DNA from: Crassostrea angulata
Taxonomy: Eukaryota
Direction: 5' to 3'
DNA: 64,000 nucleotides
Assembly (NCBI RefSeq): GCF_025612915.1
Contig: NC_069115.1
Location: forward strand, 8,359,492 to 8,423,491
In this document: piece by piece, positions 1 to 64,000 of the stretch
Layout: the number at the start of each line of letters is the position of its first letter
How positions within the stretch are numbered: the stretch's first letter is position 1
Translations under genes and position numbers: made by a program
Notes under the pieces: generated by a model
Told to the model about the DNA's origin: nothing
Databases searched by the model: none
What the model saw: the letters and a program-made list of their open reading frames with translations, nothing else

Positions 1-844
1 ACGCACGGATTGGATGTGAGAACAGTACCAATCAGACCCAACCTAACAGAAAGTACACCCAAACTAAACCCTGTGTTTACTTTTGGGATTTACTGTGGGT
101 TTACAAGAGTAGACCAAGAGTAAATCAAAGATATTTTTTAATTAGTCATGTGTATTTGATACTTAATTTTTAGTACATATTAGTACATATTCAAATACCG
201 GTATTTTGTCTGCATGAAGTACCTATACAAGACCGATACATTCATATAAACTATATTGCTAACAAAGTAACTCTTACGGTGCGCAAAACAGCCAATTAAA
301 TAACCTAATTCGTCTTGATTAATAGAGAAAACAATAAGTGGAAATTATGAGCTGCTAGTTGAATAGAAATAAAGTTCATGTTATCGTGAATGCTTGTTGC
401 TAGGTGAATAATTTCTGAGGTTAAGAAATGATGGTTTTTTTTTTATCTCAACGCCAATCAGAGGTTATCTTACAGAATGCACAAAAACTTGTACTTTATT
501 CCTTAAGAAACTGAAACTAAAAGTGTTTATGATTATTTAAGCCAGAAATGTACCAATATATCTTTAAACTATTGCACTCTGATGAGAGCTGTTCTTACTC
601 CTACTTTTGTTTCTGTTTTACTTGGAATTTTCTAATTTCTATAGCCGGAAAGGAAAGGAAAGGATCCGACCGCAAATTCAAACAATTATATTGACCATGC
701 AGTGAATTCTTTGTTCTGTAATCATTTACAGGGAGTGGAGTATGACACAAGACGAGTTGTCTTGTAAAAAACTCTTGTTGCACATTAATGTGATCAAGAT
801 TTCAACCAAACTTGGCACAAAGCATCACTAGGTGAAGGGGATTC

Positions 845-1700
845 AACTTTGTTCAAATGAAGGGCCACACCCTCTTTCAAGGGGAGATAATTAAGATATA
901 TTGAAAATTTGTTGGTATTTTTCAAAATTTTCTCAAAAACTATAAGGATAGAAAAGTTGTAACTTGTATTGAAGCATCCTCAGGAAGTGTAGATTCAAGT
1001 TATATCAAATTATGGTCCCCGGGGGTAGGGTGGGACCACAATTGGGGGATGGATTTTTACATAAGAATGTATAGAGAAATTAAATCTTTAAAAATCTTCT
1101 CAAAAGTATAATTTGGACAGAAAAGCTTAAACTTGTGTGGAGGCATCCTCAGGTAGTGTAGATTCAAGTTTGTTCAAATTATGGTCCCCAGGGGTTGGGT
1201 GGGGCCACAATGGGGGGGTCAAATTTTTACATAGTAATATATAGAGAAAATCTTTAAAAAATCTTCTTCTCAAAAAACTATTTGCCCCAAAAAGCTCAAA
1301 TTGGAGTTGAAGCATCTTCAGATAGTTTATATTCAATTTGTTTAAATCATGGTCCCCAGGAGTAGGGTGGGGCCACAATGGGAGGATGGATTTTTACATA
1401 GGAATATATAGAGAAAATCTTTAAAAATCTTCTTCTTAAAAACCAATAGGCCAGAAAAGCTCAATTTGGAGTTGAAGCATCCTCAGATAGTGTAGATTAA
1501 AGTTTGTTCAAATTATGGTCCCAGGGGATAGGGTGGGGCCACATTGGGGGTGTGTGTGAATTTTTATATTGGAATATTTTGAGAAAATCTTTAAAAATCT
1601 TCTTCTCAAAAACTATTTGGCCAGAAAAGCTCAAACTGGAGTTGAAGCATTCTCAGATATTGTAGATTAAAGTTTGTTCAAATCATGGCCAGCTCTGGAT
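845..1700 (+). repeat. Satellite, ~170-bp unit x ~5 (motif atggtccccaggggtagggtggggccacaatggggg ... gagaaaatctttaaaaatcttcttctc)
   Basis: Direct tandem copies starting near 845, 1011, 1181, 1351, 1521; the same family occurs inverted at 45385-46440. Confidence 0.8.
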
Positions 1701-2072
1701 CCGCTTTAGCAGACCCAAAACAGACTCTGAGCAGACACAGAAAGCAGGTCCAGGTTTGGTTGGAGTCTGCCTTCTGTAAGGTTGGGTTTAAGTCAATGAT
1801 GTACTAGCCGCACAAACACTTTCAACATCTTCAAGAGTAACTTATTAGCTTAGCAAGTTTTACTAATGACTACTCGTGTATTCCATATTTTACACTCCAC
1901 TGAAAGAAGCCATGTATATACACCAGTCATGAACAGTATGTTAATTTCGGAGGCAATTAATATATGAAGGCAGATATATTTGTGGTCAGATTTCTTTCAA
2001 ATTTTTCATATTTACAGGTTTTATTTAAAAGAATGAAATGTTAAATTTTCAGGAAGAAAAAAAATTCCGCCG

Positions 2073-2103
<31 letters not shown>

Positions 2104-2104
2104 A
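2073..2104. repeat. Homopolymer C(21) followed by A(11)
   Basis: Read directly; similar CnAn junctions recur at 3191-3215 and 43376-43412. Confidence 0.9.
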
Positions 2105-2350
2105 CAACTTCGCTTACATACAACCCCACGAGTACATTCAATACTTTGATTTATTTTGCTTTCATTTTCTAAATTATACGAGGAGTTCCGATATTTCACT
2201 GAACTATGTCTTTTCTGTCATTCTGCACTTAAATATATGTATTGAAAGTGTATATTTGGTGTGATTTATTAATATATTAATTATATCATCTGTGAATATT
2301 GTTCTCCAAGCATCTTTAAAAAATCTGAATGAATTCTTGAAAATATAGCA

Positions 2351-2453
2351 ATGACGACGCCACAAAGTTCCGAACGGACTACTCCAACTATGAGGAAATC
2401 GCTGAAAATAAACAAATCCGAAATCGTCAAGTGCCATGAACATTTTCTGCAGG
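2351..2453 (+). CDS. Possible upstream coding or 5'UTR exon of the PARP4-like gene (MTTPQSSERTTPTMRKSLKINKSEIVKCHEHFLQ)
   Basis: ATG-initiated ORF ending at a perfect GTAAGT donor (2454). It would splice in frame (phase 1) to AG acceptor 5220-5221 just 5 nt upstream of ATG 5227, giving ...[15 protein letters not shown]. In-frame fit has a 1/3 chance by luck; there is no homology support. Confidence 0.2.
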
Positions 2454-2869
2454 GTAAGTTTGGGTGGTTCTTAAAGAGTTGTATTGCATTGGTCTCTCTT
2501 TACGTGTCTAACAACAACACTCTCTGCGATGTGTGTCATGACCTTTATTGTTTGTAAACAAGATGTTTACAGAGCCATTTTATAATATTTACATTCCACA
2601 TATATTTTGCATGTAAAGCTACTGCAGATATAGCACCATAACACAGACAGGGTACTAAAAGGTTAAATCACGAGTTTTAATTGTGACGTCACAAACGTTG
2701 AACGCTGATAAATACAACGTCACAAGCGAAAATCAAATATCACGCTTGTGGCTGTTACTGTGGCTCTTCCATTAATTTGAACTTACCCATAGGATAATAC
2801 AGTAACTTGAGGTATAATTCGCATTTGCGTCCAAGGCAAGAAGGTAAAAAAATGTAAATATAAGCATTA

Positions 2870-2942
2870 AATCCTTATTTTTTGAAAGATATAGTCTCAT
2901 AACTGCAACGGTGTGTGCAAACAAATTTTCATAACGCGCTAA

Positions 2943-2974
<32 letters not shown>

Positions 2975-3011
2975 TGCAGTTATGAGACTATATCTTTCAA
3001 AAAATAAGGAT
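2870..3011. repeat. Near-perfect ~140-bp palindrome (foldback/hairpin, MITE-like)
   Basis: Left arm ttaaatccttattttttgaaagatatagtctcataactgcaacggtgtgtgca is the reverse complement of the right arm tgcacacaccgttgcagttatgagactatatctttcaaaaaataaggatt; centre cgcgctaacgcgcg is itself palindromic. Confidence 0.85.
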
Positions 3012-5226
3012 TCAATACTTAAATGGCCAACATGCTCGTGTACGACTTGAACAGTTTAGATGTGACTTTTACATCTCTGATATTCCTTAAAAAAACAGAA
3101 AAAGAATACTCTTGCCACTTTCTCTGTCAATTAATACACTTTTTAAATGGCATTTAGTTTACAAAAGAAACCAAAGAAGAATAAATAATACCCCCCCCCC
3201 CCCTCCCTAAAAAAAAATTAGGAGGAGACATGTTTCTGTATTCCTCGGGTATGTTCAGGACTATGGGCTGCTTACTTTATATGTACATTAATTTATATAG
3301 TCATTCAGTGGTGATCAACTCGATGAGAGTCTTCATTTATCATTTGAATAGTATACTCATGCAAGAACTTACAATTATATTGACGTGTCATGCAGCCTCA
3401 CAACAATTTTATCTACATATTCATGATATTGTAGCTGTGTTACAAACTTTGTTCTCAAAGACTAAAACTCTTTTGGATACACTCTTTCTTCCTGGTGAAA
3501 CATCTGGTAATGTACTTGATACATGCATACATTTTATTATTCTTACCTTTAAAGGATAATTTGCAAGATGATCGAGTTTTTGCGATCTTGTTATTTAGGA
3601 AATGAATTTGCCAGTGGTTGCTGGTTCAAGTCCTATCGAGGACACTTGATATCGTGTTATCTAAAGTCTGTCCCAAGATTTTTTTGTCGCATTTATTTCC
3701 TTAAATTATTTGATAAATTATTTATAAATACTTCTTGGTTCAGGCAATGTTCATTCAATAGTATAAAAAAAATCCTAAGATTTCCCCTTTGAAACGCCCC
3801 CTCTAGCTTGTCGGGTATCTATACAAGGTAAAAATAAAAAGTCTACGAGGTTTCTCCATTGCCAAGGAGATGATGACGCCCAGATGATATCGTTGAAAAA
3901 TTGCGCGAGGTGTCCCGAGTACTTCCGAATGGAGAAAAGATTTCAACACTCCCCATAATAAATCTCCGTAGGAAATCTGTTTTCGTTCCTGTGAATTTTT
4001 ACGAGGGAAAAATGATAATGTGTGAATGAAGTTATCTTGGGAATTTTCCCTTTCATTAATTTAAATTGCACTTCTGTCACAGGTATGACACTCATGCCCT
4101 CAGCACCACAGAGACTGTTATGAACATTGTCAAGCTATACATTATCTATGATTATGCCTCATGACTTGAATATCAACAGTTTTATTTATTTATAATTTAT
4201 TTTTTTTATTTGAACATATTTTATTGTATACAATCATATATATGTATAAGACACATTAAAATATGTTCAAATTAAAAAAAAGGTTTTTCTGATAGATATT
4301 TATTAGACTTGCAGTGCACACATTTAGTAAATTACATGTACATTAAAAATTTTACATTTTCAAAATCACCTAATTATTATATGTTTCATCATACCAGTAC
4401 ATGCTATGTTATTTTATTTTGAGCTTAATTATCTTAATTTGATTTTCAGTCATGGCATTCACCAATATAAAGCTTAATTTTGTGAGACTAACCAGGGCAG
4501 ACTTCCTTCCCCAAAGTTATTAATATATGATTCTGAATCAGACAGTTTCAACAAAGTTCGGGCAACATGACAGGGACATACATATTGCATATTTATATAG
4601 CAGCAAAGTTTTACTTTAATGCGACTGGTAGTTAGTGTATAATAAAGGTGAATTAAGTCTTGAATTCATTAGTTTATTAACCTCAATTCAATTGTCAAAC
4701 TATAATGAATCAATATCATTTGAGATGCGCTTGCAGTATTGCTATAACATTAATTTAAATTGTTGACAACTATATGAAAATATAATATATATTAATTTAT
4801 ATTATATCATGTATATTATGATTATATACAATACTATATTACATACATACATACAAATATATAACATAAAGATACCGTAGTTTCATCAATATTCGTTGAA
4901 TACCAATTTTCGTGGATTTCATTGTTTAGTTGATCCACGAAATTAAATGTTCATCGAAGTGCAATTTCTATTAACATTTTGTATTGATAGGGCCATTGGC
5001 CACAAATTTACCTATCCTTGAAACTGTGATTTTCATTTTATCCACGAAAATTGATACCCTTGAATATTAATGAAACCACAGTATTATATCTGCATTCATA
5101 AGAAATGTAGTACTACATTTAGCAGGTTGATTAAAATATAGTATGGTTTATATTTTGAAATTATTTATGCTGCAGATTTAAACCTGTTCTGTGATTTGTT
5201 GAGCTGTGTATAACTGTGTAGACAAT

Positions 5227-5358
5227 ATGGAGGGCGTGTTGGCAGGGTGCCAGATCGTCCTGGACCTCAGCACCAGTGTCGGCTTCAAGAAGAAACAGGA
5301 AGTCAGGAGTACCATCACACAAAATGGAGGAGTCATCTCCTACATAGTAACCAAGAAG
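5227..5358 (+). CDS. PARP4: PARP4-like exon 1 (BRCT N-terminus)
   Basis: [44 protein letters not shown] resembles human PARP4 N-terminus MVMGIFANCIFCLKVKYLPQQQKKKLQTDIKENGGKFSFSLNPQ; donor GTAACA at 5359. Confidence 0.7.
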
Positions 5359-8300
5359 GTAACAGTCATGTACAGTGTTGTTTAAAGTTTGAAAGTCGCA
5401 AGTAATAAAATGGCAGCAGATCATTTCAGTGGATGAAAAATGCAGTACATGTTAAATGAACGCGGCTATTTTAAGGCTGTCCAAAGCTAAATATATATCG
5501 AAAAATGATACTATTTTAATTATCGAAAAATACCTTAACCGAGCGAGTTTCTTTAAACTTTTATTACCGATACATAAATTAACAGTGACATCCAACACTA
5601 TTTTGATGTATTTATGTGACGTCATATATTTTTCTTAAGCACGTGACGGGTGTATTCTAACACGGTAAATAATCTATAAAAATTGCATCGGTGCAAGTGA
5701 ATAATGACATTAAATCAAAAATATTTTTATGAAAAATCCTTCGATAAGTAATGTATTTTGCAGTTCTTTCTGGGGGTTCATATAAATATTTTGTTTATTT
5801 GAAATATTGTCAAAACATTTCACACCGCCATTGAAATAACTAAGGCACATTTTTGCCCTTTAGGCCTGTTTTACACAAAATCTGGTCAATCGGTAGATTT
5901 TCCCCAGCAAGATTCACATTGGTACTTATTTTCTCTCCCGATTTCACGTAAAATATACTAATATTGTTTATATCTTTCACTTGCGCCAAGCCGTTTTTTT
6001 ATATGCACATACATATCACCATTCATTAGATTACACATAGCAGGAGGAGTCTCAAAACCATTAGTTTATGAATAGTTATTTACCTATTACGAAGCTTTAA
6101 AACTGTTGATTTTTTTATACTCCATATCAGTGATATTGAATTTAGTATCACTAGTATTTAAACATATCTTATGAAGTACAGACAAGTGACTTTCTACATA
6201 TCGCTGTGAAATTAATCGGGCAGCCTTAACATAGTCGCGAACAGTGTATTGTACATATGAGAGAGAGAGAGAGAGAATTCACAGGATTTTAACTTTTTTA
6301 TTGCAAGTGGTAAATAAAAACTGTAATGTTTTTGCATAAATATATTAATTATAAATGAACTTAAGGATTTTTAAGTTTATGTAACTCTCTTATCATAATT
6401 TACTAAACATATATTAAGTTAAGTTACTCTTGACATCTTAATATGATACAATACATGTACCTCTAGAGTACCCATGTTGTGCTGAATGATGCAGAGAAAG
6501 CAGACGTCAGCTATAAATGTAAAATTGCCGCAAAGTTCCGCATCCCTGTGGTTTCGCTGGATTTTATTTTTGACTGTATCAGTCAAGGGAAGCTACTGGA
6601 CACAGACAATTACCTTCTGGTCGGGAAAACAAAAGCACAGGAATTCAGCTCAGGCAAAATATCAGGTAGGTGAAAAAAAACCATGGATATTTAAATGAGG
6701 GGGAGAGGCTGCAGTAGGAGTGGAATATTAAGTGAACAATTAAATATTTTTTCAATATATAACATATCGTAATCTTTAATTTTATTATTACCATATTTTG
6801 GGGTGTTTATAAGGAAATCGTTTGGAATAAAGTCTATAAATCTATACTATAAATCTATAATGATTGTATCGTCCTCTATCTGCTCCTAAGAGAGGGCGTT
6901 ATACTGTTTTACCCTTGTGTGTCTGTCTGTCTGTCCTTAACAAAAAATCTTTGTCACATTTTTCTCAGCAACTATTCATTGAATGTGCTTGAAATTTTAA
7001 CACACTCTTTGTTTAATGATGCCAAATGGTGGGATTTATTTTTGTACCAATCAGACATTAAGTTCCTGTTAAATGATGACTCTATTTATTTTTATCCTAA
7101 ATTTCAAACAAATTTTCGTCCAAGATTTCTTGGCAACTACTCTTTTCACCCTTTTACACTTGTAAACGGCTTCGCCCACTCTTGATTTCACCCAGATACA
7201 GTTGTGTCAAAAGAGCTATAAATTGAGACATTGGAATTCGCCCAGTCTTCAATTTGCCCACTGACAACAAGGGCGAAAGGGGTGGAAAAAAAACGATGGC
7301 GAATATTTTCCCTGCGTACAGTATTGTTTGCAGATGGTTGAAATTTAACAAACTCTTTGTTAAGGAATGTGATATATCAAGATATATTTTTATACCGATC
7401 AATTAAATGTTAAGTGACAACTTTGTTTATTTTAGTCTAAATTTTTAAACAATTTCTGTCAAAGATTTCTGAGCATTTATTCATTGCAGCTGCTTGAAAC
7501 TTTATCACACTCTTTGTATAGGCATGCCATATGTGAAATTTATTTTTGTAACAATTGGATGTCAACTTACTGTTGTCCTTGATGTCGACTTTGCTTGTGT
7601 TGTATTTTCACATCGGAGCGGGGGTATTACTGGTGAGCATTGGCTCACAGATATCTTGTTTTATGGCTGCATTATATGTCTTTTGACTTTTTTCATGCAA
7701 AGCTGGGAAATCTGAGTTGAGGTCAGATGGAAAGAAAAAGAAAACTATTTCTACTTTTAACCCAAAGTCTGTGAAAGCATGGAAGGAGAAAGACAAAAAC
7801 ATGCCAGCATTTGACGAAGAAAGCGAGGTTGCGAAGTTTGCCATGTTTCAGGTATATACAATATGACTAGTGTACAGCCGTTCTGTGAATGTAAAGGGAC
7901 AAGGAGTAATAAAAAAATAGTGTAGGTATGGTTCAGGTATCATGTAAATCTGCAGTGTTCAAGGTACCTCACTACACACCTAGATTCATACTTTAAGACA
8001 CTATGTCACAAGGTGGCAAGTTAAATGTTTTGTTTAACTGTTTGTTTCATTTGATTTGGTTGTATATCATCATAACTCAGTGGTTAAAGTATTGGGCTTG
8101 TGAACCCCAGATCAAGAGTTCGAATCTGCTTGGGGCTTTCTTCATGTTCACTGAACCAAATTTTATGTTAAATCAAATTGCACATTATTTGCCTGTTTGA
8201 CTTAAATATTTCTTAAGTACTTTTACACTCTCAGGCTGCAAAAAAAGATCCTGGAGTTCTGATGTTTAGATAAAATTAGTGAATGATCGAAACTAATGTA

Positions 8301-11300
8301 AAGGGTTTGATTTTATTATACATATATTGCATAGCTATGTTTTACATAAAATTTTACATTAATTTTTCCTTTGATCACAGAAATATGACAAGAAATCAAA
8401 CAGCACACAGTTTGGTGTTTTAGAGATTCACGCTCTCACCAGAGTTACTGCCTTTGACAACAAGGACCCCCCACCGAGATTCTGCGTTTGTTCTCACTCC
8501 GGAAGTGTAGAGGATTTACAGGTGAGAATTACTGTGGAATCATTTTAAATTCGTAGGGTCCAATTTTCGAGAATAGTTGGTTTTGTGCTAATTCATGGAG
8601 ATGAAATTTCATGGATGCGCCGGTTTTCATTTTCAGTATTAAGAAAGATAACTCTTTCTAAATTTGTTTTCTTCAAGGAAAATGTAATCACAACAATAGC
8701 TACTGTGAATATACTGATGCTTATACACAAACAAGTTCTTATTAATAACAAAGATGTATAATTTATTTTTTTTATTCAATATTTGTGAATTATTGAAGAT
8801 TAAAATAAAAGTGATTGAAAAGGTGATTGAAAAACTGCAGACCTTAATTTTCCATTAAATTTTTAATTATTCAATAGAATTTGATGTAATGAGACTTTTA
8901 CCGTAATCAAACTTACATTTATTTTTAAAATTTAAATTTGAATTATTTGTTCTCTTATACATTTACCTCTGGTTAAATAAAGTACATGTATTACAAATTC
9001 CCAGGATAAAGGAGACGGTGGAAGCAAGGAGTACCGCTTCGTGCAGACGTCAGAGGAGGCCCTGAGTGTGTACAGCGCCCTCTATAAACAGATGAAGGAT
9101 CCCCCGAGTAGCATGAATGTCTGTCACAAACCTCCCTGTCAGAATATTGGAACCAAACAGTTCCAGAAGGTACGAGGTTTGATTCAGCCTATTAGAAATA
9201 ATTCACCATTCATTCGTGGTTAACATTGTGGGCTAAACTATAATTAGTTGTTGAATGTTTTCTTGTTTTTTCCAAAGTACTATAATATATTGTTTTTAAT
9301 CACAAATAAAACAGCTGATACTGGAGTATGGGATGGAAGAGACAGAGTTGTCTGCCCCTGTGGCAGAGTTGATGCAGCACATTTGGCGGGAGGCAGGGGG
9401 AGAGATCGAGCAAGTCCTGAGTAGTCCACTGCAGTCCATCAAACTGGACCAGGTGAGCTTCAGGCACCCCATAGTGATCAGTTTGTCTGTTTCTATGTTT
9501 CTTCCATTTTTCTTTTATGTTTTATGTTCAAAGTACATTGATTTATAGTCTAGTTCTTGAAAATGAAATTCTGACCAGATTACTTTTGGCACATTCAGGT
9601 TGAGAAGGCTACAGCCATTTTGACCCACATGAAGGAGAGCCAATCAGACAACAGCAAACTCCAGGCTCTGTTTGATGAGTTCTACACGGCCCTCCCTCAC
9701 CGACCTCAATACAGGACAACCAGCTTCTCCATGTCATGGCTGGCCAGGAAACTTGACCTATGTCAGGTATGAGTCTATGTCACTCAGGTATGCCACTATG
9801 TCAAGCATTACACTATGTCACTTTGTCAGGCATATTGCTATCTTAGTTATGCTAGTAATGATACTATGTCAGTTATAACACTATGACAGTTATACCACAT
9901 TATGTCAGGTTTACCATTAACTCCGATATTCCACTATGATGAACATTTTATATTGTTTCCTTTCAGCTAATCAAGGACGTAGTGTCAGTAAGTGAGGCCA
10001 CGAATTGGTCGACGCGAGGCAATGCCGAGGCTCAGTACAAGGCCCTCAGATGTCAGATATCCCACGTATCAGGAGGCCTACCCAGACAGGTCCTAGATAT
10101 CCTCAACCTGAAACAGTGAGTTTAGTACAATATTGTTCAAGATATCATTAATATTAATATCAGACCTAGAAGTAGATGTCTTCGATCTTGCATGTACATG
10201 TACTTCAATCAATCAGTGATATTCTCAATCTGAAATGGTCTGATGTATGTTTGCTTCATATAACAGAGGGGAAGAAATGAGAATTCAGAATGTATATGCC
10301 ATACATCGGCCCTCAGAGAGTGAGAAATTCCGCTCAGACCTGAGTTCCAGGCCGCTGTTTCATGCCTCCAATGCAGAAAACTTTGTTGGAATTCTTTCCA
10401 GGTAATAGCTTGTTAAATGTTTTATCTTTCCTTTTAAGTAGACACTTGGTGCATATTAAAGAAAACAAAGATTAGTGTATTCTCTAGTGTTGTTATGGGA
10501 AATGTTATATTACAGAGGTCTCCTAATGCCAAAGGTCGTCGTTGATGACTACGGAGGAAAGAGAACTGATCCAGGAATGCTGGGACATGGGATCTATTTT
10601 GCAAGCTCTGCAAGGTGTGTGTTTCAGCAGTTGTCTGAACGAAAATATCATAGGGAAGATTTGAAAATTTTATTGAGTTCATGGCAATATTTTTGTGTTG
10701 AAGTATATTATCATGTTTGTTGTGAAATTCAAATCAAAAAGGGTTAAAAAGTCATGGAAATTTGGCTTTTCAACCATTCCAGAAAAAAGTGCTTGTTTTA
10801 AATTATTGTTTTTCTATGGCCTGCAATTAAATTATAGTTATAAATAATTTTTAAAAATCATATTCAAAATTTTTAGTTTTATCTTAGTGGTAATTTGTCA
10901 ACAACCCAGCGACTTTTAATCAGACAATGACAGCTATTTTAATTAGTATTAAACTTTATGTTTGTTCTTTTAAACTCTTGATCTCTAATGATTCATCAAG
11001 ATTGCCTGAAGTTTGAATTATCAAAATTCACCTGTATTTATGATCATTGCATTTTTAAAGCCTATTCCCTGACCCTTGTGTTCTCTTTCATAACTTTATA
11101 GTACGAGCATAAAATACTCGAAACCAAGTAAAACCAGAAACACACGGATGATGCTTGTCAGCCAGGTGGCACTAGGAACCACACTGGACGTGTACAAACA
11201 TCAGCGGGACCTAACAGAACCACCCAGTGGCTACCATAGTGTCCATGGGGTGGCTGCCACAGAGGGGGTGGAGTCTGAGTTCCAGGTCAGTAGGTTGTAC

Positions 11301-14300
11301 TGATGGTCAGGGCAATGTCATTAAGTTTACGACAGTCAGAAAGTTAAGTTAGTCGTGTAGCGTATTAGTGGTCCATCTGTCTTCTTGTCTGTCCTCAGTG
11401 ATCCCTTTCAGTTTCAGTGTTATATGTTTCCCTTCTGCGTAACGCAGTTTTGCACCAAATTTTCATAATTTTCTGTGTTTATTTCTGTTCATTTGTTTAT
11501 TTTCTACTGGAAATGATAAAATAACTTATGTACATGAGACAAACTGTGTCACTAATTACAGTAAAACTCGGTAATAGCGAAGTCCTAGGAACCAATGGAT
11601 TAACTTCGTTATATCAATGATTTGTAATATCCATATAATTAACAAATTCGTACTTAAGTCTAATAACTATTATAATACTAGTAGTGAATTCACTATGTAC
11701 ATTATTTTTTTATCAGACTACAATTTTTGCTAATTTAGGGAAATACATTTTTTTTATACCGTTAAAGATCAGACTGTGAATTGAAGAATTTATATGAAAA
11801 TATTTACATCTACAAAGTATTATTCCCTCTATTTCTTATGGAAACCTATAGTTAAATCATAGCTCTATAGAAACAGCCAGACTGAAATCTACACGCCCCG
11901 TTTATCGATTGGTTGAAATCTACAGCTGCTGAAACTGATAAGAAACTGACAGGACAGATATTGACACGCCCTGTTTATCGATTGGTCCAAATCTATAGCG
12001 ACCTAGAAAAAATCATGGACTGCACGAAATAATCATAACGATGTCAGACTCAAAGTCTCACAGGAGACGATTTGGCTGTTTCTTTTAGCTAACATACTTA
12101 GTACGTACATTGACAGTAATTTAGTGAATTTTACTAACTTTTCATAATCAATTTATCAATTAGCTAAAAGAAAGATGTTAATATAAACAATAAAATGCTT
12201 TCTTTGTTGATTCATTCGGGTTATGAAGGTAGCAATCAATGCAGAAAAAATTTACATAACCCGCTAATTTAAACGCAGGTTATGTATTTTTTCTGCAATG
12301 TCGCTACCTTCATATCCCGAATGAATCAACAAAGAAAGCATTTTATTGTTTAGATAAATTCATTCAAACTTTTATGATAAATGGTAGTGCAGACTTTTTA
12401 AACTGAGTGTGAAGAAATAAGTTATAAAAGTGTCAAACTTTGTTATTATTCAGCTTTTACTGGACTCAAAATCAGTTCGCTCTGTCCGTAAATTTCTTAT
12501 GCCCAAATTTATTAAAACCGTCAAATTTCGCAAAGATTTGTAAAGAATTTTATCGGGTACTTAATCTGTATTTGTACTTAAGGAGTTTACTGTACTTAAA
12601 TTGTCCAAAGATTAAGGTCACTGACAGGTACATTTAGTGGTTTAATTATACTTGAGCAGTACTGCTTTATGAGATACCCTTTCTTAAAAAAATTATTGCG
12701 TTAACTTTAATATATAGAATGTTAGAATTTTTATTTTTATAAACATATTAATCAAACTTAAGGTTTAAATTGCTGAGTGTGTTTTGTTTATGCTTGTAAT
12801 AGGATGATGAGTTTGTTGTGTACAACACAGACCAACAAATGCTGAGTTATCTCGTTGAGTTCACCATTGGCAGTGAGATTCCTGTGGAGATATCTGTTGA
12901 AAAAGAGGCTTTAGAAAGGGAGGAAACTTTGTCAGAGAGCAGTATTGGTGAATGAATATTTTAGTAACTTATTTAGAATGAAATATTAAACATTACAATT
13001 TTCAATCTCCATATAAGAATAAAAATTCTTACGGGTAACTTATTTGTAAGTATATTATTTGAAAAAAGACTTTAAGATATTTCTTTGCATTGGTATTTCT
13101 GATATATAAAACAAATAAACAGTCAGTAAATAAACTGAAAATGTATTTCTTTGTATTTAATTAATTCTGATGCGTGATTTGTTAAGAACAGTTACAATTA
13201 AAATTGAATTCCAAGATATTTTGCTGGTTGATTTTGCAGACATCAGCGACGTACATGATGTCACAGACCCATTGACAAAGGTCAAGGCCGGCTTGGTTTC
13301 CAATGACGACACCCCAGTTACTCTACTTGAAGCCCATATACGAGCTAAATTGATTGATCTGGCCGGGGAGGTAAACAATGAAATACATACACTTTACGCA
13401 GTACTTACAAAATAAAGCCATTTCAACAAGAGCTTGGACTTCGGCAGTATCTGTCAAACTTGGATTTGATGAAGGCAGAGTCTACTCAAGGTCAACTGTT
13501 CAGTCATTGGCTTAATGATATGAAAACATTGAAAGGAATAACCTTTGTCCAACTTAATCCAGGGATGAATATTTTAGTTAAAACAGCATCAATGTCACAC
13601 AATCTAGCAGACCTTATTTTAAAAAAATCCAATTTTGACAGTCTATTAAATATATATATATATATATATATTTATAAGCTGCCTAAGGTAATCCAAAGAA
13701 GGAATTCAACATTTGACAGCTTGTTATGATGATTAAATTATATAATTACATCCCACCAAAAGCCAAAGAAGCCACATTTTTAAGGAGGTTTAGTGATAAA
13801 CAGTTGACCAGTGTGGTCATCTTCATACAAATTGAATGAACTTGTCACCACTGATAATTGGCTCAGTAAATTTCTATATCATTTATAGACAAAAACTATC
13901 ATGTGAAATCTTTATTTAAAGGTAAGAAAATTCTAAAAATAGCCATAACCAACAATCCTCATTTAAGTGAAAACTCAGAAGATTTTATGTTGCAATACTA
14001 AAACTGTATGTAAAAAAAATGAACAGAATACCTTTACAATGTTTGATTGTAATAGTACATCAGTATTTTGTTCGGTTGTCAGGTGGTGGTGTTACAAGAG
14101 TACCACAACAATGATTGATTGTAATAGTGCATCAGTATTTGGTTTGGTTGTCAGGTGGTGGTGTTACAAGAGTACCACAACAACTATTGATTGTAATAGT
14201 ACATCAGTATTTGGTTCGGTTGTCAGGTGGTGGTGTTACAAGAGTACCACAACAATGATTGATTGTAATAGTACATCAGTATTTGGTTCGGTTGTCAGGT

Positions 14301-17300
14301 GGTGGTGTTACAAGAGTACCACAACAACTATTGATTGTAATAGTACATCAGTATTTGGTTTGGTTGTCAGGTGGTGGTGTTACAATAGTACCACAACAAT
14401 GATTGATTGTAATAGTACATCAGTATTTGGTTCGGTTGTCAGGTGGTGGTGTTACAAGAGTACCACAACAACGATTGATTGTAATAGTACATCAGTATTT
14501 CGTTTGGTTGTCAGGTGGTGGTGTTACAAGAGTACCACAACAACGATTGATTGTAATAGTACATCAGTATTTGGTTCGGTTGTCAGGTGGTGGTGTTACA
14601 AGAGTACCACAACAATGATTGATTGTAATAGTACATCAGTATTTGGTTCGGTTGTCAGGTGGTGGTGTTACAAGAGTACCACAACAACGATTGATTGTAA
14701 TAGTACATCAGTATTTCGTTTGGTTGTCAGGTGGTGGTGTTACAAGAGTACCACAACAACGATTGATTGTAATAGTACATCAGTATTTGGTTTGGTTGTC
14801 AGGTGGTGGTGTTACAAGAGTACCACAACAACGATTGATTGTAATAGTACATCAGTAATTGCTTCGGTTGTCAGGTGGTGGTGTTACAAGAGTACCACAA
14901 CAACTATTGATTGTAATAGTACATCAGTATTTGGTTTGGTTGTCAGGTGGTGGTGTTACAAGAGTACCACAACAACTATTGATTGTAATAGTACATCAGT
15001 ATTTGGTTCGGTTGTCAGGTGGTGGTGTTACAAGAGTACCACAACAACTATTGATTGTAATAGTACATCAGTATTTGGTTTGGTTGTCAGGTGGTGGTGT
15101 TACAAGAGTACCACAACAACTATTGATTGTAATAGTACATCAGTATTTGGTTCGGTTGTCAGGTGGTGGTGTTACAAGAGTACCACAACAACTATTGATT
15201 GTAATAGTACATCAGTATTTGGTTCGGTTGTCAGGTGGTGGTGTTACAAGAGTACCACAACAACTATTGATTGTAATAGTACATCAGTATTTGTTCGGTT
15301 GTCAGGTGGTGGTGTTACAAGAGTACCACAACAACAGTGACCAGGCCCTGGAGGCTAAGTACGTCTTCCCGCTGGATGACATGGCCGCCGTGTGCGGTTT
15401 TGAGGCGTTCATCAACGGGAAACACATTGTTGGGGAGGTGAAGGAGAAAGAGACAGCCCACCGGGAATACAAGCGGGCCGTCCAGGAGGGGCATGGGGCG
15501 TACCTCATGGACCAGGACGAGGAAACGCCGGTAAGATCAAGATGTTCACTTTAGACACAATGGTAATAATATGATCAAGGTCAATCAACATTGCAGTTTT
15601 ATTGAAAATAAAAGCCAATTTCAATACATTTGTACTATTTAAATATCATGGTATACTAAAATTCCCCTCTTGTGAATATATCACCAAAATTATTATGACC
15701 CACAAAGTTCACAGTACTATGACTCACAAAATTTAAATAAAAGTCACTACGAAAATTACTCATTGACAATTTCAATATTATTTATACAATGTATATTAAA
15801 ACATCTCATTTGTGAATCTATAACCAAAATTACTTTGAATCACAGAGTTAAGTATATTGGCAGTCATATCTTTGTTACTGTACAGGAGGTATTCACGGTC
15901 AGCGTGGGGAACCTCCCCCCGGGGGCTGTGGTGGTCATCAAGATCACCTATGTCACAGAGCTACAGGTGGACGGTGACCTCATCAACTTCCGTCTCCCAG
16001 GCAGCGTGGCGCCATGGAAACAAAAATATGTTGACGCACCGGAATTCAAAGACAAGGTCTCTGATTCAACATTGATTGTTTGAATATTTATTGAAAGCTT
16101 CTTAAAGATTAGCTACAGAACCATAATTCTATGTATAAAGGTTGGATAAAACTGTGCCCTAGAATCCATCATCACAAATTTTTCTTAAGAGCTACTGTTT
16201 TTTCGGTTTTTCAGGCAATGAATTTAATAAGAAAATGTGTCTTTTTATGTAAATGTAGGACTGGGACACAGTCCAGGTGGAAGATACCTGCTGTAGTGTA
16301 CAGGTGTATGTAGACATGCCCTTTGTTATATGTCTGTATTTTTGTCTACTCTATGTTATAGGACTGGGATACAGTACAGGTGGGAAACACCTGCTGCAGT
16401 GTACAGGTGTATGTAGACATGCCCTTTGACATCCGGAGTCTGGAGTGTCCCACGCATAAAGTACTCTCCAAGGTAATCTATAGATACACTGTACAGTCAC
16501 TGCTCTGATATTACCTGACTGATCAAAAACAATTAATGAACTGGTATTTTCTAAGATTAAACTTTGAACATTTTGATGACATGAGCATAATGGTTAAAAT
16601 TAATAAGAAACACATTGGTGCATTTCAACCTTGTTGGGGTTTTAGAGCAATATTTTTCATGTAAAATAATGTTTGCAGAGAACGGCCACTAAGGCTGTGG
16701 TGGAAATTCCAGACGAGTCAGACCAGACATTGGAGGATGGATTCCAGCTTCTGATTGGTTTAGCAGAAATCCACGTTCCGCGGATGTGGGTCGAGTCGGA
16801 TGAAGGAGAGTCGCAGGTAGTTACAAGGAATTCTCATGAAATCAATTACTTTTATTTTTCAGTCATATACTGACAGTAGATGGAAATTCATAACATATGA
16901 TTTAGATTAAGTAATTTACAAGAGAACCCAGGTATATGTTAGCAAGCAAATTGCAATGAGTATAACTTATTGTTACTTCATTACTTTGTCATAGAGTGAG
17001 TAACGTTTAATTTTATTACTTTACATCAAGTTGAAATTTAAAGTACAGCATGTATGACCACAGAGCAATTTAAAAAAAAATCGAAATTCACTGAAAGTAG
17101 ATGAACATTACATTAGGGTTATCTATATTAGGCATGCATGTTGACCTTTTACCCTGAGTTTGAGGCTGATGAGGAGTCAGAGGTTGAGGTCATCCTGATG
17201 ATTGACAGCTCCAACTCCATGAAGGACTCCTCCCACCGTGATGCCAAAAAGGCTGCTCTCCTTGTGTTACATCTCATGGATCCAACATGGAGGTTCAATG

Positions 17301-17329
17301 TGGTCTCATTCGGGACAGGTATAGTATGG

Positions 17330-17363
<34 letters not shown>

Positions 17364-20300
17364 TTAATTTATGGATATAGCAGTGTATTACCGGTAATTG
17401 TTTTTACAAACATACTGTTCCGGTTTATTTTCAGAGAATGTATTTCTCCCTTTTACTCTTGCAAACAGTTTTGCCCAGTTTTTGAATTGTGAGTTATTAT
17501 AAATGTACCTGTTGTAACTATTTGTCTTTTTTTTTTAGCATTCACAGAACTTTTCCCATTGAGTCAACCAGCCAGTAAATTCAATGTACAGACAGCAAAG
17601 CAGCATATTCAGGTCTGCATTTCACACAGGAAATATTATTTGTAGGCTTGCATGTTGTCGTTTAAGGTAATTTAAAAGAAAAAATTGTAAAAAGTTTGAC
17701 ATCTGTTGCAGAAATTACAAGCAAACCAGGGTAATACTGAACTCTACAGACCCTTACACTCTTACTACCTTCTTAAACCAGAGAGTTCCACCAGGAATAT
17801 TTTTCTTTTCTCTGATGGCTATATCAACAATGATGAGGATACCCTGGCCAAAGTTTCCCAGAATTCTCAACACACAAGGATCTTCACCATGGGAATCAGG
17901 TTTCTTAATTAAAAACTTCTTCTTTAAAACTTCAACACTGGTGTGAAAACATTTATCTGAGTGTCCTTGCATATTTTTCAGTTATTTAATTTAAAACTGT
18001 AACAGTTTTGATTACATTAAGTAAAGATTAATATGTATGATGTGCAGAATCATACCCTAATCTTTGGTAGGAAAAAAATGTACAATAACAATTGAAACAT
18101 TTTCTGTAAGTTTGAATGGTCAGGTGTAAAATGAAAAAAAAAATGATCAGGGTTTTTTTCCGTAATATTTCAATATTATGATATATGATAGAATAGTACA
18201 ATTAATATGGTTCGAGAGTGTTCGACTTTGTATTTGTTCAACTTTGTATTTCTGCCCACAGCTCTGTAGCAAACCGTCATCTTCTGAAAGCAATATCCAG
18301 GGTTGGAGCAGGTTCCTATGAATTCTATGATTCCAAGTTCAAATCTAAGTGGGAAGATAAGGTAAATTTTATGATACTCATTTCAAGTTTAAATCTAAGT
18401 AGGAAGTTTAAATTCAATTGGGAAGATATGGTAAACTCATACACTCAAAAATAAAAATTTTGTGATAAATAAAGAAACAATGAAATCAATGGGATTTCCA
18501 AATACTGGTATTACCTAGTAAATGATCAAGGTGTTTGACCTTTGTTTTTTGAAATATTGAAGATAAACTGTTTTTGTGGGTTTTTAGGTTAGGTCCCAGT
18601 TACAGAAAGCGGCCCAGCCGGTGCTTACCTCAGTATCGGTAGACTGGCGCCATGACGACCAGCACCCCGCACCAATACAAGCTCCGGAACAAATCACCGC
18701 TCTGTTCAGCAGCTCACGCCAAGTGATCTACGGATTCGTGGACAACTGCTACATGGTGACGTACAATCTCTTTTATGTTTGATTTCATTCCTACATAACT
18801 CTATAATGGTTTAATAAGTGTCTTTGATCTTGAATTTGTAACGTGCATCCTTTGATTAGTTACTAATGGTAACCTGACAACCCTTGAATATTTAGGTGGT
18901 TATATTAATTATCTAAATTTTCATCATTTTGTACACTATCAGATGTGTGTAGTATATGATTATCTGTTTTTCTCTTGAAATACAGGCTACTTTAAAAGCA
19001 AAGATTGGTGGTCAGGAGATATCTACTGTTGTCTCGACCTCTGACCTCAGTGTTACTAAGGGCAAGGTAAGAGATTGTTAGTAATGCATGAAATAGCAGC
19101 CGTTTTTTCACTGTTTATCATTTCCATGCACTTTCGTTCCAAGTTTTTCTTAAGTGATAATTGAATGCATGTAGTTCTTAATAATTCTTAATCAGAGATT
19201 GTTGAATATTTTTCTTATCACTGAAATCATGTGACTGTTTATTTTTGTAGTTGATGACAACCATGGAAGACTAATTATTGTCTTATTATATTAAACACTG
19301 TCAGATATTTTTATCTTTAGGGCTTAGTTCATTCTACAGTACAGAATGTATTAAATTTAAAGCAATTATTAAGCCTGCTGTAATTTTTGAGATGCTGCTT
19401 GTAGATGCTGCACAGATTAACTGCCAAGGGAGTGATCCGAGATTGGGAGGATGGAGTTCTCTCCCCTGATAGGACCAGTCATGAGGTAAATAATGGCAGT
19501 TTTATTCTTAGATCTTAAAGTTTTTAAAATTAGTTTTTGGCTTATATTTCTGGAGTTCAATTGACTTTAGTTAAAGTAAAATTAATGTACTTGTAACAAT
19601 TTTAACACCCCGAGTACAATAATTATTGAAACTAAATCAGCCAGTATCAGTTTCAGGTAGTAGCCTGCAATCTATGTAAACCAGTAGACTTTCAATTAAA
19701 TTTCTTTTTTTGGAAACTTTAAAGATTAATCATCATTAGTTATTTGAAAACAGTTTTTTTTACAAGGCAAAATATTGCTTTCACAAACCAGAATCACATT
19801 TCAGGAATAGCTTCCGATTCTACAATACTGCATGTGTTTGCTATCGCTTGTCTGTCACCTTTCGTCCTTTAAGCAGTCTAGATTGTGGTGTCAGCAAACA
19901 AAACATCAATGTATACCATTTATTCTCCGACCCATAGGCCCTTATCATATGATGCATCCTCATGATGCATATATTATGGCAAGAAAGACATAAAAAAATT
20001 TTAATGATCATAAAATGTAGTTAATATTTATTTTTTTGCTTTCTTTTCAACCCACAGGTTAAGAAGATGAACCTGAAACAATATGTCATCGAGCTGAGCA
20101 AGAGGTACTCCATTGTGACCTCACTGACCAGCTTTGTAGCCATTGAAAAACGAGAAAAGGTAAATGTTGTTTACTTTTATGAATCAAGTAGAATATGTTT
20201 GAAATTAAAGCAGGTGAATGGGGATGCTATGTCCCAGTTTTCATTTCAATTTCATTTAAGGTGACTTTTTGCTAAGATAGATAACTCACTGGAAATAGTT

Positions 20301-23300
20301 ACTCTGCATAATTGACTTATAGAATAAATAATTTATTTTTAACTGGGTTTTACAACGGAAAAATCTGGTCATTGAAATGGTGAAAATGGCGGGCAGGCAG
20401 GCGGGCTGCTGCCAAAAGGGTACCCTCATTGTACGGATAACTCCTCCTACAGTTTTCAAGATAGGAAGTTGTTCTTTTGTGGATCAATTATACATGTATC
20501 AGAGGTGTGCATATTGCTAGGATTTTGATTTCCGATGATTTATGAAAAAAATACCAGCTTTTGAACTTAGTCATTTTTTGGCAAAATATTGAATAAGGAT
20601 ACCCTCATTGTACGGGTAACTCCTCCTACAGTTTTCAAGATAGGAAGTTGTTCTTTTGTGGATCAATTATACATGTATCAGAGGTGTGCATATTGCTAGG
20701 ATTTTGATTTCCGATGATTTATGAAAAAAATACCAGCTTTTGAACTTAGTCATTTTTTGGCAAAATATTGAATAAGGATACCCTCATTGTACGGGTAACT
20801 CCTCCTACAGTTTTCAAGATAGGAAGTTGTTCTTTTGTGGATCAATTGTACATGTATCAGAGGTGTGCATAATGCTAGGATTTTGATTTCCGATGATTTA
20901 TGAAAAAAATACCAGCTTTTGAACTTAGTTATTTTTTGGGGAAAATATTGCATATAGAGTACCCTCATTGTACGGATAACTCCTCCTACAAGTTTCCAGA
21001 TAAGAAGTTGTTCTTTTGCAGATCAATTGTACATGAATCAGAGGTGTGCATATTCTATGATTTTGATTTTTGATAATTTATGAAAAAAAAAAAATACCAG
21101 CTTTTGAACTTGGTCATTTTCTGGCAAAATATTGCATATAGGGTACCTTCATTGTATGGATAACTACTCCTACAGTTTTCAAGATAGGAAGTTGTTCTTT
21201 TGCAGATTAATTGTACATATATCAGAGGTGTGCATATTCCTAGGATTTTGATTTCTGATAATTATATTATCTTCTCTCTCCTTGGCCCAATCTTGCTCAT
21301 CCTACACCCACAGAGTGCCTTTGGGTAAAGGGTGTGCAGTGACCTTAAACTATGTTTGAAAGGTTAAGGTCATAGCAGAATTATATAAAAAAATCCTTGT
21401 GGCATATCTTCTCTCTGTTTGGTCTAATCTGGCTCATACTTAACTCACAGAGTGTCTATGGTCAAAGAGTGTGCAGTTACCTTATATGAAGTTTGTAGGT
21501 CAAGGGTCAAGGTCATGTTGAACAACACAAACATCCTTTTCGGAGCATATTTTTTCTTTATTTTGGCTCTATGTGGCTCATACTTCACTGTGATAAAAAG
21601 AGCTTTTGAGTAATGGATTTGTAGTGACCTTGAACCAAGTTTCAAGGTCAAATGTGAAGGTCATAGCAGAACTCTATAAAAAAAAAATTGTGATCGAAGC
21701 ATATCTGATCTCCCTTTGCTCCAATCTAACTAATATAAAATGATACAAGGAACAGTTGTTCAGGTTAGCGGTGTGGCTGATTGGCCTCTTGTTTACAAGA
21801 TGAGGTTGCTATGATATCTATTTCAGGATGAGGTAATGATACAGGGTTGTCTCTAAGACCCGGGAGCCAGGGAATTCCCCCACCTATAATTCCTTAATTA
21901 CCCCCTTCTACTTTTTCATTTCCTCCTTCTACTTTAATTTTTAGAGACAACCCTGATGATATCACCAATATCTCAAGATGGTGTTAATGTTGTGGTGAAA
22001 TCTACTTCAGGATGAGTTTGACATGTGATGATACATGTATTAATTTCAGGATGGGGTTATTTTGTTGTATATTTCAGGATGAGGTTGATGTGCTATATTT
22101 TTCAGGATGATGCTGTTGTGTTCTATATTTCAGGATGAGGTTATCCCAGATTCTTTCCCAGATGTTGGGGATTTACTGATCAAAGAGGATGTAGATATGC
22201 TGAAATACCTTTCCTGGGACAATGAGGTAATGATCCAATTAAATCTTTCAAAATTAAAGAATTATGATTTTTGTTTAGTTATTATATGGCAGAAGGACTC
22301 AACACAAGACACAACACAATGAAATTTCTAAAGCTTTCAACTAACTGATTTTAACAGATTTAAAGGGACTTAGACACGATTTGAGCTCTTTTTTTTTCAT
22401 TTTTAATGTCTTGAGTGGTCAATAAGGATGTTTTTAATGCTTTTTCAAAATTTGAAAGTCAAATATCGAGTTACAAGCAAGATACAGAGGTTAAAATTAT
22501 TTGTTTTGTAAACAAAGCTCGAGTCTTGTTATTGGTTACATATGTCTTGTATTGGTAAACGTGTCAATCTAATGTTGCATTTTGTTGTTGGTAAAATTAT
22601 TTATAAACACATTGAATTAGTTTATCTTGTTTCCATACGTTATTTTGTCAAAGAAATGGTAATTTCTTTACTTTTCATTATTTGTAAACAATTAATTATA
22701 AGACTCAAGCTTTGTTTACATAACCTCTGAAAATAAATATTTTCTTAACTAATTTATTGAAAAACAAAATTATTAAGGAAGGAGTCTTTTCTGGTTTTCG
22801 ACTTGTCAAACGTAAATTTGATTAATTGTTCATTAAATCAAGATGAAAGGAAATTAAAATAGTATATTTTTCTTTCTTTTTTACTATCATACAACTTGGC
22901 ATAGAAAATTGTATTCAATGTTTAGAATGGAACAAGGACTATATTTTTGGCGTAGGAAAATATCACATGTTGCGCAATTCAGAATTGCTGCAGATTATAT
23001 ATATATAATGAGTCTGTTTTAGCATTTTAAAAACAATAACAATAATGTTGGAATTTTTTTTACTAATGTGAACTAATAATATGATACTTGGGTTTCAGAA
23101 TATGTTTTTAAAATATGATTTGCCTATCAAATAAAATTTTTATAAGCTTTTTAAAGCGCCCATTCTATACATTGATTTTTGTGGAAAAATCACTAATATC
23201 AGTTTTTCTCTCTTATGAAACGGTCAATATATTAGCTTTTCTGTCAATTTATATCTTTATATAAAGTCTTCATAATACATTAAAATTAGAAATGCTTTAT

Positions 23301-26300
23301 TATTGGAAGCATAAAAAAACAATCAAAATTTCTTCAAAATTTAAGAAATTTAGAGGAAATGCGGGCTAAGCAATATCAATTTTAGTATAAATATGTATTC
23401 CAATTTAGTAGTATAAGCTGATAGACACTCTCATGGTCTATGATTTCATTGAAGATTTGAATCTTCAAATCTTAAACAAATGTCTACAGAACTATAAAGA
23501 GCTACAATATTTTTATCACTCTTTACGTTGAGGGAAAAGGTAGTGACCTTGACCTGACCTTTATCCGAAAACAAAAAGGTCAAATTTAATTAAACTGATA
23601 GAATCATTAAGTAATATGATCCGTTTGACTGTGTCAAAATTTCATGCATTTCTTATTATAAGAAGTATGTTTGATAATGAAAAGACTCCATCCTTAATAC
23701 AGATTTTTTTAGGATTGGTGCATTTGTTACAAATCAAATTTAATATCCATGCAACATACAAATAAATGGCAACACAAAGTATTAGTTAATCTGAAAAAAC
23801 ATATTTGGGTCAGGGCAGGTAGGGAAAACCAAAAACACAACCTGTACTGCTTTGTAACGAACGTCGCATCAATTGTCGCATTGAATACTCCCTGGTAAAT
23901 CTATTCATATGGAGCGCAAAAGCCCTCGTGCATGAAATAACCAGTCTTAAAGTAAACCAGATTATACGAAAACTAACAGAAATTAACGAGGTTAAAAACG
24001 TAAAGAAATGAATTGTATTTCGCTTGTAATATGACTTATAACATTCAAATTTTGGTATATCATTCAATATACCCAAACTATGTTATACATAAAAATCAAA
24101 AATAAAATTTTCATTTAAAATCGTGTCTAGGTCCCTTTAAAGCACTTGAAAGCTTATTGATAAAATTAGGTCAACCAAAATTCATTGAACAGATCGTTTA
24201 AAACAAATTTTTAGATTAATTAAAACACTTTCTAGTTATAGAATTTAAGCCTTTTCCTGCTCAATGTCCAAGGCTGCCTATACAGGTTTTTCTGCAAAAT
24301 TTAATTTTTGTTTGTGTTGTTTTTCCATGTGAAAAACATATTAATACTTGCAAAAACAATTGAATTATTGAATTGATATTTTATTTATAATACGACTTGA
24401 GTTCGCATCCTCTTCTCTTTTGACTTTCTACAACTTCCAATAGTATATGTAGCACTTGCCACATATTTCTGGAATTTATCATATAGGAAACGAAAAATAC
24501 AGATTTGAAAAATAACCAATAAGATAAAACATGTATTCATTATCTAGCATTATATAATTATGTGAAGCTAACACTAAAAACAAAAATTGGTTGATGCAAA
24601 CTTAACCAGTTTATCTCTGGTAATTAGTGATATCATACCAACTAGAGTCATGGCCAACGAAAGTTGGTTCACAATATACAGAAAACTGTTGTTTTGTAAA
24701 CATGTCTAAATTTTTTATTCATTGACTGAAATAAGAAATGTTTTTACTACCGTAATTAGGCAGATACAACTTCCTATGAAGAGGACACATCATCAGAAGA
24801 AGGCACATCATCAGGAGATGAAGAAGAAGAAGAAAAAGAAGAATATGCAGAGGAATTGTATTCATTAGAATGCATGGTAAATTATGAGGTACAGTCCCTG
24901 AAACGTTCTACTTCCCCACTTGAACAGTAAACACACGCTGAGTGAATGGTGAACAGAATATGGTGAGCACTTATGAACGGTTAACAGTGAGCAAACGCAT
25001 AGTGCAAACGGAGCGCAAATGCAAGTGAAAAGTGAAATATAAGATTATCCTTGTTGTAATATCGTTATAAATGTTTACATTAAATTCTACTAAATGTGAA
25101 ATTCTGATTAATATGAAGACTCTGATGTGAAATGTAAGTTTCTTTCTACCTTTACACATGCGTTCTTTCCTCATTTTGTTGTAACTCTCAAAGACTGATC
25201 CTTTCACTTTGGAGTACCAAATGAAAATGAATGAAGCGGTACTTATTATAATGATAAGAGAATGCTGAACAAACGGTGAGTGCAAGGTGAAGGCTTTTTG
25301 AAAGCACAGTGAGCACTTTGTGAAGGATGAGTGCGAACGGACCAAAGAGCACAAGTTAAGGCATGGTGAGTACACTGTGAGGGCAGGGTGAACGCACAGA
25401 AAAATGGGAAAGTAGAAAGTTTCAGGGACTTTAAGAGTACGTAAATTTCTACCCGATCTAGTATTTTTGATGTTGAAATTTTTATCTGGTGAGACTGTCT
25501 GTCAGACGTTTTATATCTCTGTTTGGTATCTACTATGAATGTAATATGAGGGGTGTCCCAAAATAACCTACAAGGCAGAACACATAAGGTAATTTAAAAT
25601 CTGTTCCCTGCTATTTCATTAGACTTCAATTTTTCCTTCAATCACCATTCAAAAATTCAAACCTGTACTTTATTTATTTCTTGAAAAATGAATATTATTA
25701 AGTAACAACAAGTTATGCCAGGCAGCGCAATGTGACACGTTGAAAATGCCCAGTCAGACTCTATGTATTGGTGCTGAATCCTCAAAATCAATTACGATAA
25801 CATTTAGTAAATTTTATTTTCGAAAATATCTTTAAAAAAATATTTTCTTTTGCGCATTCAATATACATTTCTAGTTTTGGTTTATAAAATATTTTTTTAA
25901 GTACAAACAATCTGTCAACTCCAAACTTGCCCTGTATTTCATGTACTTGTTGTCTAATGTCCGACTTAACAAAATGTGTTGTTCAGCATTTTGATGTCCA
26001 TTTCTATCGACCAGGGTTTCTTTTGTAACTTACTGTCATCATTCTCGTCCCAATATTTTCAATTTTGTCAGACTACTAATTCACAAAATGCATTTCTAAG
26101 TTAATTTGTTAATTTATTTTACTTCAAAAGCCACTTTGTTTCAAGGTCTTTACAAAATGTTAGTTATTCAAATTCAGTTACCTCTGTGCTAGTAGCTGCC
26201 TCAAAAGCTTACATCGTAATTTTATTACGACTTAAACTTGTCAAAGAATGTGCTATAAAATCTTTGAAAGTTTTGTTACATTCAAAACATTTTCTCTGTA

Positions 26301-29300
26301 AAAAAAAAAATTATTAACAAATTTGAACATTTTTTTTATTTGAATTTGAAGATGGAAGAAGTGGGAGATTCCTATGAAGAATTTTTTGACGGAGGAGGAG
26401 GTGGAGGAGGAACAGAGAAAATTGAAAGTACTGAGGTATACATGTATATATAAATTATCATAACAGAAACTTGTTCCAAGGAGTCAATTCAGGTTGTGCT
26501 GCCAGGCCTAGATCATTAGATCAAAGGTCATTAGATGTTTCAATCAGGCCTGGCAACCACAATAGAATTATTTCATGATGATAAAATAATTATTATAATT
26601 TATGATGATGACTTTGGCTGACTACACAAGAGTCTCAATTGTCATCACGAATATTTCTTGCCTTAAACCAGTCTGGATGTAACAGGGCTTGGTCGTGATT
26701 AATATATAACATGATGATAAATATTAAATGATGATGAAATCATTACATAACCCATCTATTATTAAGGTAATAACATAACCCACCAATTATTAACTTTTTT
26801 AAAAGGTAATTTATTACAGAGCCCATATAAGGCCTCCAGATTACTTTAATTTTGATTGTTACTGAGTCTAAAATTTAAAGATTTAAATGTTGCAGGCAGG
26901 AACTAAACTTTTATTACAAGATAAATAAAGTTTTCTTATTAAAATTTTGAATAATCATAAATACCTGGTAATCATTACAGGGTTGTTCAATGTTGTCTGA
27001 TGATGATGAAGAAGACGACCTTCAACCCATAGTGATGGACATGGGCTCTCTCTTCATGAAGGCGGGGTTTGCTGGCGACGACACCCCTCGGGCCGAGTTT
27101 GAGACCACGGTAGGGCGACCCAGGCACCAGGGGGTCATGGTGGGCATGGGACAGAAGGATGCCTATGTTGGAAAGGAGGCCACAGGTAAGATAAATGTAA
27201 TCAAACAGGTTTCAGGTAGACTTGTGGAATCAAAGTCAATGGTAAGGCAATGAAATCATTGGTCACAGGTAAGACAATTTAATAAAAAAAAAAAAACACA
27301 GGTAAGATACTGTAAACAAAGGTCCAGATAAGACAATTTTTAAAACGTCACAGGTAAGATAAGTAAATCATAGGACACAGGTAAGACATGGTAATTTAAG
27401 GTTACATTACTTGTAAGACAAAGTGTTTGCTCTGGTAGGTTACATAAGACAGTGTGATTGTAGGTTACATGTAAGACAGTGTTTTAATTTATAGATTACA
27501 AACAAGACAATGTAATGGTAGGTTACAAAATACAGTGTGATCGTAAGTTACAGGTGATACATTGCAATCATAGTCACAGGTAAATACAGTTATGTAAATA
27601 ATTAAATATAGGATACAGGTAAGACAGAGTGGTGGTAAGTTTCATCTGAGACAGAGAGATAATTATTATTGTAGGTTAAAAAATAACCATTGGTTACAGA
27701 TAAGGTAATGTAAACAGAAGTCACAGGTCCCACTTAAAAAAGGACCAACAGGTTAGACTCACTCTCAGCTATAGGTAAAACAGTATGTCAGTCGTCATAA
27801 GTCACCAGATCACTCTCAGCTAGGTAAAACAGTATGTCAGTCGTCATAAGTCACCAGATCACTCTCAGCTAGGTAAAACAGTATGTCAGTCGTCATAAGT
27901 CACCAGATCACTCTCAGCTAGGTAAAACCATATGTCAGTCATCATAATTAGTCACCTGATATCTCAGATAGGTAAAACCATATGTCAGTCGTCATATAAG
28001 TCACCAGATCACTCTCAGCAAGGTAAAACAATATGGCAGTCGTCATAAGTCACCAGATCACTCTCAGCAAGGTAAAACAATATGTCAGTCATCATAATTG
28101 GTCACCAGATCACTCTCAGCTAGGTAAAACAATATGTCAGTCGTCATATAAGTCACCAGATCACTAGGTAAAACAATATGTCAGCCGTCATAAGTCACCA
28201 GATCACTCTCAGCTAGGTAAAACAATATGTCAGTCGTCATAAGTCACCAGATCACTCTCAGCTAGGTAAAACCATATGTCAGTCATCATAATTAGTCACC
28301 AGATCACTCTCAGCTAGGTAAAACCATATGTCAGCTGTCATAAGTCACCAGATCACTCTCAGCTAGGTAAAACCATATGTCAGCAGTCATAAGTCACCAG
28401 ATCACTCTCAGCTAGGTAAAACCATATGTCAGTCGTCATAAGTCACCAGATCACTCTCAGATAGGTAAAACAATATGGCAGTCGTCATAAGTCACCAGAT
28501 ATCTCAGATAGGTAAAACCATATGTCAGATGTCATATAAGTCACCAGATATCTCAGATAGGTAAAACAATATGGCAGTTGTCATAAGTCACCAGATCACT
28601 CTCAGCTAGGTAAAACAATATGGCAGTCGTCATAATTAGTCACCAGATATCTCAGCTAGGTAAACCAATATGTCAGTCGTCATAAGTCACCAGATCACTC
28701 TCAGCTAGGTAAAACCATATGTCAGTCGTCATAAGTCACCAGATCACTCTCAGCTAGGTAAAACAATATGTCAGTCGTCATAAGTCACCAGATATCTCAG
28801 ATAGGTAAAACAATATGGCAGTCGTCATAAGTCACCAGATCACTCTCAGCTAGGTAAAACAATATGGCAGTCGTCATAAGTCACCAGATCACTCTCAGCT
28901 TGGTAAAACAATATGTCAGTTGTCATAAGTCACCAGATCACTCTCAGCTAGGTAAAACAATATGGCAGTCGTCATAAGTCACCAGATGAGTAAAATAAGA
29001 GTTACTATTGAGGTTTTTCTTTTTACAAGTAGAATTTTTCAAAGTTTCTATTATACACATTTCATTTATTTCATTATCTTTGACTTTGGTAATAACTCTA
29101 TGCTACAGTAATTCAGTTACCATCATACAAAGATATTGTGAATTCAAGGTACAAAATGTTTGTGGAAATGGAAACTTAGAAAAGCTTACAATCATGACAA
29201 CTAATTCTAGTGTGTTCTTTTTACCAGGTTCCAAACCTATAGCTGGGAAAGTTTTAAAAGGAAAGTCACCAGGTATATTCACAAATGTACTACCAGTTAG

Positions 29301-31227
29301 TTTTAAACACATGATGATTCATCGCAAGGCATGATTACTCAGTTTGTTCTTTTAAGTTACTTTTATATTTTTGGACTGCAGGCAAACAGTGAAATTATAA
29401 CTTAATTAAATACAAATTTTAACTTAAATGTAATAGCTATGCATATCCAGTCCAATCCACACTTGGCAAAAGTTGTTTCCCTTCGCTGGGTCAACCCAAA
29501 GGTCAAAAGGGACAAAAACAACTTTTTCCTTCTAATTACGCAACCAAGTATTTTGGCGTTTTGTGATGAAATCTTTTTATTAGAATTTTATCTATTCCTT
29601 CGATATATGTGTTGCCTCATCTTGAGGCAATCAAAATAAGAACAGAAACGGAATTTTATTGTCAAATAACAAAGTTACTAACCTCTAAACTACAAAGGCT
29701 ACTGTGAGAAATCTATGGGTTTTTCCTCAAAGATGGCGGCCAAGGGACATAACTTTTGTAAAGCGTGGATTGGACTATTCCTAATTTGCCATTTTAACAA
29801 ATTTAAATGAAGAAAATTCGACACATACTGTTCTTTCTTTCAAAAAAAACCCCCATGTTCTTTGACTCTTGCTTTGCTTCATGCGTCAATTAATTATTTT
29901 AGGTAAATATCTTTACTAATCAACATTCAATTAAAGGTCCACACAATGGTTTGTGCATTTTACCTACCAGTATTAGTAATATATTTTGAATGTACATTCA
30001 GGTTCAGCATAAATTTATGGAGAGATTTTGAATAGGCCATGTCTTAATCAAACCCATGGGGATACTACATGTACATCTGGGAAAGACAACTATAATTTTA
30101 TTGTAATCTACATAGAGTACGTTAAAGTGACTTTAAATTTGATAAATAAATATACAATAATATATGAGCCCAATATTTTCCAGACTTATATATTTATAAA
30201 TTTATGCATATTTAATACATATCTACAATCAAAACAACATCTAGTCTATATTAGTTTTATTATGATACAGAAATTAATTATAGTAAACTTATTAAACTTA
30301 TTATAAATAAAATTTATGTGAAAAGAAAGAATAGTATTTTATGTGAAGAGAAAAAATAGTGACTTTAATTTATGAACAACATCTAATTACTGTACTTTCT
30401 TTATAGCTGATAAGGCCCAAGATAAAGTAGTGTTGCTTGGCAAAATGTCATCAGGTAAAAAAATTGATTCAGAATCAATTATTCAAATTTCAAATTTGAC
30501 TGTTAATTTCAAAATTTATTTAAAAAAAAAAAAGCTCTTTTAGACTTACTGTCTTACAAAAATTGGGGTTAAATAAATTTATTATTCTTTTCTTTGGTTA
30601 GTAGAAGAAATCAAGTCAAAAGTAACGAAATTAAAATCATAATATAAAAAATTGAGTAAACACACTGTCAGGCAATTTTTTGCCAATTATTATGTTGAAC
30701 AATATATGGCCATATTTGTTCAAATAACTTATATTTAAAAATGCTACAAAAAGTAATATCAAAACTGTTACCATGGTTACAGTAAATTATCAGTCAGACA
30801 TGTTTTTAAACAACTGGAACAAGAGAAATTAATTGTGTATTATTTTAATTAATAGAAAGGACGAAAAAGAAGCTAGCTGGTAAAGAAAAAAGTTACAGTA
30901 AAGTTTGCAGTAGTGATGAATCGGATGTTGATGATCTCGGATTTAATTTGTTTGGTGACGACGATGACGATGACGACTATGAGAGGCCGCAAAGTTTTAA
31001 ATCTACAGGCAAGTTTCTTTTGGTTTATGACATAATTAATACATTTACGTTAGCATAATTTTCTATTCAATGCCATGCAGTTCTGCAGAAATATCTATTT
31101 TGTTAAAAGGATTTGCTCTTTCAGTGTTGATTTGCTTCATACAGAATGTCAATGAATTATTATACCCCCCGCAAACAAAGTTTGGGGGGGTATATAGGAA
31201 TCACCTTGTCCGTCCGTCCGTCTGTCC

Positions 31228-31265
<38 letters not shown>

Positions 31266-34200
31266 CTGTGCAATCGTGTCCGGTCCATATCTTTCTTATG
31301 GAGAAACATTGGAAGTTCTTACTTCACACAAAGATTGCTTATGACCTAAGGGTGTGTCATGACCTTGACCCAAGGTCATTCGGGCAAGGTCAAGGTCACT
31401 GGCAGAAAAAGTGTAAAATTCGTGTCCGGTCCATATCTTTCTTATGGGGAAACATTGGAAGTTCTTACTTCACACAAAGATTGCTTATGACCTAAGGGTG
31501 TGTCATGACCTTGACCCAAGGTCATTCGTGCAAGGTCAAGCTCACTGGCAGAAAAAGTGCAAAATTCGTGTCCGGTCCATATCTTTCTTATGGAGAAACA
31601 TTGGAAGTTCTTACTTCACACAAAGATTGCTTATGACCTAAGGGTGTGTCATGACCTTGACCCAAGGTCATTTGGGCAAGGTCAAGGTCACTGGCAGAAA
31701 AAGTGCAAAATTCGTGTCCGGTCCATATCTTTCTTATGGGGAAACATTGGAAGTTCTTACTTCACACAAAGATTGCTTATGACCTAAGGCTGTGTCATGA
31801 CCTTGACCCAAGGTCATTTGGGCAAGGTCAAGCTCACTGGCAGAAAAAGTGCAAAATTCGTGTCCGGTCCATATCTTTCTTATGGGGAAACATTGGAAGT
31901 TCTTACTTCACACAAAGATTGCTTATGATTAAAGGGTGTGTTATGACCTTGACCCAAGGTCAATTGAGAAAGTTCAAGGTCATTGTTTCAAAAAAGCTAA
32001 ATTCTGTCTGTGTCATGTCTTGTATGAATGGAAATATAAGAAGCTAAAAATTAACAGTTTTCAAAAATAAAGCAGTTGTTATTTATAGAAAATGGACAGT
32101 GAAATAGATTCATCCAATATTTTCTATAATAGCAAAAATACACGCGTTATGATTTTTTTCTTAGCGGGGGGTATCAATTGTGAGCTTGCTCACAGTACCT
32201 CTAGTTTATATAAATATGTTTACTAAATTAAACAGATTTATCAAAATATTCATATCGTATCATGTACCTGGTGACATGTCGTATCATGTACCAGGTGACA
32301 TGTCGTATCATGTACTGGGTACTATGTCGTATCATGTACCTGGTGACATGTCGTATCATGTACCTGGTGACATGTCGTATCATGTACCTGGTGACATGTC
32401 GTATCATGTACCTGGTGACATGTCGTATCATGTACCTGGTATCATGTACCTGGTGACATGTCGTATCATGTACCTGGTGACATGTCGTATCATGTACCTG
32501 GTGACATGTCGTATCATGTACTGGGTACTATGTCGTATCATGTACCGGGTAACAAGTCGTATTATGTACCATATATTGTATTATGTACCGGATAACAGGT
32601 CAGTAGGAGATTTTAAATGTCTAAAGGAAACATAAAAAAAAATTACTGTATACAGGGAAATATTCCCCCCTGTTTTATTTTCGCCCCTTTCGCCCTCGTT
32701 GTCATTGGGCGAATTAATGACTGGGCAAGTTTCAATATCTCAAATTATCTGTTTTTAAACACAACTGTGTGCAGATGGGGCAAAACTTTAAGCAAGTGTA
32801 AGAAAGGCTAGTAATGAATTACACAATAAATTCAAATGTTAGTTATAAATGCATTGATTTGTTACTGTAAACAAAGACGACTGACCTTGGGCTACTAGGT
32901 ATTGTATACAGGGATATTTTCACCCGGTGTTATGTTTCCCTTTCAATGTCTTTCAACTTTTCAATATCAGGTCATGCACTCTATAATTATAATGATTTTT
33001 TTTTTGTTAAAGTTATAGGTTTAATAGTCCTTTATGACAGATTTCAGGCAGTTAGGTTGTCGTCGTTACAAATATTATGATTTAATTTTCTACTCCTTGT
33101 TTACATGACAAAGAATTGTGAGCCCTGTATCTTGCTTGTAACTCTACAACTGACTCTCAAATTTCATTTGATCATTAGATATACATTTCTAAAGCATTGT
33201 AAATAATAAAAACAGAAAATTGAATTTGACCAAAATCATGAGCGTGGTCCATTAAAATAAAATGATCTTTTACATTAATCAACTTCAGGAAGGATATCTA
33301 GTATAATTGGACAACCACTGTCTGCAAAAAATTTAAGAGTGGATACTTTTAAGCCACCAGAGGTACAACTCCAATCAGCTCCTTCTTCAATGTCTGGATT
33401 GGCATTACCCGGTGTGATGAGAGGGGGCGTTTCTTCCAGAAAGGTACATGGAAATGTGTCTAAAGGAGCAGTTCCAGCAGAGAAATCCAAAGGAGTTGGT
33501 TATGGGGCATCTGAAAGCTCTTTATCTGATCTAACAAAAACAGGATTTGGAAGGCTGTCACCACAGCCAACACAAGAAATATCTGAACAATCATTATTTG
33601 GATCAGGATTTGAAGTACCTCCACCGGAACAATCAAGAGATTTTCAATTTGGTCCATCATCACAAACAGGTCAGCCATCAGCACCTGCTGACCCAGTGTT
33701 TGGATCATCAACAGCAGGATTCGGAGCACGACCAATGATGGCATCACAGGCTATGGGAGGATCATTATTTGGATCAGGATTTGGAGCACCTCCATCGGAA
33801 CAATCAAGAGGTTTTCGATTCGGTCCATCACAAAGAGGTCAGCCATCAGCACCGGCTGGCCCAGTGTTTGGATCATCAACAGCAGGATTCGGAGCACGAC
33901 CAATGATGGCATCACAGGCTATGGGAGGATCGTTATTTGGATCAGGATTTGGAGCACCTCCATCGGAACAATCAAAAGGATTTGGATTTGGCTCCTCATT
34001 ACCCATGGTACAGTCATCAGCACCTCCTGTCCCAATGTTTGGATCATCAGCAGGATTTGGAGTACCACAACAGGCTGCTATGGGTGGATCGTTATTTGGA
34101 TCAGGATATGGAGCACCTCCATTGGAACAATTAAATGGATTCGGATTTGGTTCATCAATGGAACAGCCATCGCCACCTGGTGCTTCATCATTTGGGTCCT

Positions 34201-36890
34201 CACCAGCAGGATTTGGAGTACAGCAACAGACTTTTGGAGGATCATTATTTGGATCAGGAGGCAGAGCAATGCCACAAATATATTCACTACAGTCTGATAT
34301 GTCTTCAAGTGGTTTTGGGTTTGGAGTACCTAGAAATAGATCACAACCAGCTTCTCCTCCTCCTCCACCAGCCGCTCCTCCACTACCTCCTCCACCACCA
34401 GTAGGACAGTCCAGAGGGATTGGCTTTGAGGTATCACCAAGAAACGAAATGATTCCATGTGGACCTGAAATTATATCTAGAATGCAAGGAGCAACAGAAG
34501 GAGGGCTGCCACCAGCCGCTCCTCCTCCACCTCCACCACTGCATCCACAGTCATCACCACCAGCGCCTTCTCCACCTGCACCTTTGCATTCTTCACTTCT
34601 GCGTACACAATTTATGCCTCCACCGCCACAGTCTTCTCCACCACATCCACCAAAACCACGTCAATTATTGCAACAACAAATACAACGTGGAAAAATACTA
34701 AAAAAAGCAAGCCCGATCATACGCCCTGCTTCTTTTTGTGCAAATATAGCACTATCTGAGCCAATACTAGAAAGCCAACAGGAAATTACCCCATTATTAG
34801 ATCTTGAAGTTGATGAACTTTTACCTGATTTATACCAGAGACGTTTGGCAGCACCTCCATCTCCCCCGCCAATTTCAAGAAAAAAGTCGGAATCACCTAC
34901 ACCATTAAGTCAACAGTCTGAGAGTGATTCAGTGAGGGCTGTAAAACCTCGATTAAAAAAAAAAAAGCTGAAAAAAGAATTCACAATGGCACGTGATGCA
35001 GAAATTTCAGATGCAATTTCATATACAGAGGAAGAGCAAGATGCAAAGAAAAAACCATCTGGAGGTAAGTACAGACAAACATTAATTTGTTTTTAAATCA
35101 AACAAAATTTGTGTTCTGCAACTTACTATTATTTGGTAACTTTTGCTTTTATTTTTATATTCATTTGACAATGAGAGCAAATGAGGCAATAATAGAAAAT
35201 GTTGCAATAGATCCAAACATCCAAACAACACAGTATCCGTGTATAACATAACCATATAAAGCTTAACTGTTTTAAAAACTTAGTTTAAGGTATACATTTA
35301 CTCAGAATGAAAAAACATTTCACTGATGATAATGAAAAACCATCTATTCAGTGTTAAAGACATATCATGGTAGTGCTTCTTTTCACTTTCCAAAAAGTAG
35401 GTCAATGACCTACTTTTTGAGATAATGGCCATTGAATATTTTTTGAAAAATCAAGGAAAATCCCATAAAATTTTACACTATATCTGAAATTGTCTTAATT
35501 GTGAAAAAAAAAAATACAAATTGCGATCTGAATTTGAGAACTCAAACCCTGAGTAAACAACGTCCTTAATAATATTTCACAACACATCAAAATCATCATG
35601 TTGTAAATTCCTGTGCAGCATTATAGAAATAAGTTCTGGTATAGGTGTAGGTCACCTTAGCTGCTTTGGTAACAATTTAGTGAAAGTCAGTTAAATTTCT
35701 GAATTTTATATGCCAATCTAGGATGAAGTGCATGTTTAAAACACTTTGGTAAATTCAGACTTATTATATAAAATTTGTGTTGTAGAGTTCATCTTAAAAC
35801 AGTACTTAGCATCCCCTGATCGGAAAGCTAGAGGTCGTTCAATGGTGAGGCGGTCATTTACAGGAAAGCCGAAACAATCATCTAGTGAGGTGAGAGACTG
35901 TTTGCTTATTGATTGGAACATATGCATGTGTAGTAGGGTAAAGAGCATGGAAAGCTACTGCAGATATAGCACCATTACACAGTCAGGGTACTCAAAGTTA
36001 AAATAATGAGTTTTATAGAAATTATGACATACAGTCAGGCTTGGGGCGAATTACATTGTAAAGTAATGCATTGCATTACCATTACTTTATGAATTTGGGC
36101 ATTAAATTACCATTACCATTACTTGATTTTCTTGAAGTAATGCATTACATTACCATTACATGACTAAAGTAATGCATTACCATTACCATTACTTTGTTTT
36201 AAAAAATTAAAGCTAACTAAGAGTTTTTGTAAATGTTTCAAATATAAAACACTCTTTTAACATATCTACAGCTTCATGCTCAGTATCAGGTTCAAATTCA
36301 ATGACTATACAAGAGTCGATCATTCTTTATTTGCTCAATGTATAATCATCTTGTGGCATTATGAACAACTTATTACGTAAGTAAAATGAATAGATATTTA
36401 TATATAGACATTTGGCATGATACAATGTCAGATACAAAATAGAGACACAGAATTACATGCATAACAAAAAACAATTTATTGAATAATGTTGCGGTTATTA
36501 AAAGCTAAATAGAGATATTTCCCCAGATTACACAAATCTTTATAATTTTGGACACTTAATTGTATTAATTCATAAACAGATGGTTTTTCCCAGTAATATT
36601 CTTTCTATATTTTAATCGTATATCTTTTTACTGAGGACACTTTAAGACAAAAGATTGCTATTGCACTTTTTGATCGAAGTTTCAAAGGGTTCATCTTTTA
36701 ACTGCATCTTATTAGTTTGAAAATCTTCCCAGCTATACTAAATAAATGTTTTACAGGAGCAATCGAAGCTTGGACTGAAAAGTACTGTTTGACGATCTTT
36801 ATCTTAGAATATATTAATTGTGCAATAATAGAAAAAATACAAGAATCTTGTATTTTCTATCAGTCCAAACTAATGTACAGGATACTTAAT

Positions 36891-36949
<59 letters not shown>

Positions 36950-39900
36950 AGTAATTATTTTCAAATGGGTTATAATATTGGAAGTGATATTGATTTTCAT
37001 CGTGGATGGACAGTGCATTCACTTTGCTTTTAAAGGTGTATGTCTGTCTCCTATTCTATTGGGACATAGCGAAGGGAAGGGGATTGGGGTGTTTTGCACT
37101 TCTTATAACAATAGATTGTTTTGATACTTAGATTATCCTGGGGGCATAGTGTGTTGTTGACACATTTTTAATTGAAGTGCAAACTAATCGGAGTAAATTG
37201 TTTAAATGATTAAAAACTCTTAATAACAACACTCTTAAAAATGATATGAAATTGTGCTGTCATATTTAGTAATATTAACAATTCAAAAATGAATTTTTAA
37301 AAATCTTTTTTTAATAATACAATTAAATCATATTTATCCCAATAATTATCTCTTTCTCCTTTAAAATCAAATTTAATCAAATTCAATTTCAACTATTCAT
37401 TTATTCATCACATTTTTTAAAGTGAACATGCATAAATAAGCATAGTAATGCAAAGTAATGCCATGTAATGCCAGCATTACACTAGATTTTGGAAAGTAAT
37501 GAATTACATTACCATTACTTGTAATGCTAATTTAGTGGCATTACACATTACTAGCATTACTTTGAAATCATGTAATGCATTGCAATGCATTACCATTACA
37601 TTTAGCATTACCCCAAGCCTGCATACAGTATAACGAGTAAGTTCTGTCGTTGTTTATTTTCTGCGGTATTTTGTTCAGCTGCATGAATCCCTCTACTGAA
37701 ATTCTTGATCCCTGGGACAGGGGTTGAAGCTCTATGGTGGGACCAATATGGCCATATACTATTAGTTAAAATGTATTAAATCTTAGAAAATCTTCTTCTC
37801 TACTCCCACACATGTGGGCAAAAAACTGAATACATGGTTATGATGTCCACAAACTTATAATGTATTAAATCTTCTTCTTCACTCCCACATGTATTTTGGA
37901 AAAACCAAATTTTGAAATTAATGGTTCCTGGGTCAGTGGTTCGGCGGTAATGAAAATGTATTGATTAAATAAGTATTAAGTAAATGTACTATCGAACTTG
38001 AGAAAGATAAAGTCAAATATTGTAAAAAGTTAAGTTGTTAATTGCATGCGTTATTATGTTCACAATGTCCTGACGTTAAATTGTGAAATTGACTGCCCAA
38101 GCCATAGGAATTAAGTTGAGGTTTTTATTTTGGGGGGGTGGGGTAATTAGGGTAATTATGTGGGCTTTTCCTTTGCATTTTATACTTGTAATAAGCTGTA
38201 TGCATAAATGGAACTGTGATTATTATAAAAGATTGACTATTGAAGGCCTGCAGACTTTAGACTTCAAAATTAAGCTTAGAATTAAGCTGAAAATGCAAAC
38301 ACGGTCTGGTACTCAGGTGACCATAAGGCTTGTGGGCCTCTTGTTTTTATAACTCAACAATGAAATTGTTGAAAATAATACTAGGCATATGAATATTTTC
38401 TATTTTAAGAATGAAATGACAACACTGCTTTTACTGGATGTCACCCCTTTACCTCTTGGTGTGGAGGATGCAGATGGCAATTTTATTGAAATTGTTCCCC
38501 GAAACACCACCATACCTTGCAGAAAAAGCCAGGTCAGTGAGACTGTTAGTTCAGGGCTTTGCCTGAAACTGTGGATTCTTACTTGAATTTTATATTATAA
38601 TATGTGTAAAATTGCAAGATGCATAATTTATGTACACTTTGCAGATTTCAAAACTTTTTACTTAATATTGACAGATCTGTACTATTAATAATCAAACTTA
38701 ATAATAGAATATATGAGTTAGCAATTTTATATTCTCGCAATTTGATGCAAAATGGTCAATTCGCAGAATTACATGTAAATATTATAATAAATAAATCTTT
38801 AGTAATCAGTGTTATGGTTGCAGTTACTAGGGATGAGCCCTAGTCATTATTTGATCCAGCTGCGGGATGCATGTATCACTTTAGATCAAAAATATGTCAT
38901 GTATTAAATTTTATATATATCAATATAATAATGGCCAGTTATTTTGATAGGCTTCAGGTATGCTAAACTGATTGTACAGTAACTGTAATGTAATGGTTTA
39001 AAAATATAAAGCACACTCAGATTAAAGTTGTGGTAAATAATGAGAATACCATAATGATTCTTTAAATGAACTAAACAATCTTTTTTTATCAAGTGATCAT
39101 GTTTTGCAATTTTAGTGGTATAGGTATGTTCAAAAATTTTACTCAATAATTACCGTTCTGGAATTCACCTTTGCCTTTTTTTTGAATGCCAGTTAAAGAG
39201 ACATGGTGACTCAAACTTACATAATTCTTTTTTTGTAAAGATTTTTTATAAAATCAAAAAATTGGGAAGAAAGATAATCAAAGCCAAGTTATGTGCATTC
39301 ATCTGCACCAAAATGCAGACAAAAAATGTAATTTGAATGTCGGAAAAACGAAAATTACATGATCCAGAATGGTTTATAGTTTACGTCTAGCGTCATGTGA
39401 CTTTCTTCAACATCCATCTGTGATATTGGTTGCCAAGATATACATGTACCTTTGTTTGAATACAGCCGCCCTGTTCCTTTCTCGGGCGATCTTTTTCTTT
39501 ATGAAAAAACCTCGGTCTACCGACTTTTCGTTTTTCGTGGCTAGACTCCATGATTGTTTAATATGTTGTATATGCGCAATTGTAGAAGGAGGCACGAACA
39601 ATATTTACTGTTGGGCCAACAAGTAATTATATTTTTATCTGTAACAAATGAATTTTTACTTTATAAAACTTGTAATTTTGTGAAACTTCTTATGTTCAAG
39701 AACTGAACAAAATTTAGAAAAGCCACAGTGACCTAAAAATGTTGTTTTATCCAATTCACTTGTTTTTGCATCACCGTGTCTCTTTAATATTTTAATCATA
39801 TGATTATTTGACTGTAATATGCCATTAGATAAAATCTCAAAAACACATATCATACATGTACAATATGTGCAATACATGTACTACATATACATGTATCCTG

Positions 39901-42900
39901 TATTAGCTAAGACACACAACATTAACTGGCTTAGGACCCCAATACTTTCATACTTTTATTCTTTGTATTCTTCAGGCTTTCACATGTACTGATGCTGATC
40001 AGACTATGGCTGATATTCGAGTATATGAGGGCTGTTATAAAGAGGCCAAAAAGAACAACTTCCTGGGAAATCTACAGATTGTAAATAAACTAGTTTTAAT
40101 ATTAATCAAAACAGATTTTGTGTAATTAATGCATCAGTTGTATGACTCTGCTATTCTTGTTACAAAGTTTTGTTCTTAATGGAAATAGAAAGCAACTGAA
40201 TCCATCATCCATCTCTTGTCTGAAGTTGTTGAGACATTTGTTCAATAGATTTAACATCAATTAATATTCAGTCTACAAATGTATTCACAAGTCTGACTCA
40301 GATATTTTATTAAATCAAAACTGTACAATATTTATGAAAAGGAAAATATTGGAGGCACGACTGTGGGCAGCACTTGGGTCACTGTTACCATCGACATTGA
40401 TGCAAACGGTATAGTGACTGTGACTGTAAATGACTTAGAATCAGTCAGCCTGGGTTCATGTGAGTATCTTGTAGAAAAATTTAGACTAACTACATGAAAC
40501 TATAATTATTTTCCTTGCATACTCTGATCATCCTCAAGAGGCCATATAAAATGCCTCTTTCATGCATTTTTAAAGCCTATGATCAGTGCTGCCTAAGAGA
40601 TTGGAATTAATGAGAATTTACTTTCAAATTGCTTATACCGGTATAGTCATTACTTTCCATTTGAACAGTTACTGTAAATGCAGAAAAGAGAAAACTGAGC
40701 CGGGAACAAATAGAAAATATGATTGAGAATGCAGATAATGTCCAGTTTCCAGGCAAGGTAAGCAATTGCTATGGCTAGAGCCTGGAAGAAATAGCTATTT
40801 GCATAAATTGTAACCCCAATACTTTTGTCAAATTCTATGAACTCCATGAAGATATTAGGGAATGTGTTGATTAATAGGTAACTATAAGGTCATTGGGTGA
40901 AGGATTTTGATGTACCAGGTAGCATGTGGAAGGTGCATATCCTTGGACTAATTTTCTTTATTGAATTTCATTGTCTTAGCCCATACAGTTAAATCTTGGT
41001 ACCAGCTCTCACTCTAGTATGGATTGTGTTTGTGATGAGCTAATGACTTGGAGAGACCTATAATACATTGTTAAGTTACTGTAACAGTAGTACTGTTTAA
41101 TGATAGTAAATACACTAGACATTTTGTTTCTTGAATTGTTTTAAAACTTATATGCATTGCTTCAAACCCCCCAAAAACAATTTTTTCTAATCAAAGAAAA
41201 AATATCTTTGGATTATGCCATTGCATGTAGATTTGCCGTTGCTATGTTTGACTTTATTGTCTTTGAATGTAACAGGGGTGTTTATAAAATGTACATGTAT
41301 ATTCAATAAACATTAAAAAAAAATCATTACTAATGTCCTCACTGTGATCTTTAAAATGTTTTTTGTAGATTTCACCAAGAAGATTCCGACTACCAGCATT
41401 ACCAAGTGGACTGACAGAAAAAGGTAACTGTACAATCTAAACAATTCCTTCTCTCCACTGTACTACTGTACCTGTACAAGCACGTAGGATGCCATACATA
41501 CATATATTTCTATTGACTGATGTTCATTAATTTCTGTTTTGCATTGGCAGCTCTGGACGACATCAACAGCTATGGTATAGGGACGTCAGTTAGTAACATC
41601 AGGAAGAGGTCCCCCAACCTCAGCCTCTCCTCTCTCAGATCTGTGTTCAATATACAACAGGTATCCATCTCTCTCTTCCACTCCTTTGCTTCCTTTATTA
41701 TACAATATTTCAACTTTTTATTAAGAAGTCTACATTTATGACACAGAAGGAGTTTTTTGTCAACGTTTTTCACCCTTCTATTTGCAAATGTCTTGGCCCG
41801 TCATGAATTATCCCAGACTAATTTAGAAGTAGATACACTTTCTAAATAATACAGTTATTTGAAAATTGTTTTGAATATGTCCATTCTTAAATTCCCAATG
41901 ACATCAGGGTGAAAGGGGTAAAATTAAACAGGGCAAATATATTCTGCTATATACAGTATATCTATAAAAATTTACTTAAAAGTTTTTGGTTTTTAAATAT
42001 TTTCCAATGTCACATTGTCAATAAAGTCTCTTATACAATAGCAAGATAGCTGGCACATGCATCTATGTCTTTAAAATTGTCAAAGTCATACATGTAATTA
42101 TATAGTCATTAAAATTATGTCCAACAGAACAACTTATGGAAACTTGATGAGAGTTTGGAGGAAACTTTTGGAATTGATACAAAAAAATGCAGGGACATTC
42201 TTCAAAGAGCAGGTTTGCACTCGCTAGGTAAGTATTTGACAATAGTGTAAATACAATGTATTGTATATATGTGGGAGTCTCTTGACAAAGTGATAAGCAC
42301 CATAATTTATAATTAAAACTTAAGATATTATTTATTTGAAAAACCTTGAAACTGACCATGAAATTTAAATTAATTGAAAAATGTCATTCATTAGATAAAA
42401 GAAAAAGCTTCATTTTAATATTTTTTAAATATTAAATTTTTGAACATACTGGGTATGTTATGTAGTCAAGAGATTTTAATAAAAACTTAATTGACAGAAT
42501 ATATTATATGTACTAATATTTGAAAATCTCACCCTCATCTTGATCTTTAAGTCAAGTCTACTGTCACATACTAGCTGTTAGAATATTATCAATGTCATAA
42601 TTACATGTATGCATGTAGACAATATTTTCTCCAATTAAAAATTGGAAAATTGATTTTGGTTATTTGTGAATGTTATGATTGCATACCAGTGTGTACATGT
42701 TTTTAATATATACCTGTAATGAAGAGATAATTTTAATGCTTTTTACTACAGGTCAAAAAGTCTCTGAGGAAAGCATTGAAATCCTCTCCTCTGCACTGGC
42801 CCTGGTCCTCATTTACAAAGTGATTGCCCCAGAGTTATTCCCCATGGATTTTTCCAATCCAATTACGATTGCGACAGCGTTCCTAATGGGAGCCAAAAAG

Positions 42901-43104
42901 CTGGATGGAATGACAGCCGTGGGCGACATTTTGCCGTTACTGAAGAAATCAGTGGACACGTACATAGCCAAGAGGCAGAAATACGACTGGGTGTGCAGCA
43001 TGCTGGAATTAGGTCACTCTTGGGAGGAAGCGGCCTGTAAGATGCTGGGGTATACACAATCCTCTGTAAGGGACCCAGGACCTGTGTACATACCCGTTAT
43101 GTAA
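5227..43104 (+). CDS. PARP4: Vault poly(ADP-ribose) polymerase (PARP4)-like gene, span from ATG to stop; ~41 coding exons, ~2397 codons predicted
   Basis: Chain of GT-AG (one GC-AG) exons with mutually consistent phases; summed exon length is 7194 nt, which is 3 x 2398. Exon translations align with human PARP4 in order: BRCT, PARP regulatory and catalytic, VIT, vWA, C-terminal MVP-interacting-like region. Individual exons are listed below. Confidence 0.8.
6467..6665 (+). CDS. PARP4: PARP4-like exon 2 (BRCT continued)
   Basis: [54 protein letters not shown]... resembles human CTHIILDNADVLSQYQLNSIQKNHVHIANPDFIWKSIREKRLLDVKNY; acceptor TCTAG, donor GTAGGT. Confidence 0.7.
7703..7851 (+). CDS. 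PARP4: PARP4-like exon 3
   Basis: ...[17 protein letters not shown] resembles human LPQDFEVAKYNTLEK; phase-consistent acceptor CAAAG at 7701-7702, donor GTATAT. Confidence 0.5.
8055..8140 (+). mobile_element. tRNA-derived SINE-like fragment
   Basis: actcagtggttaaagtattgggcttgtgaaccccagatcaagagttcgaatctgcttgggg has D-loop-like and T-loop-like (gagttcgaatc) boxes; related copy on the minus strand at 58025-58090 (ggcttgtgaaccgcaaatcacgagttcgaatccgcaatggg). Confidence 0.4.
8381..8521 (+). CDS. PARP4: PARP4-like exon 4
   Basis: [47 protein letters not shown]; acceptor CACAG, donor GTGAGA; 47 codons, phase 0. Confidence 0.6.
9005..9169 (+). CDS. PARP4: PARP4-like exon 5
   Basis: [32 protein letters not shown]... 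resembles human RRQFAIKKTSEDASEYFENYIEELKKQ; donor GTACGA. Confidence 0.65.
9315..9452 (+). CDS. PARP4: PARP4-like exon 6 (PARP regulatory helical region)
   Basis: ...[33 protein letters not shown] resembles human DLVEMIWAEALGHLEHMLLKPVNRISLND; donor GTGAGC. Confidence 0.7.
9599..9766 (+). CDS. PARP4: PARP4-like exon 7
   Basis: [13 protein letters not shown]...[18 protein letters not shown]...[10 protein letters not shown] resembles human KAEGILLLVKAALKNGE..LQKMMTEFYRLIPHKG...LLAKKADLCQ. Confidence 0.75.
9967..10115 (+). CDS. PARP4: PARP4-like exon 8
   Basis: [15 protein letters not shown]...[13 protein letters not shown] resembles human LIRDMVNVCETNLSK..AKYRALRCKIEHV; donor GTGAGT, ends with 2 extra nt. 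Confidence 0.75.
10267..10401 (+). CDS. PARP4: PARP4-like exon 9 (PARP catalytic)
   Basis: ...[19 protein letters not shown] resembles human NVRPLLHGSPVQNIVGILCR. Confidence 0.75.
10516..10614 (+). CDS. PARP4: PARP4-like exon 10 (PARP catalytic)
   Basis: [32 protein letters not shown] resembles human GLLLPKVVEDRGVQRTDVGNLGSGIYFSDS; donor GTGTGT. Confidence 0.8.
11102..11285 (+). CDS. PARP4: PARP4-like exon 11 (PARP catalytic)
   Basis: [51 protein letters not shown] resembles human STSIKYSHPGETDGTRLLLICDVALGKCMDLHEKDFSLTEAPPGYDSVHGV. Confidence 0.8.
12186..12351. repeat. ~165-bp foldback palindrome
   Basis: aaacaataaaatgctttctttgttgattcattcgggttatgaaggtagc ... gctaccttcatatcccgaatgaatcaacaaagaaagcattttattgttt; arms are reverse-complementary with ~1 mismatch. 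Confidence 0.85.
12803..12947 (+). CDS. PARP4: PARP4-like exon 12 (end of catalytic domain)
   Basis: [20 protein letters not shown] resembles human DDEFVVYKTNQVKMKYIIKF; donor GTGAAT. Confidence 0.8.
13240..13370 (+). CDS. PARP4: PARP4-like exon 13 (start of VIT)
   Basis: [44 protein letters not shown] resembles human SSSTKAGLQDASGNLVPLEDVHIKGRIIDTVAQ; donor GTAAAC. Confidence 0.7.
14035..15305 (+). repeat. 72-bp minisatellite x ~17.5, unit is the copied 3' splice site plus first 30 nt of PARP4-like exon 14
   Basis: Unit attgattgtaatagtacatcagtatttggttcggttgtcag|gtggtggtgttacaagagtaccacaacaac; the last unit runs straight into real exon 14 at 15306; it produces a spurious 457-aa repeat ORF. 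Confidence 0.9.
15306..15530 (+). CDS. PARP4: PARP4-like exon 14 (VIT domain)
   Basis: [68 protein letters not shown] resembles human [68 protein letters not shown]; the acceptor is the last unit of a 72-bp minisatellite. Confidence 0.85.
15886..16056 (+). CDS. PARP4: PARP4-like exon 15 (VIT)
   Basis: [26 protein letters not shown]... resembles human [26 protein letters not shown]; weak donor GTCTCT. Confidence 0.75.
16362..16472 (+). CDS. PARP4: PARP4-like exon 16
   Basis: [37 protein letters not shown]; 37 codons; a partial duplicate with its own acceptor lies ~100 bp upstream. Confidence 0.6.
16679..16816 (+). CDS. PARP4: PARP4-like exon 17
   Basis: ...[26 protein letters not shown] resembles human GFSLHIGLSAAYLPRMWVEKHPEKESE. 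Confidence 0.75.
17132..17318 (+). CDS. PARP4: PARP4-like exon 18 (vWA start)
   Basis: [32 protein letters not shown]... resembles human EACMLVFQPDLDVDLPDLASESEVIICLDCSSSMEG. Confidence 0.8.
17333..17362. repeat. (GA)15 microsatellite
   Basis: Read directly; other dinucleotide runs: (GA)9 6259-6276, (AT)n 13645-13672, (GA)26 36895-36946, (CT)20 51909-51949. Confidence 0.95.
17539..17612 (+). CDS. PARP4: PARP4-like exon 19 (vWA)
   Basis: [25 protein letters not shown]; long poly-T tract before acceptor; donor GTCTGC. Confidence 0.55.
17712..17899 (+). CDS. PARP4: PARP4-like exon 20 (vWA)
   Basis: ...[37 protein letters not shown] resembles human GSRNILLVSDGHLQDESLTLQLVKRSRPHTRLFACGI; weak donor GTTTCT. 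Confidence 0.7.
18262..18361 (+). CDS. PARP4: PARP4-like exon 21 (vWA)
   Basis: [34 protein letters not shown] resembles human GSTANRHVLRILSQCGAGVFEYFNAKSKHSWRKQ; donor GTAAAT. Confidence 0.8.
18588..18755 (+). CDS. PARP4: PARP4-like exon 22
   Basis: [24 protein letters not shown]...[11 protein letters not shown] resembles human IEDQMTRLCSPSCHSVSVKWQQLN...LVYGFIPHCTQ. Confidence 0.65.
18986..19066 (+). CDS. PARP4: PARP4-like exon 23
   Basis: [27 protein letters not shown] resembles human ATLCALIQEKEFRTMVSTTELQKTTGT. Confidence 0.6.
19405..19485 (+). CDS. PARP4: PARP4-like exon 24
   Basis: [27 protein letters not shown] resembles human MIHKLAARALIRDYEDGILHENETSHE; donor GTAAAT. Confidence 0.8.
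20058..20159 (+). CDS. PARP4: PARP4-like exon 25
   Basis: [34 protein letters not shown] resembles human MKKQTLKSLIIKLSKENSLITQFTSFVAVEKRDE. Confidence 0.75.
20400..21260 (+). repeat. Tandem repeat, ~185-bp unit x ~4.7, in a PARP4-like intron
   Basis: Repeated unit taccctcattgtacggataactcctcctacagttttcaagataggaagttgttcttttgtggatcaatt...taccagcttttgaacttagtcattttttggcaaaatattg. Confidence 0.85.
21260..21790 (+). repeat. Degenerate tandem repeat, ~130-bp unit x ~4 (aaggtcaaggtcat-containing family)
   Basis: Units tcttctctct..tggcccaatcttgctcat..cacagagtg..tgtgcagtgacctt..aaggtcaaggtcat recur with divergence; the motif is shared with the 147-bp satellite at 31262-31990. Confidence 0.6.
22134..22226 (+). 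CDS. PARP4: PARP4-like exon 26
   Basis: [31 protein letters not shown] resembles human ESPFPDIPKVSELIAKEDVDFLPYMSWQGE; donor GTAATG. Confidence 0.8.
24760..24876 (+). CDS. PARP4: PARP4-like exon 27 (acidic linker)
   Basis: [39 protein letters not shown]; phase 0 to 0, AG acceptor and GTAAAT donor; no homology, supported by frame continuity only. Confidence 0.4.
26352..26435 (+). CDS. PARP4: PARP4-like exon 28 (acidic/Gly linker)
   Basis: [28 protein letters not shown]; phase 0; donor GTATAC. Confidence 0.4.
26981..27185 (+). CDS. PARP4-like exon 29: actin N-terminal-like segment
   Basis: ...[57 protein letters not shown] resembles actin residues ~5-65 ([50 protein letters not shown]); acceptor TTACAG, donor GTAAGA, in phase with neighbours. 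Confidence 0.5.
27186..27720 (+). repeat. Decaying array (~14 copies) of the exon-29 donor motif TCACAG|GTAAGACA
   Basis: Real donor gccacag|gtaagat at 27185/27186, then ggtcacaggtaagacaa, aacacaggtaagatac, cgtcacaggtaagataag, ggacacaggtaagacatg, ggttacatgtaagacag, gtcacaggtaaatac, ggatacaggtaagacag ... Confidence 0.75.
27770..28990 (+). repeat. 49-bp minisatellite x ~25 (gtcaccagatcactctcagctaggtaaaacaatatgtcagtcgtcataa)
   Basis: Direct tandem copies with minor variants; each unit contains the donor-like string ag|gtaaaac. Confidence 0.9.
30407..30454 (+). CDS. PARP4-like exon 30 (small)
   Basis: (A)[15 protein letters not shown](G); acceptor TTATAG, donor GTAAAA; phase 1 to 1, consistent with neighbours. 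Confidence 0.3.
30856..31008 (+). CDS. PARP4-like exon 31 (acidic), candidate GC-AG intron
   Basis: [51 protein letters not shown]; the only phase-consistent donor is GCAAGT at 31009. Confidence 0.3.
31160..32175. mobile_element. Candidate composite non-autonomous element: short TIR tatacccccgc/gcggggggtat enclosing (GTCT)n and a 147-bp satellite x ~4.8
   Basis: (GTCT/GTCC)n 31213-31262; unit cgtgtccggtccatatctttcttatgg..gaccttgacccaaggtcatt..ggtcaaggtcactggcagaaaaagtg repeated 31262-31990; the 11-bp terminal inverted match is weak. Confidence 0.3.
32255..32590 (+). repeat. 24-bp minisatellite x ~13 (gtcgtatcatgtacctggtgacat)
   Basis: Direct tandem copies with variants ..catgtactgggtactat.. 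Confidence 0.9.
33289..35064 (+). CDS. PARP4-like exon 32: large low-complexity exon ([14 protein letters not shown] repeats, polyproline, WH2-like motif)
   Basis: 592-codon open exon, acceptor CTTCAG and donor GTAAGT. About 4 tandem ~56-aa repeats [21 protein letters not shown]...; [15 protein letters not shown] and [13 protein letters not shown] tracts; [16 protein letters not shown] fits the WH2 pattern LLxxIxxGxxLKK. Composition recalls the FGS/P-rich disordered region of human PARP4. Confidence 0.55.
35786..35889 (+). CDS. PARP4-like exon 33: Hsp70 NBD-fragment-like
   Basis: (E)[34 protein letters not shown] resembles Hsp70 NBD [36 protein letters not shown]; acceptor TTGTAG, donor GTGAGA. 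Confidence 0.45.
36036..37621. mobile_element. Non-autonomous hAT-like DNA transposon, 1586 bp, 11-bp TIR caggcttgggg, 8-bp TSD catacagt
   Basis: Left end catacagt|caggcttggggcgaattacattgtaaagtaatgcattgcattaccattac; right end ...gtaatgcattgcaatgcattaccattacatttagcattaccccaagcctg|catacagt; many subterminal gtaatgcattac/attaccattac repeats; internal (GA)26; no ORF. Confidence 0.75.
38410..38532 (+). CDS. Hsp70 substrate-binding-domain-like exon H1
   Basis: [41 protein letters not shown] against Hsp70 [37 protein letters not shown]; donor GTCAGT; phase 0. Confidence 0.6.
39976..40080 (+). CDS. Hsp70 SBD-like exon H2
   Basis: [35 protein letters not shown] against Hsp70 [35 protein letters not shown]; donor GTAAAT. 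Confidence 0.6.
40342..40459 (+). CDS. Hsp70 SBD-like exon H3
   Basis: [39 protein letters not shown] against Hsp70 [40 protein letters not shown]; the acceptor position is uncertain, donor GTGAGT. Confidence 0.5.
40669..40757 (+). CDS. Hsp70 SBD-like exon H4
   Basis: (F)[29 protein letters not shown] against Hsp70 [30 protein letters not shown]; acceptor GAACAG, donor GTAAGC. Confidence 0.55.
41369..41423 (+). CDS. PARP4-like exon (small, linker)
   Basis: [18 protein letters not shown]; acceptor TTTGTAG, donor GTAACT; supported by phase only. Confidence 0.3.
41551..41660 (+). CDS. PARP4-like exon (linker)
   Basis: (A)[36 protein letters not shown]; acceptor TTGGCAG, donor GTATCC; supported by phase only. 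Confidence 0.35.
42128..42227 (+). CDS. PARP4: PARP4-like penultimate exon (MVP-interacting-like C-terminus)
   Basis: [33 protein letters not shown] resembles human DGFWKLTPELGLILNLNTNGLHSFLKQKGIQSL; donor GTAAGT. Confidence 0.7.
42752..43104 (+). CDS. PARP4: PARP4-like terminal exon with stop TAA 43102-43104
   Basis: [23 protein letters not shown]...[26 protein letters not shown] resembles human GVKGRECLLDLIATMLVLQFIRT...ICPRLELGNDWDSATKQLLGLQ; the ORF runs from the acceptor to the stop. Confidence 0.7.
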
Positions 43105-44250
43105 TCAACAAAATACATGAAGATTTTGACATGGATAATTTATATTTTTGTTACTGTTAAAAGGTTTTTTAAATGAAGAAAAATCCATTTGTATTTATAT
43201 ACATGTACTGTATATTGTTTGTATTTATATACATGTACTGTATATTGTTTGCCTGCTAGTAACCATTGCAAGATAATTTACTGATGACATTAAAAATAAG
43301 AAATCATGCATGGACAATATGCCTGCATGTATATAGACTGTACATGTTGATGAAATACGTACTTTCTCTTGGAAATCCCCCCTCCCCCTCCCCCCCCCCC
43401 CCAAAAAAAAAAAATAATAACACAATAAAAAAGACTAACAAAATAAAAAAGACTAGAATAAGATTCAAAAAATCAATTGAAATTGACACCAAAAAAAAAG
43501 ATTTTCAAAATACTGTGGTACCATGAAAAAAGGGCTCGCCTCATACCTAAATTGAATTATTAAATGTTAATGATTATATTTGAAATGAATATATGAAATA
43601 CCCTTATATTATGATTTGAATTATCAAATCAATGATTAGCAATAACACAGGCTTGTTCAATACTGATTAACAGCTTAAAAGTGTGGGCCAGGCTTGCTAA
43701 TAAAAATCTTGAACCATTACCAAAACTTTACCTAAATCTCCATACAGTACCTTGTACATATACTCACCTCATGTAGTTGATTAATGAGGCAGGGTGATTA
43801 ACAAATTAATTAACCATCACGCCTACGCTTGAATACAAGTAACGATTCCTTTGCAGCCATAAGGCTTTAAGCTTATAATTTAAATGAAAAAAAAATCAAA
43901 TATACCAGTATTAGTGTTAAAAATATTGAATATCTTTCTATATTTGAACAAACAACTCTTCTTCTCCAGGAGATTTTTATAGCAGTTGTGTAGAACGTTT
44001 ACAAATTAACATCCAGCCCTCTAAATGTACATGTAGTGTATAATTCTGTAGACATTACACATAGCAACATACATATATTAGTGTATATTTACATTTCCCA
44101 GTGTCTTTGCCTGTGATAACACTATGTATCGATTTTGTACTATATAACCCATAATACAAATGACGCCAAAATGAGGCGCCAGCGGGGTTTGTTTATTTTT
44201 ATTTAAGTATTTGATCGTACGATGGCTAAAAATTATATAAATATAAGTAA

Positions 44251-44364
44251 TAAGGAATCATTCTTTGAATATTATGAGGTAATAATTTTGGTTGGGGTGT
44301 GATCGGATTTGATCACGCCCCGACCAAAATTATCACCTCATAATACTCAAAGAATGATTCCTTA
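44251..44364. repeat. ~114-bp foldback palindrome
   Basis: taaggaatcattctttgaatattatgaggtaataattttggttggggtgtgatc ggattt gatcacgccccgaccaaaattatcacctcataatactcaaagaatgattcctta. Confidence 0.85.
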
Positions 44365-45384
44365 TTCCTTATATAGATTTTGACTGTGATATGCATGTTC
44401 TAACTGAGCACTTGAGTGTGGAAATCTCCACATGGTAAAATGGCCAATATATTATTTTTTCAAGATATCTTACATGTCGCTATGTAAATAATTATATTTA
44501 TTTAGGAAAGCTTTCTTTAACACTACAGTTATCATTTATTTGTAATTTAATAAAATTTTAATGTGAATCTATTTAAGGGGCAGATAAATTCTAGCATTTT
44601 GAATTCTTCAAATGTTAATGAAATCAGCTGTTCATTTTTTTTTTATTAGAGATGGAATTCATAATACAACCCAGCAAATTTTTTTTATACCACTGGCAGT
44701 TATTTTGTTTGATACATACGGTAATTTTCTTCACAACAATTTCAAATTTTCACAAACCATATTTATCAATCCAAGATCTAAATATTGTAAACACATAAAA
44801 TTGGGAAAATAAAATGTTAATTCAAATTGTGACCATGCTCCTTTTAGATTTACTAAATGTTAAAGAACATAATTGTTAATCAAATACAATGTTAGTGCCT
44901 TTACTTTGGACAATTTTGTCTGTTGTGTACAATTTTTCTTTAAAAAAAATAAAGTTGATAAATACATGTAGCTTTAAAAAGTGTTGATGTCTTTTTTTAT
45001 GTATATAACTATATATGTATATTTAGTATCCCAGTAAGATGGATGAACTCTTGGTATTTTCCAAAGTTCAAAAGGAATTTATTAAATGCCTCCTTCTAAA
45101 ACAAGAGGCCCATGGGCCACATCGCCCACCTGAGGAACAGTAGGTATGATAAAATCAGCTTAATGGAGTCATAATACAAACTATCTTGACAATGTACAAT
45201 AATACATGTAGATCCTGTATAAATAAAATCCATATTTCCCCTGTATATTATTATGTTTACAATCATTAGTCCCTTTTCTAACAGGATGATTTTATAGTCA
45301 TATCATATGTTGAGTATTGCAGTTCTAAAAAATATCCTTAATAATAGTTTTTATATGGGATATAAACCTACATCAAACTCTGAA

Positions 45385-46412
45385 CCTTCTTGTGAGGCCA
45401 AAGAATTGTCCTGGGGCCAAAGTCTTAACAATTATAAAGAATCATCTGGCTGATAAGTTTATGAGAAGAAGATTTTTAAAGATTTACCCTATATATTCCT
45501 TTGATAAACTTTGACCCCCCATTGTGGCCCCACCCTACCCCTGGGGATCATGATTTTCACAACTTTGAATCTACACAAGTTTCAGCTTTCCTGGCTGATT
45601 AGTTTCTGAGAAGAAGATTTTTAAAGATTTACTCTATACATATGTTAAATTTCGACCCCCCCCCCATTGTGGCCCCACCCTACCCTCAGGGGTCATGATT
45701 TTCACAACTTTGAATTAACACTACCAGGGGATGTTTCCACACAAGTTTCAGCTTTCCTAGGTGATTAGTTTCTGAGAAGAAGATTTTTAAAGATTTACCC
45801 TATATATTCCTATGCAAAACTTCGACCCCCCCATTGTGGCCCCACCCTACCCCCAGGGGTAATGAATATTCCTATTTAAAACTTTGACCCCCCATTGTGG
45901 CCCCACCCTACCCCCGGGGGTCATGATTTTCACAACTTTAAATCTACACTACCTGATGATGCCTTCACACAAGTTTCAGCTTTCCTGGCTGATTAGTTTC
46001 TGAGAAAAAGATTTTTAAAGATTTACCCTATATATTCCTATGCAAAACTTCGACCCCCCATTGTGGCCCCACCCTACCCCCAGGGGTAATAATTTTCACA
46101 ACTTTGAATGTACACTACCTGATGATGCTTCTACACAAGTTTCAGCTTTAATGGCTGATTAGTTTCTGAGAAGAAGATTTTTAAAGAATTACTCTATATA
46201 TTTAAATGTTAAACTTCGACCCCCCATTGTGGCCCCACCCTACCCCCTACACTACCTGAGGATGCTTCCACACAAGTTTCAGCTTTCCTGGTCTTATGGT
46301 TCATGAGAAGAAGATTTTTGAAAATTTCTCAAAATTTTCATAAATTCCTAATAATCTCCATTTGCAAAAGGGTGTGGTCCTTAATTTTCACAACTTTGAA
46401 TCCCCTTAGGCT

Positions 46413-46440
<28 letters not shown>
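45385..46440 (-). repeat. Satellite, same ~170-bp family as 845-1700 but reverse-complement orientation, ~6 units
   Basis: Units contain gagaagaagatttttaaagattt...ttgaccccccattgtggccccaccctacccc, which is the reverse complement of the 845-1700 unit. Confidence 0.8.
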
Positions 46441-46443
<3 letters not shown>

Positions 46444-46525
46444 CGGCCCAGTGGTTCTTGAGAAGATGTTGAAAATGTGAAAAGTTTGCAGACAGACGGA
46501 CGACAGACAAAATATGATCAGAATT

Positions 46526-46561
<36 letters not shown>

Positions 46562-46744
46562 GATTTTTATGTTGACCAAGAAAATGTTTTCTTAACAACC
46601 CTCTAGATATAAAAAAAATTCCTGCATCTATATTTCTAAGAATGAACGAGGAAACACCATAAAATTATGACCTACATATGCTGTATTTCTGACAAAATAG
46701 GACTAATGAAAACCAAGTAAATCCTTTTTTTCAGTTTTATTTCT

Positions 46745-46915
46745 TTATCGTGTAGCAAGTTCTGTTTTAATTTTGTCTACTCCTTGTTTGAGTTTGTCTG
46801 CAGAGATCAACAACACAGTCCGAAAAGCCTCAAACTGGTCCTCTGCATCCCAGGAACCAGCTACCACTGTGTCGCGTTCCGCCTGCACCGAGTACTGGAA
46901 ACTGGTTTCACTCAC
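46745..46915 (-). CDS. BCCIP: BCCIP-like terminal exon with stop TAA
   Basis: VSETSFQYSVQAERDTVVAGSWDAEDQFEAFRTVLLISADKLKQGVDKIKTELATR* resembles human KAILKFNYSVQEESDTCLGGKWSFDDVPMTPLRTVMLIPGDKMNEIMDKLKEYLSV*. Confidence 0.75.
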   Translation of the reverse strand: MSETSFQYSVQAERDTVVAGSWDAEDQFEAFRTVLLISADKLKQGVDKIKTELATR

Positions 46916-48956
46916 CTTCAAAAATCAATATGATTACAATCATGTTCATCCAAGAAAATGAGAATACGTCGCTTTAAATTTTGAATTATAGAAAAAGAAT
47001 TTTTACAGTAACTATTAATTTTCTCTCTAACACTCTGTTCAATTTTATATACACAATATACCTCCTGTAGAAATTCTTCCTCTGCATTAGTGTAAAACAA
47101 GGGACTGTTCTTCTGGCCTTTCTGTCTGTACGTTTTACATACAAGAATGTAGTAGGCAAAGTCATACTTCATTTTCTTATTTTTGCATTTCTCCACTTCT
47201 TTTCTAGTTGAAAAAAATGAACAATATATTGACATTCATTTTTTCTAGATTTTATCCTCCTAAAATAGATCCTTCATGCAATACTGTAAATTCCTAATTA
47301 AACGTGAGGAATTAATATCCGTGCTGGAAGCACCCCTCGCAGATTTTAAAATCTTGCTTTTATTTTCTGAGAGTTGAGAATTATAAGAGATTAGGATAAC
47401 AGTTCTGCATTTGCGATTATATATTCTCGCGTTCTGATACAAAACACCGGGATTGCGTAATTAAGTACTCTTGTAAAATAAGGAATCTACTGTAATACAC
47501 ATGAAAACCAGACTTTACTTAAACCAACGATACAAACATGGGGAGAGATATCTGTGGGAAGGATGTTAATGTATTAAAAAAACATAGACCAGTCAGTCTG
47601 ACTATACTTACAACAATGATTCAAACATGGGGACAGCTAACTGTGGGGGGATGTTGATGTATCTCTCACTGACCAGCAGCCCCACATGGTGGCCCCCATC
47701 ATTGAGCACCTTGCTAAATCTTGGATCCCCTCCACACTTCTGACACTGATCTATCAGCATGGAACGGACCTGCTTTACACACTCCATATCCTGACAACAG
47801 AAACAGTACCATAACATTATTCAGGATCATAGCTGCAGGACCGTAGCTCCCAAGTCTGAAAAAAATTTTGATAGAAAACCTGAGAGCTACAGTTCCTTAT
47901 GTGTTAAAAAATTGCAATTTACAGCACACAAATATTGTTTATTGTTTTGGACTGCTTTTGGATTAATTTTCAGTTATATGTTGTTGTTATGTACCAGGGA
48001 CTTCCATACGTATATGTAGACCATTTTACTGCGATCAAACCGAGAATTGGTCCCTGATTGGGGCCAGTAATTTTTTTAGGGATAAGTATATTTTGACGGA
48101 CTTCTGGTCCTACTGGCCTTAAGTTTTCATGAAGACTGATTTCATCCATGTGTAATGAGTCCACAGTGTTAGTGATATTGTGTTGACCTCTGACCTTTTT
48201 TGTTTGTGACACTGATAACTGAAGTAGTGTAATGTTGTGTTGACCTCTGACCTTTTTGTCTGTGATGTTGATAACTGAAGTAACAGCGAGGACTGGGTCA
48301 TCTTCTGCCATCTCCTCATCATCCTCATCTTCTTCTGGAACATAGGATTGCTAACGGAGAAAATCATCAAGAGATGCAACAAACTTCCTTAGATATCAAT
48401 AATTCATGTACATGTATTACCGTCTCAACAAGTCACTCACACACACATGTTGTATATGGTTGTATTTGACAACAATTTAATCTACTTATGATTTAATTGA
48501 ACGGGTAATAATGAAGTGATGAGCAACGGTTTTACTTGTACTTGATTATAATGTTAAACGTGTTAAATGTGAAGGAATGCTTTTCATTATTCTGGTAGTT
48601 AAATCATTAGAGTCTTTTCAACATGAAAATCTGGAATTGTAAGAGTAAAACAGATCTGATGATGTGACCTTGACTTTGGTCAAATGTCCTCAGGTCAAGG
48701 TAACAATTAAACTTTAATGCCAAGTTGAAACTATGAATCTGATGTTTTTAATGTAAAAAGCATGGATCTGACACCGAAATGGAATGAATAAACAGACAAA
48801 CATAGATGATAATTCCAACCACAATTCCTATATACCTGTCAATTTACTTTATATAAATTGGTATAAATTCATTTTTTTAAATTAAAAATTATTTAAAATC
48901 TTGCATACCTTTACGACACTGCCAACTTGTCCTTGGGAAATAATGATGTCTGCCAT
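46745..48956 (-). CDS. BCCIP: BCCIP-like gene (BRCA2 and CDKN1A-interacting protein homolog), span, ~5 coding exons, ~286 aa
   Basis: Minus-strand exon translations align with human BCCIP: VGLLVSERYINIPPQLAVPMFESL against VGLLLSERFINVPPQIALPMYQQL; LFYTNAEEEFLQE against LMFANAEEEFFYE; FQYSVQAERDTVVAGSWDAED against FNYSVQEESDTCLGGKWSFDD. Confidence 0.75.
47062..47203 (-). CDS. BCCIP: BCCIP-like exon 4
   Basis: (L)KEVEKCKNKKMKYDFAYYILVCKTYRQKGQKNSPLFYTNAEEEFLQE resembles human QKELAGAHRTNKPCGKCYFYLLISKTFVEAGKNNSKKK...ALMFANAEEEFFYE; acceptor CAACTAG, donor GTATAT. Confidence 0.7.
47612..47790 (-). CDS. BCCIP: BCCIP-like exon 3
   Basis: DMECVKQVRSMLIDQCQKCGGDPRFSKVLNDGGHHVGLLVSERYINIPPQLAVPMFESL resembles human TQCVEQIQELVLRFCEKNCEKSMVEQLDKFLNDTTKPVGLLLSERFINVPPQIALPMYQQL; donor GTAAGT. 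Confidence 0.75.
48030..48350 (-). CDS. BCCIP: BCCIP-like exon 2 (acidic N-terminal region, contains an in-frame 57-nt tandem duplication)
   Basis: QSYVPEEDEDDEEMAEDDPVLAVTSVINITDKKVRGQHNITLLQLSVSQTKKVRGQHNITNTVDSLHMDEISLHENLRPVGPEVRQNILIPKKITGPNQGPILGLIA; the acidic stretch resembles the human N-terminal acidic region; phase-0 GTAAAA donor; the lower boundary is uncertain. Confidence 0.5.
48909..48956 (-). CDS. BCCIP: BCCIP-like putative exon 1 (MADIIISQGQVGSVVK)
   Basis: ATG in a good Kozak context (CAGAAATGG) followed in phase by GTATGC donor; needed because exon 2 is open upstream of its first Met up to an AG acceptor preceded by a stop; speculative. Confidence 0.3.
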
Positions 48957-50206
48957 TTCTGATAGGTTAATGTTGGCTTTCAAAAATAACTGAAAAATAA
49001 GAGCATGTGGAAATATTTCTTCTTATTCTCTGGCTGTATCTTCCAATATCACAAAAAATAAAATAAAGAGGTTTGCTTGAGCATAATTCTGCATAAATAA
49101 TTAACATTTTTTTGCATAGAATTGCGATTTCGCTTTTACTTTTAGACAGATGTAAAGTAAATGCAACTATGATAAAATTTGGCATTCACCATTTTATATT
49201 ATCGAGATTTGATGCAAGAAACTTGATTTGCAGAATTAAATACTTGTGTAAAATAAGGAATCCTACGTATATGTAATTTATATTACATGTAAATACCTGT
49301 TGTAAAAGGGTTCTAATTCCATGGAAATCACTTCCCTCGGGTACTCTTGCTTCGAAATCAACTTGGATCTCCTATAGAAAACAAAATTAACAATGGTAAC
49401 CTAAAAGGTCTTCATAGATAGCATTCCAGATGTACATGTACTAATAAGTTAATCATTTTATATTCCCCCAAATACATTCGATTTAAACACATTTTTATTG
49501 TACAAAATTATATCTGGGATTTGACACAAGTTCAGAAACTTAGACCGCCCTCAGGCTCTCCCAAAAAGTATATAATACAGTACAAATAATGTATACACTT
49601 ACAATTTTTACATGTCGATAGTTCAATATACCAGGTACAAGACCAGTCACTCGACAAGGAAGTAGAATATTATTGTACAGAATAATTTATTCCATTTAAC
49701 AAATGAACCAGAGACCAAAATCATTTTGAAAGTTTACAATTAAGTTAAATAATTAAATTTTGAAAAAGAAGCAATTTAAATGCCTCCAAAGATATATATG
49801 GATATCCCTATTTTACATATACCTACTGTAACTAACAGGTTTATCTGTCGACTGCTACCAACTAAAGTAAATGAGTGTCAGTTTTGTTCACTTAAACTAT
49901 GCTTTTCTGAGTAGAAAGCAGATCTATCAACAAGCACATGACTCATACACATCTTTTATTTTTTCCTTGAAGATGACGTATAATTTAAGTTTTGATTTTT
50001 GTTATCAAATTTAAATAAGATGAATGACAAGAAGTAAAATGGTGTTTGAGAGAACATCTACTACTGTATACAGTGTAGCGCAAGAGTAATCTATTTTACA
50101 CCGTGGTAAGTACTGTGCAGCATTTTCACCACCAACTTTGGGTGTAAAATCACTATAACAGAGCGTTGGGCCTAGCTTGTTTGAATAGTATAGGAGTCAC
50201 TGGAGT

Positions 50207-51023
50207 CATCTTCGCTAGCCAAGGGTTTTCGGTCCACTTTGCTCCCCATAAACCCTTGGCGGATTTCATTGCGAAAACTCGGTGATGTGGTGGCGCTATC
50301 TAGCGAGCAACTTGAGTTGCGCCCCTTGCATATTTACATTTTAATCGAATTAAACAACGGGTTATATACACACTACGGCATTAATACAACTTGAAAACAT
50401 GTTGACTACCGAATATTAGAACATAATTAACGATGCTATTAAATACGAATTAAGTTATAAACTAGGGAAAGCACGGAATGTTTTATTCATAGTGTTTTGT
50501 ATGGACCTGTACCAGGAGTGAAAAAGTCGCCGATTTATATGAAAGCTTTCATGTCATAAAACCAGGTATCGTTGTCGTAAATATTGTGAACCAAAGAAAT
50601 TAAATAAAATAAATCTCATTGAACCTTTAAAAGCAATAACCATAAGCAGGAACGTATAAACTAACGGGATGGGCAACGTCTACATTCGCCATGTTTACTT
50701 CCCATGCTATCACGCGAGCCTTGACAAGTTTGTAGAACTATGTTCAATCCCAGTAAAATATATAGGTTTTTAAAGCGATCTGGTTAGACCATCGTTGGCG
50801 AGGCACTAGCTGTTCTCGAGAACTTGTGTCTCAATTTATTATTTACCAGAGATCACACATGTGTTTTCTTTTAAAGTTTATATTTACAAGCACTGCGATT
50901 GGATCAGCTACTCGCAGCTGCAGCCAATCATAAAACGGAGCTCGTCACCGAGTTTTCGCAATGAAATCCGCCAAGGGTTTATGGGGAGCAAAGTGGACCG
51001 AAAACCCTTGGCTAGCGAAGATG
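50207..51023. mobile_element. Non-autonomous DNA transposon, 817 bp, ~79-bp TIRs, 9-bp TSD cactggagt (MULE- or Merlin-like)
   Basis: Left cactggagt|catcttcgctagccaagggttttcggtccactttgctccccataaacccttggcggatttcattgcgaaaactcggtga; right is its reverse complement ending ...gctagcgaagatg|cactggagt; no ORF; a 17-bp solo copy of the terminus (catcttcgctagccaag) sits at 52031-52047. Confidence 0.75.
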
Positions 51024-51907
51024 CACTGGAGTGTGCAATTGAAATTTTCCAAAATATGATTTAAGAACGTCATACAACATTTCTTTAATTTATTTAATCG
51101 TAATGATATCAGTACTAAACTCAATTAGTCTTAGCCTTCTGTTTAAGTGCTTTACTTTAAAATCAAACTAAACCGATACGACGATGGCCGAGGAAACGCG
51201 GGTTAAACATGTGTCTTGCACAACACAGTGAAAAACTGTAATATTTGGAATTATACCTCTTTGATCTCTATCTCTGTGTCCTCTTCCATGTCTTCTGCAT
51301 CACTCTGGTCCGACATTTCATCGTCTTTCGCGACATCTTCCACTCTTTTCTTTTTTGAAGCCATTTTCTTTTATTTTTATTTTTTCGGGAAACTTCAGAT
51401 TTCTATCAATATCGGACCACCGAACCCGATCGTATTTAAAATCTAAGTACTGACAGTATCTAGAGACGAAGTCATGGTATAAGCGTCAACTTGTTTACAA
51501 ATAAAAACTTGTAATATGTAAAATTATTACCACAATCTCTTGGAGAAATTTTGATTTTAAAGTTGCAATCTCTCTGTTTTTACACGGGCATCTAACTGAC
51601 AAACTAAATGCGTGTTAATCCTGACTACCAATATTACTGCAGTACAGTATTATTCCAATTAAATGTATGCGCCTTGGGTTTAAACACTTATTTTAATACT
51701 GCAAGTTAGATGTAAACAGACAAACTGAGTGTCAATTCATTTTTCAATGTAGATTTTTTTTGGTGATATCATCTCATTTTATTTTTTTCATAAAGATAGC
51801 ACGTGTCGAAATGGAACTTTTAAGTAAAATATTTAGTACTCAGTCTCTATGTTATGAATTGTGGACATTATTCTGACAGTCAATCCAACAAGTACAAGAG
51901 ATTTTTT

Positions 51908-51952
<45 letters not shown>

Positions 51953-52979
51953 CGACCATACAGGCAGCTTATACTGATTTAGAATCGCCTTCTTTGTAAG
52001 GAACATCTGAATATAGCAAGCACATGTACACTTATATATACATCTTCGCTAGCCAAGAGTGACGATTCACAGTATTAGAGAATATAGCGGCTAAATACTA
52101 ATAAACCGAGTACTTACATTATTATGGTGAGCAAGGAAGCTTCCAAAATTAAGATATCAATTGCTGGCGATGCAGGGGAACGAAGGGGGTGGTTATTTAG
52201 TGAATGTACATATTACTTTTGTATACTGTTTCCTACAGTACGTCTGGTTTGCGTAAAGCATATTTGATAAGAGTATAGCCTAAAGTAACTCTTAACAATT
52301 AATTTGACAAATTTTATCAAAATTCCAAACCCACATTACTGATTTCAGGATTTTTTTTAAATTCGTGGATATATATTGAGATATGGATTTAAAACTTTTA
52401 TACCGGAAAAATTTACTGCTTGTAATGGAGCATTAGGAAAACCATCATTTCAATAAACATTGAATTGTGGCACAGTGCAAGCTGTAATTAAATTGAGAAA
52501 CCTGAAAAACTCTGTCACTCTTGATCAGTCGTATACGTAAGGTTTTGCTATTAAGCCTGAAACTCTGAAATTACAAACATGCATTGATTTTATGTATGCC
52601 CGTCAATTATAAAGCTGTAAAATGTAGCTTTTTTGTAGAATTAATGACATTTTATTACAGAATGCGTTGATCAATAGTTTTATTCAATCTAAATTGAACA
52701 AAGTATTACAGAAACCTAATCACCAATTGGCATAAGGGAAACAATATTTCTGTGTACAGAGAGTTATTTAATTTAATAGCTGTTAGATGTTGCTCGCCAC
52801 TGCCTAATAACAGCAGCGGAAATCATTTTCTCGGGAAAAGAAGAGAGAGAGAAAGAAAAGAAATGACGGGCTTTGAATATGGAAAGAGAAAAATCAATTA
52901 CAAGATCAAACGAGAAATCTTTTGAAAAATTACAAATATCGCAGTAGTTCTGTAACTCCATTAATAACGAATAAAAAAC

Positions 52980-53420
52980 ACAACAAGTCTAAATGGTGGT
53001 CTCTTTGAAGAGATACGGCGAAGCTCTGACGAGGATCTTTAAAGTCTGTCTGATCGAGAGAGGGGGACCGCAGCTATGAAGGAGGTGCGATGTGGAGTGT
53101 TTCCTCGCGATACGAGGCTTTAAGTCGCGAACAAAAGATTATTGATATATTACAAGATAACGGTCAGAGGAACTGCTGTTTAGGACTGCATGAACAATAG
53201 TCGACAATTACAAGATGTCAAATCAAACCAGACCTACACTTGACGTACAAATCACGCGGGATGTCGTCTGCGAACGCTTGTTGATTTCCGTCGGTGTTTG
53301 GTTCATTAAAATAAGAAAACATGCTACTTTCCTTGCATAAATATGGATAGAATTTGCCCCGAGAACTGTTTTGAAAATATGGACTTTAAAATTTGCTGCA
53401 AATAGCAGCGTGATCCATCG
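52980..53420 (+). promoter_or_regulatory. CpG-enriched candidate promoter/5'UTR region upstream of the HUNK-like start
   Basis: Local cluster of CG dinucleotides (tcgcgatacgagg, gtcgcgaac, cacgcgggatgtcgtctgcgaacgcttg) in otherwise CpG-poor AT-rich DNA, immediately 5' of ATG 53423. Confidence 0.3.
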
Positions 53421-53422
53421 GT

Positions 53423-53635
53423 ATGGAACAGGGAAATTTAGACAAAAATGGAGACGTTTCTGAAGAAACACAACCAGCGGATGAAGATGTTGCTAAGTCG
53501 ACTGGCGAGCATCACTCAACAGAGGAAGCTTCCGAGAAGAAAAAGAAGGTCGGGAGTTACATTCTCGGGAAAACTTTGGGCGAGGGATCGTTTGCTAAAG
53601 TTCGTCAAGGCGTCCATCTTTTAGCACATGAAAAG
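53423..53635 (+). CDS. HUNK: HUNK-like exon 1 (N-terminal extension, Gly-loop and VAIK lysine region)
   Basis: [71 protein letters not shown]; donor GTAAGA at 53636. Confidence 0.8.
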
Positions 53636-56600
53636 GTAAGATTAAGCTCGAACAAAGCCTCAAAAGAATAGAAAGCAGTGGTTGGGGGGGGGGGGGGCGG
53701 GGTAGTCACTCAGCTAGCTGTGTTATAACACTGTTGAAAATGTTTGGTTTTTTTTTTTTTTTTATAAAAATCATAGTTGACTATTTAACAAACTAGACAA
53801 AACTTAGGTAGACCTAATGTACTCTTTTGAATCTGTCATCTTGCGGTTTAAATTCAAAAGTGTCAAAATTAAACTCCTTATTCCACGCCATGTCAATTAC
53901 GCATTGAAGTTGTTCGTAAAACCAATATTTCGTTGCTCATTTGTGTGTGTTTAATTTTTATCCATCGGAGTTTATCGGTCTTAATGTCGAATCCATGTAG
54001 TCAACGACAGTTATGAATCAGGTTTAAATGATTAAAATATTTAGGTTCCTGTGGCACGATATTAAATGTCTTTCTTCAAAATAATACACATTCAGAATTG
54101 AGCACTTTTACATACAAGCAAAACCCAACATTATATTTTACCTTTTAGATGAAGGCTTTAATTTTCATACAAAACTGCAGTGTATAAAGATAACATATTA
54201 TATAATAGATATTTACTCTTATGTCAATGTCCATTGATGCTGTTTTCAGAACACATTTAAATAACATGAATAGATAAGCCATTCGTCGTAATTAAAGTCA
54301 TTACAAACACGACATGAATTCACCATTTTTATAAACGCCGATATTAATTGTACAGAAAAAATATCTGGCTCGCAGTGAAAGAATGCCAATTGAATTTTTC
54401 TGAAACCAATTTTCTGTCTATGAAATGATATATACCCTCTGTATACTGAACTGATATACATGTATACCCGATGTATACTCGCGAGCAATGTTGCTTTTTA
54501 AATTGTATACATAATGCCGCGATTCATAAACGAGTTTCATTTATCTATATATCAAATAGAACAGCTGTTTAAAAAAAACTTTGGTTAATGCTTTAATTTT
54601 TCTGAAAAGGTGAGATGCTATCAAAACTTTGATGAATTTCGGAGATCATGCTTTAAGGTGAAGGTCCCGGGTAATAGCCGGTGTATATTATAGCAACATC
54701 AATTTAAAGTCCTAGATCTTATTTTTAAAATTACATTTATCACTTGACTGAGGTCGTAATAAGTGGCCTAAGATTCTTCATAGATTTTAGCGACACGGGT
54801 ACTTATCCGAAGAGCTCTTGGTATTTGATCTAACAGCGGTCCGCCGATCTTGTAGTTCAAAATGCGTAATTCTACTGTTATAACTGATAAAATGGCGGGA
54901 TTGCCTTATCAACCCTCTCCCCATTTCAGGGATTACGAACTTGTCCACTTCTAAATTGTCAAACTTTGATGAAGAGCGCCAAATCAATAAATTTGGGATT
55001 TAAAAAAGAAGTTAAAAACAACAGACTATCAATATGGTGGGCATTTATTTAGAAATTTTTCGACTTGTTAAATGTCATCTTCCTTCGATTTCAAAATTTT
55101 TTAAACAAAGACTACATTGAAGTCTGAGTAGGTAGAAGTGTATTTGTCCTGAACCCTGACCCTCTGATTTGATAGTTACCAAAATCAATGAAAGCCGCAA
55201 AAAATAAAGGGGGTGTGTGTAAAAATATAGGTAAAGAGCATTGAAATTCTGTTAACACATCAATGCATGGCATCTGAAAAGAAAAAAAAAAGAATGAGGA
55301 CTTTAAATTAAATTTGATTTGATTCTCAATCACGAAGACATTTAACGAAATAAAGCTGATGTTTATCGAATTTGTGTTCATTCAAATGCTCGGTCCATGT
55401 AAAGTGTTTTCAATGCTTACACCCGGCGCTTAATACCTCACTAATTTGATATTGAATGTATTTAATAACGTAACAATCCAAACCGGTTGAGACTGACGGA
55501 GAAACATTGACACCGTGTCAGTCTGTAAGGTATCAGTCTGAAGGTCAAGGTCATCTCCACAGGTCACTCACAGAGGTCACTCACCCCTGTCAAAATCGTT
55601 CTAGTTTGTGGCGCAGTCCCGATGTCTTGTTTGCCAATGTCTACCATGCCATATACACATCGCTTTTGTTTCACTGCAAATCATTTAGTTTGTATTATAC
55701 ACTTTACTTACATGTATACAAATTGATCGACCAGCAGCTTATTTTAGGTTTGTTATGGGTGGGGGTTTGGGGAGGAAAGAGGGTGGAAACTGACGTAAAA
55801 ATGTCTCTTTGAAAATTAATAATTCAATTCTTACTGTGAGTGAGTCACCATTAATTCATAATACAAGTTAATTAGTTATTGGTCAGTTCCAGTAGCTCTG
55901 CTAAACTGGTGTTTACTTTTTTATATAATTATATAGATTTAAGGTATTTCTGACAGAGAACTAAAACGAGTGAGCAGAACGAATCGATAGATGAAACTTT
56001 ATTTTGAGAATGTTAACTGTTTTTTGTCAGTGTTACAGTGTAACTTAATCTTTATTTTGACAGTGTTAAATTTATTTGACAATAATAACTTATTATTTTG
56101 ACAATTTTAACTTTATTTGACAATGATAAATAATTCATTTGACAATGTTAACTTTGTTTTCACCGTGCCAATCTTGACTTAAGATAGTACCCATCTACTT
56201 TTTCAGATATATTTGTGTAACATGAATGTTTTAGACAGTAACTGTTCATGTCATTACCATATTATATAAGGGTCAAGTAAAGTATACATGTATGAATGAA
56301 TGAATGAATAATGAATGAACAAAAAAACCCTGTATAATCCAGTAGCAGACAGGCAACTCGAACCCGACTGATTAAGAATGACAACTCCTTCTGTATGTGC
56401 TCGATATGATCACGTAAATGTAAAGAAAAATCAAAGTACTGAAGTACTGACGGGAGTTGATTTTATCGATTATCATTTATTTTAAAACCAACTTATCTTG
56501 CATGGCAATTAGTTTCTAGTCTGTATTTGAATTACGCACTTTTTTATTATATGAATTTTAGACTTTTCCAATAAGAATTTCGAGAAACCCCATATGAATC

Positions 56601-59600
56601 ATGTTGTGTAATATTTAAAGATAGATTTCAAACTATGTATAAGTAATCGAAGCAATTCTAAAAATTTTATGGAGTACTATTGATATCAAACTCTAGTCTC
56701 GTTCAACCAGACGCCCGGCTGTCTCCGTTAATCCGACAAGCAAGAGAGCCTTTCTGCTGGTCGGAGATTTACGGAGACTGCCGAGCGTTTGGTTAAACGA
56801 GGCAATATTAATTTTACAAATTTTAACCACAGCGTTAACGTTTCAGGTTGCTGTAAAAGTAGTCCCAAAGAAAGCAGTGTTGGTACGTGAGTTTGTCCGT
56901 AAAAATGTCCGCCGAGAAGCCATTGTTCTACAGAAACTGTCACACCCTAACATTATTAAGATGTACGAGGTGATGGAGACGGAGAACTCCTATTACCTCG
57001 TTCTGGAGTACGCCGACTGCGGGGAGTTCATCAAGTACCTGTCAATCAAGTAAATCTGAGTACTATGACGTCATCATAATGTAAAAGAAGATTCATCTGA
57101 AATTAATATATGGTCATAAGTCATGCACTTTAAAATACTCTTGATTTCAGATGTATATGAAACTCAATATTTTCATAAAACCATTCAAAAACTTGCAACA
57201 ATCTGAAGATTTTAACCCATTTATGACACCCTGTATACATTTCAAGATAAGAATGAAGGACTAGGACATAATTTACCATATTCGAAAGTGTATATTTTCA
57301 TGTTGATTTAGTTATACATCCAACCCATGCACACATTTATAGATTTTTGAATGTATGGCATGCTGCATACATGCTATAACTGTGAAAAAGGTACAAAATA
57401 ATGTTAATGTTTCCAAACATTTCAGAAAGTGTCTCCCTGAGATCGAATGCCGGAAGTACGCCCGACAGATCATCTCCGCCGTGGACCACATGCACGTATC
57501 TAACATAATTCACAGGTAATGTAGGCAAGTACTTTATTTTACAGGAAATGTAGGCAAGTACTTTATATTACAGGTAATGTAGCCATGTACACTTGATTAC
57601 AGGTAATTTAGGATGATACTTTTATCTACTGGTAATGTACATACAGCTACACTTAATTAAGGTGATGTTGACAGGTAACTTATATTACAAGTAACCTGGA
57701 CAGGTACTTTAGTTCACATGTAATTTAGACAGGTATGCTTGCCTACAGGTAACGTGAGCAGGTAATCTAATTCAAAGGTAAGACAGACAGGTACAGATTC
57801 TCAAGTCTCATGTAATGGATTCAGGTATAATTTAGTTCATATGTTATAAATTCAGGCATACGGATAGTTTATAGTTAGTTAAGGCGTCTAAACCGTGAAA
57901 TAGTTTCACAAATCAGCAGAAAATAATTTGATTATAAAAGATAGCATGATGTGTAAGAAGTATATAAGTCAGATGGGCGAAAAAATGTGCAATTTTAGAC
58001 AAAAGTGATTTTCAAAAATTTAATTCAGATTATGTATATTAAACAAAAGCCCATTGCGGATTCGAACTCGTGATTTGCGGTTCACAAGCCAGGTATTTTA
58101 AATACAGAGCCATGATTCAACCAAATCGATTGATATAAACAATTTAACAAACCAGATAAATCGCCATCTTTTGACGTAGAGTCTTAAAAAGTATATAATA
58201 TATATAATACTTAGTATAAGTTCCCTTCAATTCTTAATAATAAAAAATATTTATACATTTCATAACACTAAACTTTTATGTGTGTTGATAATTAGTAAAT
58301 AGTAAAACTTATTTCATTTAATACAATTTTTTATGCCGAATAGCCTAGCTGACATTATAGTTTATATTTCAAGTTTTGTGTAATTTTCAGAGATCTCAAA
58401 CTAGAAAACTTCCTGCTGGATGCGAACATGGACATCAAAATCATTGGTGAGTTGTTGCCCTCTAAGAAAACCTGATTTTAACCAGTACATGTATATTAGA
58501 TAATGTAAACCATCAAGTAGCATACAGTAAACTTATCATAGGTCAATAACCTCATATAACCTAGTACATGTATATATGTTTTATAACCCCTCGAACACCC
58601 CCCCCCCTTTCGCGCGTCTCATATGCTTTACAAATGTCTAATTTGAACCCGAATACACACGCCTCCGCGCTTCTCATAAGCTTTACAAATGCCTATTTTG
58701 AATTGGTTGAAACAAGCCATTGTCAAACACATGCAGTTTTAAAATGCTGTAGGATTTGTAAGCGATTTTAAAAATTTGGTTAATGGTTTACTAGATTTCG
58801 CACCTTCACCGTTTAGAAAACAGATATTTTCTTTATATATATGTATATTGCTTTTTGACGTAACATTTTCATGCATTTGTGTTTATTGTTTCTTGCAACA
58901 CACATACAGCATTGCCTATATTTTACATCACAGACTAAATAGCTTTAACACTATTTTAGTATTTCGCTGCTTTTTGACTTTTCATAACAGAGTTTGTCTC
59001 GTAGACTTCAACCTGAAAATGGTGTTCTTTTTTATAGTATAACTGGAGATTACATTTCCATTATTTCTGATTAATTACAGCCTTATTTCTTTGCCAGATT
59101 TCGGCCTGAGTAACGTGTTTTATGGGGAGACCTCGCTGTCCACACAGTGTGGATCCCCGGCGTACGCCGCGCCCGAGATCCTGAACAACCAGAAGTACGG
59201 GCCGGCGGTGGACGTCTGGAGCATGTAAGGGTTGACTGTAAATTTTGAATTTACCCGGTGTGCTAGCACAGCGTCAATTTTGAAATGCATCCACCCAGTA
59301 CAATATGCATGTCTTAATGATATACTTTTATAAGGTCCATCTGTCAGTTTTCCTGAACTTTTCTTTGCCCTTAATTTTGTAAATTTTTTAGAAATAATCT
59401 GTTTGACGAGTATATATATTCTAGAGACAAAAGGATAAGGAATCGAATTTTCGGTTTAATTATTAATAAGCATTATTATAAAATACATTTAAGTGCTAAA
59501 TATGCAAAAATATACACAATGCTATTTGATTATAGAAGAATAAATCATACTTGTAAAATAAAAAAAATTATTTAACATTTTCCTCTGATTTTAACCAAAG

Positions 59601-62292
59601 AAAAAGTAGCTTAGACTTATCAAAAAAAATCTTTAGGCAAACTGCATTGACATGCAAACATAAGGGGGATTGTCATATTACTTTAATTTCCATTGCACTT
59701 TTTTTCTAAGAAGAAAATAAATAAATTGCCTAACGTGTCGTAATATAGTAATTCTTCAAAGAAATAGAGTAAGAGTTGTTATAAACGTCTTTTGGATCTA
59801 TCTCCTCCTGTTGTAGAGGGGTCTGTCTGTTCGCCATGCTTGTTGGATCACTTCCGTTCGTTCCGCAGCCTGTGAACAACATTGCTCAGCTTCACTCCTT
59901 AATTCTAAAAGGATGCGAGATCCCAGATACTCTAAGTGAAGGTGAGGTTTTATTTTCATTAAAAAAATCTTACCTGACGTGTGTCTGTTTTGAAGTGTGT
60001 TTTTACGTTTTTGTCACATTAACGAGTTATTATTTTGCATTTTCAACATTTATAGTAAGTACATGTAATATCGTTGATATTTTCGTTTACGCCTTTTAAA
60101 TCAATGTTTACCTTTTACATACTTAAATAGTTATTTGATCCAGCAGGGGAGGTATTGAGCTTGACGATATATTAGCAACAGGGATTGCATAATGTTGAAC
60201 TGTTACAATCCCTTCAAAACTCATTTCCCGTCAATCTGTAGTTTTTTAGTGATTTATTGCCCTCAAATAAATTTTAAACACATTAAAGATTTAAAGAAAG
60301 TTGATAATTTCTAGGTAGCCAGCGCTTTTTTACAAGGTTAACCAAAGGGATTTTCCAATTCGCTGTCAAAGTGCATTAGAAGGATATCGGTTATTGAATA
60401 TCAATATCAGATAAAAATTTGTTATCAGTAAAAAAAACTTCGGTCCTAGAACTTACTGTCGAATAGGCAAGTATGTATATATCTTACTGTTAGAAAATTT
60501 CAATTTCTTTTTGTATTTGTAGAATGTCGAGATTTTCTACAGGCAATGTTGACTTCAGATCCAAGAAAGAGAATAAAAATGGAAGACCTTTTGCGACATC
60601 CATGGCTCCTTGGAGAAAATGAAGAACCCGTTTTTCGGCAGCAGGCAGTTGCAAATCTTCTGCCGCTTGTTCCGCAAGCCTCCGTCATAAATTACATGAC
60701 TAAAATGTTTGACTTTAAGGAGAGTGAGGTATTAAATGCTCTTGGTGAACGGAAGGTCAATTCGATCGCTGCTACTTACTATCTCCTAAAGAAAAGATTC
60801 GATTCTGGATTACATCTAGTGAATCGGCCCCAAGGAATGAGGAATATTAATCACCGCCGGGAATCAGCATTTTCTGCTTTTAGTATTGAACTGAATAATA
60901 GAAACACCGCTTCATGTCCATCTAAGGACCAGAGACAAGAACTCCCCTCGGACTCTAAACGTGTAATTACCGGTGAAATAAAGCACAATAACTACCGAAG
61001 TTATTTACAGTATGTCAAAGTGTCGAGAGAGAGAACCAATGCGTTTTCTAAGAACATTTTCCTAAGGCGACAAAAGACGCGGAGTTCTCTGACAAGGACG
61101 TACAACAAAGCGGAAAAACCCGAGAATTCCGTCCCTGATCTCATCATGCCAGAATCGGCGACAAAGCCTGACTTCAGACTAACATATACCCCTCTACAAG
61201 CAGATGCTTTGTTCGAATGGGACAAAGAAGGCTTAATACGTAGAGAACAGCGGCGTGTCCGACCCAAAATAGCGGAATCCTTCCCAAAAGAAAAACAGAA
61301 ATCTCCAAACATTCAAAACTTGCAACTTCTTCCAATGATGGTTACCGGTGATAAAAAACGTGGACGCATTATCTTTTCCCCGCCGCCTCCTCCGAACACC
61401 TCTTTAGGCATGCGCGACATGCTTTCGCCCCCAGGTACGTCACAAGGGCGGCGGCAGTCACGTGAGGAAGAGTTGGAAGGTCAGACTAGCTCCCGGATAC
61501 TAGTGCCTCCAGCGACAGCACCTACCATTAACCAAGTGTCTCTACAACTGGACACCAATTTATCCCATGACAACAATAGTGTTAAACCACATTTCGATAG
61601 TGATAAACTAGAAAAGCCAGACCTTGCCTTAGTTTTAGCTGACCCGTGTTCCCAAGAAATATGGGGTTCTTTTCAAAAACATAAAGCGAAGCTTATTAAA
61701 AGCGGAGCTGTATCTTTCAATCGGTCAAAGACTGTGTACGCAAACCCGATCTCAACCCAAAAATTGTTGACTCCTAGGGATCAGAAGGCATTAGAAGAAG
61801 CACAAAAAAATCATATAGTAGGAAAAGGTAAGAATTTCTTTACACAAAATATTGATTGAAATTGAAGAAATCCGATATATAATTAGTTTTATAAATTGAG
61901 AAAATTGTTCAAACGTAATATCTTTGATAGGACGCCTTCTTCTTGAACGCAGTTCTTCTCGAATAAGTGTTGGTTTCACGGACTTTCAGAAACAAAACGG
62001 ATATATTCCAGAATACATTAAACCAAGCACTGCAATAGGCGGAACAAGAAGGCACGAATTTCCTGACGTCATTTGTTCCGCCAAATCCCGTGCCCGATCA
62101 GATATTATCGAGTTCGACAGAAAACCGGTTCCTAAGTTGCCTCAGATGAACATTGAGCCAATCAGACAGGAGAGGGGACAGGAAATAGAAATCCCCGCCA
62201 CGCCCCCTTCGCCAGCTGCATACGAACGCCTTATTGTTGATGACGAAACGCCTATGATGCGCATAAGAATAACAAGCTCATTAAAACATTGA
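53423..62292 (+). CDS. HUNK: HUNK-like AMPK-related Ser/Thr protein kinase gene, span, 8 coding exons, 826 aa
   Basis: [35 protein letters not shown]...[12 protein letters not shown] against human [40 protein letters not shown]...[12 protein letters not shown]; [15 protein letters not shown] is identical to HUNK; UBA-like [37 protein letters not shown] follows the kinase domain; all junctions are phase-consistent and total length is 2481 nt. Confidence 0.85.
56847..57049 (+). CDS. HUNK: HUNK-like exon 2
   Basis: [67 protein letters not shown](K); acceptor GTTTCAG, donor GTAAAT. Confidence 0.8.
57426..57515 (+). CDS. HUNK: HUNK-like exon 3
   Basis: [30 protein letters not shown](R) resembles HUNK KKRLEESEARRYIRQLISAVEHLHRAGVVHR; donor GTAATG. 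Confidence 0.8.
58391..58446 (+). CDS. HUNK: HUNK-like exon 4 (catalytic loop HRDLKxEN)
   Basis: (R)[18 protein letters not shown] resembles HUNK RDLKIENLLLDEDNNIKLI; donor GTGAGT. Confidence 0.8.
59098..59224 (+). CDS. HUNK: HUNK-like exon 5 (DFG and activation segment)
   Basis: [42 protein letters not shown] resembles [49 protein letters not shown]; donor GTAAGG. Confidence 0.85.
59817..59941 (+). CDS. HUNK: HUNK-like exon 6
   Basis: (I)[41 protein letters not shown] resembles HUNK IGVNMYAMLTGTLPFTVEPFSLRALYQKMVDKEMNPLPTQLS; donor GTGAGG. Confidence 0.8.
60523..61827 (+). CDS. HUNK: HUNK-like exon 7 (end of kinase domain, UBA-like, long low-complexity tail)
   Basis: [36 protein letters not shown]... 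resembles HUNK AISFLRSLLEPDPVKRPNIQQALANRWLNENY; [37 protein letters not shown] resembles HUNK LHMTEKLGYKNSDVINTVLSNRACHILAIYFLLNKK; donor GTAAGA at 61828. Confidence 0.8.
61931..62292 (+). CDS. HUNK: HUNK-like terminal exon with stop TGA 62290-62292
   Basis: (G)[32 protein letters not shown]...[10 protein letters not shown]; acceptor TTTGATAG; AATAAA ~215 nt downstream. Confidence 0.7.
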
Positions 62293-62505
62293 TTTCAGAA
62301 GTGTTATTTTTATTTTAACTAATATGATCAAAAGTTTCAATATCAATACAGATATTCTTTTTATGATAATGTTTCCAATATCATGTTTATTTTGGCTTTG
62401 GATTATTTTATTTGTTGCCGATGTTTGCAATATATTTTGTTGTAATGTGATTTAGAAACCATGTACAAATGTAATGTTGAAACGATTTGTTCAGAAATGT
62501 ATTTA

Positions 62506-62511
62506 AATAAA
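62506..62511 (+). promoter_or_regulatory. Candidate polyadenylation signal AATAAA for the HUNK-like gene
   Basis: AATAAA followed by an A-run about 215 nt after the stop codon. Confidence 0.35.
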
Positions 62512-64000
62512 AAAAAACCATGGAAATTCTCGGTTATATTTCTTTTGTGCTGTTTTTATTACCTTAAAGACATGTCTTAGTTATCATTTTACTTGCTTTA
62601 AAACTCACCTGAAGATGTTAAAACTGTGCGTAGAAATATCTATGAAAACATTAAATCAGAGACAAACTTACAATGATAAATATTTGATCTAATATTGATT
62701 CAATCCTTTTCCAAAAACTGAATTTGGGTTTTCCCCCCTATTTGTTTTAAACGTGTCAATTCAATTTGTCCTATTTTACATAATGCGTTCAATATTTTTG
62801 AGAAAGCTTTCCTAACTCCTACAAGAAAAACGTAGCAAAATTTAACTTTTTTAAATATGAAAATAACCACAAAATAATTATTTTGAATTCATTATTTTGA
62901 TTATAAATATGGCTAAATCATGCTTTTGATATATGACTCGTTCTCGAATATCGATTACAGCGGAACGGAAAATACAGGTCATAGGTCACTCTTTGATTTA
63001 TCACTATAAACATGCAAGTACTTGCTGTACACAGTGAACACTGAAATCAATATATCTTAAGACTAATAATGTTTAACATAATTTTTCTCATTGATAGATA
63101 GTTTGAAAAATCTTTATAGAGATTAAGTATGATTTAAAAAACCGTATCACAAAATGTACTAAATTACAGAATAACTTCAGATATATAACTTCTACAGATA
63201 AGATGTCTGTTCAATACATATAACGTTATTGCGATGTTTCTTTGTGATTAATTTAATGCTCTTTTAAGGTGGCTCTATACACCACTTTTTGATGACGCAG
63301 TACGCAAAAAAGTAAATCTAGAAGCATACAATCCCCGGTACTGGCTGATTAAACTGAGGCGAATTGTATGGGGACCACTCTTTTGAAAAAATTGTTAAAT
63401 GAATAGATTTAATTTGATAATTGGAAAATTCATTACTTACAAGCAATGTGGTATGTGACACCTTCAGGTTGTGTGGTATTATTTATCGAAATAAACAATA
63501 AAATCAATTATAATTTTTTAAATAGTTCCTTTACCATTATCGATATGTTACACCGTAGAGCATTGGATTAGTGGGTTCACTACAAACCTGAGTTCGATTC
63601 CCGTTGAGAACAATAAATTGTTTAACTTTCCAAAATTTTCTAAAACGTATATTTTGGTTGAATACTGTGAAAGAAAATTCTAAACCAGTGAAAGTATTTC
63701 AATTATAATATACTTTAATGCACATTAATATCGACAGATGTTCCTTACCACCTTAAGGGGATGGGAGGGTTGTTTTGAATTTCTCTCAGTTTGGGATACA
63801 TAATCCTATTAGCCTAGTCAATTTATTTGACTTAGTTTTGCATTAAAACGAATAAATTCACTTATACAGGTCTATTATGAAATAGGCATGTATTTATCAT
63901 TCCAACATTGTATTAAGGACATTTTCTTCAACTCAGAAATGAAAAGTCCCCAAGGTGTTTGGGCCTTGGGACTTAGGAACGATAACCCTTACCTGAGGAA

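Follow-up and report, generated by a model that had tools for sequence, protein, structure and literature searches.

A probable mirage-type minisatellite reiterates an intron/exon boundary of a PARP4-like gene in an oyster

Minisatellites that repeat an intron/exon boundary are known from amphioxus as ‘mirages’, found in Adh3, in the globin genes BflGb6 and BflGb9 (PMC3087553), and in TnC and PGBD5 (PMC3902484). [quoted passage not shown] For the Adh3 mirage, units of 10–72 bp are given (Canestro et al. 2002 NAR 30:2871, as cited in PMC3087553). Two further systems bear on boundary repeats. In human F7, a 37-bp VNTR in intron 7 repeats donor pseudo-sites that stay silent (Borensztajn et al. 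2006, PMC1557585), and in the Rogers model the tandem duplication of a segment containing AGGT leads to intron gain (Hellsten et al. 2011, PMC3265369; potato RdRp, PMC4974935). The literature searched yielded no report of mirage minisatellites outside amphioxus and nothing usable on the choice among duplicated 3′ splice sites.

The array analyzed here is a 72-bp minisatellite at positions 14036–15335 (plus strand) of the window, the whole 64-kb stretch of oyster DNA under study. It was delimited with TRF, a table of its units, and pattern counts against shuffled sequence. In this one assembly, TRF gives a period of 72, 18.1 copies, 96% matches, 0% indels, and a score of 2397; by self-blast, the left edge reaches 14025. 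Each unit joins a 42-nt intron tail (ending ...ggttgtcag) to the first 30 nt of exon 14 of a PARP4-like gene (GTGGTGGTGTTACAAGAGTACCACAACAAC), and its intron part contains a TTGAT branch-point-like motif, then a T/G-rich tract, then cag. Specifically, GTCAG/GTGGTGGTG (the slash marks the splice junction) is found 18 times, with the first exon base at 14083, then each 72 nt to 15235, and finally at 15306. Sixteen spacings are thus 72 nt, and the last is 71 nt because of a 1-nt deletion in tatttGgttcgg. Counted over the whole window, a 24-nt intron-derived core turns up 18 times (0 expected from shuffles), always inside the array, and this absence from the rest of the window means that the unit is no dispersed element. 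The left edge lies at ...cctttACAATGtttgattg, which has an ACAA microhomology in common with the exon’s CACAACAAC, and ACAA is present at both breakpoints of the duplicated segment. An earlier sequence-only reading had proposed tandem copies of the exon-14 3′ splice site with 30 exon nucleotides, in a 72-bp unit with ~42 nt of intron; the TRF array (17 extra copies plus the genuine one) and the unit table bear this out. That reading had placed the feature at 14035–15530; the array stops at 15335, and 15530 is the end of the exon.

The host gene encodes, in order, BRCT, PARP regulatory and catalytic, VIT, and VWA domains (Pfam; tblastn exon map), the same order as in PARP4, the vault poly(ADP-ribose) polymerase. 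Exon numbers are labels only and follow the numbering of the sequence-only reading (exon 13 is that numbering minus one). Exon 13 (13240–13370, plus strand) was placed by tblastn of a C. gigas RefSeq protein fragment (PARP4-like XP_011429775.2, or P0001) and other homologues, by splice context, and by translation. It encodes (D) plus 43 residues and ends ...CTGGCCGGGGAG/gtaaac (donor GAG/gtaaac) in phase 0. Intron 13 (13371–15305, plus strand, 1935 nt), whose boundaries come from splice context and tblastn and whose junction comes from the C. gigas protein, owes 1223 nt (~63%) to the extra 17 units. Genuine exon 14 (15306–15530, plus strand; tblastn, Pfam VIT) has 225 nt, encodes 75 residues of the VIT domain, and ends with the donor CCG/gtaaga; the 30 nt at its start double as the exon-derived part of repeat unit 18. 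The domain continues in the 57 residues of exon 15 (15886–16056, plus strand; tblastn, splice context, translation), and Pfam VIT matches exons 14 and 15 with E=4.5e-35.

Several observations identify the terminal copy as the genuine acceptor, as the sequence-only reading had it. The upstream donor is in phase 0, cag/GTGGTG continues the VIT domain, and the C. gigas fragment, the best match to the VIT region at 97% identity, reads ...LIDLAGE and then on across the exon 13/14 junction. Copy 18 alone continues into the exon body (...SDQALEAKY). By inference from this related RefSeq model, the last acceptor is probably the one used. Examination of the same intron in related species, proposed in that reading as a check, showed that the orthologous exon begins at this same codon in each of three further bivalve contigs; the tandem array was looked for in their orthologous introns and found in none. 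The array is therefore lineage-restricted and dispensable for PARP4 function. The protein has nothing unusual about it, its coding sequence is unaltered by the array, and knowledge of PARP4 itself is unchanged.

The oyster array is of a kind already described, the mirage minisatellites of amphioxus. As in amphioxus, it is a tandem, minisatellite-like duplication whose unit spans an intron/exon boundary, the units contain AG/GT signals, and the copy that runs on into the exon holds the authentic junction. BflGb6 is an exact parallel: there, too, an intron’s 3′ end is repeated together with the 5′ part of the exon that follows it. The array runs head to tail, includes a genuine boundary with its splice signal, and has the authentic copy at its edge. 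Interior copies evolve in concert and edge copies diverge in both cases. Despite these similarities, there are differences: the host is a mollusc rather than a cephalochordate, the array has 18 copies where BflGb6 has 3–6, and normal splicing and length polymorphism are established for the amphioxus mirages but no more than probable for the oyster array. The locus would extend the mirage phenomenon from cephalochordates to a mollusc.

Differences among the units record how the array grew. Eight of the 72 unit positions vary, and interior units carry 0–3 differences from the consensus. Two variants are confined to copies 7 and 10, both of which come directly after a consensus unit (6 and 9, respectively), and in copies 13–16 T and C alternate at one site, which marks a 2-unit block. 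From this sharing it follows that the array grew by duplicating blocks of 2 and 3 units, an indirect sign of unequal exchange. At the tatttGG site the first and the last unit depart from the interior consensus, as copy 1 does at its left edge too, so that interior units are homogenized and boundary units are excluded from homogenization, as in mirages. These patterns are classic minisatellite turnover, and the array is a real, young, lineage-restricted minisatellite rather than an assembly stutter; it would probably serve as a good length-polymorphic marker. Mismatches number 4 of 480 positions in the exon-derived part and 19 of 672 in the intron-derived part, a difference that is no evidence of selection because common descent accounts for the shared variants. 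Across the 18 copies, the stretch from –9 to +15 about the AG shows 0 changes. This invariance of the acceptor core could hint at constraint but is not convincing: with so few variable sites, the chance that all eight miss a 24-nt block picked post hoc is ~0.04, and we ruled it out as evidence.

Upstream of the genuine junction lie 17 decoy acceptor modules (14083–15264, plus strand; first base after AG at 14083+72k, k=0..16). The prediction that each extra unit brings in an in-frame stop (..aac tat tga..) agrees with all 17 upstream copies, which stop ≤11 codons past the acceptor in the contexts AAC TAT TGA, AAT GAT TGA, or AAC GAT TGA. Copy 5 stops after five codons (VVVLQ), where a G>T change makes TAG; the other decoys encode 10 residues plus D or Y, then the stop, in the exon frame. 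A donor-like ATT/GTAATAGT stands 8 nt past each decoy module and would delimit a 38-nt pseudo-exon, as read from the sequence and compared with the gene’s real donors (gtaaac, gtaaga, gtaatc, gtatga, gtaata, gtcagt, and gtagtt). Because 72 is a multiple of 3, a 457-aa ORF runs across the array (13967–15340). It had been called an artifact of the array, and the searches agree: when both open array frames were used as queries, a word-based protein search returned exon-14 homologues only, an exhaustive HMMER search with the 457-aa ORF returned leucine-rich-repeat (LRR) proteins only and no real homologue, and exact-identity look-ups of both array ORFs returned no record. In a metagenome scan, neither the array-specific exon-to-intron junction nor the plain acceptor junction had a match (0 each).

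Taken with the above, our preferred reading, to which we give a probability of roughly three in four, is a mirage-type minisatellite that arose from the intron-13/exon-14 boundary of the PARP4-like gene in a Crassostrea-type oyster and is most likely length-polymorphic, with a neutral or slightly deleterious effect on fitness, rather than a device. We propose that replication slippage or microhomology-mediated repair between the two ACAA microhomologies tandemly duplicated a 72-bp segment, from 42 nt before to 30 nt past the acceptor, and that unequal exchange of one-, two-, and three-unit blocks expanded it to 18 copies. Because all of the extra copies lie upstream of the last acceptor, expansion merely lengthens the intron, and joining the exon-13 donor to the final acceptor would give an unchanged mRNA with its conserved VIT domain. 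Upstream copies are followed by just 30 nt of exon sequence and then an in-frame TGA, and could at best yield the 38-nt pseudo-exon; transcripts that use one would carry a premature stop and should be cleared by nonsense-mediated decay (NMD). Among the roles suggested by the sequence-only reading, that of a simply tolerated junction-derived minisatellite is the best supported.

How the last of 18 consecutive, all but identical 3′ splice sites, the one that alone would give functional mRNA, would come to be used is a mechanistic question for which F7 offers a comparison. There, too, the edge unit spans the boundary, the authentic site stands beside identical pseudo-sites, and splicing uses the site next to the exon body. 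However, the F7 unit spans a 5′ splice site and the most upstream copy is used, whereas the oyster array repeats a 3′ splice site and requires use of its most downstream copy; the 5′-to-3′ scanning proposed for F7 therefore cannot by itself explain the choice in the oyster. Exon definition may pick the last acceptor, because copy 18 is the sole copy with a full 225-nt exon, purine-rich enhancer-like sequence, and a good donor (CCG/gtaaga). Naive first-come-first-served co-transcriptional splicing would favor upstream copies, so the decoys need not be silent. We also considered an RNA hairpin (GUUGU...GUGGUG / CACCAC...ACAAC) as site selector and rejected it: its z-scores reach only –0.6 to –1.6, and the fold, with the AG inside an internal loop, is identical in decoy and genuine copies and so cannot account for site choice. 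The array is an acceptor-side mirror of the human F7 donor model and a natural experiment on how the spliceosome selects one of many identical acceptors, whether through exon definition, scanning, or a first-come-first-served rule.

The 72-bp array is not the only junction-derived repeat in the window, which is rich in minisatellites (49 TRF rows). At 16256–16428 (plus strand) of the PARP4-like gene, repeat search, tblastn, sequence inspection, and self-blast reveal an older duplication of two copies (period 103, 70 nt aligned, 91% identity) spanning tag/GACTGGGA..., that is, the acceptor and ~67 nt of the start of exon 16. Its downstream copy is the real exon 16 (16362–16472), to which tblastn of the C. 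gigas fragment gives 97%, versus 56% to the upstream copy. Donor-side (5′ splice site) reiterations occur at 9760–9910 and 27181–27386. Junction-derived repeats in the window thus comprise the array and three more, in two genes; these three further cases indicate that the mutational process is common here, and it looks like a general tendency of the genome. With several examples within 64 kb, highly polymorphic, minisatellite-rich marine invertebrate genomes may often generate boundary duplications, which, if true, bears on models of intron and exon birth. More speculatively, and with low confidence, mirages may be general in oyster genomes, as in amphioxus; the array could modulate PARP4 output through length-polymorphic unproductive splicing and NMD; and arrays of this type could feed the evolution of new exons or introns, or of shifted acceptors, among lophotrochozoans.

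A functional splicing regulator is a different and, in our judgment, unlikely reading, in which the decoys divert a copy-number-dependent fraction of transcripts to NMD as a PARP4 dosage rheostat, or slow intron removal by titrating U2AF/U2. Every unit does carry a complete acceptor module (TTGAT branch-like motif, T-rich tract, cag/G) that is no weaker than the gene’s other acceptors, every decoy is followed by a premature stop, and the –9 to +15 core is the same in all copies. However, that invariance is statistically unconvincing, the three bivalve orthologues keep the same exon structure without any array, the array is young (96% unit identity) and turns over as ordinary minisatellites do, and published work describes both the amphioxus mirages and the F7 pseudo-sites as silent. 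Similar junction repeats at other introns and in another gene of the window likewise point to a mutational bias rather than to a locus-specific function.

Less probable still is self-healing recursive splicing, in which use of an upstream acceptor followed by re-splicing to a later copy would end in wild-type mRNA, as at a ratchet point or in the Rogers AGGT model. Each unit contains cAG/GTggtg, so splicing to an upstream copy would regenerate a 5′ splice site (GAG/GTGGTG), and AGGT-segment tandem duplication is a documented source of spliceable intervals (PMC3265369, PMC4974935). The oyster array shares with AGGT intron gain a tandem AG/GT duplication that yields extra sequence precisely removable by splicing with the coding sequence kept; it differs in that no new intron has appeared, the old position being shared with the three other bivalve orthologues and the existing intron lengthened. 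We rejected recursive splicing: GTGGTG has neither the +4A nor the +5G of metazoan donors, GAG/GTGGTG is unlike the donors in real use by the gene, and such a route is unnecessary for the normal product.

We think it equally improbable that an assembler made the array or inflated its length. Tandem arrays are error-prone in assembly, the amphioxus BflGb6 mirage was mis-assembled in a draft genome (PMC3087553), and searches for a second assembly or read set found none. Against this, variants at the eight variable sites recur in subsets of units in patterns that point to duplication of 2- and 3-unit blocks, the copies at the edges have diverged, and one unit is 71 nt long. Assembler loops give identical copies; the copies here are non-identical and so unlike such a loop. 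The further arrays close by, and the diverged two-copy junction duplication (91% identity), also speak against an artifact.

A coding repeat, or a transposon-borne satellite that abuts the exon by chance, is rejected: despite the 457-aa ORF, HMMER E-values down to 1.8e-31 in the exhaustive search, and a sub-threshold Helitron_like_N Pfam line, the HMMER matches are proteins with 22–24-residue LRR periods and 13–38% identity, no stretch of any Pfam line passes alone (Helitron_like_N is itself below the cut-off), and the unit is local unique sequence, a conserved exon start plus its own intron tail, absent from the rest of the window. The low E-values arise because weak per-unit similarity is multiplied by 18 repeats, a periodicity artifact. 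A periodic ORF can thus score E-values as low as 1e-31 in HMMER in the absence of true homology, and the 457-aa array ORF can mislead gene callers.

Tandem Repeats Finder resolves a 72-bp array on the + strand at 14036-15335 (18.1 copies, 96% matches, no indels, score 2397), at the boundary between intron 13 and exon 14 of a PARP4-like (vault PARP) gene, where the exon numbers serve only as labels. Each unit comprises 42 nt of intron (…attgattgtaatagtacatcagtatttggttcggttgtcag) followed by the exon-derived GTGGTGGTGTTACAAGAGTACCACAACAAC, and the acceptor string GTCAG|GTGGTGGTG occurs 18 times in the array. This confirms the unit described in the sequence-only reading, an intron tail joined to the start of exon 14 and repeated about 17 times; of the span proposed there, 14035-15530, the array itself stands but ends at 15335, with the exon alone running on to 15530. 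The first base after the AG lies at 14083, then at 72-nt steps to 15235, and finally at 15306, which is off the 72-nt step because the final unit is 71 nt long, with tatttgttcgg in place of tatttggttcgg and thus one G gone. A 24-nt piece from the intron-derived part has 18 matches in the window, all within the array, with 0.00 expected from shuffles.

The open frames on the + strand encode, in order, BRCT, PARP regulatory and catalytic, VIT, and VWA segments. Exons 13-15, when joined, match the C. gigas ‘poly [ADP-ribose] polymerase 4-like’ fragment P0001 (XP_011429775.2) at 97% identity with the whole query covered, and exons 14 and 15 together score as a Pfam VIT domain (E=4.5e-35). Exon 13 (13240-13370, + strand) ends in …CTGGCCGGGGAG|gtaaac in phase 0, exon 14 starts at cag|GTG GTG GTG, and the protein sequence of P0001 runs uninterrupted over this junction. 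Genomic ORFs in three other bivalve contigs (L001, L002 and L003; exon identity 86-88%) open at the same codon, behind the acceptors …ttttcag|GTGGTTGTG, …ccccag|GTGGTCGTG and …ttatag|GTTGTAGTG. Because P0001 spans the junction and the three contigs open the exon at that codon, the terminal copy is the genuine acceptor, as had been claimed, and an evolutionarily old one. Identity between the window protein and P0001 is 97% in the VIT exons and only ~81% in the next exon, 16676-16816, where P0001 reads AVVQMKDNQMLEDGF. The drop suggests that the DNA, probably of a Crassostrea (Magallana) oyster, belongs to a congener or a strongly diverged allele and differs from the C. gigas reference haplotype.

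Judged by its structure, we take the array to be a ‘mirage’ minisatellite, of the kind known from amphioxus, in a new phylum. Amphioxus mirages are tandem, minisatellite-like duplications of intron/exon boundaries, described in Adh3, TnC, a retinol dehydrogenase, the globins BflGb6 and BflGb9, and PGBD5, and RT-PCR shows regular splicing despite the AG/GT signals in the repeats (PMC3087553; PMC3902484). The Adh3 units measure 10-72 bp (PMC3087553). The BflGb6 unit combines the 3′ end of the intron with the 5′ part of exon 2, its haplotypes carry 3 or 6 units, and its interior units evolve in concert while edge units diverge (PMC3087553). The oyster array shares every structural hallmark of these repeats; regular splicing and haplotype length variation are features of the amphioxus examples. 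The 37-bp VNTR of human F7 intron 7, whose pseudo-sites are functional yet silent (PMC1557585), is a donor-side analogue, whereas the oyster array is acceptor-side. The Rogers/Hellsten route to new introns by AGGT duplication (PMC3265369) follows a related logic, but the oyster array creates no new intron. We found no reports of mirages outside the cephalochordates in the literature searched, a search of limited scope that does not prove their absence.

The 17 extra units account for 1223 nt of the 1935-nt intron 13, the array lies wholly upstream of the last acceptor, and removal of the intron restores the conserved VIT sequence. We propose that the last acceptor is chosen by exon definition: only this site precedes a 225-nt exon (15306-15530) with purine-rich sequence (e.g., GGAGGTGAAGGAGAAAGAGACAG) and a good donor, CCG|gtaaga, whereas each of the 17 upstream decoys is followed by just 30 nt of exon sequence and by a pseudo-exon whose small size would make its definition inefficient. 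Because every unit contains a donor-like ATT|GTAATAGT 8 nt past its exon-derived part, similar to true donors of the gene (gtaata, gtaatc), each could formally be considered a 38-nt pseudo-exon with an in-frame TGA. Two other candidate mechanisms found no support. Hairpins around the AG are not significant (z -0.6 to -1.6) and are the same in decoys and the genuine copy, and the GAG|GTGGTG regenerated by recursive splicing resembles none of the donors of the PARP4-like gene. The main value of the array is as a natural setting in which to study how one 3′ splice site is chosen among many.

Translation in the phase of exon 13 bears out the prediction of an in-frame stop in each extra unit: all 17 decoys reach one no more than 11 codons after the acceptor, generally as 10 residues, then D or Y, then TGA, while copy 5 stops directly after VVVLQ through a G>T change. 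Since many exon junctions lie 3′ of these stops, decoy-spliced transcripts would, from established knowledge, be targets of nonsense-mediated decay. The interval from -9 to +15 around the AG is identical across all copies, but with just eight variable sites in the unit this invariance is statistically unpersuasive as a sign of constraint. That decoy splicing followed by nonsense-mediated decay has a regulatory role seems improbable to us, and we favor, with a probability of roughly three in four, a neutral, tolerated intronic expansion. The 457-aa ORF over the array (13967-15340) owes its existence solely to a unit length, 72, that is a multiple of three; a protein search found no real relatives and a Pfam scan no domain with a passing stretch, in agreement with its earlier designation as an artefact. 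An exhaustive HMMER search did return leucine-rich-repeat proteins (13-38% identity, E down to 1.8e-31), a kinship we reject, as a similar period of 22-24 residues multiplies a faint per-unit likeness eighteen-fold. These matches are a cautionary case of repeat periodicity inflating significance.

The array’s flanks bear on its origin. The sequence is …cctttACAATGtttgattgtaatag… on the 5′ side and …CACAACAAC|AGTGAC on the exon side, such that ACAA bounds the 72-bp segment at both ends. In copies 1, 3, 5 and 8 the base after ACAA is T, matching the intron flank; the remaining copies have C, matching the exon. Self-alignment reaches left to 14025. Together, these observations point to a tandem duplication mediated by microhomology, in which the segment between the ACAA microhomologies would have been duplicated and the array would then have grown stepwise. 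Two variants are exclusive to copies 7 and 10, each directly behind a consensus unit (6 and 9), which argues for duplication of a three-unit block, and the alternation of T and C at one site in copies 13-16 argues for a two-unit block; T at unit position 1 is common to copies 13-17. At the tatttGG site the first and last units are both off consensus, as would be expected where array edges escape homogenisation. An assembly artefact would yield identical copies, whereas these differ in a patterned way, which argues for a real array, and the structural interpretation made from sequence was correct. The same intron in relatives, proposed as a check, contains no tandem array in any of the three bivalve orthologues; with the 96% unit identity, this argues that the expansion is young and lineage-restricted.

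Other boundaries in the window carry similar repeats. Two introns downstream of the array, exon 16 has its acceptor and initial ~67 nt (tag|GACTGGGA…CCCTTTG) present as two tandem copies on the + strand (16256-16325 and 16359-16428) with a period of 103, and 70 nt of them align at 91% identity. Of the two, the downstream one is the real exon, matching P0001 at 97% versus 56% for the upstream copy; since 103 is not divisible by 3, use of the upstream copy would cause a frameshift. At the donor at 9769 of the same gene (…CTATGTCAG|gtatga), degenerate repeats of the exon end plus donor occupy the start of the intron (9760-9910), where Tandem Repeats Finder detects two weak arrays (9763-9803 and 9863-9916), and the stretch has the look of a donor-side mirage of some age. 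The exon is the PARP-regulatory one, ending ...AAACTTGACCTATGTCAG|gtatga, and the reiterations in the next intron include ctcaggtatgcc, tgtcaggcatat, tgtcagttata, gacagttata and tgtcaggttta. Beside the PARP4-like gene lies an actin-family gene (Pfam Actin E=4.7e-11) with an exon at 26972-27187. Its exon end joined to the donor, CACAG|GTAAGA, occurs in 5 exact copies within 205 nt (27181-27386); with <=1 mismatch there are 8 matches in the window versus 0.94 expected, a count reached in 0/100 shuffles. Degenerate aggtaagaca-like repeats come after the exact copies, the two together covering 27181-27700, and further along lies a 49-bp x 25 array (27759-28987) whose consensus includes CTAGGTAAAAC. 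All of these are possibly one donor-derived repeat family inside a single intron. Given these further examples and a minisatellite-rich window (49 rows from Tandem Repeats Finder), mutation in this genome seems to produce boundary-derived repeats recurrently, which hints that oyster genomes commonly contain such duplications.

Further features lie elsewhere in the window. A 605-aa open frame at 33279-35093, probably one long exon, contains G/S/F/P-rich tandem coding repeats of 159-168 bp (33590-34259 by Tandem Repeats Finder), and possibly encodes a protein of low-complexity or FG-like type. A dispersed repeat with ...CCCCATTGTGGCCCCACCCTACCCCCAGGGG..., probably a satellite-seeding element of SINE- or MITE-like type, occurs in both orientations (930-1688, 45446-46247 and 37611-37775) and builds local tandem arrays whose period ranges from 145 to 337 bp. 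Downstream, on the + strand at 53414-62289, lies a protein-kinase gene, with DFGLSN... among its exon sequences, that has no connection to the array.

Follow-up and report, generated by a model that had tools for sequence, protein, structure and literature searches.

Host Gene and the Exon Downstream of the Array

The window, by which we mean the whole 64-kb stretch of DNA that was analyzed, is AT-rich eukaryotic DNA with numerous minisatellites (49 TRF rows). A PARP4-like protein is encoded on its + strand from ~6.4 kb on. When the open stretches between 17.1 and 24.9 kb were concatenated, they matched "poly [ADP-ribose] polymerase 4-like [Lingula anatina]" (E = 1.5e-133, 59% identity), and VIT/VWA Pfam domains were present in the concatenate. 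This Lingula protein was the best relative that we found, and none closer was detected.

The coding exon at 20058-20159 (+ strand, 34 aa) ends in phase 0 with GAAAAG/gtaaat (a slash marks the splice junction), as judged from its translation and donor context, and a tblastn HSP with the Lingula PARP4-like protein covers 20055-20159. It is followed by exon 26 (22134-22226, + strand, 93 nt, 31 aa), a conserved coding exon in phase 0 at both ends with the donor GAG/gtaatgatcc. Peptides homologous to exon 26 occur in the proteins of Lingula (…FIAIEKREKDEDMSSEGPRIEAILAEEDVDILPYIGW), Ridgeia (…VDTLKYVAWDDD) and Bulinus (…NVDILPYMSW), and in one unnamed protein. The junction between exons 25 and 26 is spanned by a BLASTP alignment with 55% identity.

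The Lingula gene has an intron at the same position and in the same phase (GAAAAG/gtaaca … ataacag/GATGAAGAT). Its exon starts with GATGAA after the cag, and the orthologue confirms the position of the real junction. Judged from this conservation, exon 26, its first codons (Asp-Glu) and the preceding intron are ancient. We looked for repeats in the orthologous Lingula intron (~360 bp) and found none. The array described below is lineage-specific, as the brachiopod Lingula possesses the exon and an intron at the same position and yet lacks the array. Further sequences from the same locus were also sought. A look-up of the open reading frame across exon 26 returned no record, a degenerate pattern for an 11-aa peptide, used in search of an allelic or orthologous intron, had 0 matches in metagenome contigs, and a search for a second allele or individual of the array found none.

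A Tandem Array of the Intron/Exon Boundary

Upstream of exon 26, the intron contains seven in-register copies of a unit of about 28 nt, and the real junction is the eighth unit. Each unit corresponds to ~17 nt of intron end, with pyrimidine tract and CAG, followed by ~11 nt of exon start (GATGAGGTT). TRF reports an array at 22043-22144 with a period of 28 nt, 3.6 copies and 78% matches, which ends 11 nt inside the exon. The older copies were found by a repeat search, with start positions at 21796, 21824, 21974 and 22008. With a 120-bp insertion (21842-21961) removed, the start-to-start spacing of the units is 28, 30, 34, 39, 28, 28 and 28 nt. Indels and an inverted-repeat element of 114 bp separate the four older copies.

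All copies lie on the + strand. Copy 1 (21794-21821) reads tacaa/GATGAGGTTGCTATGATATCTAT, with tacaaGATGAGGTT as its core at 21794-21807, and has lost its AG (CAA). Copy 2 is in register with copies 1 and 3 and is split by the insertion; its 5' part at 21822-21841, described in the sequence-only reading as a fused acceptor and donor, is ttcag/GATGAG/GTAATGATA, and its 3' part is TCACCAATAT at 21962-21971, beyond the insertion. Copy 3 (21972-22005, 34 nt), supported by the direct-repeat search and by the flank test described below, reads ctcaa/GATGGTGTTAATGTTGTGGTGAAATCTAC and has also lost its AG; its core is ctcaaGATGGTGTT at 21972-21985, with CAA for CAG. Copy 4 (22006-22044, 39 nt, ttcag/GATGAGTTTGACATG...) contains insertions and has kept its AG, and is identified by motif count, repeats and the flank test. 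Copies 5, 6 and 7 (22045-22128) are exact 28-nt units detected by TRF, each with tttcag/GATG(G/A)(G/T)G, and from -10 to +9 copy 6 does not differ from the real junction. The sequence (t)ttcag/GATG is retained in copies 2, 4, 5 and 7, while copies 1 and 3 are without AG. The terminal unit, ttcag/GATGAGGTTAT at 22129-22144, is the real junction, as indicated by the end of the TRF array at 22144 and by the position and phase of the Lingula intron. The sequence-only reading had listed copies at about 21790, 21826, 22010, 22050, 22078 and 22100, all of which are present, and had missed the one at 21974 (copy 3).

The insertion in copy 2 is a MITE-like element of 114 bp (21842-21955, no strand assigned), which was found by an inverted-repeat search. 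Its terminal inverted repeats (TIRs) are perfect over 15 nt (CAGGGTTGTCTCTAA at 21842-21856 and TTAGAGACAACCCTG at 21941-21955, 15/15 matching), and it is flanked by direct copies of ATGATA (21836-21841 and 21956-21961), which we read as a 6-bp target-site duplication. Once 120 bp are removed, that is, the insertion and one ATGATA, the array becomes continuous. The segment 21842-21955 thus has the features by which MITEs are recognized, namely a short element with TIRs and a target-site duplication. No further copies of it were found in the 64-kb window, and its terminal sequence had 0 matches in metagenome contigs. By its structure, it appears to be a small terminal-inverted-repeat element that was probably mobile.

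True Duplication Rather Than Chance Recurrence

In an AT-rich intron, where acceptor-like strings are frequent, a low-complexity motif of the tttcagga type could in principle recur by chance in T-rich sequence. The motif count, the periodicity and the homology of the flanks refute this possibility, and we consider its probability practically negligible. Allowing up to one mismatch, we located the 12-nt core TTCAGGATGAGG on the + strand at 21822, 22006, 22045, 22073, 22101 and 22129, the last of these being the real junction. Over the whole window, 7 matches were observed versus 0.28 expected, and 0 of 100 shuffles reached 7. The period of 28 nt is strict: with the insertion removed, self-identity at lag 28 was 0.525, compared to 0.292 +/- 0.059 at other lags, and rose to 0.667 in the young part of the array.

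For comparison of whole units, the real junction was taken as a circular unit (TTCAG GATGAGGTT + GTTGTGTTCTATAT). From copy 1 to copy 7, the number of matches to this reference was 21, 22, 20, 25, 24, 24 and 26 of 28 (71-93% identity), and identity to the real junction declines with distance from the exon. In the flank test, only the 16 or more nucleotides outside the 12-nt core were scored, and the scores were compared with those of 5000 random intron segments. Copies 5-7 each scored above all 5000 controls. Copies 1-4 gave p = 0.0008, 0.065, 0.029 and 0.028 singly, and their sum again exceeded all 5000 controls; an earlier and cruder version of the flank test had given weaker values (p ~0.03-0.11).

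The copies are real duplicates of a unit of ~28 nt with common flanks. The sequence-only reading had proposed degenerate copies of the acceptor and start of exon 26 upstream of the exon, and we find all of the listed strings there, with shared flanks and shared periodicity. It had also suggested a self-comparison as the analysis that could expose the copies as chance matches of low complexity; the outcome does not support such matches, as the non-core parts of the units match the upstream sequence of the real junction.

Copy 2 and Its Resemblance to the Donor Site

Copy 2 contains a stretch of 13 nt, ATGAGGTAATGAT, that is identical to the 3' end of the exon together with its donor at 22222-22234. 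Within the window, the stretch is found at these two sites only, and its score was reached by 4 of 3000 shuffles, a comparison that was made post hoc. The sequence ttcag/gatgag/gtaatgata had been noted at about 21826 and had been interpreted as the exon with its interior deleted. The string itself (21822-21841) and the 13-nt identity with the donor are real, and the interpretation is unsupported. In its fuller form, it would make copy 2 a duplicate of the whole exon that collapsed by an internal deletion between two ATGAGGT strings, and possibly a 6-nt in-frame microexon adding Asp-Glu. The unique 13-nt identity speaks for such an origin, as does the donor 9-mer GAG/GTAATG, which is the same as in the real donor, and inclusion of the six nucleotides would preserve the frame. 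Indeed, the flanking AG/GT and the frame of the candidate microexon GATGAG would satisfy the sequence requirements.

Four observations on copy 2 itself argue against the collapsed exon. Copy 2 lies in register with the 28-nt array, 28 nt after copy 1 and 30 nt before copy 3 when the insertion is removed. The identity with the donor ends after 13 nt: the additional 'ca' belongs to the TIR of the inserted element and 'atgata' to the target-site duplication, and after removal of the element there is no match into the downstream intron. Copy 2 aligns to copy 1 with one 3-nt gap (GGTTGCTATGATATC versus GGT, the gap and AATGATATC), and the two copies have ATGATATC in common, which the donor region lacks. 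Finally, exon position +9 has the exon-like T (GGTT) in 6 of the 7 pseudo-copies and an A in copy 2 only, and because of this distribution GGTA is derived and not ancestral. A microexon is also disfavored on general grounds, since exons of six nucleotides are seldom recognized without special enhancers. Taken together, we regard the collapsed exon as very unlikely; GGTAATGAT is more plausibly a derived unit variant whose likeness to the donor is accidental.

Predicted Consequences for Splicing

Five of the upstream copies carry an AG (exon-side positions 21827, 22011, 22050, 22078 and 22106), in contexts very near that of the real acceptor. If the upstream exon is joined to any of these five pseudo-acceptors, a stop codon follows within 5-10 codons. 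In 28-nt units the stop is automatic, because 28 = 3 x 9 + 1, so that cagGATGAg of the next unit is read as ..A GGA TGA. On translation, an open reading frame is obtained from the exon-proximal acceptor only.

As read from the sequence, the vicinity of the real site contains a single good branch-point-like motif, TTGAT in copy 6 (22085-22089). Since 16 nt separate this motif from the AG of copy 7 downstream, a simple rule of scanning for the first AG would select copy 7 over the real site, which weighs against silence of the pseudo-sites. The pseudo-sites are most likely silent, or they may give rise to minor transcripts that are cleared by nonsense-mediated decay. A search of 20200-24800 against Rfam families gave no match at E <= 1, and the predicted fold of 21990-22240 was not unusual (z = 0.06).

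Other Junction-Anchored Repeats in the Window

The same PARP4-like gene contains a second acceptor array, at the VIT exon (exon 14 in the sequence-only reading). It consists of 18 copies of a 72-bp unit with 96% matches and ends with the acceptor and the initial ~30 nt of that exon, at 15306; the unit comprises ~40 nt of intron, the acceptor and the same ~30 nt of exon. The two arrays had been described as the same phenomenon, with the one at exon 26 older, and this is borne out, as both units are composed of intron end, acceptor and exon start, and matches amount to 78% in the exon-26 array versus 96% in the VIT-exon array.

Repeats of donor junctions are present as well, so that at least five exon junctions other than that of exon 26 carry such repeats in the window. 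Degenerate copies of CTATGTCAG/GTATG follow the donor at 9766, one to two copies of an exon end with its donor follow the donor at 18362, at least five copies of CACAG/GTAAGA follow the donor at 27186, and about ten copies of ACAG/GTAA with a 29-nt period follow the donor of a kinase gene at 57516.

When 12-mers with four or more local copies were scanned for without use of annotation, 4 of 11 regions began or ended on an exon junction. Among about 20 non-coding TRF arrays with periods of 12-80, a real junction was located inside the coordinates of 4, or of 6 if the looser cases at 18362 and 27186 are counted. Under random seeding, one would expect J x sum(u)/L, that is ~120 x 523 / 64000 or about 1, where the number of junctions J (~120) is a guess. 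A rough Poisson estimate then gives p ~0.02 (4 arrays) to ~0.0005 (6 arrays), which is to be read as a lead only, being post hoc and dependent on the guessed junction number. Local repeats occupy ~6% of the window positions; this fraction is an unsuitable null model for junction seeding, and the estimate of enrichment is accordingly rough. Over-representation of junction-anchored arrays in the window is not predicted by pure neutrality. A tentative idea, which we consider rather improbable, is that in this genome short tandem duplications are seeded preferentially at splice junctions, or are more often retained there.

Origin and Possible Function of the Array

The simplest origin of the array at exon 26, and a probable one, is serial tandem duplication, through replication slippage or unequal exchange, of a segment of ~28 bp across the intron/exon boundary. 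One intact copy would have been left beside the rest of the exon, allowing the gene to survive, and the surplus copies would have stayed behind within the intron as pseudo-acceptors. Decay is seen in the four oldest copies, with loss of two AGs, indels and the splitting of one copy by the 114-bp inverted-repeat element, and the three youngest are still near-identical to the real site. We considered whether the initial slippage could have paired tttcagGATG with the tttcccagATG of the exon, 28 nt downstream, and rejected this, as the units do not contain exon positions +12 to +23. It was also considered whether exon 26, which has GATG at 27-nt intervals, is itself an exonised piece of the minisatellite; this, too, was rejected, given the conservation of the peptide and of the intron position in Lingula, Ridgeia and Bulinus.

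A functional alternative is that the array acts as a set of decoys, either by producing regulated, stop-containing transcripts that undergo nonsense-mediated decay, or as a sink for 3' splice-site factors that tunes inclusion of the exon. Five near-consensus acceptors that each lead to a stop within 10 codons are what such a role would call for, and a second, far larger acceptor array in the same gene and an apparent surplus of junction-anchored arrays across the window point in the same direction. The core of the units is also somewhat better conserved than the rest: identity is 89% within TTCAGGATGAGG and 78% outside it (permutation p ~0.012), in a comparison that is biased by the core-anchored alignment. 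The better-kept core hints at constraint or at repeated re-seeding from the real site and, given this bias, is not strong evidence of selection. On the other hand, 2 of the 7 copies are without AG and the units become more degenerate with distance, which is what an absence of selection would produce, and the Lingula orthologue does without the array. The stops need no selection either, since they arise from GATGAG being read one base out of frame at a 28-nt period. A function as decoys is therefore unsupported and, in our view, unlikely, though less so than the collapsed-exon interpretation of copy 2. In isolation, the array at exon 26 most likely represents a neutral by-product of DNA slippage, with no function of its own. 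Overall, we favor, with a probability of roughly three in four, a lineage-specific intronic minisatellite that was formed by junction duplication at an ancient PARP4-like exon, with pseudo-sites that are most likely silent and without function.

Comparison With Known Systems

Tandem acceptors of the NAGNAG type lie 3 nt apart (up to ~12 nt for short-range tandem acceptors in general) and give rise to in-frame protein variants. Like the present array, they offer a choice of AGs at an exon start. We rejected an assignment to this class, as the spacing here is 28-39 nt and every alternative leads to a premature stop. Recursive splice sites, (Y)nCAG/GTRAGT, do not apply either: CAG is followed by GATG in every copy, and in copy 2 the GT comes 6 nt later. 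Tandem exon duplication, as in mutually exclusive exons, was likewise rejected, as the units include just ~11 nt from the start of the 93-nt exon.

The gain of introns through tandem duplication of exon segments with AGGT (e.g., Hellsten et al., 2011, PMC3265369) is similar in that a short duplication creates splice signals. In that system, however, the duplication lies inside an exon and a new intron results, whereas the exon-26 array adds pseudo-sites within an ancient intron. Intron gain was accordingly excluded for exon 26, as the intron is ancient and occurs in Lingula at an identical position and in the same phase.

The closest natural precedent is intron 7 (IVS7) of human F7, where the first unit of a 37-bp minisatellite spans the exon 7 donor (PMC1557585). 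There, the real donor is followed by 5-9 identical pseudo-donors that are competent and yet silent, and the exon-proximal site alone is used (PMC1557585). As in F7, the array at exon 26 is a head-to-tail minisatellite (with units in the range of ~10-100 bp), its terminal unit is the authentic junction, and a row of identical or near-identical pseudo-sites is present in the intron. Use of the exon-proximal site, which is observed in F7, would also be required at exon 26 for a productive mRNA. The two cases differ in orientation, with a donor and a downstream array in F7 and an acceptor and an upstream array at exon 26, and in the state of their units, which are near-identical and polymorphic (5-9 copies) in F7 and 71-93% identical, partly decayed and interrupted by an insertion at exon 26. 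The exon-26 array is thus the acceptor-side mirror image of the F7 case, older and partly decayed.

Tandem duplications of donors or acceptors were also engineered in a globin gene in early experiments that are cited in the F7 report (PMC1557585). The globin acceptor constructs are similar in that tandem duplicated acceptors compete for one upstream donor. They were artificial two-copy constructs, whereas the exon-26 array is natural, has eight copies and is accompanied by the 18-copy array in the same gene.

Near-identical splice sites in natural arrays provide a rare opportunity to study how the spliceosome selects one of several equivalent sites. In the classic example, human F7, donors are repeated; here, it is acceptors, twice in one gene (8 and 18 copies), and donor arrays are found in the same 64 kb. 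The arrays at exon 26 and at the VIT exon offer natural models for exon-proximal choice versus first-AG scanning at 3' splice sites. If the excess of junction-anchored arrays is real, it would imply either a junction-associated duplication mechanism or selection for arrays of pseudo-splice sites as decoys, as U1/U2AF sinks or for regulated unproductive splicing. If it holds genome-wide, it would point to an unrecognized mutational bias, or to a use for arrays of pseudo-sites.

Tandem copies of acceptor junctions

In the PARP4-like gene, a 72-bp tandem array (14036-15335; 18.1 copies, 96% matches) extends into the conserved VIT-domain exon that begins at 15306. Its unit comprises about 40 nt of intron, including a branch-point-like TTGAT motif, then the acceptor ttgtcag, then the initial ~30 nt of exon sequence (GTGGTGGTGTTACAAGAGTACCACAACAAC). 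The real acceptor is therefore preceded by 17 near-perfect complete pseudo-acceptors. In the exon's reading frame, each unit meets a TGA after about 11 codons.

Seven degenerate junction copies of ~28 nt precede exon 26 of the same gene (22134-22226, + strand). Within this exon, tttcccagATG (22154-22165) forms an imperfect direct repeat with the tttcagGATG of the junction 27-28 nt upstream, and this spacing equals the period of the array. The pair could have provided the microhomology for the first slippage event. Slippage between the two motifs was considered but is not supported, as the array units are without the exon sequence that separates them.

A 114-bp element (21842-21955) splits copy 2 of the exon-26 array. 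Its 15-nt terminal inverted repeats match perfectly, its target duplication is 6 bp long (ATGATA), and it contains a 21-nt direct repeat (21894-21935). Neither the 64-kb window nor metagenome contigs yielded a further copy of the element.

Repeats downstream of donor sites

Donor junctions are also repeated (splice sites are marked by a slash). About six degenerate repeats of CTATGTCA..CAGGTATG come after the donor ctatgtcag/gtatga at the exon end at 9766 (9758-9916); the periods given by TRF are 17-21 nt. At the end of a protein-kinase-like exon (57516), attcacag/gtaatgtagg is followed by about ten ACAG/GTAA copies with a 29-nt period (57508-57760), whose degeneracy grows with distance from the exon. 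One or two degenerate copies directly follow the exon end and donor ttcaagttcaaatctaagtgggaagataag/gtaaat, encoding KFKSKWEDK (18335-18435); the degenerate repeat reads …ttcaagtttaaatctaagtaggaag… gggaagatatg/gtaaac.

Downstream of the donor ccacag/gtaagata at 27186, at least five more CACAG/GTAAGA(C/T) copies occur at irregular spacing (27179-27590). Next come an array of 25-nt units (27435-27552) and, after it, a 49-nt satellite of 25 copies (27759-28987), and TAGGTAAAA is also present in the satellite unit.

By eye, the exon at 26972-27186, which lies downstream of exon 26 on the same strand, is clearly similar to the N-terminus of actin. Exons farther downstream (38353-40775) resemble the Hsp70 substrate-binding domain. 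These exons may be part of the PARP4-like gene or may belong to a separate actin/Hsp70-fold gene. A single open stretch of 605 codons (33279-35093, + strand) contains Gly/Ser/Phe-rich internal coding repeats (…FGSGF…) of 159-168 nt (TRF 33590-34259).

Frequency of junction-anchored repeats

Across the whole window, a real splice junction lies inside the coordinates of 4 of the ~20 short-unit TRF arrays, or of 6 when looser cases are included. Random seeding would be expected to give about one such array, a rough, post hoc estimate that assumes ~120 junctions. Short tandem repeats anchored at splice junctions look over-represented in the window as a whole.

Follow-up and report, generated by a model that had tools for sequence, protein, structure and literature searches.

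The window analysed here, a 64 kb stretch of Crassostrea angulata DNA, contains a short exon resembling the N-terminal part of actin within a chain of exons resembling PARP4 (vault PARP). This locus raises the question of whether the exon belongs to the PARP4 gene, to a second gene or to a stray actin pseudogene, and, if it has been kept, what has been kept. Coordinates refer to the window, and all exons described are on the plus strand.

The host gene

The host gene occupies approximately 6.4-43.1 kb and, judged by its domain content, is the Magallana/Crassostrea orthologue of PARP4. Its domains appear in the order BRCT, PARP, VIT, VWA, acidic linkers, the actin piece, an FG/proline-rich exon, an Hsp70 substrate-binding beta-domain and an MVP-interaction domain. 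The N-terminal two-thirds of the gene (6467-20159) comprises BRCT (6467-6667), the PARP catalytic exons (~9303-11285), VIT (~13203-16077), VWA (~17132-18361) and a series of post-VWA exons (18588-20159), all in phase 0. In the window exons, PARP is detected at 78.6 bits (PF00644), VWA_3 at 33 bits, VWA at 27.2 bits and VIT partially, with BRCT_2 at 26.3 bits, slightly under its cutoff of 27.3; in the M. gigas model K1PUC2, VIT reaches 124 bits and VWA_3 67 bits, and in both K1PUC2 and the Mytilus model BRCT and PARP are above cutoff. In the window exons, the H, Y and E positions of the catalytic triad can be made out by eye (LFHAS, GIYFAS and DEFVVY). The vault-PARP clade has been defined by BRCT, PARP, VIT and vWA only (PMC2964712). 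The gene described here has the following domain features of PARP4 (PARP clade 5): BRCT and PARP, VIT and VWA after the catalytic domain, and a C-terminal MVP-interaction domain (MVP-ID).

The MVP-ID is assigned to four terminal exons (41369-41423, 41551-41660, 42128-42227 and 42752-43104, the last ending in a TAA stop). A Saccostrea protein with the PF26156 domain (PARP4_MVP-ID) matches the last three at 64% identity (E=2e-47), and its N-terminal part matches the first. The assignment draws on this match and on collinearity with human PARP4 residues 1582-1706 of 1724, which is weak (E=0.44); a profile of the C-terminal domain built from bivalve sequences only, with its N-terminal half lost, had no PARP4 match in PDB.

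Upstream of these, four consecutive exons (38410-38532, 39976-40080, 40342-40459 or 40342-40453, and 40669-40757) encode the Hsp70 interdomain linker LLLLDV and a complete substrate-binding beta-domain (PF00012 positions 381-516 of 599, 66.9 bits; 417-517 in K1PUC2), and the chain from these exons to the MVP-ID is open up to the stop codon. A tblastn search with HSPA8 found no segment of the Hsp70 ATPase domain in the window, and of the full architecture of actin-fold ATPase, substrate-binding domain (SBD) and lid, only the linker and SBD-beta are present. An earlier note on this DNA, made from the letters alone, had described Hsp70 "pieces" and proposed that the linker collects fragments of actin-fold and Hsp70 genes. 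The actin fragment bears this out, but the Hsp70 exons are neither pieces nor a fragment of the actin fold: they form a whole peptide-binding domain.

Identity of the actin-like exon

The exon at 26981-27185 is 205 nt long (68 codons and one base) and runs from phase 0 to phase 1. It covers actin residues ~5-59, which take in a beta-hairpin whose phosphate-1 loop is degenerate, the region of D24/D25, the D-loop and the beginning of helix 55-59. Its sequence and translation are exactly those first recorded, and so are its acceptor (ttacag|GGT) and donor (CAG|gtaaga). The likeness to actin residues 8-65 noticed at that time is substantiated by tblastn (67% identity to human ACTB over aa 8-65, E=2e-19) and by Pfam (PF00022, 40.2 bits where the cutoff is 27, covering profile positions 2-54 of 410). 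At the sequence level this likeness is far above chance. The exon shares with conventional actin an identical D-loop block and KAGFAGDD; it differs in the length of the fragment (2-54 of 410) and in its phosphate-1 loop, where the DNGSG of actin has become DMGSL in the window and D-[MAS]-GS-[LF] in orthologues.

The remainder of an actin ORF, previously reported absent between 27186 and 30400, is absent from the other parts of the window as well: tblastn with ACTB (E up to 10) found no second actin segment in the 64 kb, and no phosphate-2, adenosine or hinge motif of actin occurs anywhere in it. A nested complete actin gene was ruled out on this basis. The complete four-subdomain ATPase fold of ~375 residues is therefore absent, with ~55 of the 375 left. 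AlphaFold gave the isolated module a pLDDT of 55 and a pTM of 0.14; the piece is not predicted to fold alone, and these low scores would fit a peptide-like or partner-dependent module. A minus-strand ORF overlapping the exon (26990-27211) was set aside as the mirror of a GC-rich coding exon.

The exon chain and its reading frame

Upstream of the actin-like exon, the linker is encoded by 22134-22226, which is conserved in Mytilus PARP4, by the acidic exon 24760-24876 and by the acidic/poly-Gly exon 26352-26435, which K1PUC2 joins directly to the actin-like exon; all three are phase 0-0. Downstream are two mini-exons (29228-29272 and 30407-30454), a basic-then-acidic exon with a GC donor as drawn (30856-31008) and a large low-complexity exon (33289-35064) with GFG/FG-type repeats followed by polyproline tracts, all phase 1-1. 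The low-complexity exon has the best donor of the region and scores 25.9 bits against Nucleoporin_FG, which is below cutoff. A candidate bridging exon (35810-35889, phase 1 to 0) is needed to join 35064 to 38410, and this link from phase 1 to phase 0 depends on that single candidate. The chain of 12 exons through the actin-like exon is open for 984 codons, with splice sites that are canonical save for the one GC donor.

Because the post-VWA exons upstream are all phase 0-0 and the exons from 29228 to 35064 are all phase 1-1, no exon other than the 205-nt one can adapt phase 0 to phase 1 between them, and skipping it would break the frame. The in-phase relation first described for 24760-24876, 26352-26435 and the actin-like exon holds. 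In the junctions first proposed, the direct step from 26981 to 30407 overlooked the mini-exon 29228-29272; a Saccostrea model splices the homologue of this mini-exon, GAKPVVGRVLEK, to the actin-like exon.

Gene models and orthologous loci

The initial placement of the exon in a PARP4-like coding chain is backed by these phases, by the C-terminal exons for the MVP-interaction domain and by two independent gene models. K1PUC2, which aligns to the window at ~95% identity, has the order BRCT-PARP-VIT-VWA-Actin(2-54)-HSP70, and the Mytilus edulis model CAG2205451.1 has the order BRCT-PARP-VIT-VWA-Actin. K1PUC2 is partly wrong: it has neither the first Hsp70-SBD exon nor the MVP-ID exons, misses most of the FG/Pro-rich exon and includes an extra exon from 52.8 kb. 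In the mussel, a PARP4_MVP-ID model begins 113 bp past the end of CAG2205451.1, and the 14 kb at hand downstream of the Mytilus actin-like exon contains no match to the Hsp70-SBD exons. In Saccostrea, a model named "putative actin-29" splices the exon to homologues of the window mini-exon and an acidic exon. Acidic exons homologous to 30856-31008 come after the actin-like exon in Saccostrea and in loci L001 and L003, and polyproline tracts come after the module in oyster, Saccostrea and Mytilus.

The phase-1 donor falls on the identical codon in the window, in Saccostrea and in loci L002 and L007; L001 has no GT at this position, and the nearest, 2 nt downstream, would give phase 0. Within +/-10 kb of the exon in L001, L003 and L007, tblastx and tblastn searches with PARP4, Hsp70-SBD and MVP-ID queries found the actin-like exon alone, and the module has been seen flanked by PARP4 exons for Magallana and Mytilus only. 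No transcript-derived ORF with a junction-spanning peptide was found, the best matches covering <=46% of the query; support for the splicing therefore comes from gene models, phases and conservation.

A rival arrangement would have two genes, with a promoter inside the locus at about 26.3-27.0 kb. The second transcript would start from ATG 26352 or ATG 26990 and encode a vault-targeted, non-enzymatic protein (acidic, actin-N, FG/Pro-rich, Hsp70-SBD and MVP-ID), and the BRCT-PARP-VIT-VWA part would end independently. An ATG does open the 26352 exon, and its Met is kept in K1PUC2; another lies near the start of the actin-like exon, and in L002 and P0030 an ORF starts with a Met in the acidic tract, fused to the actin-like part. 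The locus has also been split repeatedly by annotators, into two adjacent models in Mytilus edulis and, in Saccostrea, into "putative actin-29" and an MVP-ID protein, which are separate models on short contigs. However, the Saccostrea splits are due to contigs of 6-8 kb, Met 26990 is replaced in K1PUC2 (GCLILSDDD) and variable among Logan variants, and all six loci keep an open frame on the upstream side of the actin-like core. For the phase-0 exons upstream, the conserved 22134-22226 among them, there is no other exon downstream to join, and an alternative terminal exon was looked for in vain. The halves are fused in the two full-length models, both of which are computational; homology-guided predictors favour any actin-like ORF. 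Two genes are thus an unlikely arrangement, and the same applies to the nested actin-related transcript suggested in the earlier note, given the lack of more actin exons, the unconserved Met 26990 and the break in frame that skipping would cause. A single gene, in which 26981-27185 is an actin-derived coding exon of PARP4, is the preferred reading; from the sequence comparisons its probability is put at roughly 0.75, a figure for identity and not for mechanism.

Selection and age

Where dS is measurable, in six lineages, dN/dS for the exon is 0.025-0.095, and pN/pS is <=0.30 in pairs with saturated synonymous sites. Purifying selection on the exon is thereby shown, as are its identity, position, frame requirement and conservation. 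A 17-codon block at 27110-27160, equivalent to V35-D51 of actin (the D-loop plus flanking residues), has no amino-acid change in any of its codons across orthologues, with nucleotide changes in 14 of the 17 and 7-10 third-position differences per pair; in the N-terminal part of the exon, the amino acid is altered in 19 of 29 codons. This pattern indicates that selection keeps the D-loop block and, less strictly, KAGFAGDD, and that the ATP-binding loop has decayed.

In principle, the block could also be preserved if true actin genes had repeatedly converted it, the exon then being a tolerated spacer. Actin genes are multi-copy and very similar to the exon over the D-loop block, and conversion between paralogues is a known process. 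Conversion tracts would, however, have to be limited to the identical 51 nt in every lineage. The block is flanked by family-specific changes (actin I34 to T/A, D56 to K/F/T/Q and Q59 to T/S/I, with C at the Q59 position in M. edulis P0135) that never revert in the loci examined; the change from DNGSG to D-x-GS-L/F is stable, and a dN/dS of 0.03-0.09 holds for the whole exon. Conversion is accordingly a very improbable explanation.

Since mussels have the exon as well, it is a domain insertion of some age that selection has maintained, and the reading as a stray actin pseudogene is rejected. The idea that it was captured from an actin retrocopy, recent enough for its parent to be compared, does not agree with its presence in oysters, mussels and several further genomes or with the saturation of its synonymous sites. 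A recent, near-full-length intronless retrocopy of the POTE-actin type was rejected for the same reasons, and because only a fragment is present.

Under the preferred reading, the exon is to be seen, on sequence grounds, as an ancient exonised actin fragment that would have been kept for its D-loop peptide and not as an ATPase. Capture of coding sequence from the 5' part of an actin gene would have preceded the divergence of oysters and mussels, as would its exonisation as a constitutive PARP4 exon in the long linker between VWA and the C-terminal MVP-interaction domain. Actin function would since have been lost, given the few residues left, the degenerate phosphate loop and the lack of a predicted fold for the isolated piece.

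Possible functions of the module

We know of no agreed function for vault particles and their PARP. One role for the module, which we propose tentatively, is that of a binding epitope, carried on a flexible acidic/FG/polyproline tether and imitating the D-loop face of actin. Such an epitope would engage proteins or actin surfaces that recognise this face, possible partners being the hydrophobic cleft of another actin subunit and D-loop-binding factors, and it could thereby link the vault enzyme with the actin system or recruit partners to it. Against this mechanism, a free D-loop peptide is expected to bind weakly, and a module tethered in the vault lumen may miss filaments. In human vaults, the C-terminus of PARP4 is anchored in the lumen, with long disordered linkers between folded domains (PMC12280208).

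The presence of an actin module and an SBD in one linker in Magallana suggests another role, in which the D-loop peptide is a built-in ligand of the neighbouring Hsp70 domain. With its hydrophobic core, VMVGM, and its basic flanks, the peptide would act as a tethered "client" that fills the SBD until unfolded proteins displace it, a stress-sensing switch. The binding specificity of DnaK/Hsp70 has an established motif character, which the D-loop block resembles in general terms, and the SBD pocket positions, compared by eye with the DnaK numbering, look largely retained. Selection on the D-loop block and not on the ATP-binding loop would agree with such a role, as would the treatment of the gene as thermal-responsive alongside Hsp70-family genes in oysters (PMC8303352). 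However, the 14 kb at hand downstream of the Mytilus exon contains no SBD match, binding would lack the regulation that an ATPase domain and a lid provide, and the conserved KAGFAGDD region would be left unexplained. A built-in ligand is therefore predicted with little confidence.

A still more speculative, and quite improbable, proposal is that the bivalve vault PARP is a sensor, with two captured "bait" modules, the actin D-loop face and the Hsp70 peptide-binding domain, on a lumenal tether. If this were the case, the D-loop peptide could be an integrated decoy for pathogen effectors or proteases that attack the actin D-loop by crosslinking at K50, cleavage at G42/V43 or oxidation at M44/M47; alternatively, it could be a tethered client that gates the Hsp70 domain during proteotoxic stress. 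In both versions, ADP-ribosylation would respond to actin damage or to the load of unfolded proteins. In plant NLRs, integrated decoys are fragments of frequent pathogen targets embedded in a host surveillance protein; the likeness to oyster PARP4 would be one of analogy only.

Comparison with known systems

The order BRCT, PARP, VIT, VWA, long linker and MVP-interaction domain is equal in vertebrate PARP4 (human Q9UKK3; 9bw6, 9bw7, 11jf) (PMC12280208; PMC2964712). The linker of bivalve PARP4 has gained the actin 5-59 segment and FG/polyproline repeats, and in oysters also the Hsp70 substrate-binding domain. No actin- or Hsp70-derived module is described for human PARP4 (PMC12280208, PMC2964712), and the word actin is absent from PMC12280208. 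No account of an actin-derived exon in PARP4 was found in the papers searched, which yielded only a qPCR primer table for the oyster gene.

Fusions of actin to other proteins occur elsewhere. In the primate POTE-actin genes, an actin coding sequence was captured by an unrelated host gene and is expressed as a fusion protein. The POTE fusion is recent and has a complete actin retrocopy at the C-terminus, whereas the oyster exon is a short N-terminal fragment that is internal, spliced, ancient and common to oysters and mussels. The "VWA5A" proteins of Anaeramoeba flamelloides (KAJ6254333.1 and KAJ3432468.1) have VIT-VWA and an actin insertion that lies after the post-VWA region and before a C-terminal domain of FWKL type. 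Unlike the oyster protein, they lack a PARP domain, and their actin is nearly whole and apparently circularly permuted at the D-loop (~42-375, then ~5-48). This is presumably an independent event in a distant protist or a model artefact; if the vault PARP were a sensor, this insertion at the equivalent place would hint at a recurrent link between vaults and actin.

A vault PARP with a selected actin D-loop peptide allows concrete hypotheses about what the tether of the enzyme binds, and the neighbouring polyproline tracts and Hsp70 peptide-binding domain extend them. The locus is also a clean example of exon shuffling, in which a 17-residue epitope of a highly conserved eukaryotic protein was kept and its fold discarded.

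There are also consequences for annotation. Mussel and Saccostrea records mis-annotate the exon as "actin, partial" or "putative actin-29". As deduced from the translations, the tryptic peptide AGFAGDDAPR (K1PUC2 and Saccostrea) and an 11-residue peptide would be identical to those of actin. Actin and Hsp70 gene counts in bivalves, whether proteomic or homology-based, could therefore be contaminated by PARP4. At the AGFAGDDAPR site, the window itself has its own 10-residue reading.

A PARP4 orthologue with an extended linker

The plus strand of the window from about 6.4 to 43.1 kb is occupied by a gene that, judged by its domain content, is a PARP4 (vault PARP) orthologue. The BRCT domain, PARP catalytic domain, VIT and VWA are encoded by exons 5' of the actin-like exon. 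The last exons (42113-43101) match a Saccostrea cucullata protein at 64% identity (E=2e-47), for which the precomputed Pfam annotation is PF26156, PARP4_MVP-ID (the MVP-interaction domain), and are collinear with human PARP4 residues 1582-1706 of 1724 (PDB 11jf, 9bw6, 9bw7) in a weak match (E=0.44). The M. gigas gene model K1PUC2, named 'Poly [ADP-ribose] polymerase 4', matches the window in one exon after another (identity ~95-100%), which identifies the source as Magallana/Crassostrea gigas or something very closely related, and a published qPCR primer for 'PARP4 CGI_10013249' (PMC8303352) corresponds to 18293-18314 with one mismatch. The defining domains of PARP clade 5 and vertebrate PARP4 are BRCT, a PARP domain in mid-protein, VIT and vWA (PMC2964712), together with the MVP-interaction domain (PMC12280208), and the window gene has them all.

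Compared with vertebrate PARP4, this gene adds an actin-derived module, an FG/polyproline exon and an Hsp70 substrate-binding domain, which go unmentioned in PMC2964712 and PMC12280208; no description of any of the three in PARP4 was found in the literature searched. The chimeric architecture is already visible in public gene models, yet is apparently undescribed and uninterpreted. On the plus strand, the VWA is followed by post-VWA exons (18588-20159) and by a linker exon that is conserved (22134-22226). Two acidic exons come next (24760-24876, 26352-26435), then the actin-like exon (26981-27185), a pair of mini-exons (29228-29272, 30407-30454), an exon that is basic and then acidic (30856-31008) and a single 1776-nt exon (33289-35064) with GFG/FG-type repeats and then several polyproline tracts, which scores 25.9 bits against Nucleoporin_FG, under its cutoff. 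Proline-rich sequence 3' of the actin module is also present in Mytilus and Saccostrea.

Four further exons (38410-40757) supply the Hsp70 interdomain linker LLLLDV followed by an entire substrate-binding beta-domain (Pfam HSP70, 66.9 bits over positions 381-516 of 599, with a tblastn match as well). No ATPase domain accompanies this Hsp70 part. The gene closes with its terminal exons, three of them matching the MVP-ID protein. The earlier note described Hsp70 fragments here, a claim that fails, as the four exons make up a whole peptide-binding domain; nor does its actin-fold theme for the linker hold, because the Hsp70 part is the peptide-binding half and not the actin-fold ATPase half. PARP4 CGI_10013249 is listed in a table of thermal-responsive genes that are largely Hsp70-family members (PMC8303352), probably because of this domain.

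Identity of the actin-like exon

The translation of 26981-27185 (+) agrees with the N-terminal actin similarity first read from the sequence, which lies far above chance level: human beta-actin residues 8-65 align at 67% identity (E=2e-19), and the Pfam Actin profile matches over positions 2-54 of 410 (40.2 bits, cutoff 27). The proposed splice sites also stand (acceptor ttacag|GGT, donor CAG|gtaaga), as does the lack of any remainder of an actin ORF, this being the sole actin-like segment in the 64 kb; no second one was detected with human beta-actin as query, even at E=10. The phosphate-1 loop of actin, DNGSG, is replaced by D-[MAS]-GS-[LF] in the exon family, and the isolated module is modelled by AlphaFold with pLDDT 55, pTM 0.14 and nearly no secondary structure. 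With only 55 residues left, a degenerate nucleotide loop and this poor model, a role as an actin ATPase is rejected.

Probable inclusion in the PARP4 coding chain

The post-VWA exons as far as 26435 are all phase 0-0, those between 29228 and 35064 are all phase 1-1, and the 205-nt actin-like exon is the sole 0-to-1 adaptor between the two groups; skipping it would shift the frame. When it is included, a chain of 12 exons has an open frame of 984 codons, in which one GC donor is the only non-canonical splice site. The chain from the Hsp70 domain to the MVP-ID is open up to a TAA at 43102-43104, and the join from 35064 to 38410 requires a 1-to-0 exon, for which 35810-35889 is the only candidate.

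An exhaustive profile search with the exon family recovered long proteins in which the module is internal. K1PUC2 has the order BRCT-PARP-VIT-VWA-Actin(2-54)-HSP70(417-517), and the Mytilus edulis model CAG2205451.1 has BRCT-PARP-VIT-VWA, an acidic region, Actin at 1292-1355 and a proline-rich region. In Mytilus edulis (GCA_905397895.1, L008 64505-64618), a PARP4_MVP-ID model of 340 aa starts 113 bp past the end of the 1730-aa model, and the two look like a single PARP4 gene cut by annotation. In Saccostrea, the model called 'putative actin-29' has the module spliced to counterparts of a window mini-exon and acidic exon, followed by a proline-rich stretch. The methionine at 26990, aligned with the actin start, is not conserved (K1PUC2 has GCLILSDDD at that place), and in each of the six loci compared the frame is open 5' of the actin-like core.

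The phases, the open 12-exon chain, K1PUC2 and CAG2205451.1 thus bear out the placement of the exon in a predicted PARP4-like coding chain. These two proteins and the Saccostrea one are computational models, and K1PUC2 is visibly imperfect: its last 19 residues are identical (100%) to 52780-52836, ~10 kb past the true PARP4 stop and just 5' of a protein-kinase-like gene, and this terminal exon looks to have been mis-joined in the 2012 model. No transcript-derived ORF across the junction was found with a junction-spanning peptide query.

Conservation and age of the exon

Orthologous exons were obtained from Saccostrea, Mytilus coruscus, M. edulis and M. galloprovincialis, an ENA metagenome contig (L002), two ENA long-read assemblies (L001/L003 and L007), and JGI and Logan ORFs, and they align without gaps. 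Some are misleadingly named in public records: 'actin, partial' (M. galloprovincialis OPL32772.1) and 'putative actin-29' (Saccostrea cucullata). The window, Saccostrea, L002 and L007 share the codon at which the phase-1 donor falls, and in Mytilus the donor lies 9 nt further 3' with phase 1 kept; L001 has no GT at the shared position, and use of the nearest one, 2 nt further 3', would lead to phase 0.

For pairs with an estimable dS, dN/dS is 0.025-0.095, and the other pairs are synonymous-saturated, with pN/pS <=0.30. The D-loop block (27110-27160), equivalent to actin V35-D51, shows no amino-acid change in any of its 17 codons, 14 of which vary, with 7-10 third-position differences per pair; in the N-terminal part of the exon, the amino acid is changed in 19 of 29 codons. 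Gene conversion from actin genes could be considered as a cause of the invariant block, and is argued against by the family-specific replacements at actin I34, D56 and Q59 that flank it and never revert. As the exon is common to oysters and mussels and its synonymous sites are saturated, the capture is, on this comparative evidence, old, predating at minimum the oyster-mussel split, and the capture from an actin retrocopy that the earlier note suggested is not borne out as a recent event with a traceable parent gene.

Possible function of the module

The D-loop is the part of actin that enters the adjacent subunit, and several actin-binding proteins and toxins recognise it. In the exon, selection for precisely the D-loop sequence suggests that the module may be a displayed binding epitope imitating the D-loop face of actin, a tentative reading with a probability of about 0.3. 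Alternatively, it may be a decoy for D-loop-targeting effectors, or a tethered client of the adjacent Hsp70 peptide-binding domain. For a displayed epitope, the setting would be the linker: in human vaults the PARP4 C-terminus is anchored to MVP in the lumen and folded domains are joined by long disordered linkers (PMC12280208), and the bivalve module lies within this linker region, with low-complexity sequence of acidic, FG-type and polyproline character on its flanks. The origin is ordinary, by exon shuffling or exonisation; the content is unusual, a strongly selected actin D-loop fragment in a vault PARP, adjoining a captured Hsp70 peptide-binding domain.

Other actin-bearing proteins and neighboring features

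Anaeramoeba flamelloides VIT-VWA proteins annotated 'VWA5A' (KAJ6254333.1, KAJ3432468.1; profile hits P0143/P0261), present in two assemblies, contain actin ~42-375, a K/E-rich linker, actin ~5-48 and an FWKL-type C-terminal domain. This insert resembles an actin that has undergone circular permutation at the D-loop, and its relative position matches that of the bivalve module. A 484-aa ORF on a 2.0 Mb ENA contig (P0148) has an acidic tract followed by N-terminal actin sequence to about residue 68 and then long Pro/Ala-rich repeats, a layout similar to the bivalve PARP4 linker. The proteins P0129, P0137, P0147 and P0150, on ENA contigs of 21-61 kb, consist of 3-6 degenerate tandem copies of the actin ~10-60 segment.

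Within the window, tandem-repeat arrays in PARP4 introns (13967-15337, 20376-20900, 31040-32040 and 32165-32632) result in long spurious ORFs, such as one of 457 aa at 13967-15337. The protein-kinase-like multi-exon gene (53414-62289, +) lies 3' of PARP4, and between the two is a gene on the minus strand (47611-48350) whose ORF is acidic.

Follow-up and report, generated by a model that had tools for sequence, protein, structure and literature searches.

Boundary-spanning minisatellite at the splice donor of an actin-like oyster exon, with further tandem arrays at other exon-intron junctions of the same window

The 64-kb stretch of oyster DNA that was analysed (64,000 nucleotides, hereafter the window) is of animal origin and has a G+C content of about 33%. 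Between about 5.2 and 22 kb it contains a PARP4-like gene on the plus strand, with BRCT, PARP catalytic, VIT and vWA exons which, where they could be aligned, show roughly 80-97% protein identity to Crassostrea gigas XP_011429775.2. On the same strand, a coding exon resembling the N-terminus of actin is located at 26981-27185, with 67% identity to residues 8-65 of beta-actin. Its open reading frame runs from the acceptor AG (26979-26980) through 27185, and a GT follows at 27186. The end of the exon and the start of the intron read CCACAG/GTAAGA (a slash within a sequence marks the exon-intron boundary), and the authentic donor CAG/GTAAGA (27186-27191, plus strand) matches 8 of the 9 consensus positions.

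The exon was compared with its counterpart in L011, a contig from metagenome data that belongs to a more distantly related taxon, which carries the donor at the same position and whose homology to the window stops at 27187. Both exons are 86% identical at the nucleotide level, with a dS of 0.78 and a dN/dS of 0.056. This ratio points to a constrained coding exon under strong purifying selection and, as far as sequence alone can do so, answers the objection foreseen in the sequence-only reading that exon 29 might not actually be expressed. The last codons of the exon belong to a conserved actin-like sequence (VGKEAT/VGKEVT), and its read-through ORF is present in many independent short-read assemblies. 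In all haplotypes the open frame extends as far as the acceptor, and in the compared sequence L013 the ATG is replaced by ATA; the exon is therefore probably internal. In other taxa, the actin-like exon is also under purifying selection and the intron position is identical (EAT/G or EVT/G). Within the 64-kb window, actin is represented by the N-terminal ~58 residues only, with no further actin exons found. The actin-like exon, the 585-aa ORF further downstream and the PARP catalytic exons, used as queries against protein databases, retrieved unspliced genomic ORFs or partial proteins only, and no spliced transcript or full gene model.

Downstream exons were recognised on the strand of the actin-like exon at 33339-35096, 38425-38574, 39990-40122, 40321-40434 and 40665-40775. 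A 585-codon open exon in this region carries FG-type repeats, polyproline tracts and a WH2-like motif, and is followed by exons similar to the substrate-binding domain of HSP70; the actin-like and downstream exons could form an unusual chimeric gene or belong to several genes. Inside the long open exon, a tandem repeat of 159-168 bp (33590-34259) constitutes a coding repeat (GF/FG) whose copy number varies between individuals, with protein variants of 513, 530 and 585 aa. A downstream intron contains three arrays (31207-31982 and 32251-32570), none of which adjoins a recognised exon: (TGTC)n, a 146-bp unit present 4.9 times at 96%, and a 24-bp minisatellite (CATGTCGTATCATGTACCTGGTGA) of about 13 units with higher-order periods. 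Elsewhere in the window, tandem units of 145-170 bp at 930-1688 (plus strand) and at 45446-46247 (opposite strand) share the core CCCATTGTGGCCCCACCCTACCCC(C)AGGGG and resemble a family of dispersed repeats or mobile elements carrying tandem repeats internally.

At the donor of the actin-like exon begins a degenerate minisatellite of about 21 units of ~26-27 bp (27178-27758, plus strand). Its first unit spans the exon-intron boundary, being made up of 8 nucleotides of exon and ~18 nucleotides of intron, and its units carry the last 8 exon bases, GGYCACAG. The junction sequence GGCCACAG/GTAAGATAA recurs within the array as GGTCACAGGTAAGACAA, CGTCACAGGTAAGATAA, GGACACAGGTAAGACAT and others. Two subfamilies can be distinguished, a proximal one with GTCACAGGTAAGAYAA and a distal one with GGTTACAxGTAAGACAGTGTGAT. 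The exact sequence ACAGGTAAG was found six times in the 64 kb, every one within 27183-27616.

Because TRF overlooks the proximal part of the array, which is the most decayed-looking one, copies were counted by mismatch instead, using the 14-mer TCACAG/GTAAGACA with no more than 4 mismatches. A total of 15 intronic copies were recognised in 27186-27760 (575 bp), against 0.3 expected from the background rate of the window and 1.07 ± 1.02 from dinucleotide shuffles (maximum of 6 in 2000), which ruled out a chance origin. The copies are spaced by 25-39 bp, or by two to three times that distance at decayed units, from which about 21 units are implied; the period given by TRF was 25 in the window and 27 in the compared sequence L012. 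The number of mismatches increased with distance from the exon, albeit as a modest trend (Spearman rho 0.57, P = 0.026). Both observations agree with the sequence-only reading, in which about 14 donor repeats over ~540 bp with increasing divergence had been described. Five intronic pseudo-sites (27269, 27302, 27354, 27381 and 27619) retain the perfect CAG/GTAAGA 9-mer and reach up to 433 nucleotides from the exon. Youth, gene conversion or selection could be the cause of such perfect distant 9-mers.

The junction array is directly adjoined, at 27758/27759, by a 49-bp minisatellite (27759-28987, plus strand) for which TRF reported 25.0 copies, 90% matches and a higher-order period of 194 bp (4 units). 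Every unit carries TAG/GTAAAAC and CATAAGTCAC, and AGGTAAAAC occurs 23 times within the array. Tandem 49-bp units with a donor-like GTAAAA core had been proposed here; the array itself was recovered with its 25.0 units, whereas the core turned out to be a weak donor. By our own reading, TAG/GTAAAA agrees with the donor consensus at 6 of 9 positions, compared to the 8 of 9 computed for the authentic site.

With regard to its origin, the 49-bp unit shares two motifs with the junction unit in the same order, TCATAaGTCAC (10/11) and AGGTAAaACAAT (11/12), with an extra 16 nucleotides between them. In a gap-tolerant alignment, the 49-mer and the junction consensus scored 31, a value reached by none of 2000 shuffles (11.2 ± 2.5). 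Given that an unrelated 21-bp unit from the donor array of another exon scored 28 against the same consensus, common descent is likely but not proven. We lean moderately towards a derivation of the 49-bp unit from a decayed junction unit that would have acquired a 16-nucleotide insertion. The direct abutment of both arrays, and the fact that one of the shared motifs lies outside the donor consensus, fit such a derivation better than the competing view, according to which the 49-bp array arose independently, as an intronic minisatellite or one derived from a mobile element, adjoins the junction array by accident and has a GGTAAAAC core that is coincidental. This competing view is the less probable of the two but deserves to be kept in mind, as the unrelated 21-bp unit aligns nearly as well (28 vs 31), the core is weak (6/9), and 16 nucleotides of the unit have no counterpart in the junction unit. 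Speaking against it as well, no second copy of the 49-mer was detected in the 64-kb window or in the loci of the other taxa compared; the JGI metagenome contigs also gave 0 matches, although that collection probably lacks the host genome and is thus uninformative on this point.

Genomes of C. gigas contain satellites associated with Helentrons and MITEs, and short tandem arrays are abundant in oyster introns. Unlike repeats borne by mobile elements, the junction units start inside an exon and contain exon sequence, and neither terminal repeats nor dispersed copies were present in the window. Likewise, a search of the window for inverted or terminal repeats flanking the array yielded none that was convincing.

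The arrays were then traced in short-read contigs, 15 of which, assembled independently, ruled out an assembly artefact. Seven of them, each from a different run, follow the window collinearly and break off where the 49-bp array begins; one of these is 100% identical. Eight contigs from different sequencing runs, one of which was found in 13 samples, join 27434 to 28921 and thereby lack the segment 27435-28920. In this common short allele the donor array has lost its distal half, and only ~1.3 units of the 49-bp array are left. Another contig, L005, has its end precisely at 27434, which is what a heterozygous branch would produce. The short allele (8 contigs) retains 7 recognisable donor copies, the long one (7 contigs) 15-16. 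In L012 and L013, 9 copies were counted in 290 bp and in 336 bp, respectively; their unit arrangements differ, as do the numbers of units, and a higher-order duplication of ~112 bp is present. Since the distal units deleted from the short form are also present in L012, which represents a more divergent lineage, that form is a derived 1.49-kb deletion. Because a common allele does without 27435-28920, most of the array is dispensable; taken together, these contigs show an array that is real and unstable. Upstream of the exon, the common short haplotype is also missing 147 bp (26718-26864), and it differs from the window by 5-11% in flanking sequence.

The question of whether the junction gave rise to the array or the array to the junction was addressed through L011. 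There, the exon ends in GGTCACAG/GTGAAAAC, with the donor at the same position as in the window, and neither junction copies nor any tandem repeat were found in 996 bp of its intron. At position -6, L011 carries T, which is the consensus base of the repeat, while the exon of the window itself carries C. This match fits an ancestral GGTCACAG/GTAAGA junction as the template of the array. As the units include exon bases and L011 has the same exon end without an array, it is the junction that seeded the array and not the reverse, in keeping with the proposal in the sequence-only reading that the splice junction acted as the seed: the units hold the last 8 nucleotides of the exon, and GGTCACAG/GT exists in L011 without an array.

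In the opposite scenario, an intronic or transposon-borne minisatellite would have come first and one of its units would have been captured as the donor of the exon. Repeat units with donor-like cores are able to create splice sites, as Zhuo et al. are said to have reported in 2007. Nevertheless, in L011 the donor sits at the same place and the exon ends in GGTCACAG with no array, the last codons of the exon form part of the conserved actin-like VGKEAT/VGKEVT sequence, and terminal inverted repeats and further copies are absent from the window. We consider a capture of this kind scarcely credible, L011 having largely refuted it. A related model, reportedly put forward by Rogers in 1989, Zhuo et al. 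in 2007 and Gao and Lynch in 2009 (as cited in PMC3087553 and PMC2812944), explains how introns are created from segments duplicated internally in tandem or from tandem arrays. The oyster array is similar in that duplicated AG/GT segments supply extra splice sites. In contrast to that model, no new intron is formed here, and the donor position in L011 shows that the intron predates the array; creation of a new intron by tandem duplication was rejected, since L011 has the same donor position without repeats.

Arrays of comparable structure were observed at five other junctions of the window, as expected from the earlier suggestion of a locus-wide pattern. A 21-bp donor array at 9763-9916 (junction 9766/9767) repeats CTATGTCAG/GTATG about 7 times next to an exon whose homologue reads ...KIDLCQ/LIRDVV. 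An acceptor array of 18 units of 72 bp with 96% identity (14036-15335) leads to the exon start at 15306, which corresponds to DLAGE/ in the C. gigas protein; its unit comprises the acceptor and the first 30 nucleotides of the PARP4-like VIT exon, with 18 exact copies of TTGTCAG/GTGGTGG. From its sequence, the last acceptor copy alone would be productive, as the upstream ones are predicted to read into a stop. A 113-bp duplication at 16249-16474 includes the acceptor at 16362 and ~66 exon bases. A further acceptor array, with a period of 28 bp and 5 copies of YTTCAG/GATG (22011-22144), precedes the exon start at 22134. Finally, a decaying 29-bp donor array at 57512-57830 (junction 57515/57516) follows a protein-kinase exon (...NIIHR/DLKLEN), for which a contig look-up returned none. 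In the acceptor-side arrays, upstream copies hit a stop within ~11 codons.

These arrays are spread over three gene regions, lie on donor as well as acceptor sides, and have units of 21-113 bp. Junction-anchored loci represented 5 of 37 tandem-repeat loci, against 1.56 predicted by random placement (P = 0.015), or P = 0.003 when the 113-bp duplication at 16362 was counted in. As the exon coordinates used for the placement test are partly approximate and come from one 64-kb window, this excess is suggestive rather than established. Looking for clusters of donor- or acceptor-like sites independently of annotation gave too much noise to be of use, because GT or AG occurs by chance in any tandem array. 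With ~6 of ~80 junctions affected here, oyster and perhaps bivalve genomes might carry such arrays at a sizeable share of their junctions, above what random duplication gives, but we regard this extrapolation as doubtful.

The type of structure described here is already known. In human F7 (37-bp VNTR of IVS7), IFI6/6-16 (intron 2, with 25 pseudo-sites), CBS (IVS13), LMNB2 and PDGF (intron 4), the first monomer of a minisatellite spans the exon-intron boundary (Borensztajn et al. 2006, PMC1557585). The first unit of F7 lies across the boundary of exon 7, and the identical pseudo-sites that follow are functional yet silent, since the most upstream site is chosen by 5'->3' scanning (PMC1557585). 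The most upstream donor alone is also used in LMNB2 and PDGF, while in IFI6 and CBS splicing also takes place at the first pseudo-sites (PMC1557585). As in F7, the first unit of the oyster array holds the end of the exon together with the donor, which is thereby repeated along the intron with identical pseudo-sites, and the array is polymorphic in length. It differs in that 8 rather than 4 exon nucleotides are included, and in that F7 has few (5-9) and near-identical units, whereas the oyster array is old and decayed, with about 21 mostly diverged units, and is followed by a second, younger array of 49 bp. The spliced site was shown experimentally in F7, while the oyster array is known from its DNA sequence.

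Similar elements of amphioxus, termed mirages, have units of 10-160 bp, can flank an exon at either end, vary from one haplotype to another and leave splicing undisturbed; they were noted as possibly a general phenomenon or peculiarity of cephalochordates (PMC3087553, PMC3902484). The oyster arrays resemble them in their units across 5' or 3' exon boundaries, in the presence of several per gene or genome, in copy-number differences between haplotypes, and in cryptic AG/GT signals that would not be expected to interfere with splicing. In contrast, the present locus is molluscan, and the somatic instability and correct splicing demonstrated for amphioxus mirages have as their counterpart here a locus read from sequence. 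At the actin-like exon we found four features of boundary-spanning minisatellites: head-to-tail units within 10-160 bp, a terminal unit across the boundary, identical or near-identical pseudo-sites and allelic length polymorphism. No report of such arrays in a mollusc was found in the literature searched, a limited collection.

Considering all of the above, we interpret the array as a boundary-spanning minisatellite of the mirage type, a near-neutral by-product of tandem duplication which would be tolerated because splicing occurs at the site next to the exon, and which is probably functionless (with a probability of roughly 0.78). In the proposed sequence of events, a segment of ~26 bp, consisting of the last 8 nucleotides of the exon and the first ~18 of the intron, would have been duplicated in tandem, probably through replication slippage, unequal exchange or end-joining, and the duplicate would then have expanded to about 20 units. 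The exon-proximal copy alone would be under selection, as the presumed spliced copy, if exon definition and the 5'->3' scanning demonstrated by experiment for F7 apply here; the remaining copies would be intronic and free to drift, which would lead to the decay that is seen. The 49-bp unit would have arisen at the distal edge of the array and expanded recently to 25 copies. Turnover of the arrays would be quick, through gain of units, loss of units and large deletions, with probably no function involved.

As regards splicing, we infer that the exon-proximal donor is used exclusively, for which the purifying selection on the exon and the premature stops predicted for pseudo-site use speak indirectly. 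Exon definition would favour the site nearest to the exon, and this preference would account for the acceptor-side arrays too. When the frame of the exon is continued into the intron, the first in-frame stop is encountered at 27251-27253 (plus strand), so any pseudo-donor from 27269 onward would give a premature stop.

It is conceivable that the donor array has been retained for a function, either as a landing pad or decoy for U1 snRNP (acting as a splicing enhancer or in protection from premature cleavage) or as a set of regulated alternative donors that tune expression through nonsense-mediated decay. Such a role would be in line with the five pseudo-sites identical to the authentic 9-mer, with junction arrays being commoner than random placement predicts, and with the use of the first pseudo-sites in human IFI6 and CBS (PMC1557585). 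The decay of the copies with distance, their variable number between individuals and the common allele without the distal donor half and nearly all of the 49-bp array are hard to reconcile with it. Moreover, the exon of L011 is strongly constrained without any array, and the acceptor-side arrays are alike in structure and would be left unexplained by a function based on U1. A functional array is therefore improbable in our judgement.

Under the preferred interpretation of a near-neutral duplication by-product, arrays would recur at other junctions because short tandem duplications arise at a high rate in the genome, selection tolerating, among the duplications that touch an exon, only those which span a junction. 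Pure neutrality does not by itself explain the ~3-4-fold excess of junction-anchored loci; the selected master copy may keep re-seeding the arrays. If the excess holds genome-wide, it would imply a mutational process focused on junctions or a long-term re-seeding of this kind.

Identical splice sites placed beside a real one constitute a natural experiment in how the spliceosome chooses its site, and arrays of this type have been proposed as a source of new introns and of shifts in exon boundaries. In practical terms, equally good splice sites can mislead gene predictors, and the arrays break short-read assemblies, as illustrated here by the long-allele contigs that stop at the 49-bp array. 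Boundary-spanning arrays have been documented so far mainly in a few human genes and in amphioxus. The occurrence of five or six of them in a single 64-kb oyster window, with long and short alleles segregating, suggests a spread beyond cephalochordates, and they may be frequent in the highly polymorphic, repeat-rich genomes of marine invertebrates. If this is true, oyster genomes would offer a natural system in which to study the choice between identical sites, and the sliding or gain of introns from mirages.

Follow-up and report, generated by a model that had tools for sequence, protein, structure and literature searches.

A PARP4 gene with Hsp70-like exons in its linker

The window, by which we mean the whole 64-kb stretch of DNA analyzed, carries on its plus strand the exons of a vault PARP (PARP4) gene, and four Hsp70-like exons lie between its low-complexity linker and its C-terminal MVP-interacting domain (MVP-ID). 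The features are as follows.

5227..20159, plus strand: PARP4 N-terminal two-thirds, with BRCT, PARP catalytic, VIT, vWA and ITIH-like exons (Pfam on single exons; tblastn)
33279..35064, plus strand: large low-complexity FG/Pro-rich linker exon, from the ORF listing; the donor at 35064, G|GTAAGT, is in phase 1, and 33279 is the start of the ORF, not a mapped acceptor
35786..35889, plus strand: exon U, putative Ser/Arg-rich linker exon with canonical splice sites; phase 1 to 0, bridging the linker exon to H1
38410..38532, plus strand: H1, interdomain linker LLLLDV and start of SBD-beta; ~HSPA1A 387-426; phase 0-0
39976..40080, plus strand: H2, SBD-beta with VYEG and NNFLG; HSPA1A 427-461; phase 0-0
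40342..40459, plus strand: H3, SBD-beta with IDIDANGI; HSPA1A 462-500; phase 0-1
40669..40757, plus strand: H4, final part of SBD-beta and first lid helix; HSPA1A ~500-530; phase 1-0, the codon split over the H3/H4 junction being TTT (Phe)
41369..41423, plus strand: X4b, 55-nt micro-exon with homologous exons of the same phase in contig L001 and in Pinctada; phase 0-1
41551..41660, plus strand: X5, conserved N-terminal extension of the MVP-ID, ending ...FNIQQ; phase 1-0
42128..42227, plus strand: X6, where the MVP-ID begins, ...AGLHSL; phase 0-1
42752..43104, plus strand: X7, last exon, MVP-ID; stop codon 43102-43104

The BRCT, PARP catalytic, VIT and vWA domains follow one another in the order required of a PARP4, the catalytic H-Y-E triad is kept, and the motifs FHAS, GIYFA and DEFVVY are present. 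Residues 209-1408 of a full-length PARP4 from the unionid Potamilus (P0137) run collinear with 5227-20159 in tblastn. These Pfam assignments and this collinearity bear out an earlier interpretation of the locus, made from the sequence only, which had placed the Hsp70 exons on the PARP4 strand. It had also assigned the C-terminal exons to an MVP-ID, and here too we agree: the best PDB match of the C-terminus is human PARP4 1582-1710, a weak one (E=0.017), and exhaustive HMMER searches match proteins named PARP4 by NCBI from molluscs, a nemertean and amphioxus. When the C-terminus was used in a word-indexed search, nothing but ORF fragments of unassembled genomic contigs came back. PF26156 gave no match in the local Pfam search and is listed as weak in the precomputed annotation of the Pinctada orthologue.

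H1-H4 are all flanked by canonical AG and GT splice sites, in phases that fit one another, and exon U joins them to the linker exon; to this extent the splice-phase continuity claimed by the sequence-only reading holds. The downstream connection needs an exon that it did not list. H4 ends in phase 0 and 41551-41660 starts in phase 1, so a direct H4-X5 junction is out of frame, and the micro-exon 41369-41423 restores the frame. Homologues of this micro-exon read FYSKTSELPSLPRIRIEE+G in L001 and NEEKGSVCYKLPAVE+G in Pinctada. X4b and X5 together align to Pinctada with a score of 72, against 21+/-4 for shuffles (0/5000 shuffles as high), and the [YF]GIG motif of the X5 region also occurs in Potamilus, P0135 and P0139. 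With X4b included, 33279-43104 is predicted to splice to a single 980-codon ORF leading from the linker exon through the Hsp70 exons to the MVP-ID, which begins ~55 residues after the substrate-binding domain (SBD). This ORF covers 33279 to the stop codon; the catalytic half (5227..20159) lies outside it. The exons from U through X4b add up to 594 nt and can be dropped with no change of frame, so that the block may be an alternative cassette.

The large linker exon has weak similarity to Nucleoporin_FG (E=1.8e-5, under the curated cut-off). Further upstream, at 27029-27202, lies an actin N-terminal/D-loop exon, of which a QGVMVGM remnant is present in the linker of another species, and an acidic MGFGLFD-type motif resembling the ribosomal P-stalk tail occurs from amphioxus to bivalves. 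Queried against the PDB, the acidic MGFGLF motif found no match, probably owing to the low-complexity filter.

Exon U had been read as a fragment of the Hsp70 NBD, and this identification fails. The HSP70 HMM envelope begins only at H1; the Smith-Waterman score of exon U against HSPA1A is under the mean of 2000 shuffles (p~0.9); its ORF has no Pfam match at E<=1; and tblastn with HSPA1A found no NBD match in the 64-kb window even at E<50. Nor was an NBD segment found at the Pinctada locus. Compared with the Pinctada linker directly before its SBD, exon U shows marginal similarity (shuffle p=0.04).

Four exons encode an Hsp70 substrate-binding domain without its ATPase

The four SBD exons translate as the sequence-only reading had quoted them. 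An HMM search of the kind that it proposed, run on the spliced peptide, gave a Pfam HSP70 match at E=3.7e-30, covering profile positions 378-516 of 599 only; a further search gave a Pfam HSP70 match at E=2e-29 (positions 378-517 only), and solved Hsp70 substrate-binding domains matched at E~1e-26 without large indels. HSPA1A ~387-507 is covered by LLLLDV and the complete SBD-beta, and Hsp70 homology ends at about residue 523-530 (in helix A or just into helix B), after which the exons are PARP4-specific. The interdomain linker and beta-sandwich of the Hsp70 family are thus present, while the ATPase domain, the lid beyond its first helix (helices B-E) and the EEVD tail are absent from the Hsp70 part of the window. 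The intronic ORFs of the window have no Pfam match.

The SBD signatures (VYEG, NNxLG, DIDANGI) are nearest the cytosolic Hsp70 class. In a word-indexed search the spliced SBD found only generic Hsp70 fragments, at 36-45% identity. The window and Pinctada SBDs share 41% identity; with canonical Hsp70s, the classes of which share 59-71% among themselves, they reach 34-45%. By raw identity the two PARP4 SBDs do not form a group. With the ORF kept, these values point to long divergence under preservation of the reading frame.

Changes affect several canonical residues, among them Y431->T at the arch, V438->A and the PPAPRGVPQ loop, so peptide binding is not assured. At positions 401, 426, 433 and 438 (DnaK numbering, alignment read by eye) both the window and the Pinctada SBDs have V, F, Q and I, and at 436 the window has A and Pinctada V. 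These five are hydrophobic pocket positions in DnaK, and by our reading of the alignment most of them are kept in the window SBD.

The insertion is shared with Pinctada imbricata

A single Pinctada imbricata protein, KAK3096544.1, contains an HSP70 domain (E=1.9e-35) followed by an MVP-ID. Its exons are collinear with those of the window, and the introns between H1 and H2, H2 and H3, and H3 and H4 lie at identical positions and in identical phases. Both boundaries of H2 are identical to those of Pinctada exon 19032-19148, the boundaries and phase-1 3' junction of H3 are likewise identical, and the equivalent of H4 is Pinctada exon 21891-21953. These positions appear to differ from those of the human HSPA8 introns, at about residues 373, 441 and 507.

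The resemblance extends over the Pro/FG-rich linker, the Ser-rich spacer, the Hsp70 SBD, the LPAx micro-exon, the GIG exon and the MVP-ID. A single Pinctada exon encodes both the Ser-rich spacer and H1, which in the window are separated by a 2.5-kb intron. Identity between window and Pinctada is 41% for the SBD and ~30-35% for the MVP-ID. KAK3096544.1 is an automated annotation of 742 aa that starts inside the linker, and this database model lacks the PARP catalytic half; UniRef names it a PARP4 MVP-ID C-terminal domain-containing protein.

In the AlphaFold model of the Pinctada protein, the SBD has pLDDT values of 84-95 and forms eight strands and one helix, followed by a disordered tether of ~35 residues and a confident helical MVP-ID. 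Over ~132 residues, Foldseek superposes the modeled SBD on solved SBDs of Hsp70/DnaK at 1.7-2.0 A. The SBD fold is therefore confidently predicted in the Pinctada orthologue.

Conservation in related species, which the sequence-only reading had asked about, is found in Pinctada; the Hsp70 domain is absent from the scallop, unionid, chiton, nemertean, Aplysia and amphioxus proteins that a search with the MVP-ID brought up. It is accordingly dispensable for PARP4 in general.

Closer relatives of the window were compared as contigs. In L003, an independent contig 98.9% identical to the window, the H1 ORF is also intact, and a word-indexed search with this ORF returned only the near-identical contig. 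With 2 nonsynonymous and 2 synonymous differences between the two, H1 offers too small a sample to reveal constraint. Between these contigs, H1 and the MVP-ID exons show an apparent 8- to 9-fold excess of substitutions over the flanking introns. L001, a more distant relative, ends ~95 nt upstream of X4b and is mute on the presence of the SBD there; it has a possible H4-like end with an in-frame stop 10 codons upstream.

Discussion

We consider it likely that H1-H4 are genuine coding exons of a bivalve-type PARP4 with an old, shared Hsp70-SBD insertion in its linker. In Pinctada the domain sits at the corresponding place and its introns match in position, which indicates long retention and argues against the recent exonization of a decayed Hsp70 gene; together with the absence of the domain from the other MVP-ID proteins compared, this describes the gain of an Hsp70 module that has no ATPase, is conserved and is restricted to a lineage. 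The sequence-only reading had left two choices, an acquired chaperone module or a decayed, exonized Hsp70 gene. The single ORF shared with the MVP-ID and the Pinctada pattern favor the first and speak against the second: the insertion is probably not junk but a domain gained long ago and kept since. We found no description of a fusion between an Hsp70 SBD and vault PARP in the literature searched.

A different product might be made from the same exons. An internal promoter could give a separate, shorter protein of linker, SBD and MVP-ID, unjoined to the catalytic half, which would be a vault-targeted peptide binder and not a PARP with a chaperone domain. The Pinctada model does start with a Met in the Pro-rich linker, with no PARP4 N-terminal homology in the 10 kb upstream; the Aplysia (903 aa) and Ylistrum (701 aa) entries also comprise linker and MVP-ID only; and the guide-protein alignment did not resolve the linker exons that would connect 20159 to 33279. 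Short database models are often incomplete annotations, however; Potamilus, Liolophura and Tubulanus as a rule have a full-length PARP4 that ends in an MVP-ID, and Argopecten models join the vWA to the MVP-ID. As the catalytic half of the window also lies upstream on the same strand, with no other gene recognized on that strand between 20159 and 33279, we regard a separate protein as unlikely.

Still less probable is that the exons are a fragment of an Hsp70 gene in a PARP4 intron, either pseudo-exons that are not spliced or neutral passengers strung together only by gene predictors. The strong divergence of the exons from canonical Hsp70, the weak polypyrimidine tract of H3 and the absence of the domain from most PARP4 orthologues would all suit such a fragment. 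Against it, H1-H4 form 145 stop-free codons in 34% GC DNA, where neutral AT-rich sequence is expected to have a stop about every 14 codons; the GT-AG sites coincide exactly with the ends of Hsp70 homology; the phases fit the flanking PARP4 exons; and exons, introns and frame compatibility persist in Pinctada at the low identities given above, with a domain predicted to fold with high confidence. 

As for what the linker is for, we give little credence to the idea that it is a string of baits copied from host proteins often hit by toxins or viruses, making vault PARP a trap or sensor: the Hsp70 SBD, the actin exon and the P-stalk-like motif may be candidate baits, and the 8- to 9-fold exon excess of substitutions, with the known positive selection on the primate PARP4 linker, would fit an arms race.

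Under the retained-insertion reading, a piece of a cytosolic-type Hsp70 gene would have entered the disordered linker of PARP4 in a common ancestor of the window species and pearl oysters. This piece would have carried the entire substrate-binding beta-sandwich, preceded by the hydrophobic interdomain linker and followed by the first lid helix, with no ATPase domain, remaining lid or EEVD tail, and would have landed ~55 residues ahead of the helical MVP-ID, by which PARP4 docks inside the vault shell. We infer that the module could act there as an ATP-independent, lidless peptide clamp beside the vault wall, binding extended hydrophobic segments with fast exchange. Its candidate targets are clients or ADP-ribosylation substrates, the FG-rich linker of PARP4 itself, or the LLLLDV of a neighboring PARP4, in which case molecules would associate head-to-tail as in lid-truncated BiP. 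The function of the SBD in the vault would thus be peptide capture or self-association.

The functions of vault particles and of vault PARP have been obscure for decades. The fusion of a chaperone-type peptide domain to a vault-docking domain is a "Rosetta stone" hint, suggesting that vault PARP, at least in some bivalves, handles extended or unfolded polypeptides, or self-assembles, inside the vault.

Comparison with known systems

Human and vertebrate PARP4 (vPARP) has the order BRCT, WGR, HD, ART, an ITIH-like region (VIT and vWA), a disordered linker and the MVP-ID (PMC10450202). The linker region that corresponds to the insertion is disordered and fast-evolving in primates. The window shares with the human protein BRCT, the catalytic H-Y-E, VIT, vWA, a long disordered linker and a helical MVP-ID in the same order. 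Where the window has the Hsp70 SBD, the stretch of human PARP4 that connects the ITIH-like region to the MVP-ID contains no folded domain, and the window linker further differs in its FG-like repeats and actin-derived exon.

Like canonical Hsp70s (HSPA1A/HSPA8, BiP, mortalin and DnaK; PF00012), the window has LLLLDV, the eight-strand beta-sandwich and helix A with no large gaps; unlike them, at 34-45% identity, it has no NBD, lid helices B-E or EEVD tail. With the SBD embedded in another protein, the ATP-driven client cycle and its control by J-proteins and NEFs cannot apply.

Further parallels are lid-truncated Hsp70, BiP and DnaK constructs studied in vitro (such as PDB 7a4u and 5obv, both among the Foldseek matches), which likewise have SBD-beta with most of the lid absent and the hydrophobic interdomain linker kept. 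They bind peptides and exchange them rapidly, and can form head-to-tail chains in which the linker inserts into the cleft. Those constructs are laboratory products that keep the ATPase, whereas the domain in the window is natural, conserved, NBD-less and fused to a vault-targeting domain. An isolated Hsp70 SBD long retained without its ATPase bears on what this domain alone can do in the cell.

Hsp70-derived exons are predicted to be in frame within a PARP4 gene

In the AT-rich eukaryotic DNA of the window (34% GC), same-strand exons upstream of the Hsp70-derived exons H1-H4 encode BRCT, PARP catalytic, VIT and vWA domains. Over 5227-20159 these exons follow the order of residues 209-1408 in a full-length unionid PARP4 (Potamilus), and the PARP catalytic exons keep the H-Y-E triad. 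The best PDB match of the last exons, a weak one, is the MVP-interacting domain (MVP-ID) of human PARP4 (residues 1582-1710, E=0.017), and an exhaustive HMMER search with the C-terminus retrieved NCBI-named PARP4 proteins from scallop, chiton, nemertean and amphioxus. We assembled a single predicted 980-codon ORF (33279-43104) with GT-AG junctions throughout.

Segments of the 980-codon ORF
33279-35064, + strand, 1.8-kb low-complexity exon with FG/Pro-rich repeats
35786-35889, + strand, exon U
38410-38532, + strand, H1
39976-40080, + strand, H2
40342-40459, + strand, H3
40669-40757, + strand, H4
41369-41423, + strand, exon X4b
41551-41660, + strand, GIG exon
42128-42227, + strand, exon
42752-43104, + strand, last exon

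The sequence-only reading had proposed that U and H1-H4 are spliced in frame through to the C-terminus. All five exons do have AG acceptors and GT donors, the translations quoted for H1, H2 and H3 were reproduced exactly in frame 1 (frame 3 is used by H4 and U), and phases chain from U to H4 without a frameshift (U 1-0, H1 0-0, H2 0-0, H3 0-1, H4 1-0), a TTT codon being divided between H3 and H4. Beyond H4 the chain as listed was out of phase: H4 ends in phase 0 and the GIG exon begins in phase 1, which rules out a direct junction. In a more distant relative, a contig (L001, last exon 54% identical) indicated a 55-nt exon ahead of the GIG exon that runs from phase 0 to phase 1; its window homologue is X4b, and with X4b inserted the frame is continuous. 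Omitting U through X4b (594 nt) also preserves the frame, so it is possible that this block behaves as an alternative cassette.

The low-complexity exon weakly resembles Nucleoporin_FG (E=1.8e-5, under the curated cut-off). The NCBI name POM121 on the Aplysia orthologue of the C-terminal region probably comes from the same FG/Pro-rich low-complexity character.

The spliced H1-H4 peptide matched Pfam HSP70, as expected from the earlier reading (E=3.7e-30, confined to profile positions 378-516 of 599; E=2e-29 for a longer spliced construct). It also matched solved substrate-binding domains (SBDs) of human HSP70, Hsc70, BiP, mortalin and DnaK at E=1e-26 to 1e-20 in essentially gap-free alignments, and spans approximately HSPA1A residues 387-530: the interdomain linker (LLLLDV), the complete SBD-beta and helix A. 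A putative cytosolic-type Hsp70 donor is favored by the signatures VYEG, NNFLG and DIDANGI and by how the matches rank in score.

The predicted fusion is shared with Pinctada imbricata

The HMMER matches to the window C-terminus also include KAK3096544.1 (P0129) from the pearl oyster Pinctada imbricata, named "PARP4 MVP-ID C-terminal domain-containing protein" in UniRef and carrying the precomputed Pfam annotation HSP70 + PARP4_MVP-ID. Its order is Pro/FG-rich linker, Ser-rich spacer, Hsp70 SBD (E=1.9e-35 against Pfam HSP70, profile 376-518), LPAVEG segment, GIG segment and MVP-ID. At the Pinctada genomic locus (L004), the H2- and H3-equivalent exons have boundaries identical to those of the window, the H1-H2, H2-H3 and H3-H4 introns agree with those of the window in codon position and in phase, and splice sites are all canonical. 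X4b and the GIG exon together are homologous to a Pinctada segment (score 72 versus 21+/-4 for shuffles, 0/5000).

Spacer and H1 form one exon in Pinctada, whereas a 2.5-kb intron (35890-38409) separates them in the window; an intron has been gained or lost precisely where the Hsp70-derived sequence begins. A (GA)n microsatellite lies inside this intron near 36900.

In a comparison with canonical Hsp70 sequences, identity is 41% between the window and Pinctada SBDs, 34-45% between these and canonical Hsp70s, and 59-71% among the canonical classes, from bacteria to human. The domain is thus long diverged, yet its ORF, splice sites and frame to the PARP4 exons are kept in two lineages, which argues against a decaying Hsp70 pseudogene. 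Other MVP-ID-retrieved proteins, from Potamilus, Argopecten, Ylistrum, Liolophura, Tubulanus, Branchiostoma and Aplysia, lack the Hsp70 domain, and across these proteins its gain is lineage-restricted.

Structure prediction was run on KAK3096544.1, standing in for the spliced SBD of the window. Residues 1-411 and 546-578 were modeled as disordered, 412-546 with high confidence (pLDDT 84-95) as an eight-strand sandwich followed by a single helix, and 580-740 as a confident helical domain. Over ~132 residues, Foldseek superposed the sandwich model on SBD structures of Hsp70/DnaK at 1.7-2.0 A.

Exon U had been read as a fragment of the Hsp70 nucleotide-binding domain, which we ruled out: the HSP70 HMM envelope begins only at H1, U scores lower against HSPA1A than shuffled sequence does on average (2000 shuffles, p about 0.9), tblastn of full-length HSPA1A against the 64-kb window (E<50) returned the four SBD exons and no other Hsp70-like segment, and neither the U ORF nor other intronic ORFs have a Pfam match. 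Its resemblance to the Pinctada Ser-rich spacer is marginal (p=0.04).

Variation between near-identical contigs

Two contigs, L002 and L003, match the window at 98.5-98.9% identity and have intact ORFs. In H1, 4 of 123 bp are substituted relative to L003 (2 synonymous and 2 nonsynonymous changes), versus 3 of 807 bp in flanking intron (p=0.007). In the last exon (42752-43101), 9 of 350 bp are substituted relative to L002, alongside a 6-nt indel, versus 3 of 991 bp in intron (p=0.0005). This eight- to nine-fold excess, based on small numbers, affects both synonymous and nonsynonymous sites, with some changes clustered, and does not serve as evidence for constraint.

Other features of the window

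26972-27250, + strand, exon-like ORF corresponding to the actin N-terminus
30849-31055, + strand, acidic run then MGFGLFD-type motif
47611-48350, - strand, BCCIP-like neighbor gene (Pfam BCCIP E=1.2e-13)
about 53414-62289, + strand, Ser/Thr kinase with SIK-type UBA region (Pkinase E=1.4e-13; weak UBA_SIK3 match)

The actin-like ORF sits in the PARP4 linker region on the PARP4 strand and has an acidic start, then actin residues 8-65 including the D-loop (67% identical; homology 27029-27202, tblastn E=2e-19; Pfam Actin positions 2-60, E=1.7e-11), with no further actin exons within the window. P0142, a transcript-like contig protein of another species with a C-terminal MVP-ID, has MRRPQGVMVGMAP within its linker. 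The MGFGLFD-type motif also occurs in the proteins P0129, P0132, P0133 and P0145 (Argopecten EEEEMGFGLFEDD, amphioxus SDEDMEFGLFDQ, Pinctada DDDMAFSLFDD). It resembles the conserved tail in which ribosomal stalk P proteins end; searching PDB sequences with the motif gave no match. Tandem repeat arrays in PARP4 introns (13967-15551, 27900-29000, 31100-32000, 32165-32632) produce long spurious ORFs, such as 457 aa at 13967-15337.

A putative peptide clamp at the vault

Human PARP4 has solely a disordered, fast-evolving linker here (PMC10450202), and a survey of how PARPs evolved says nothing of Hsp70 in the vPARP clade (PMC2964712). Our full-text literature search found no description of an Hsp70 SBD-PARP4 fusion; the Pinctada protein is already public, labeled only by automated domain annotation.

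Most peptide-pocket positions appear to be kept, with the arch and one loop altered. By our reading of the alignment, DnaK positions 401/426/433/438 correspond to V/F/Q/I in both window and Pinctada, and position 436 to A in the former and V in the latter. The domain may act as a tethered clamp that takes up and releases extended hydrophobic peptides quickly, and the MVP-ID would place it beside the vault wall. Its ligands could be client or substrate proteins, the FG-like linker of the same protein (weakly similar to Nucleoporin_FG) or the LLLLDV linker of a neighboring molecule. Canonical Hsp70 has an ATPase and a lid, whereas the PARP4 domain of the window has neither, making a chaperone cycle impossible for it.
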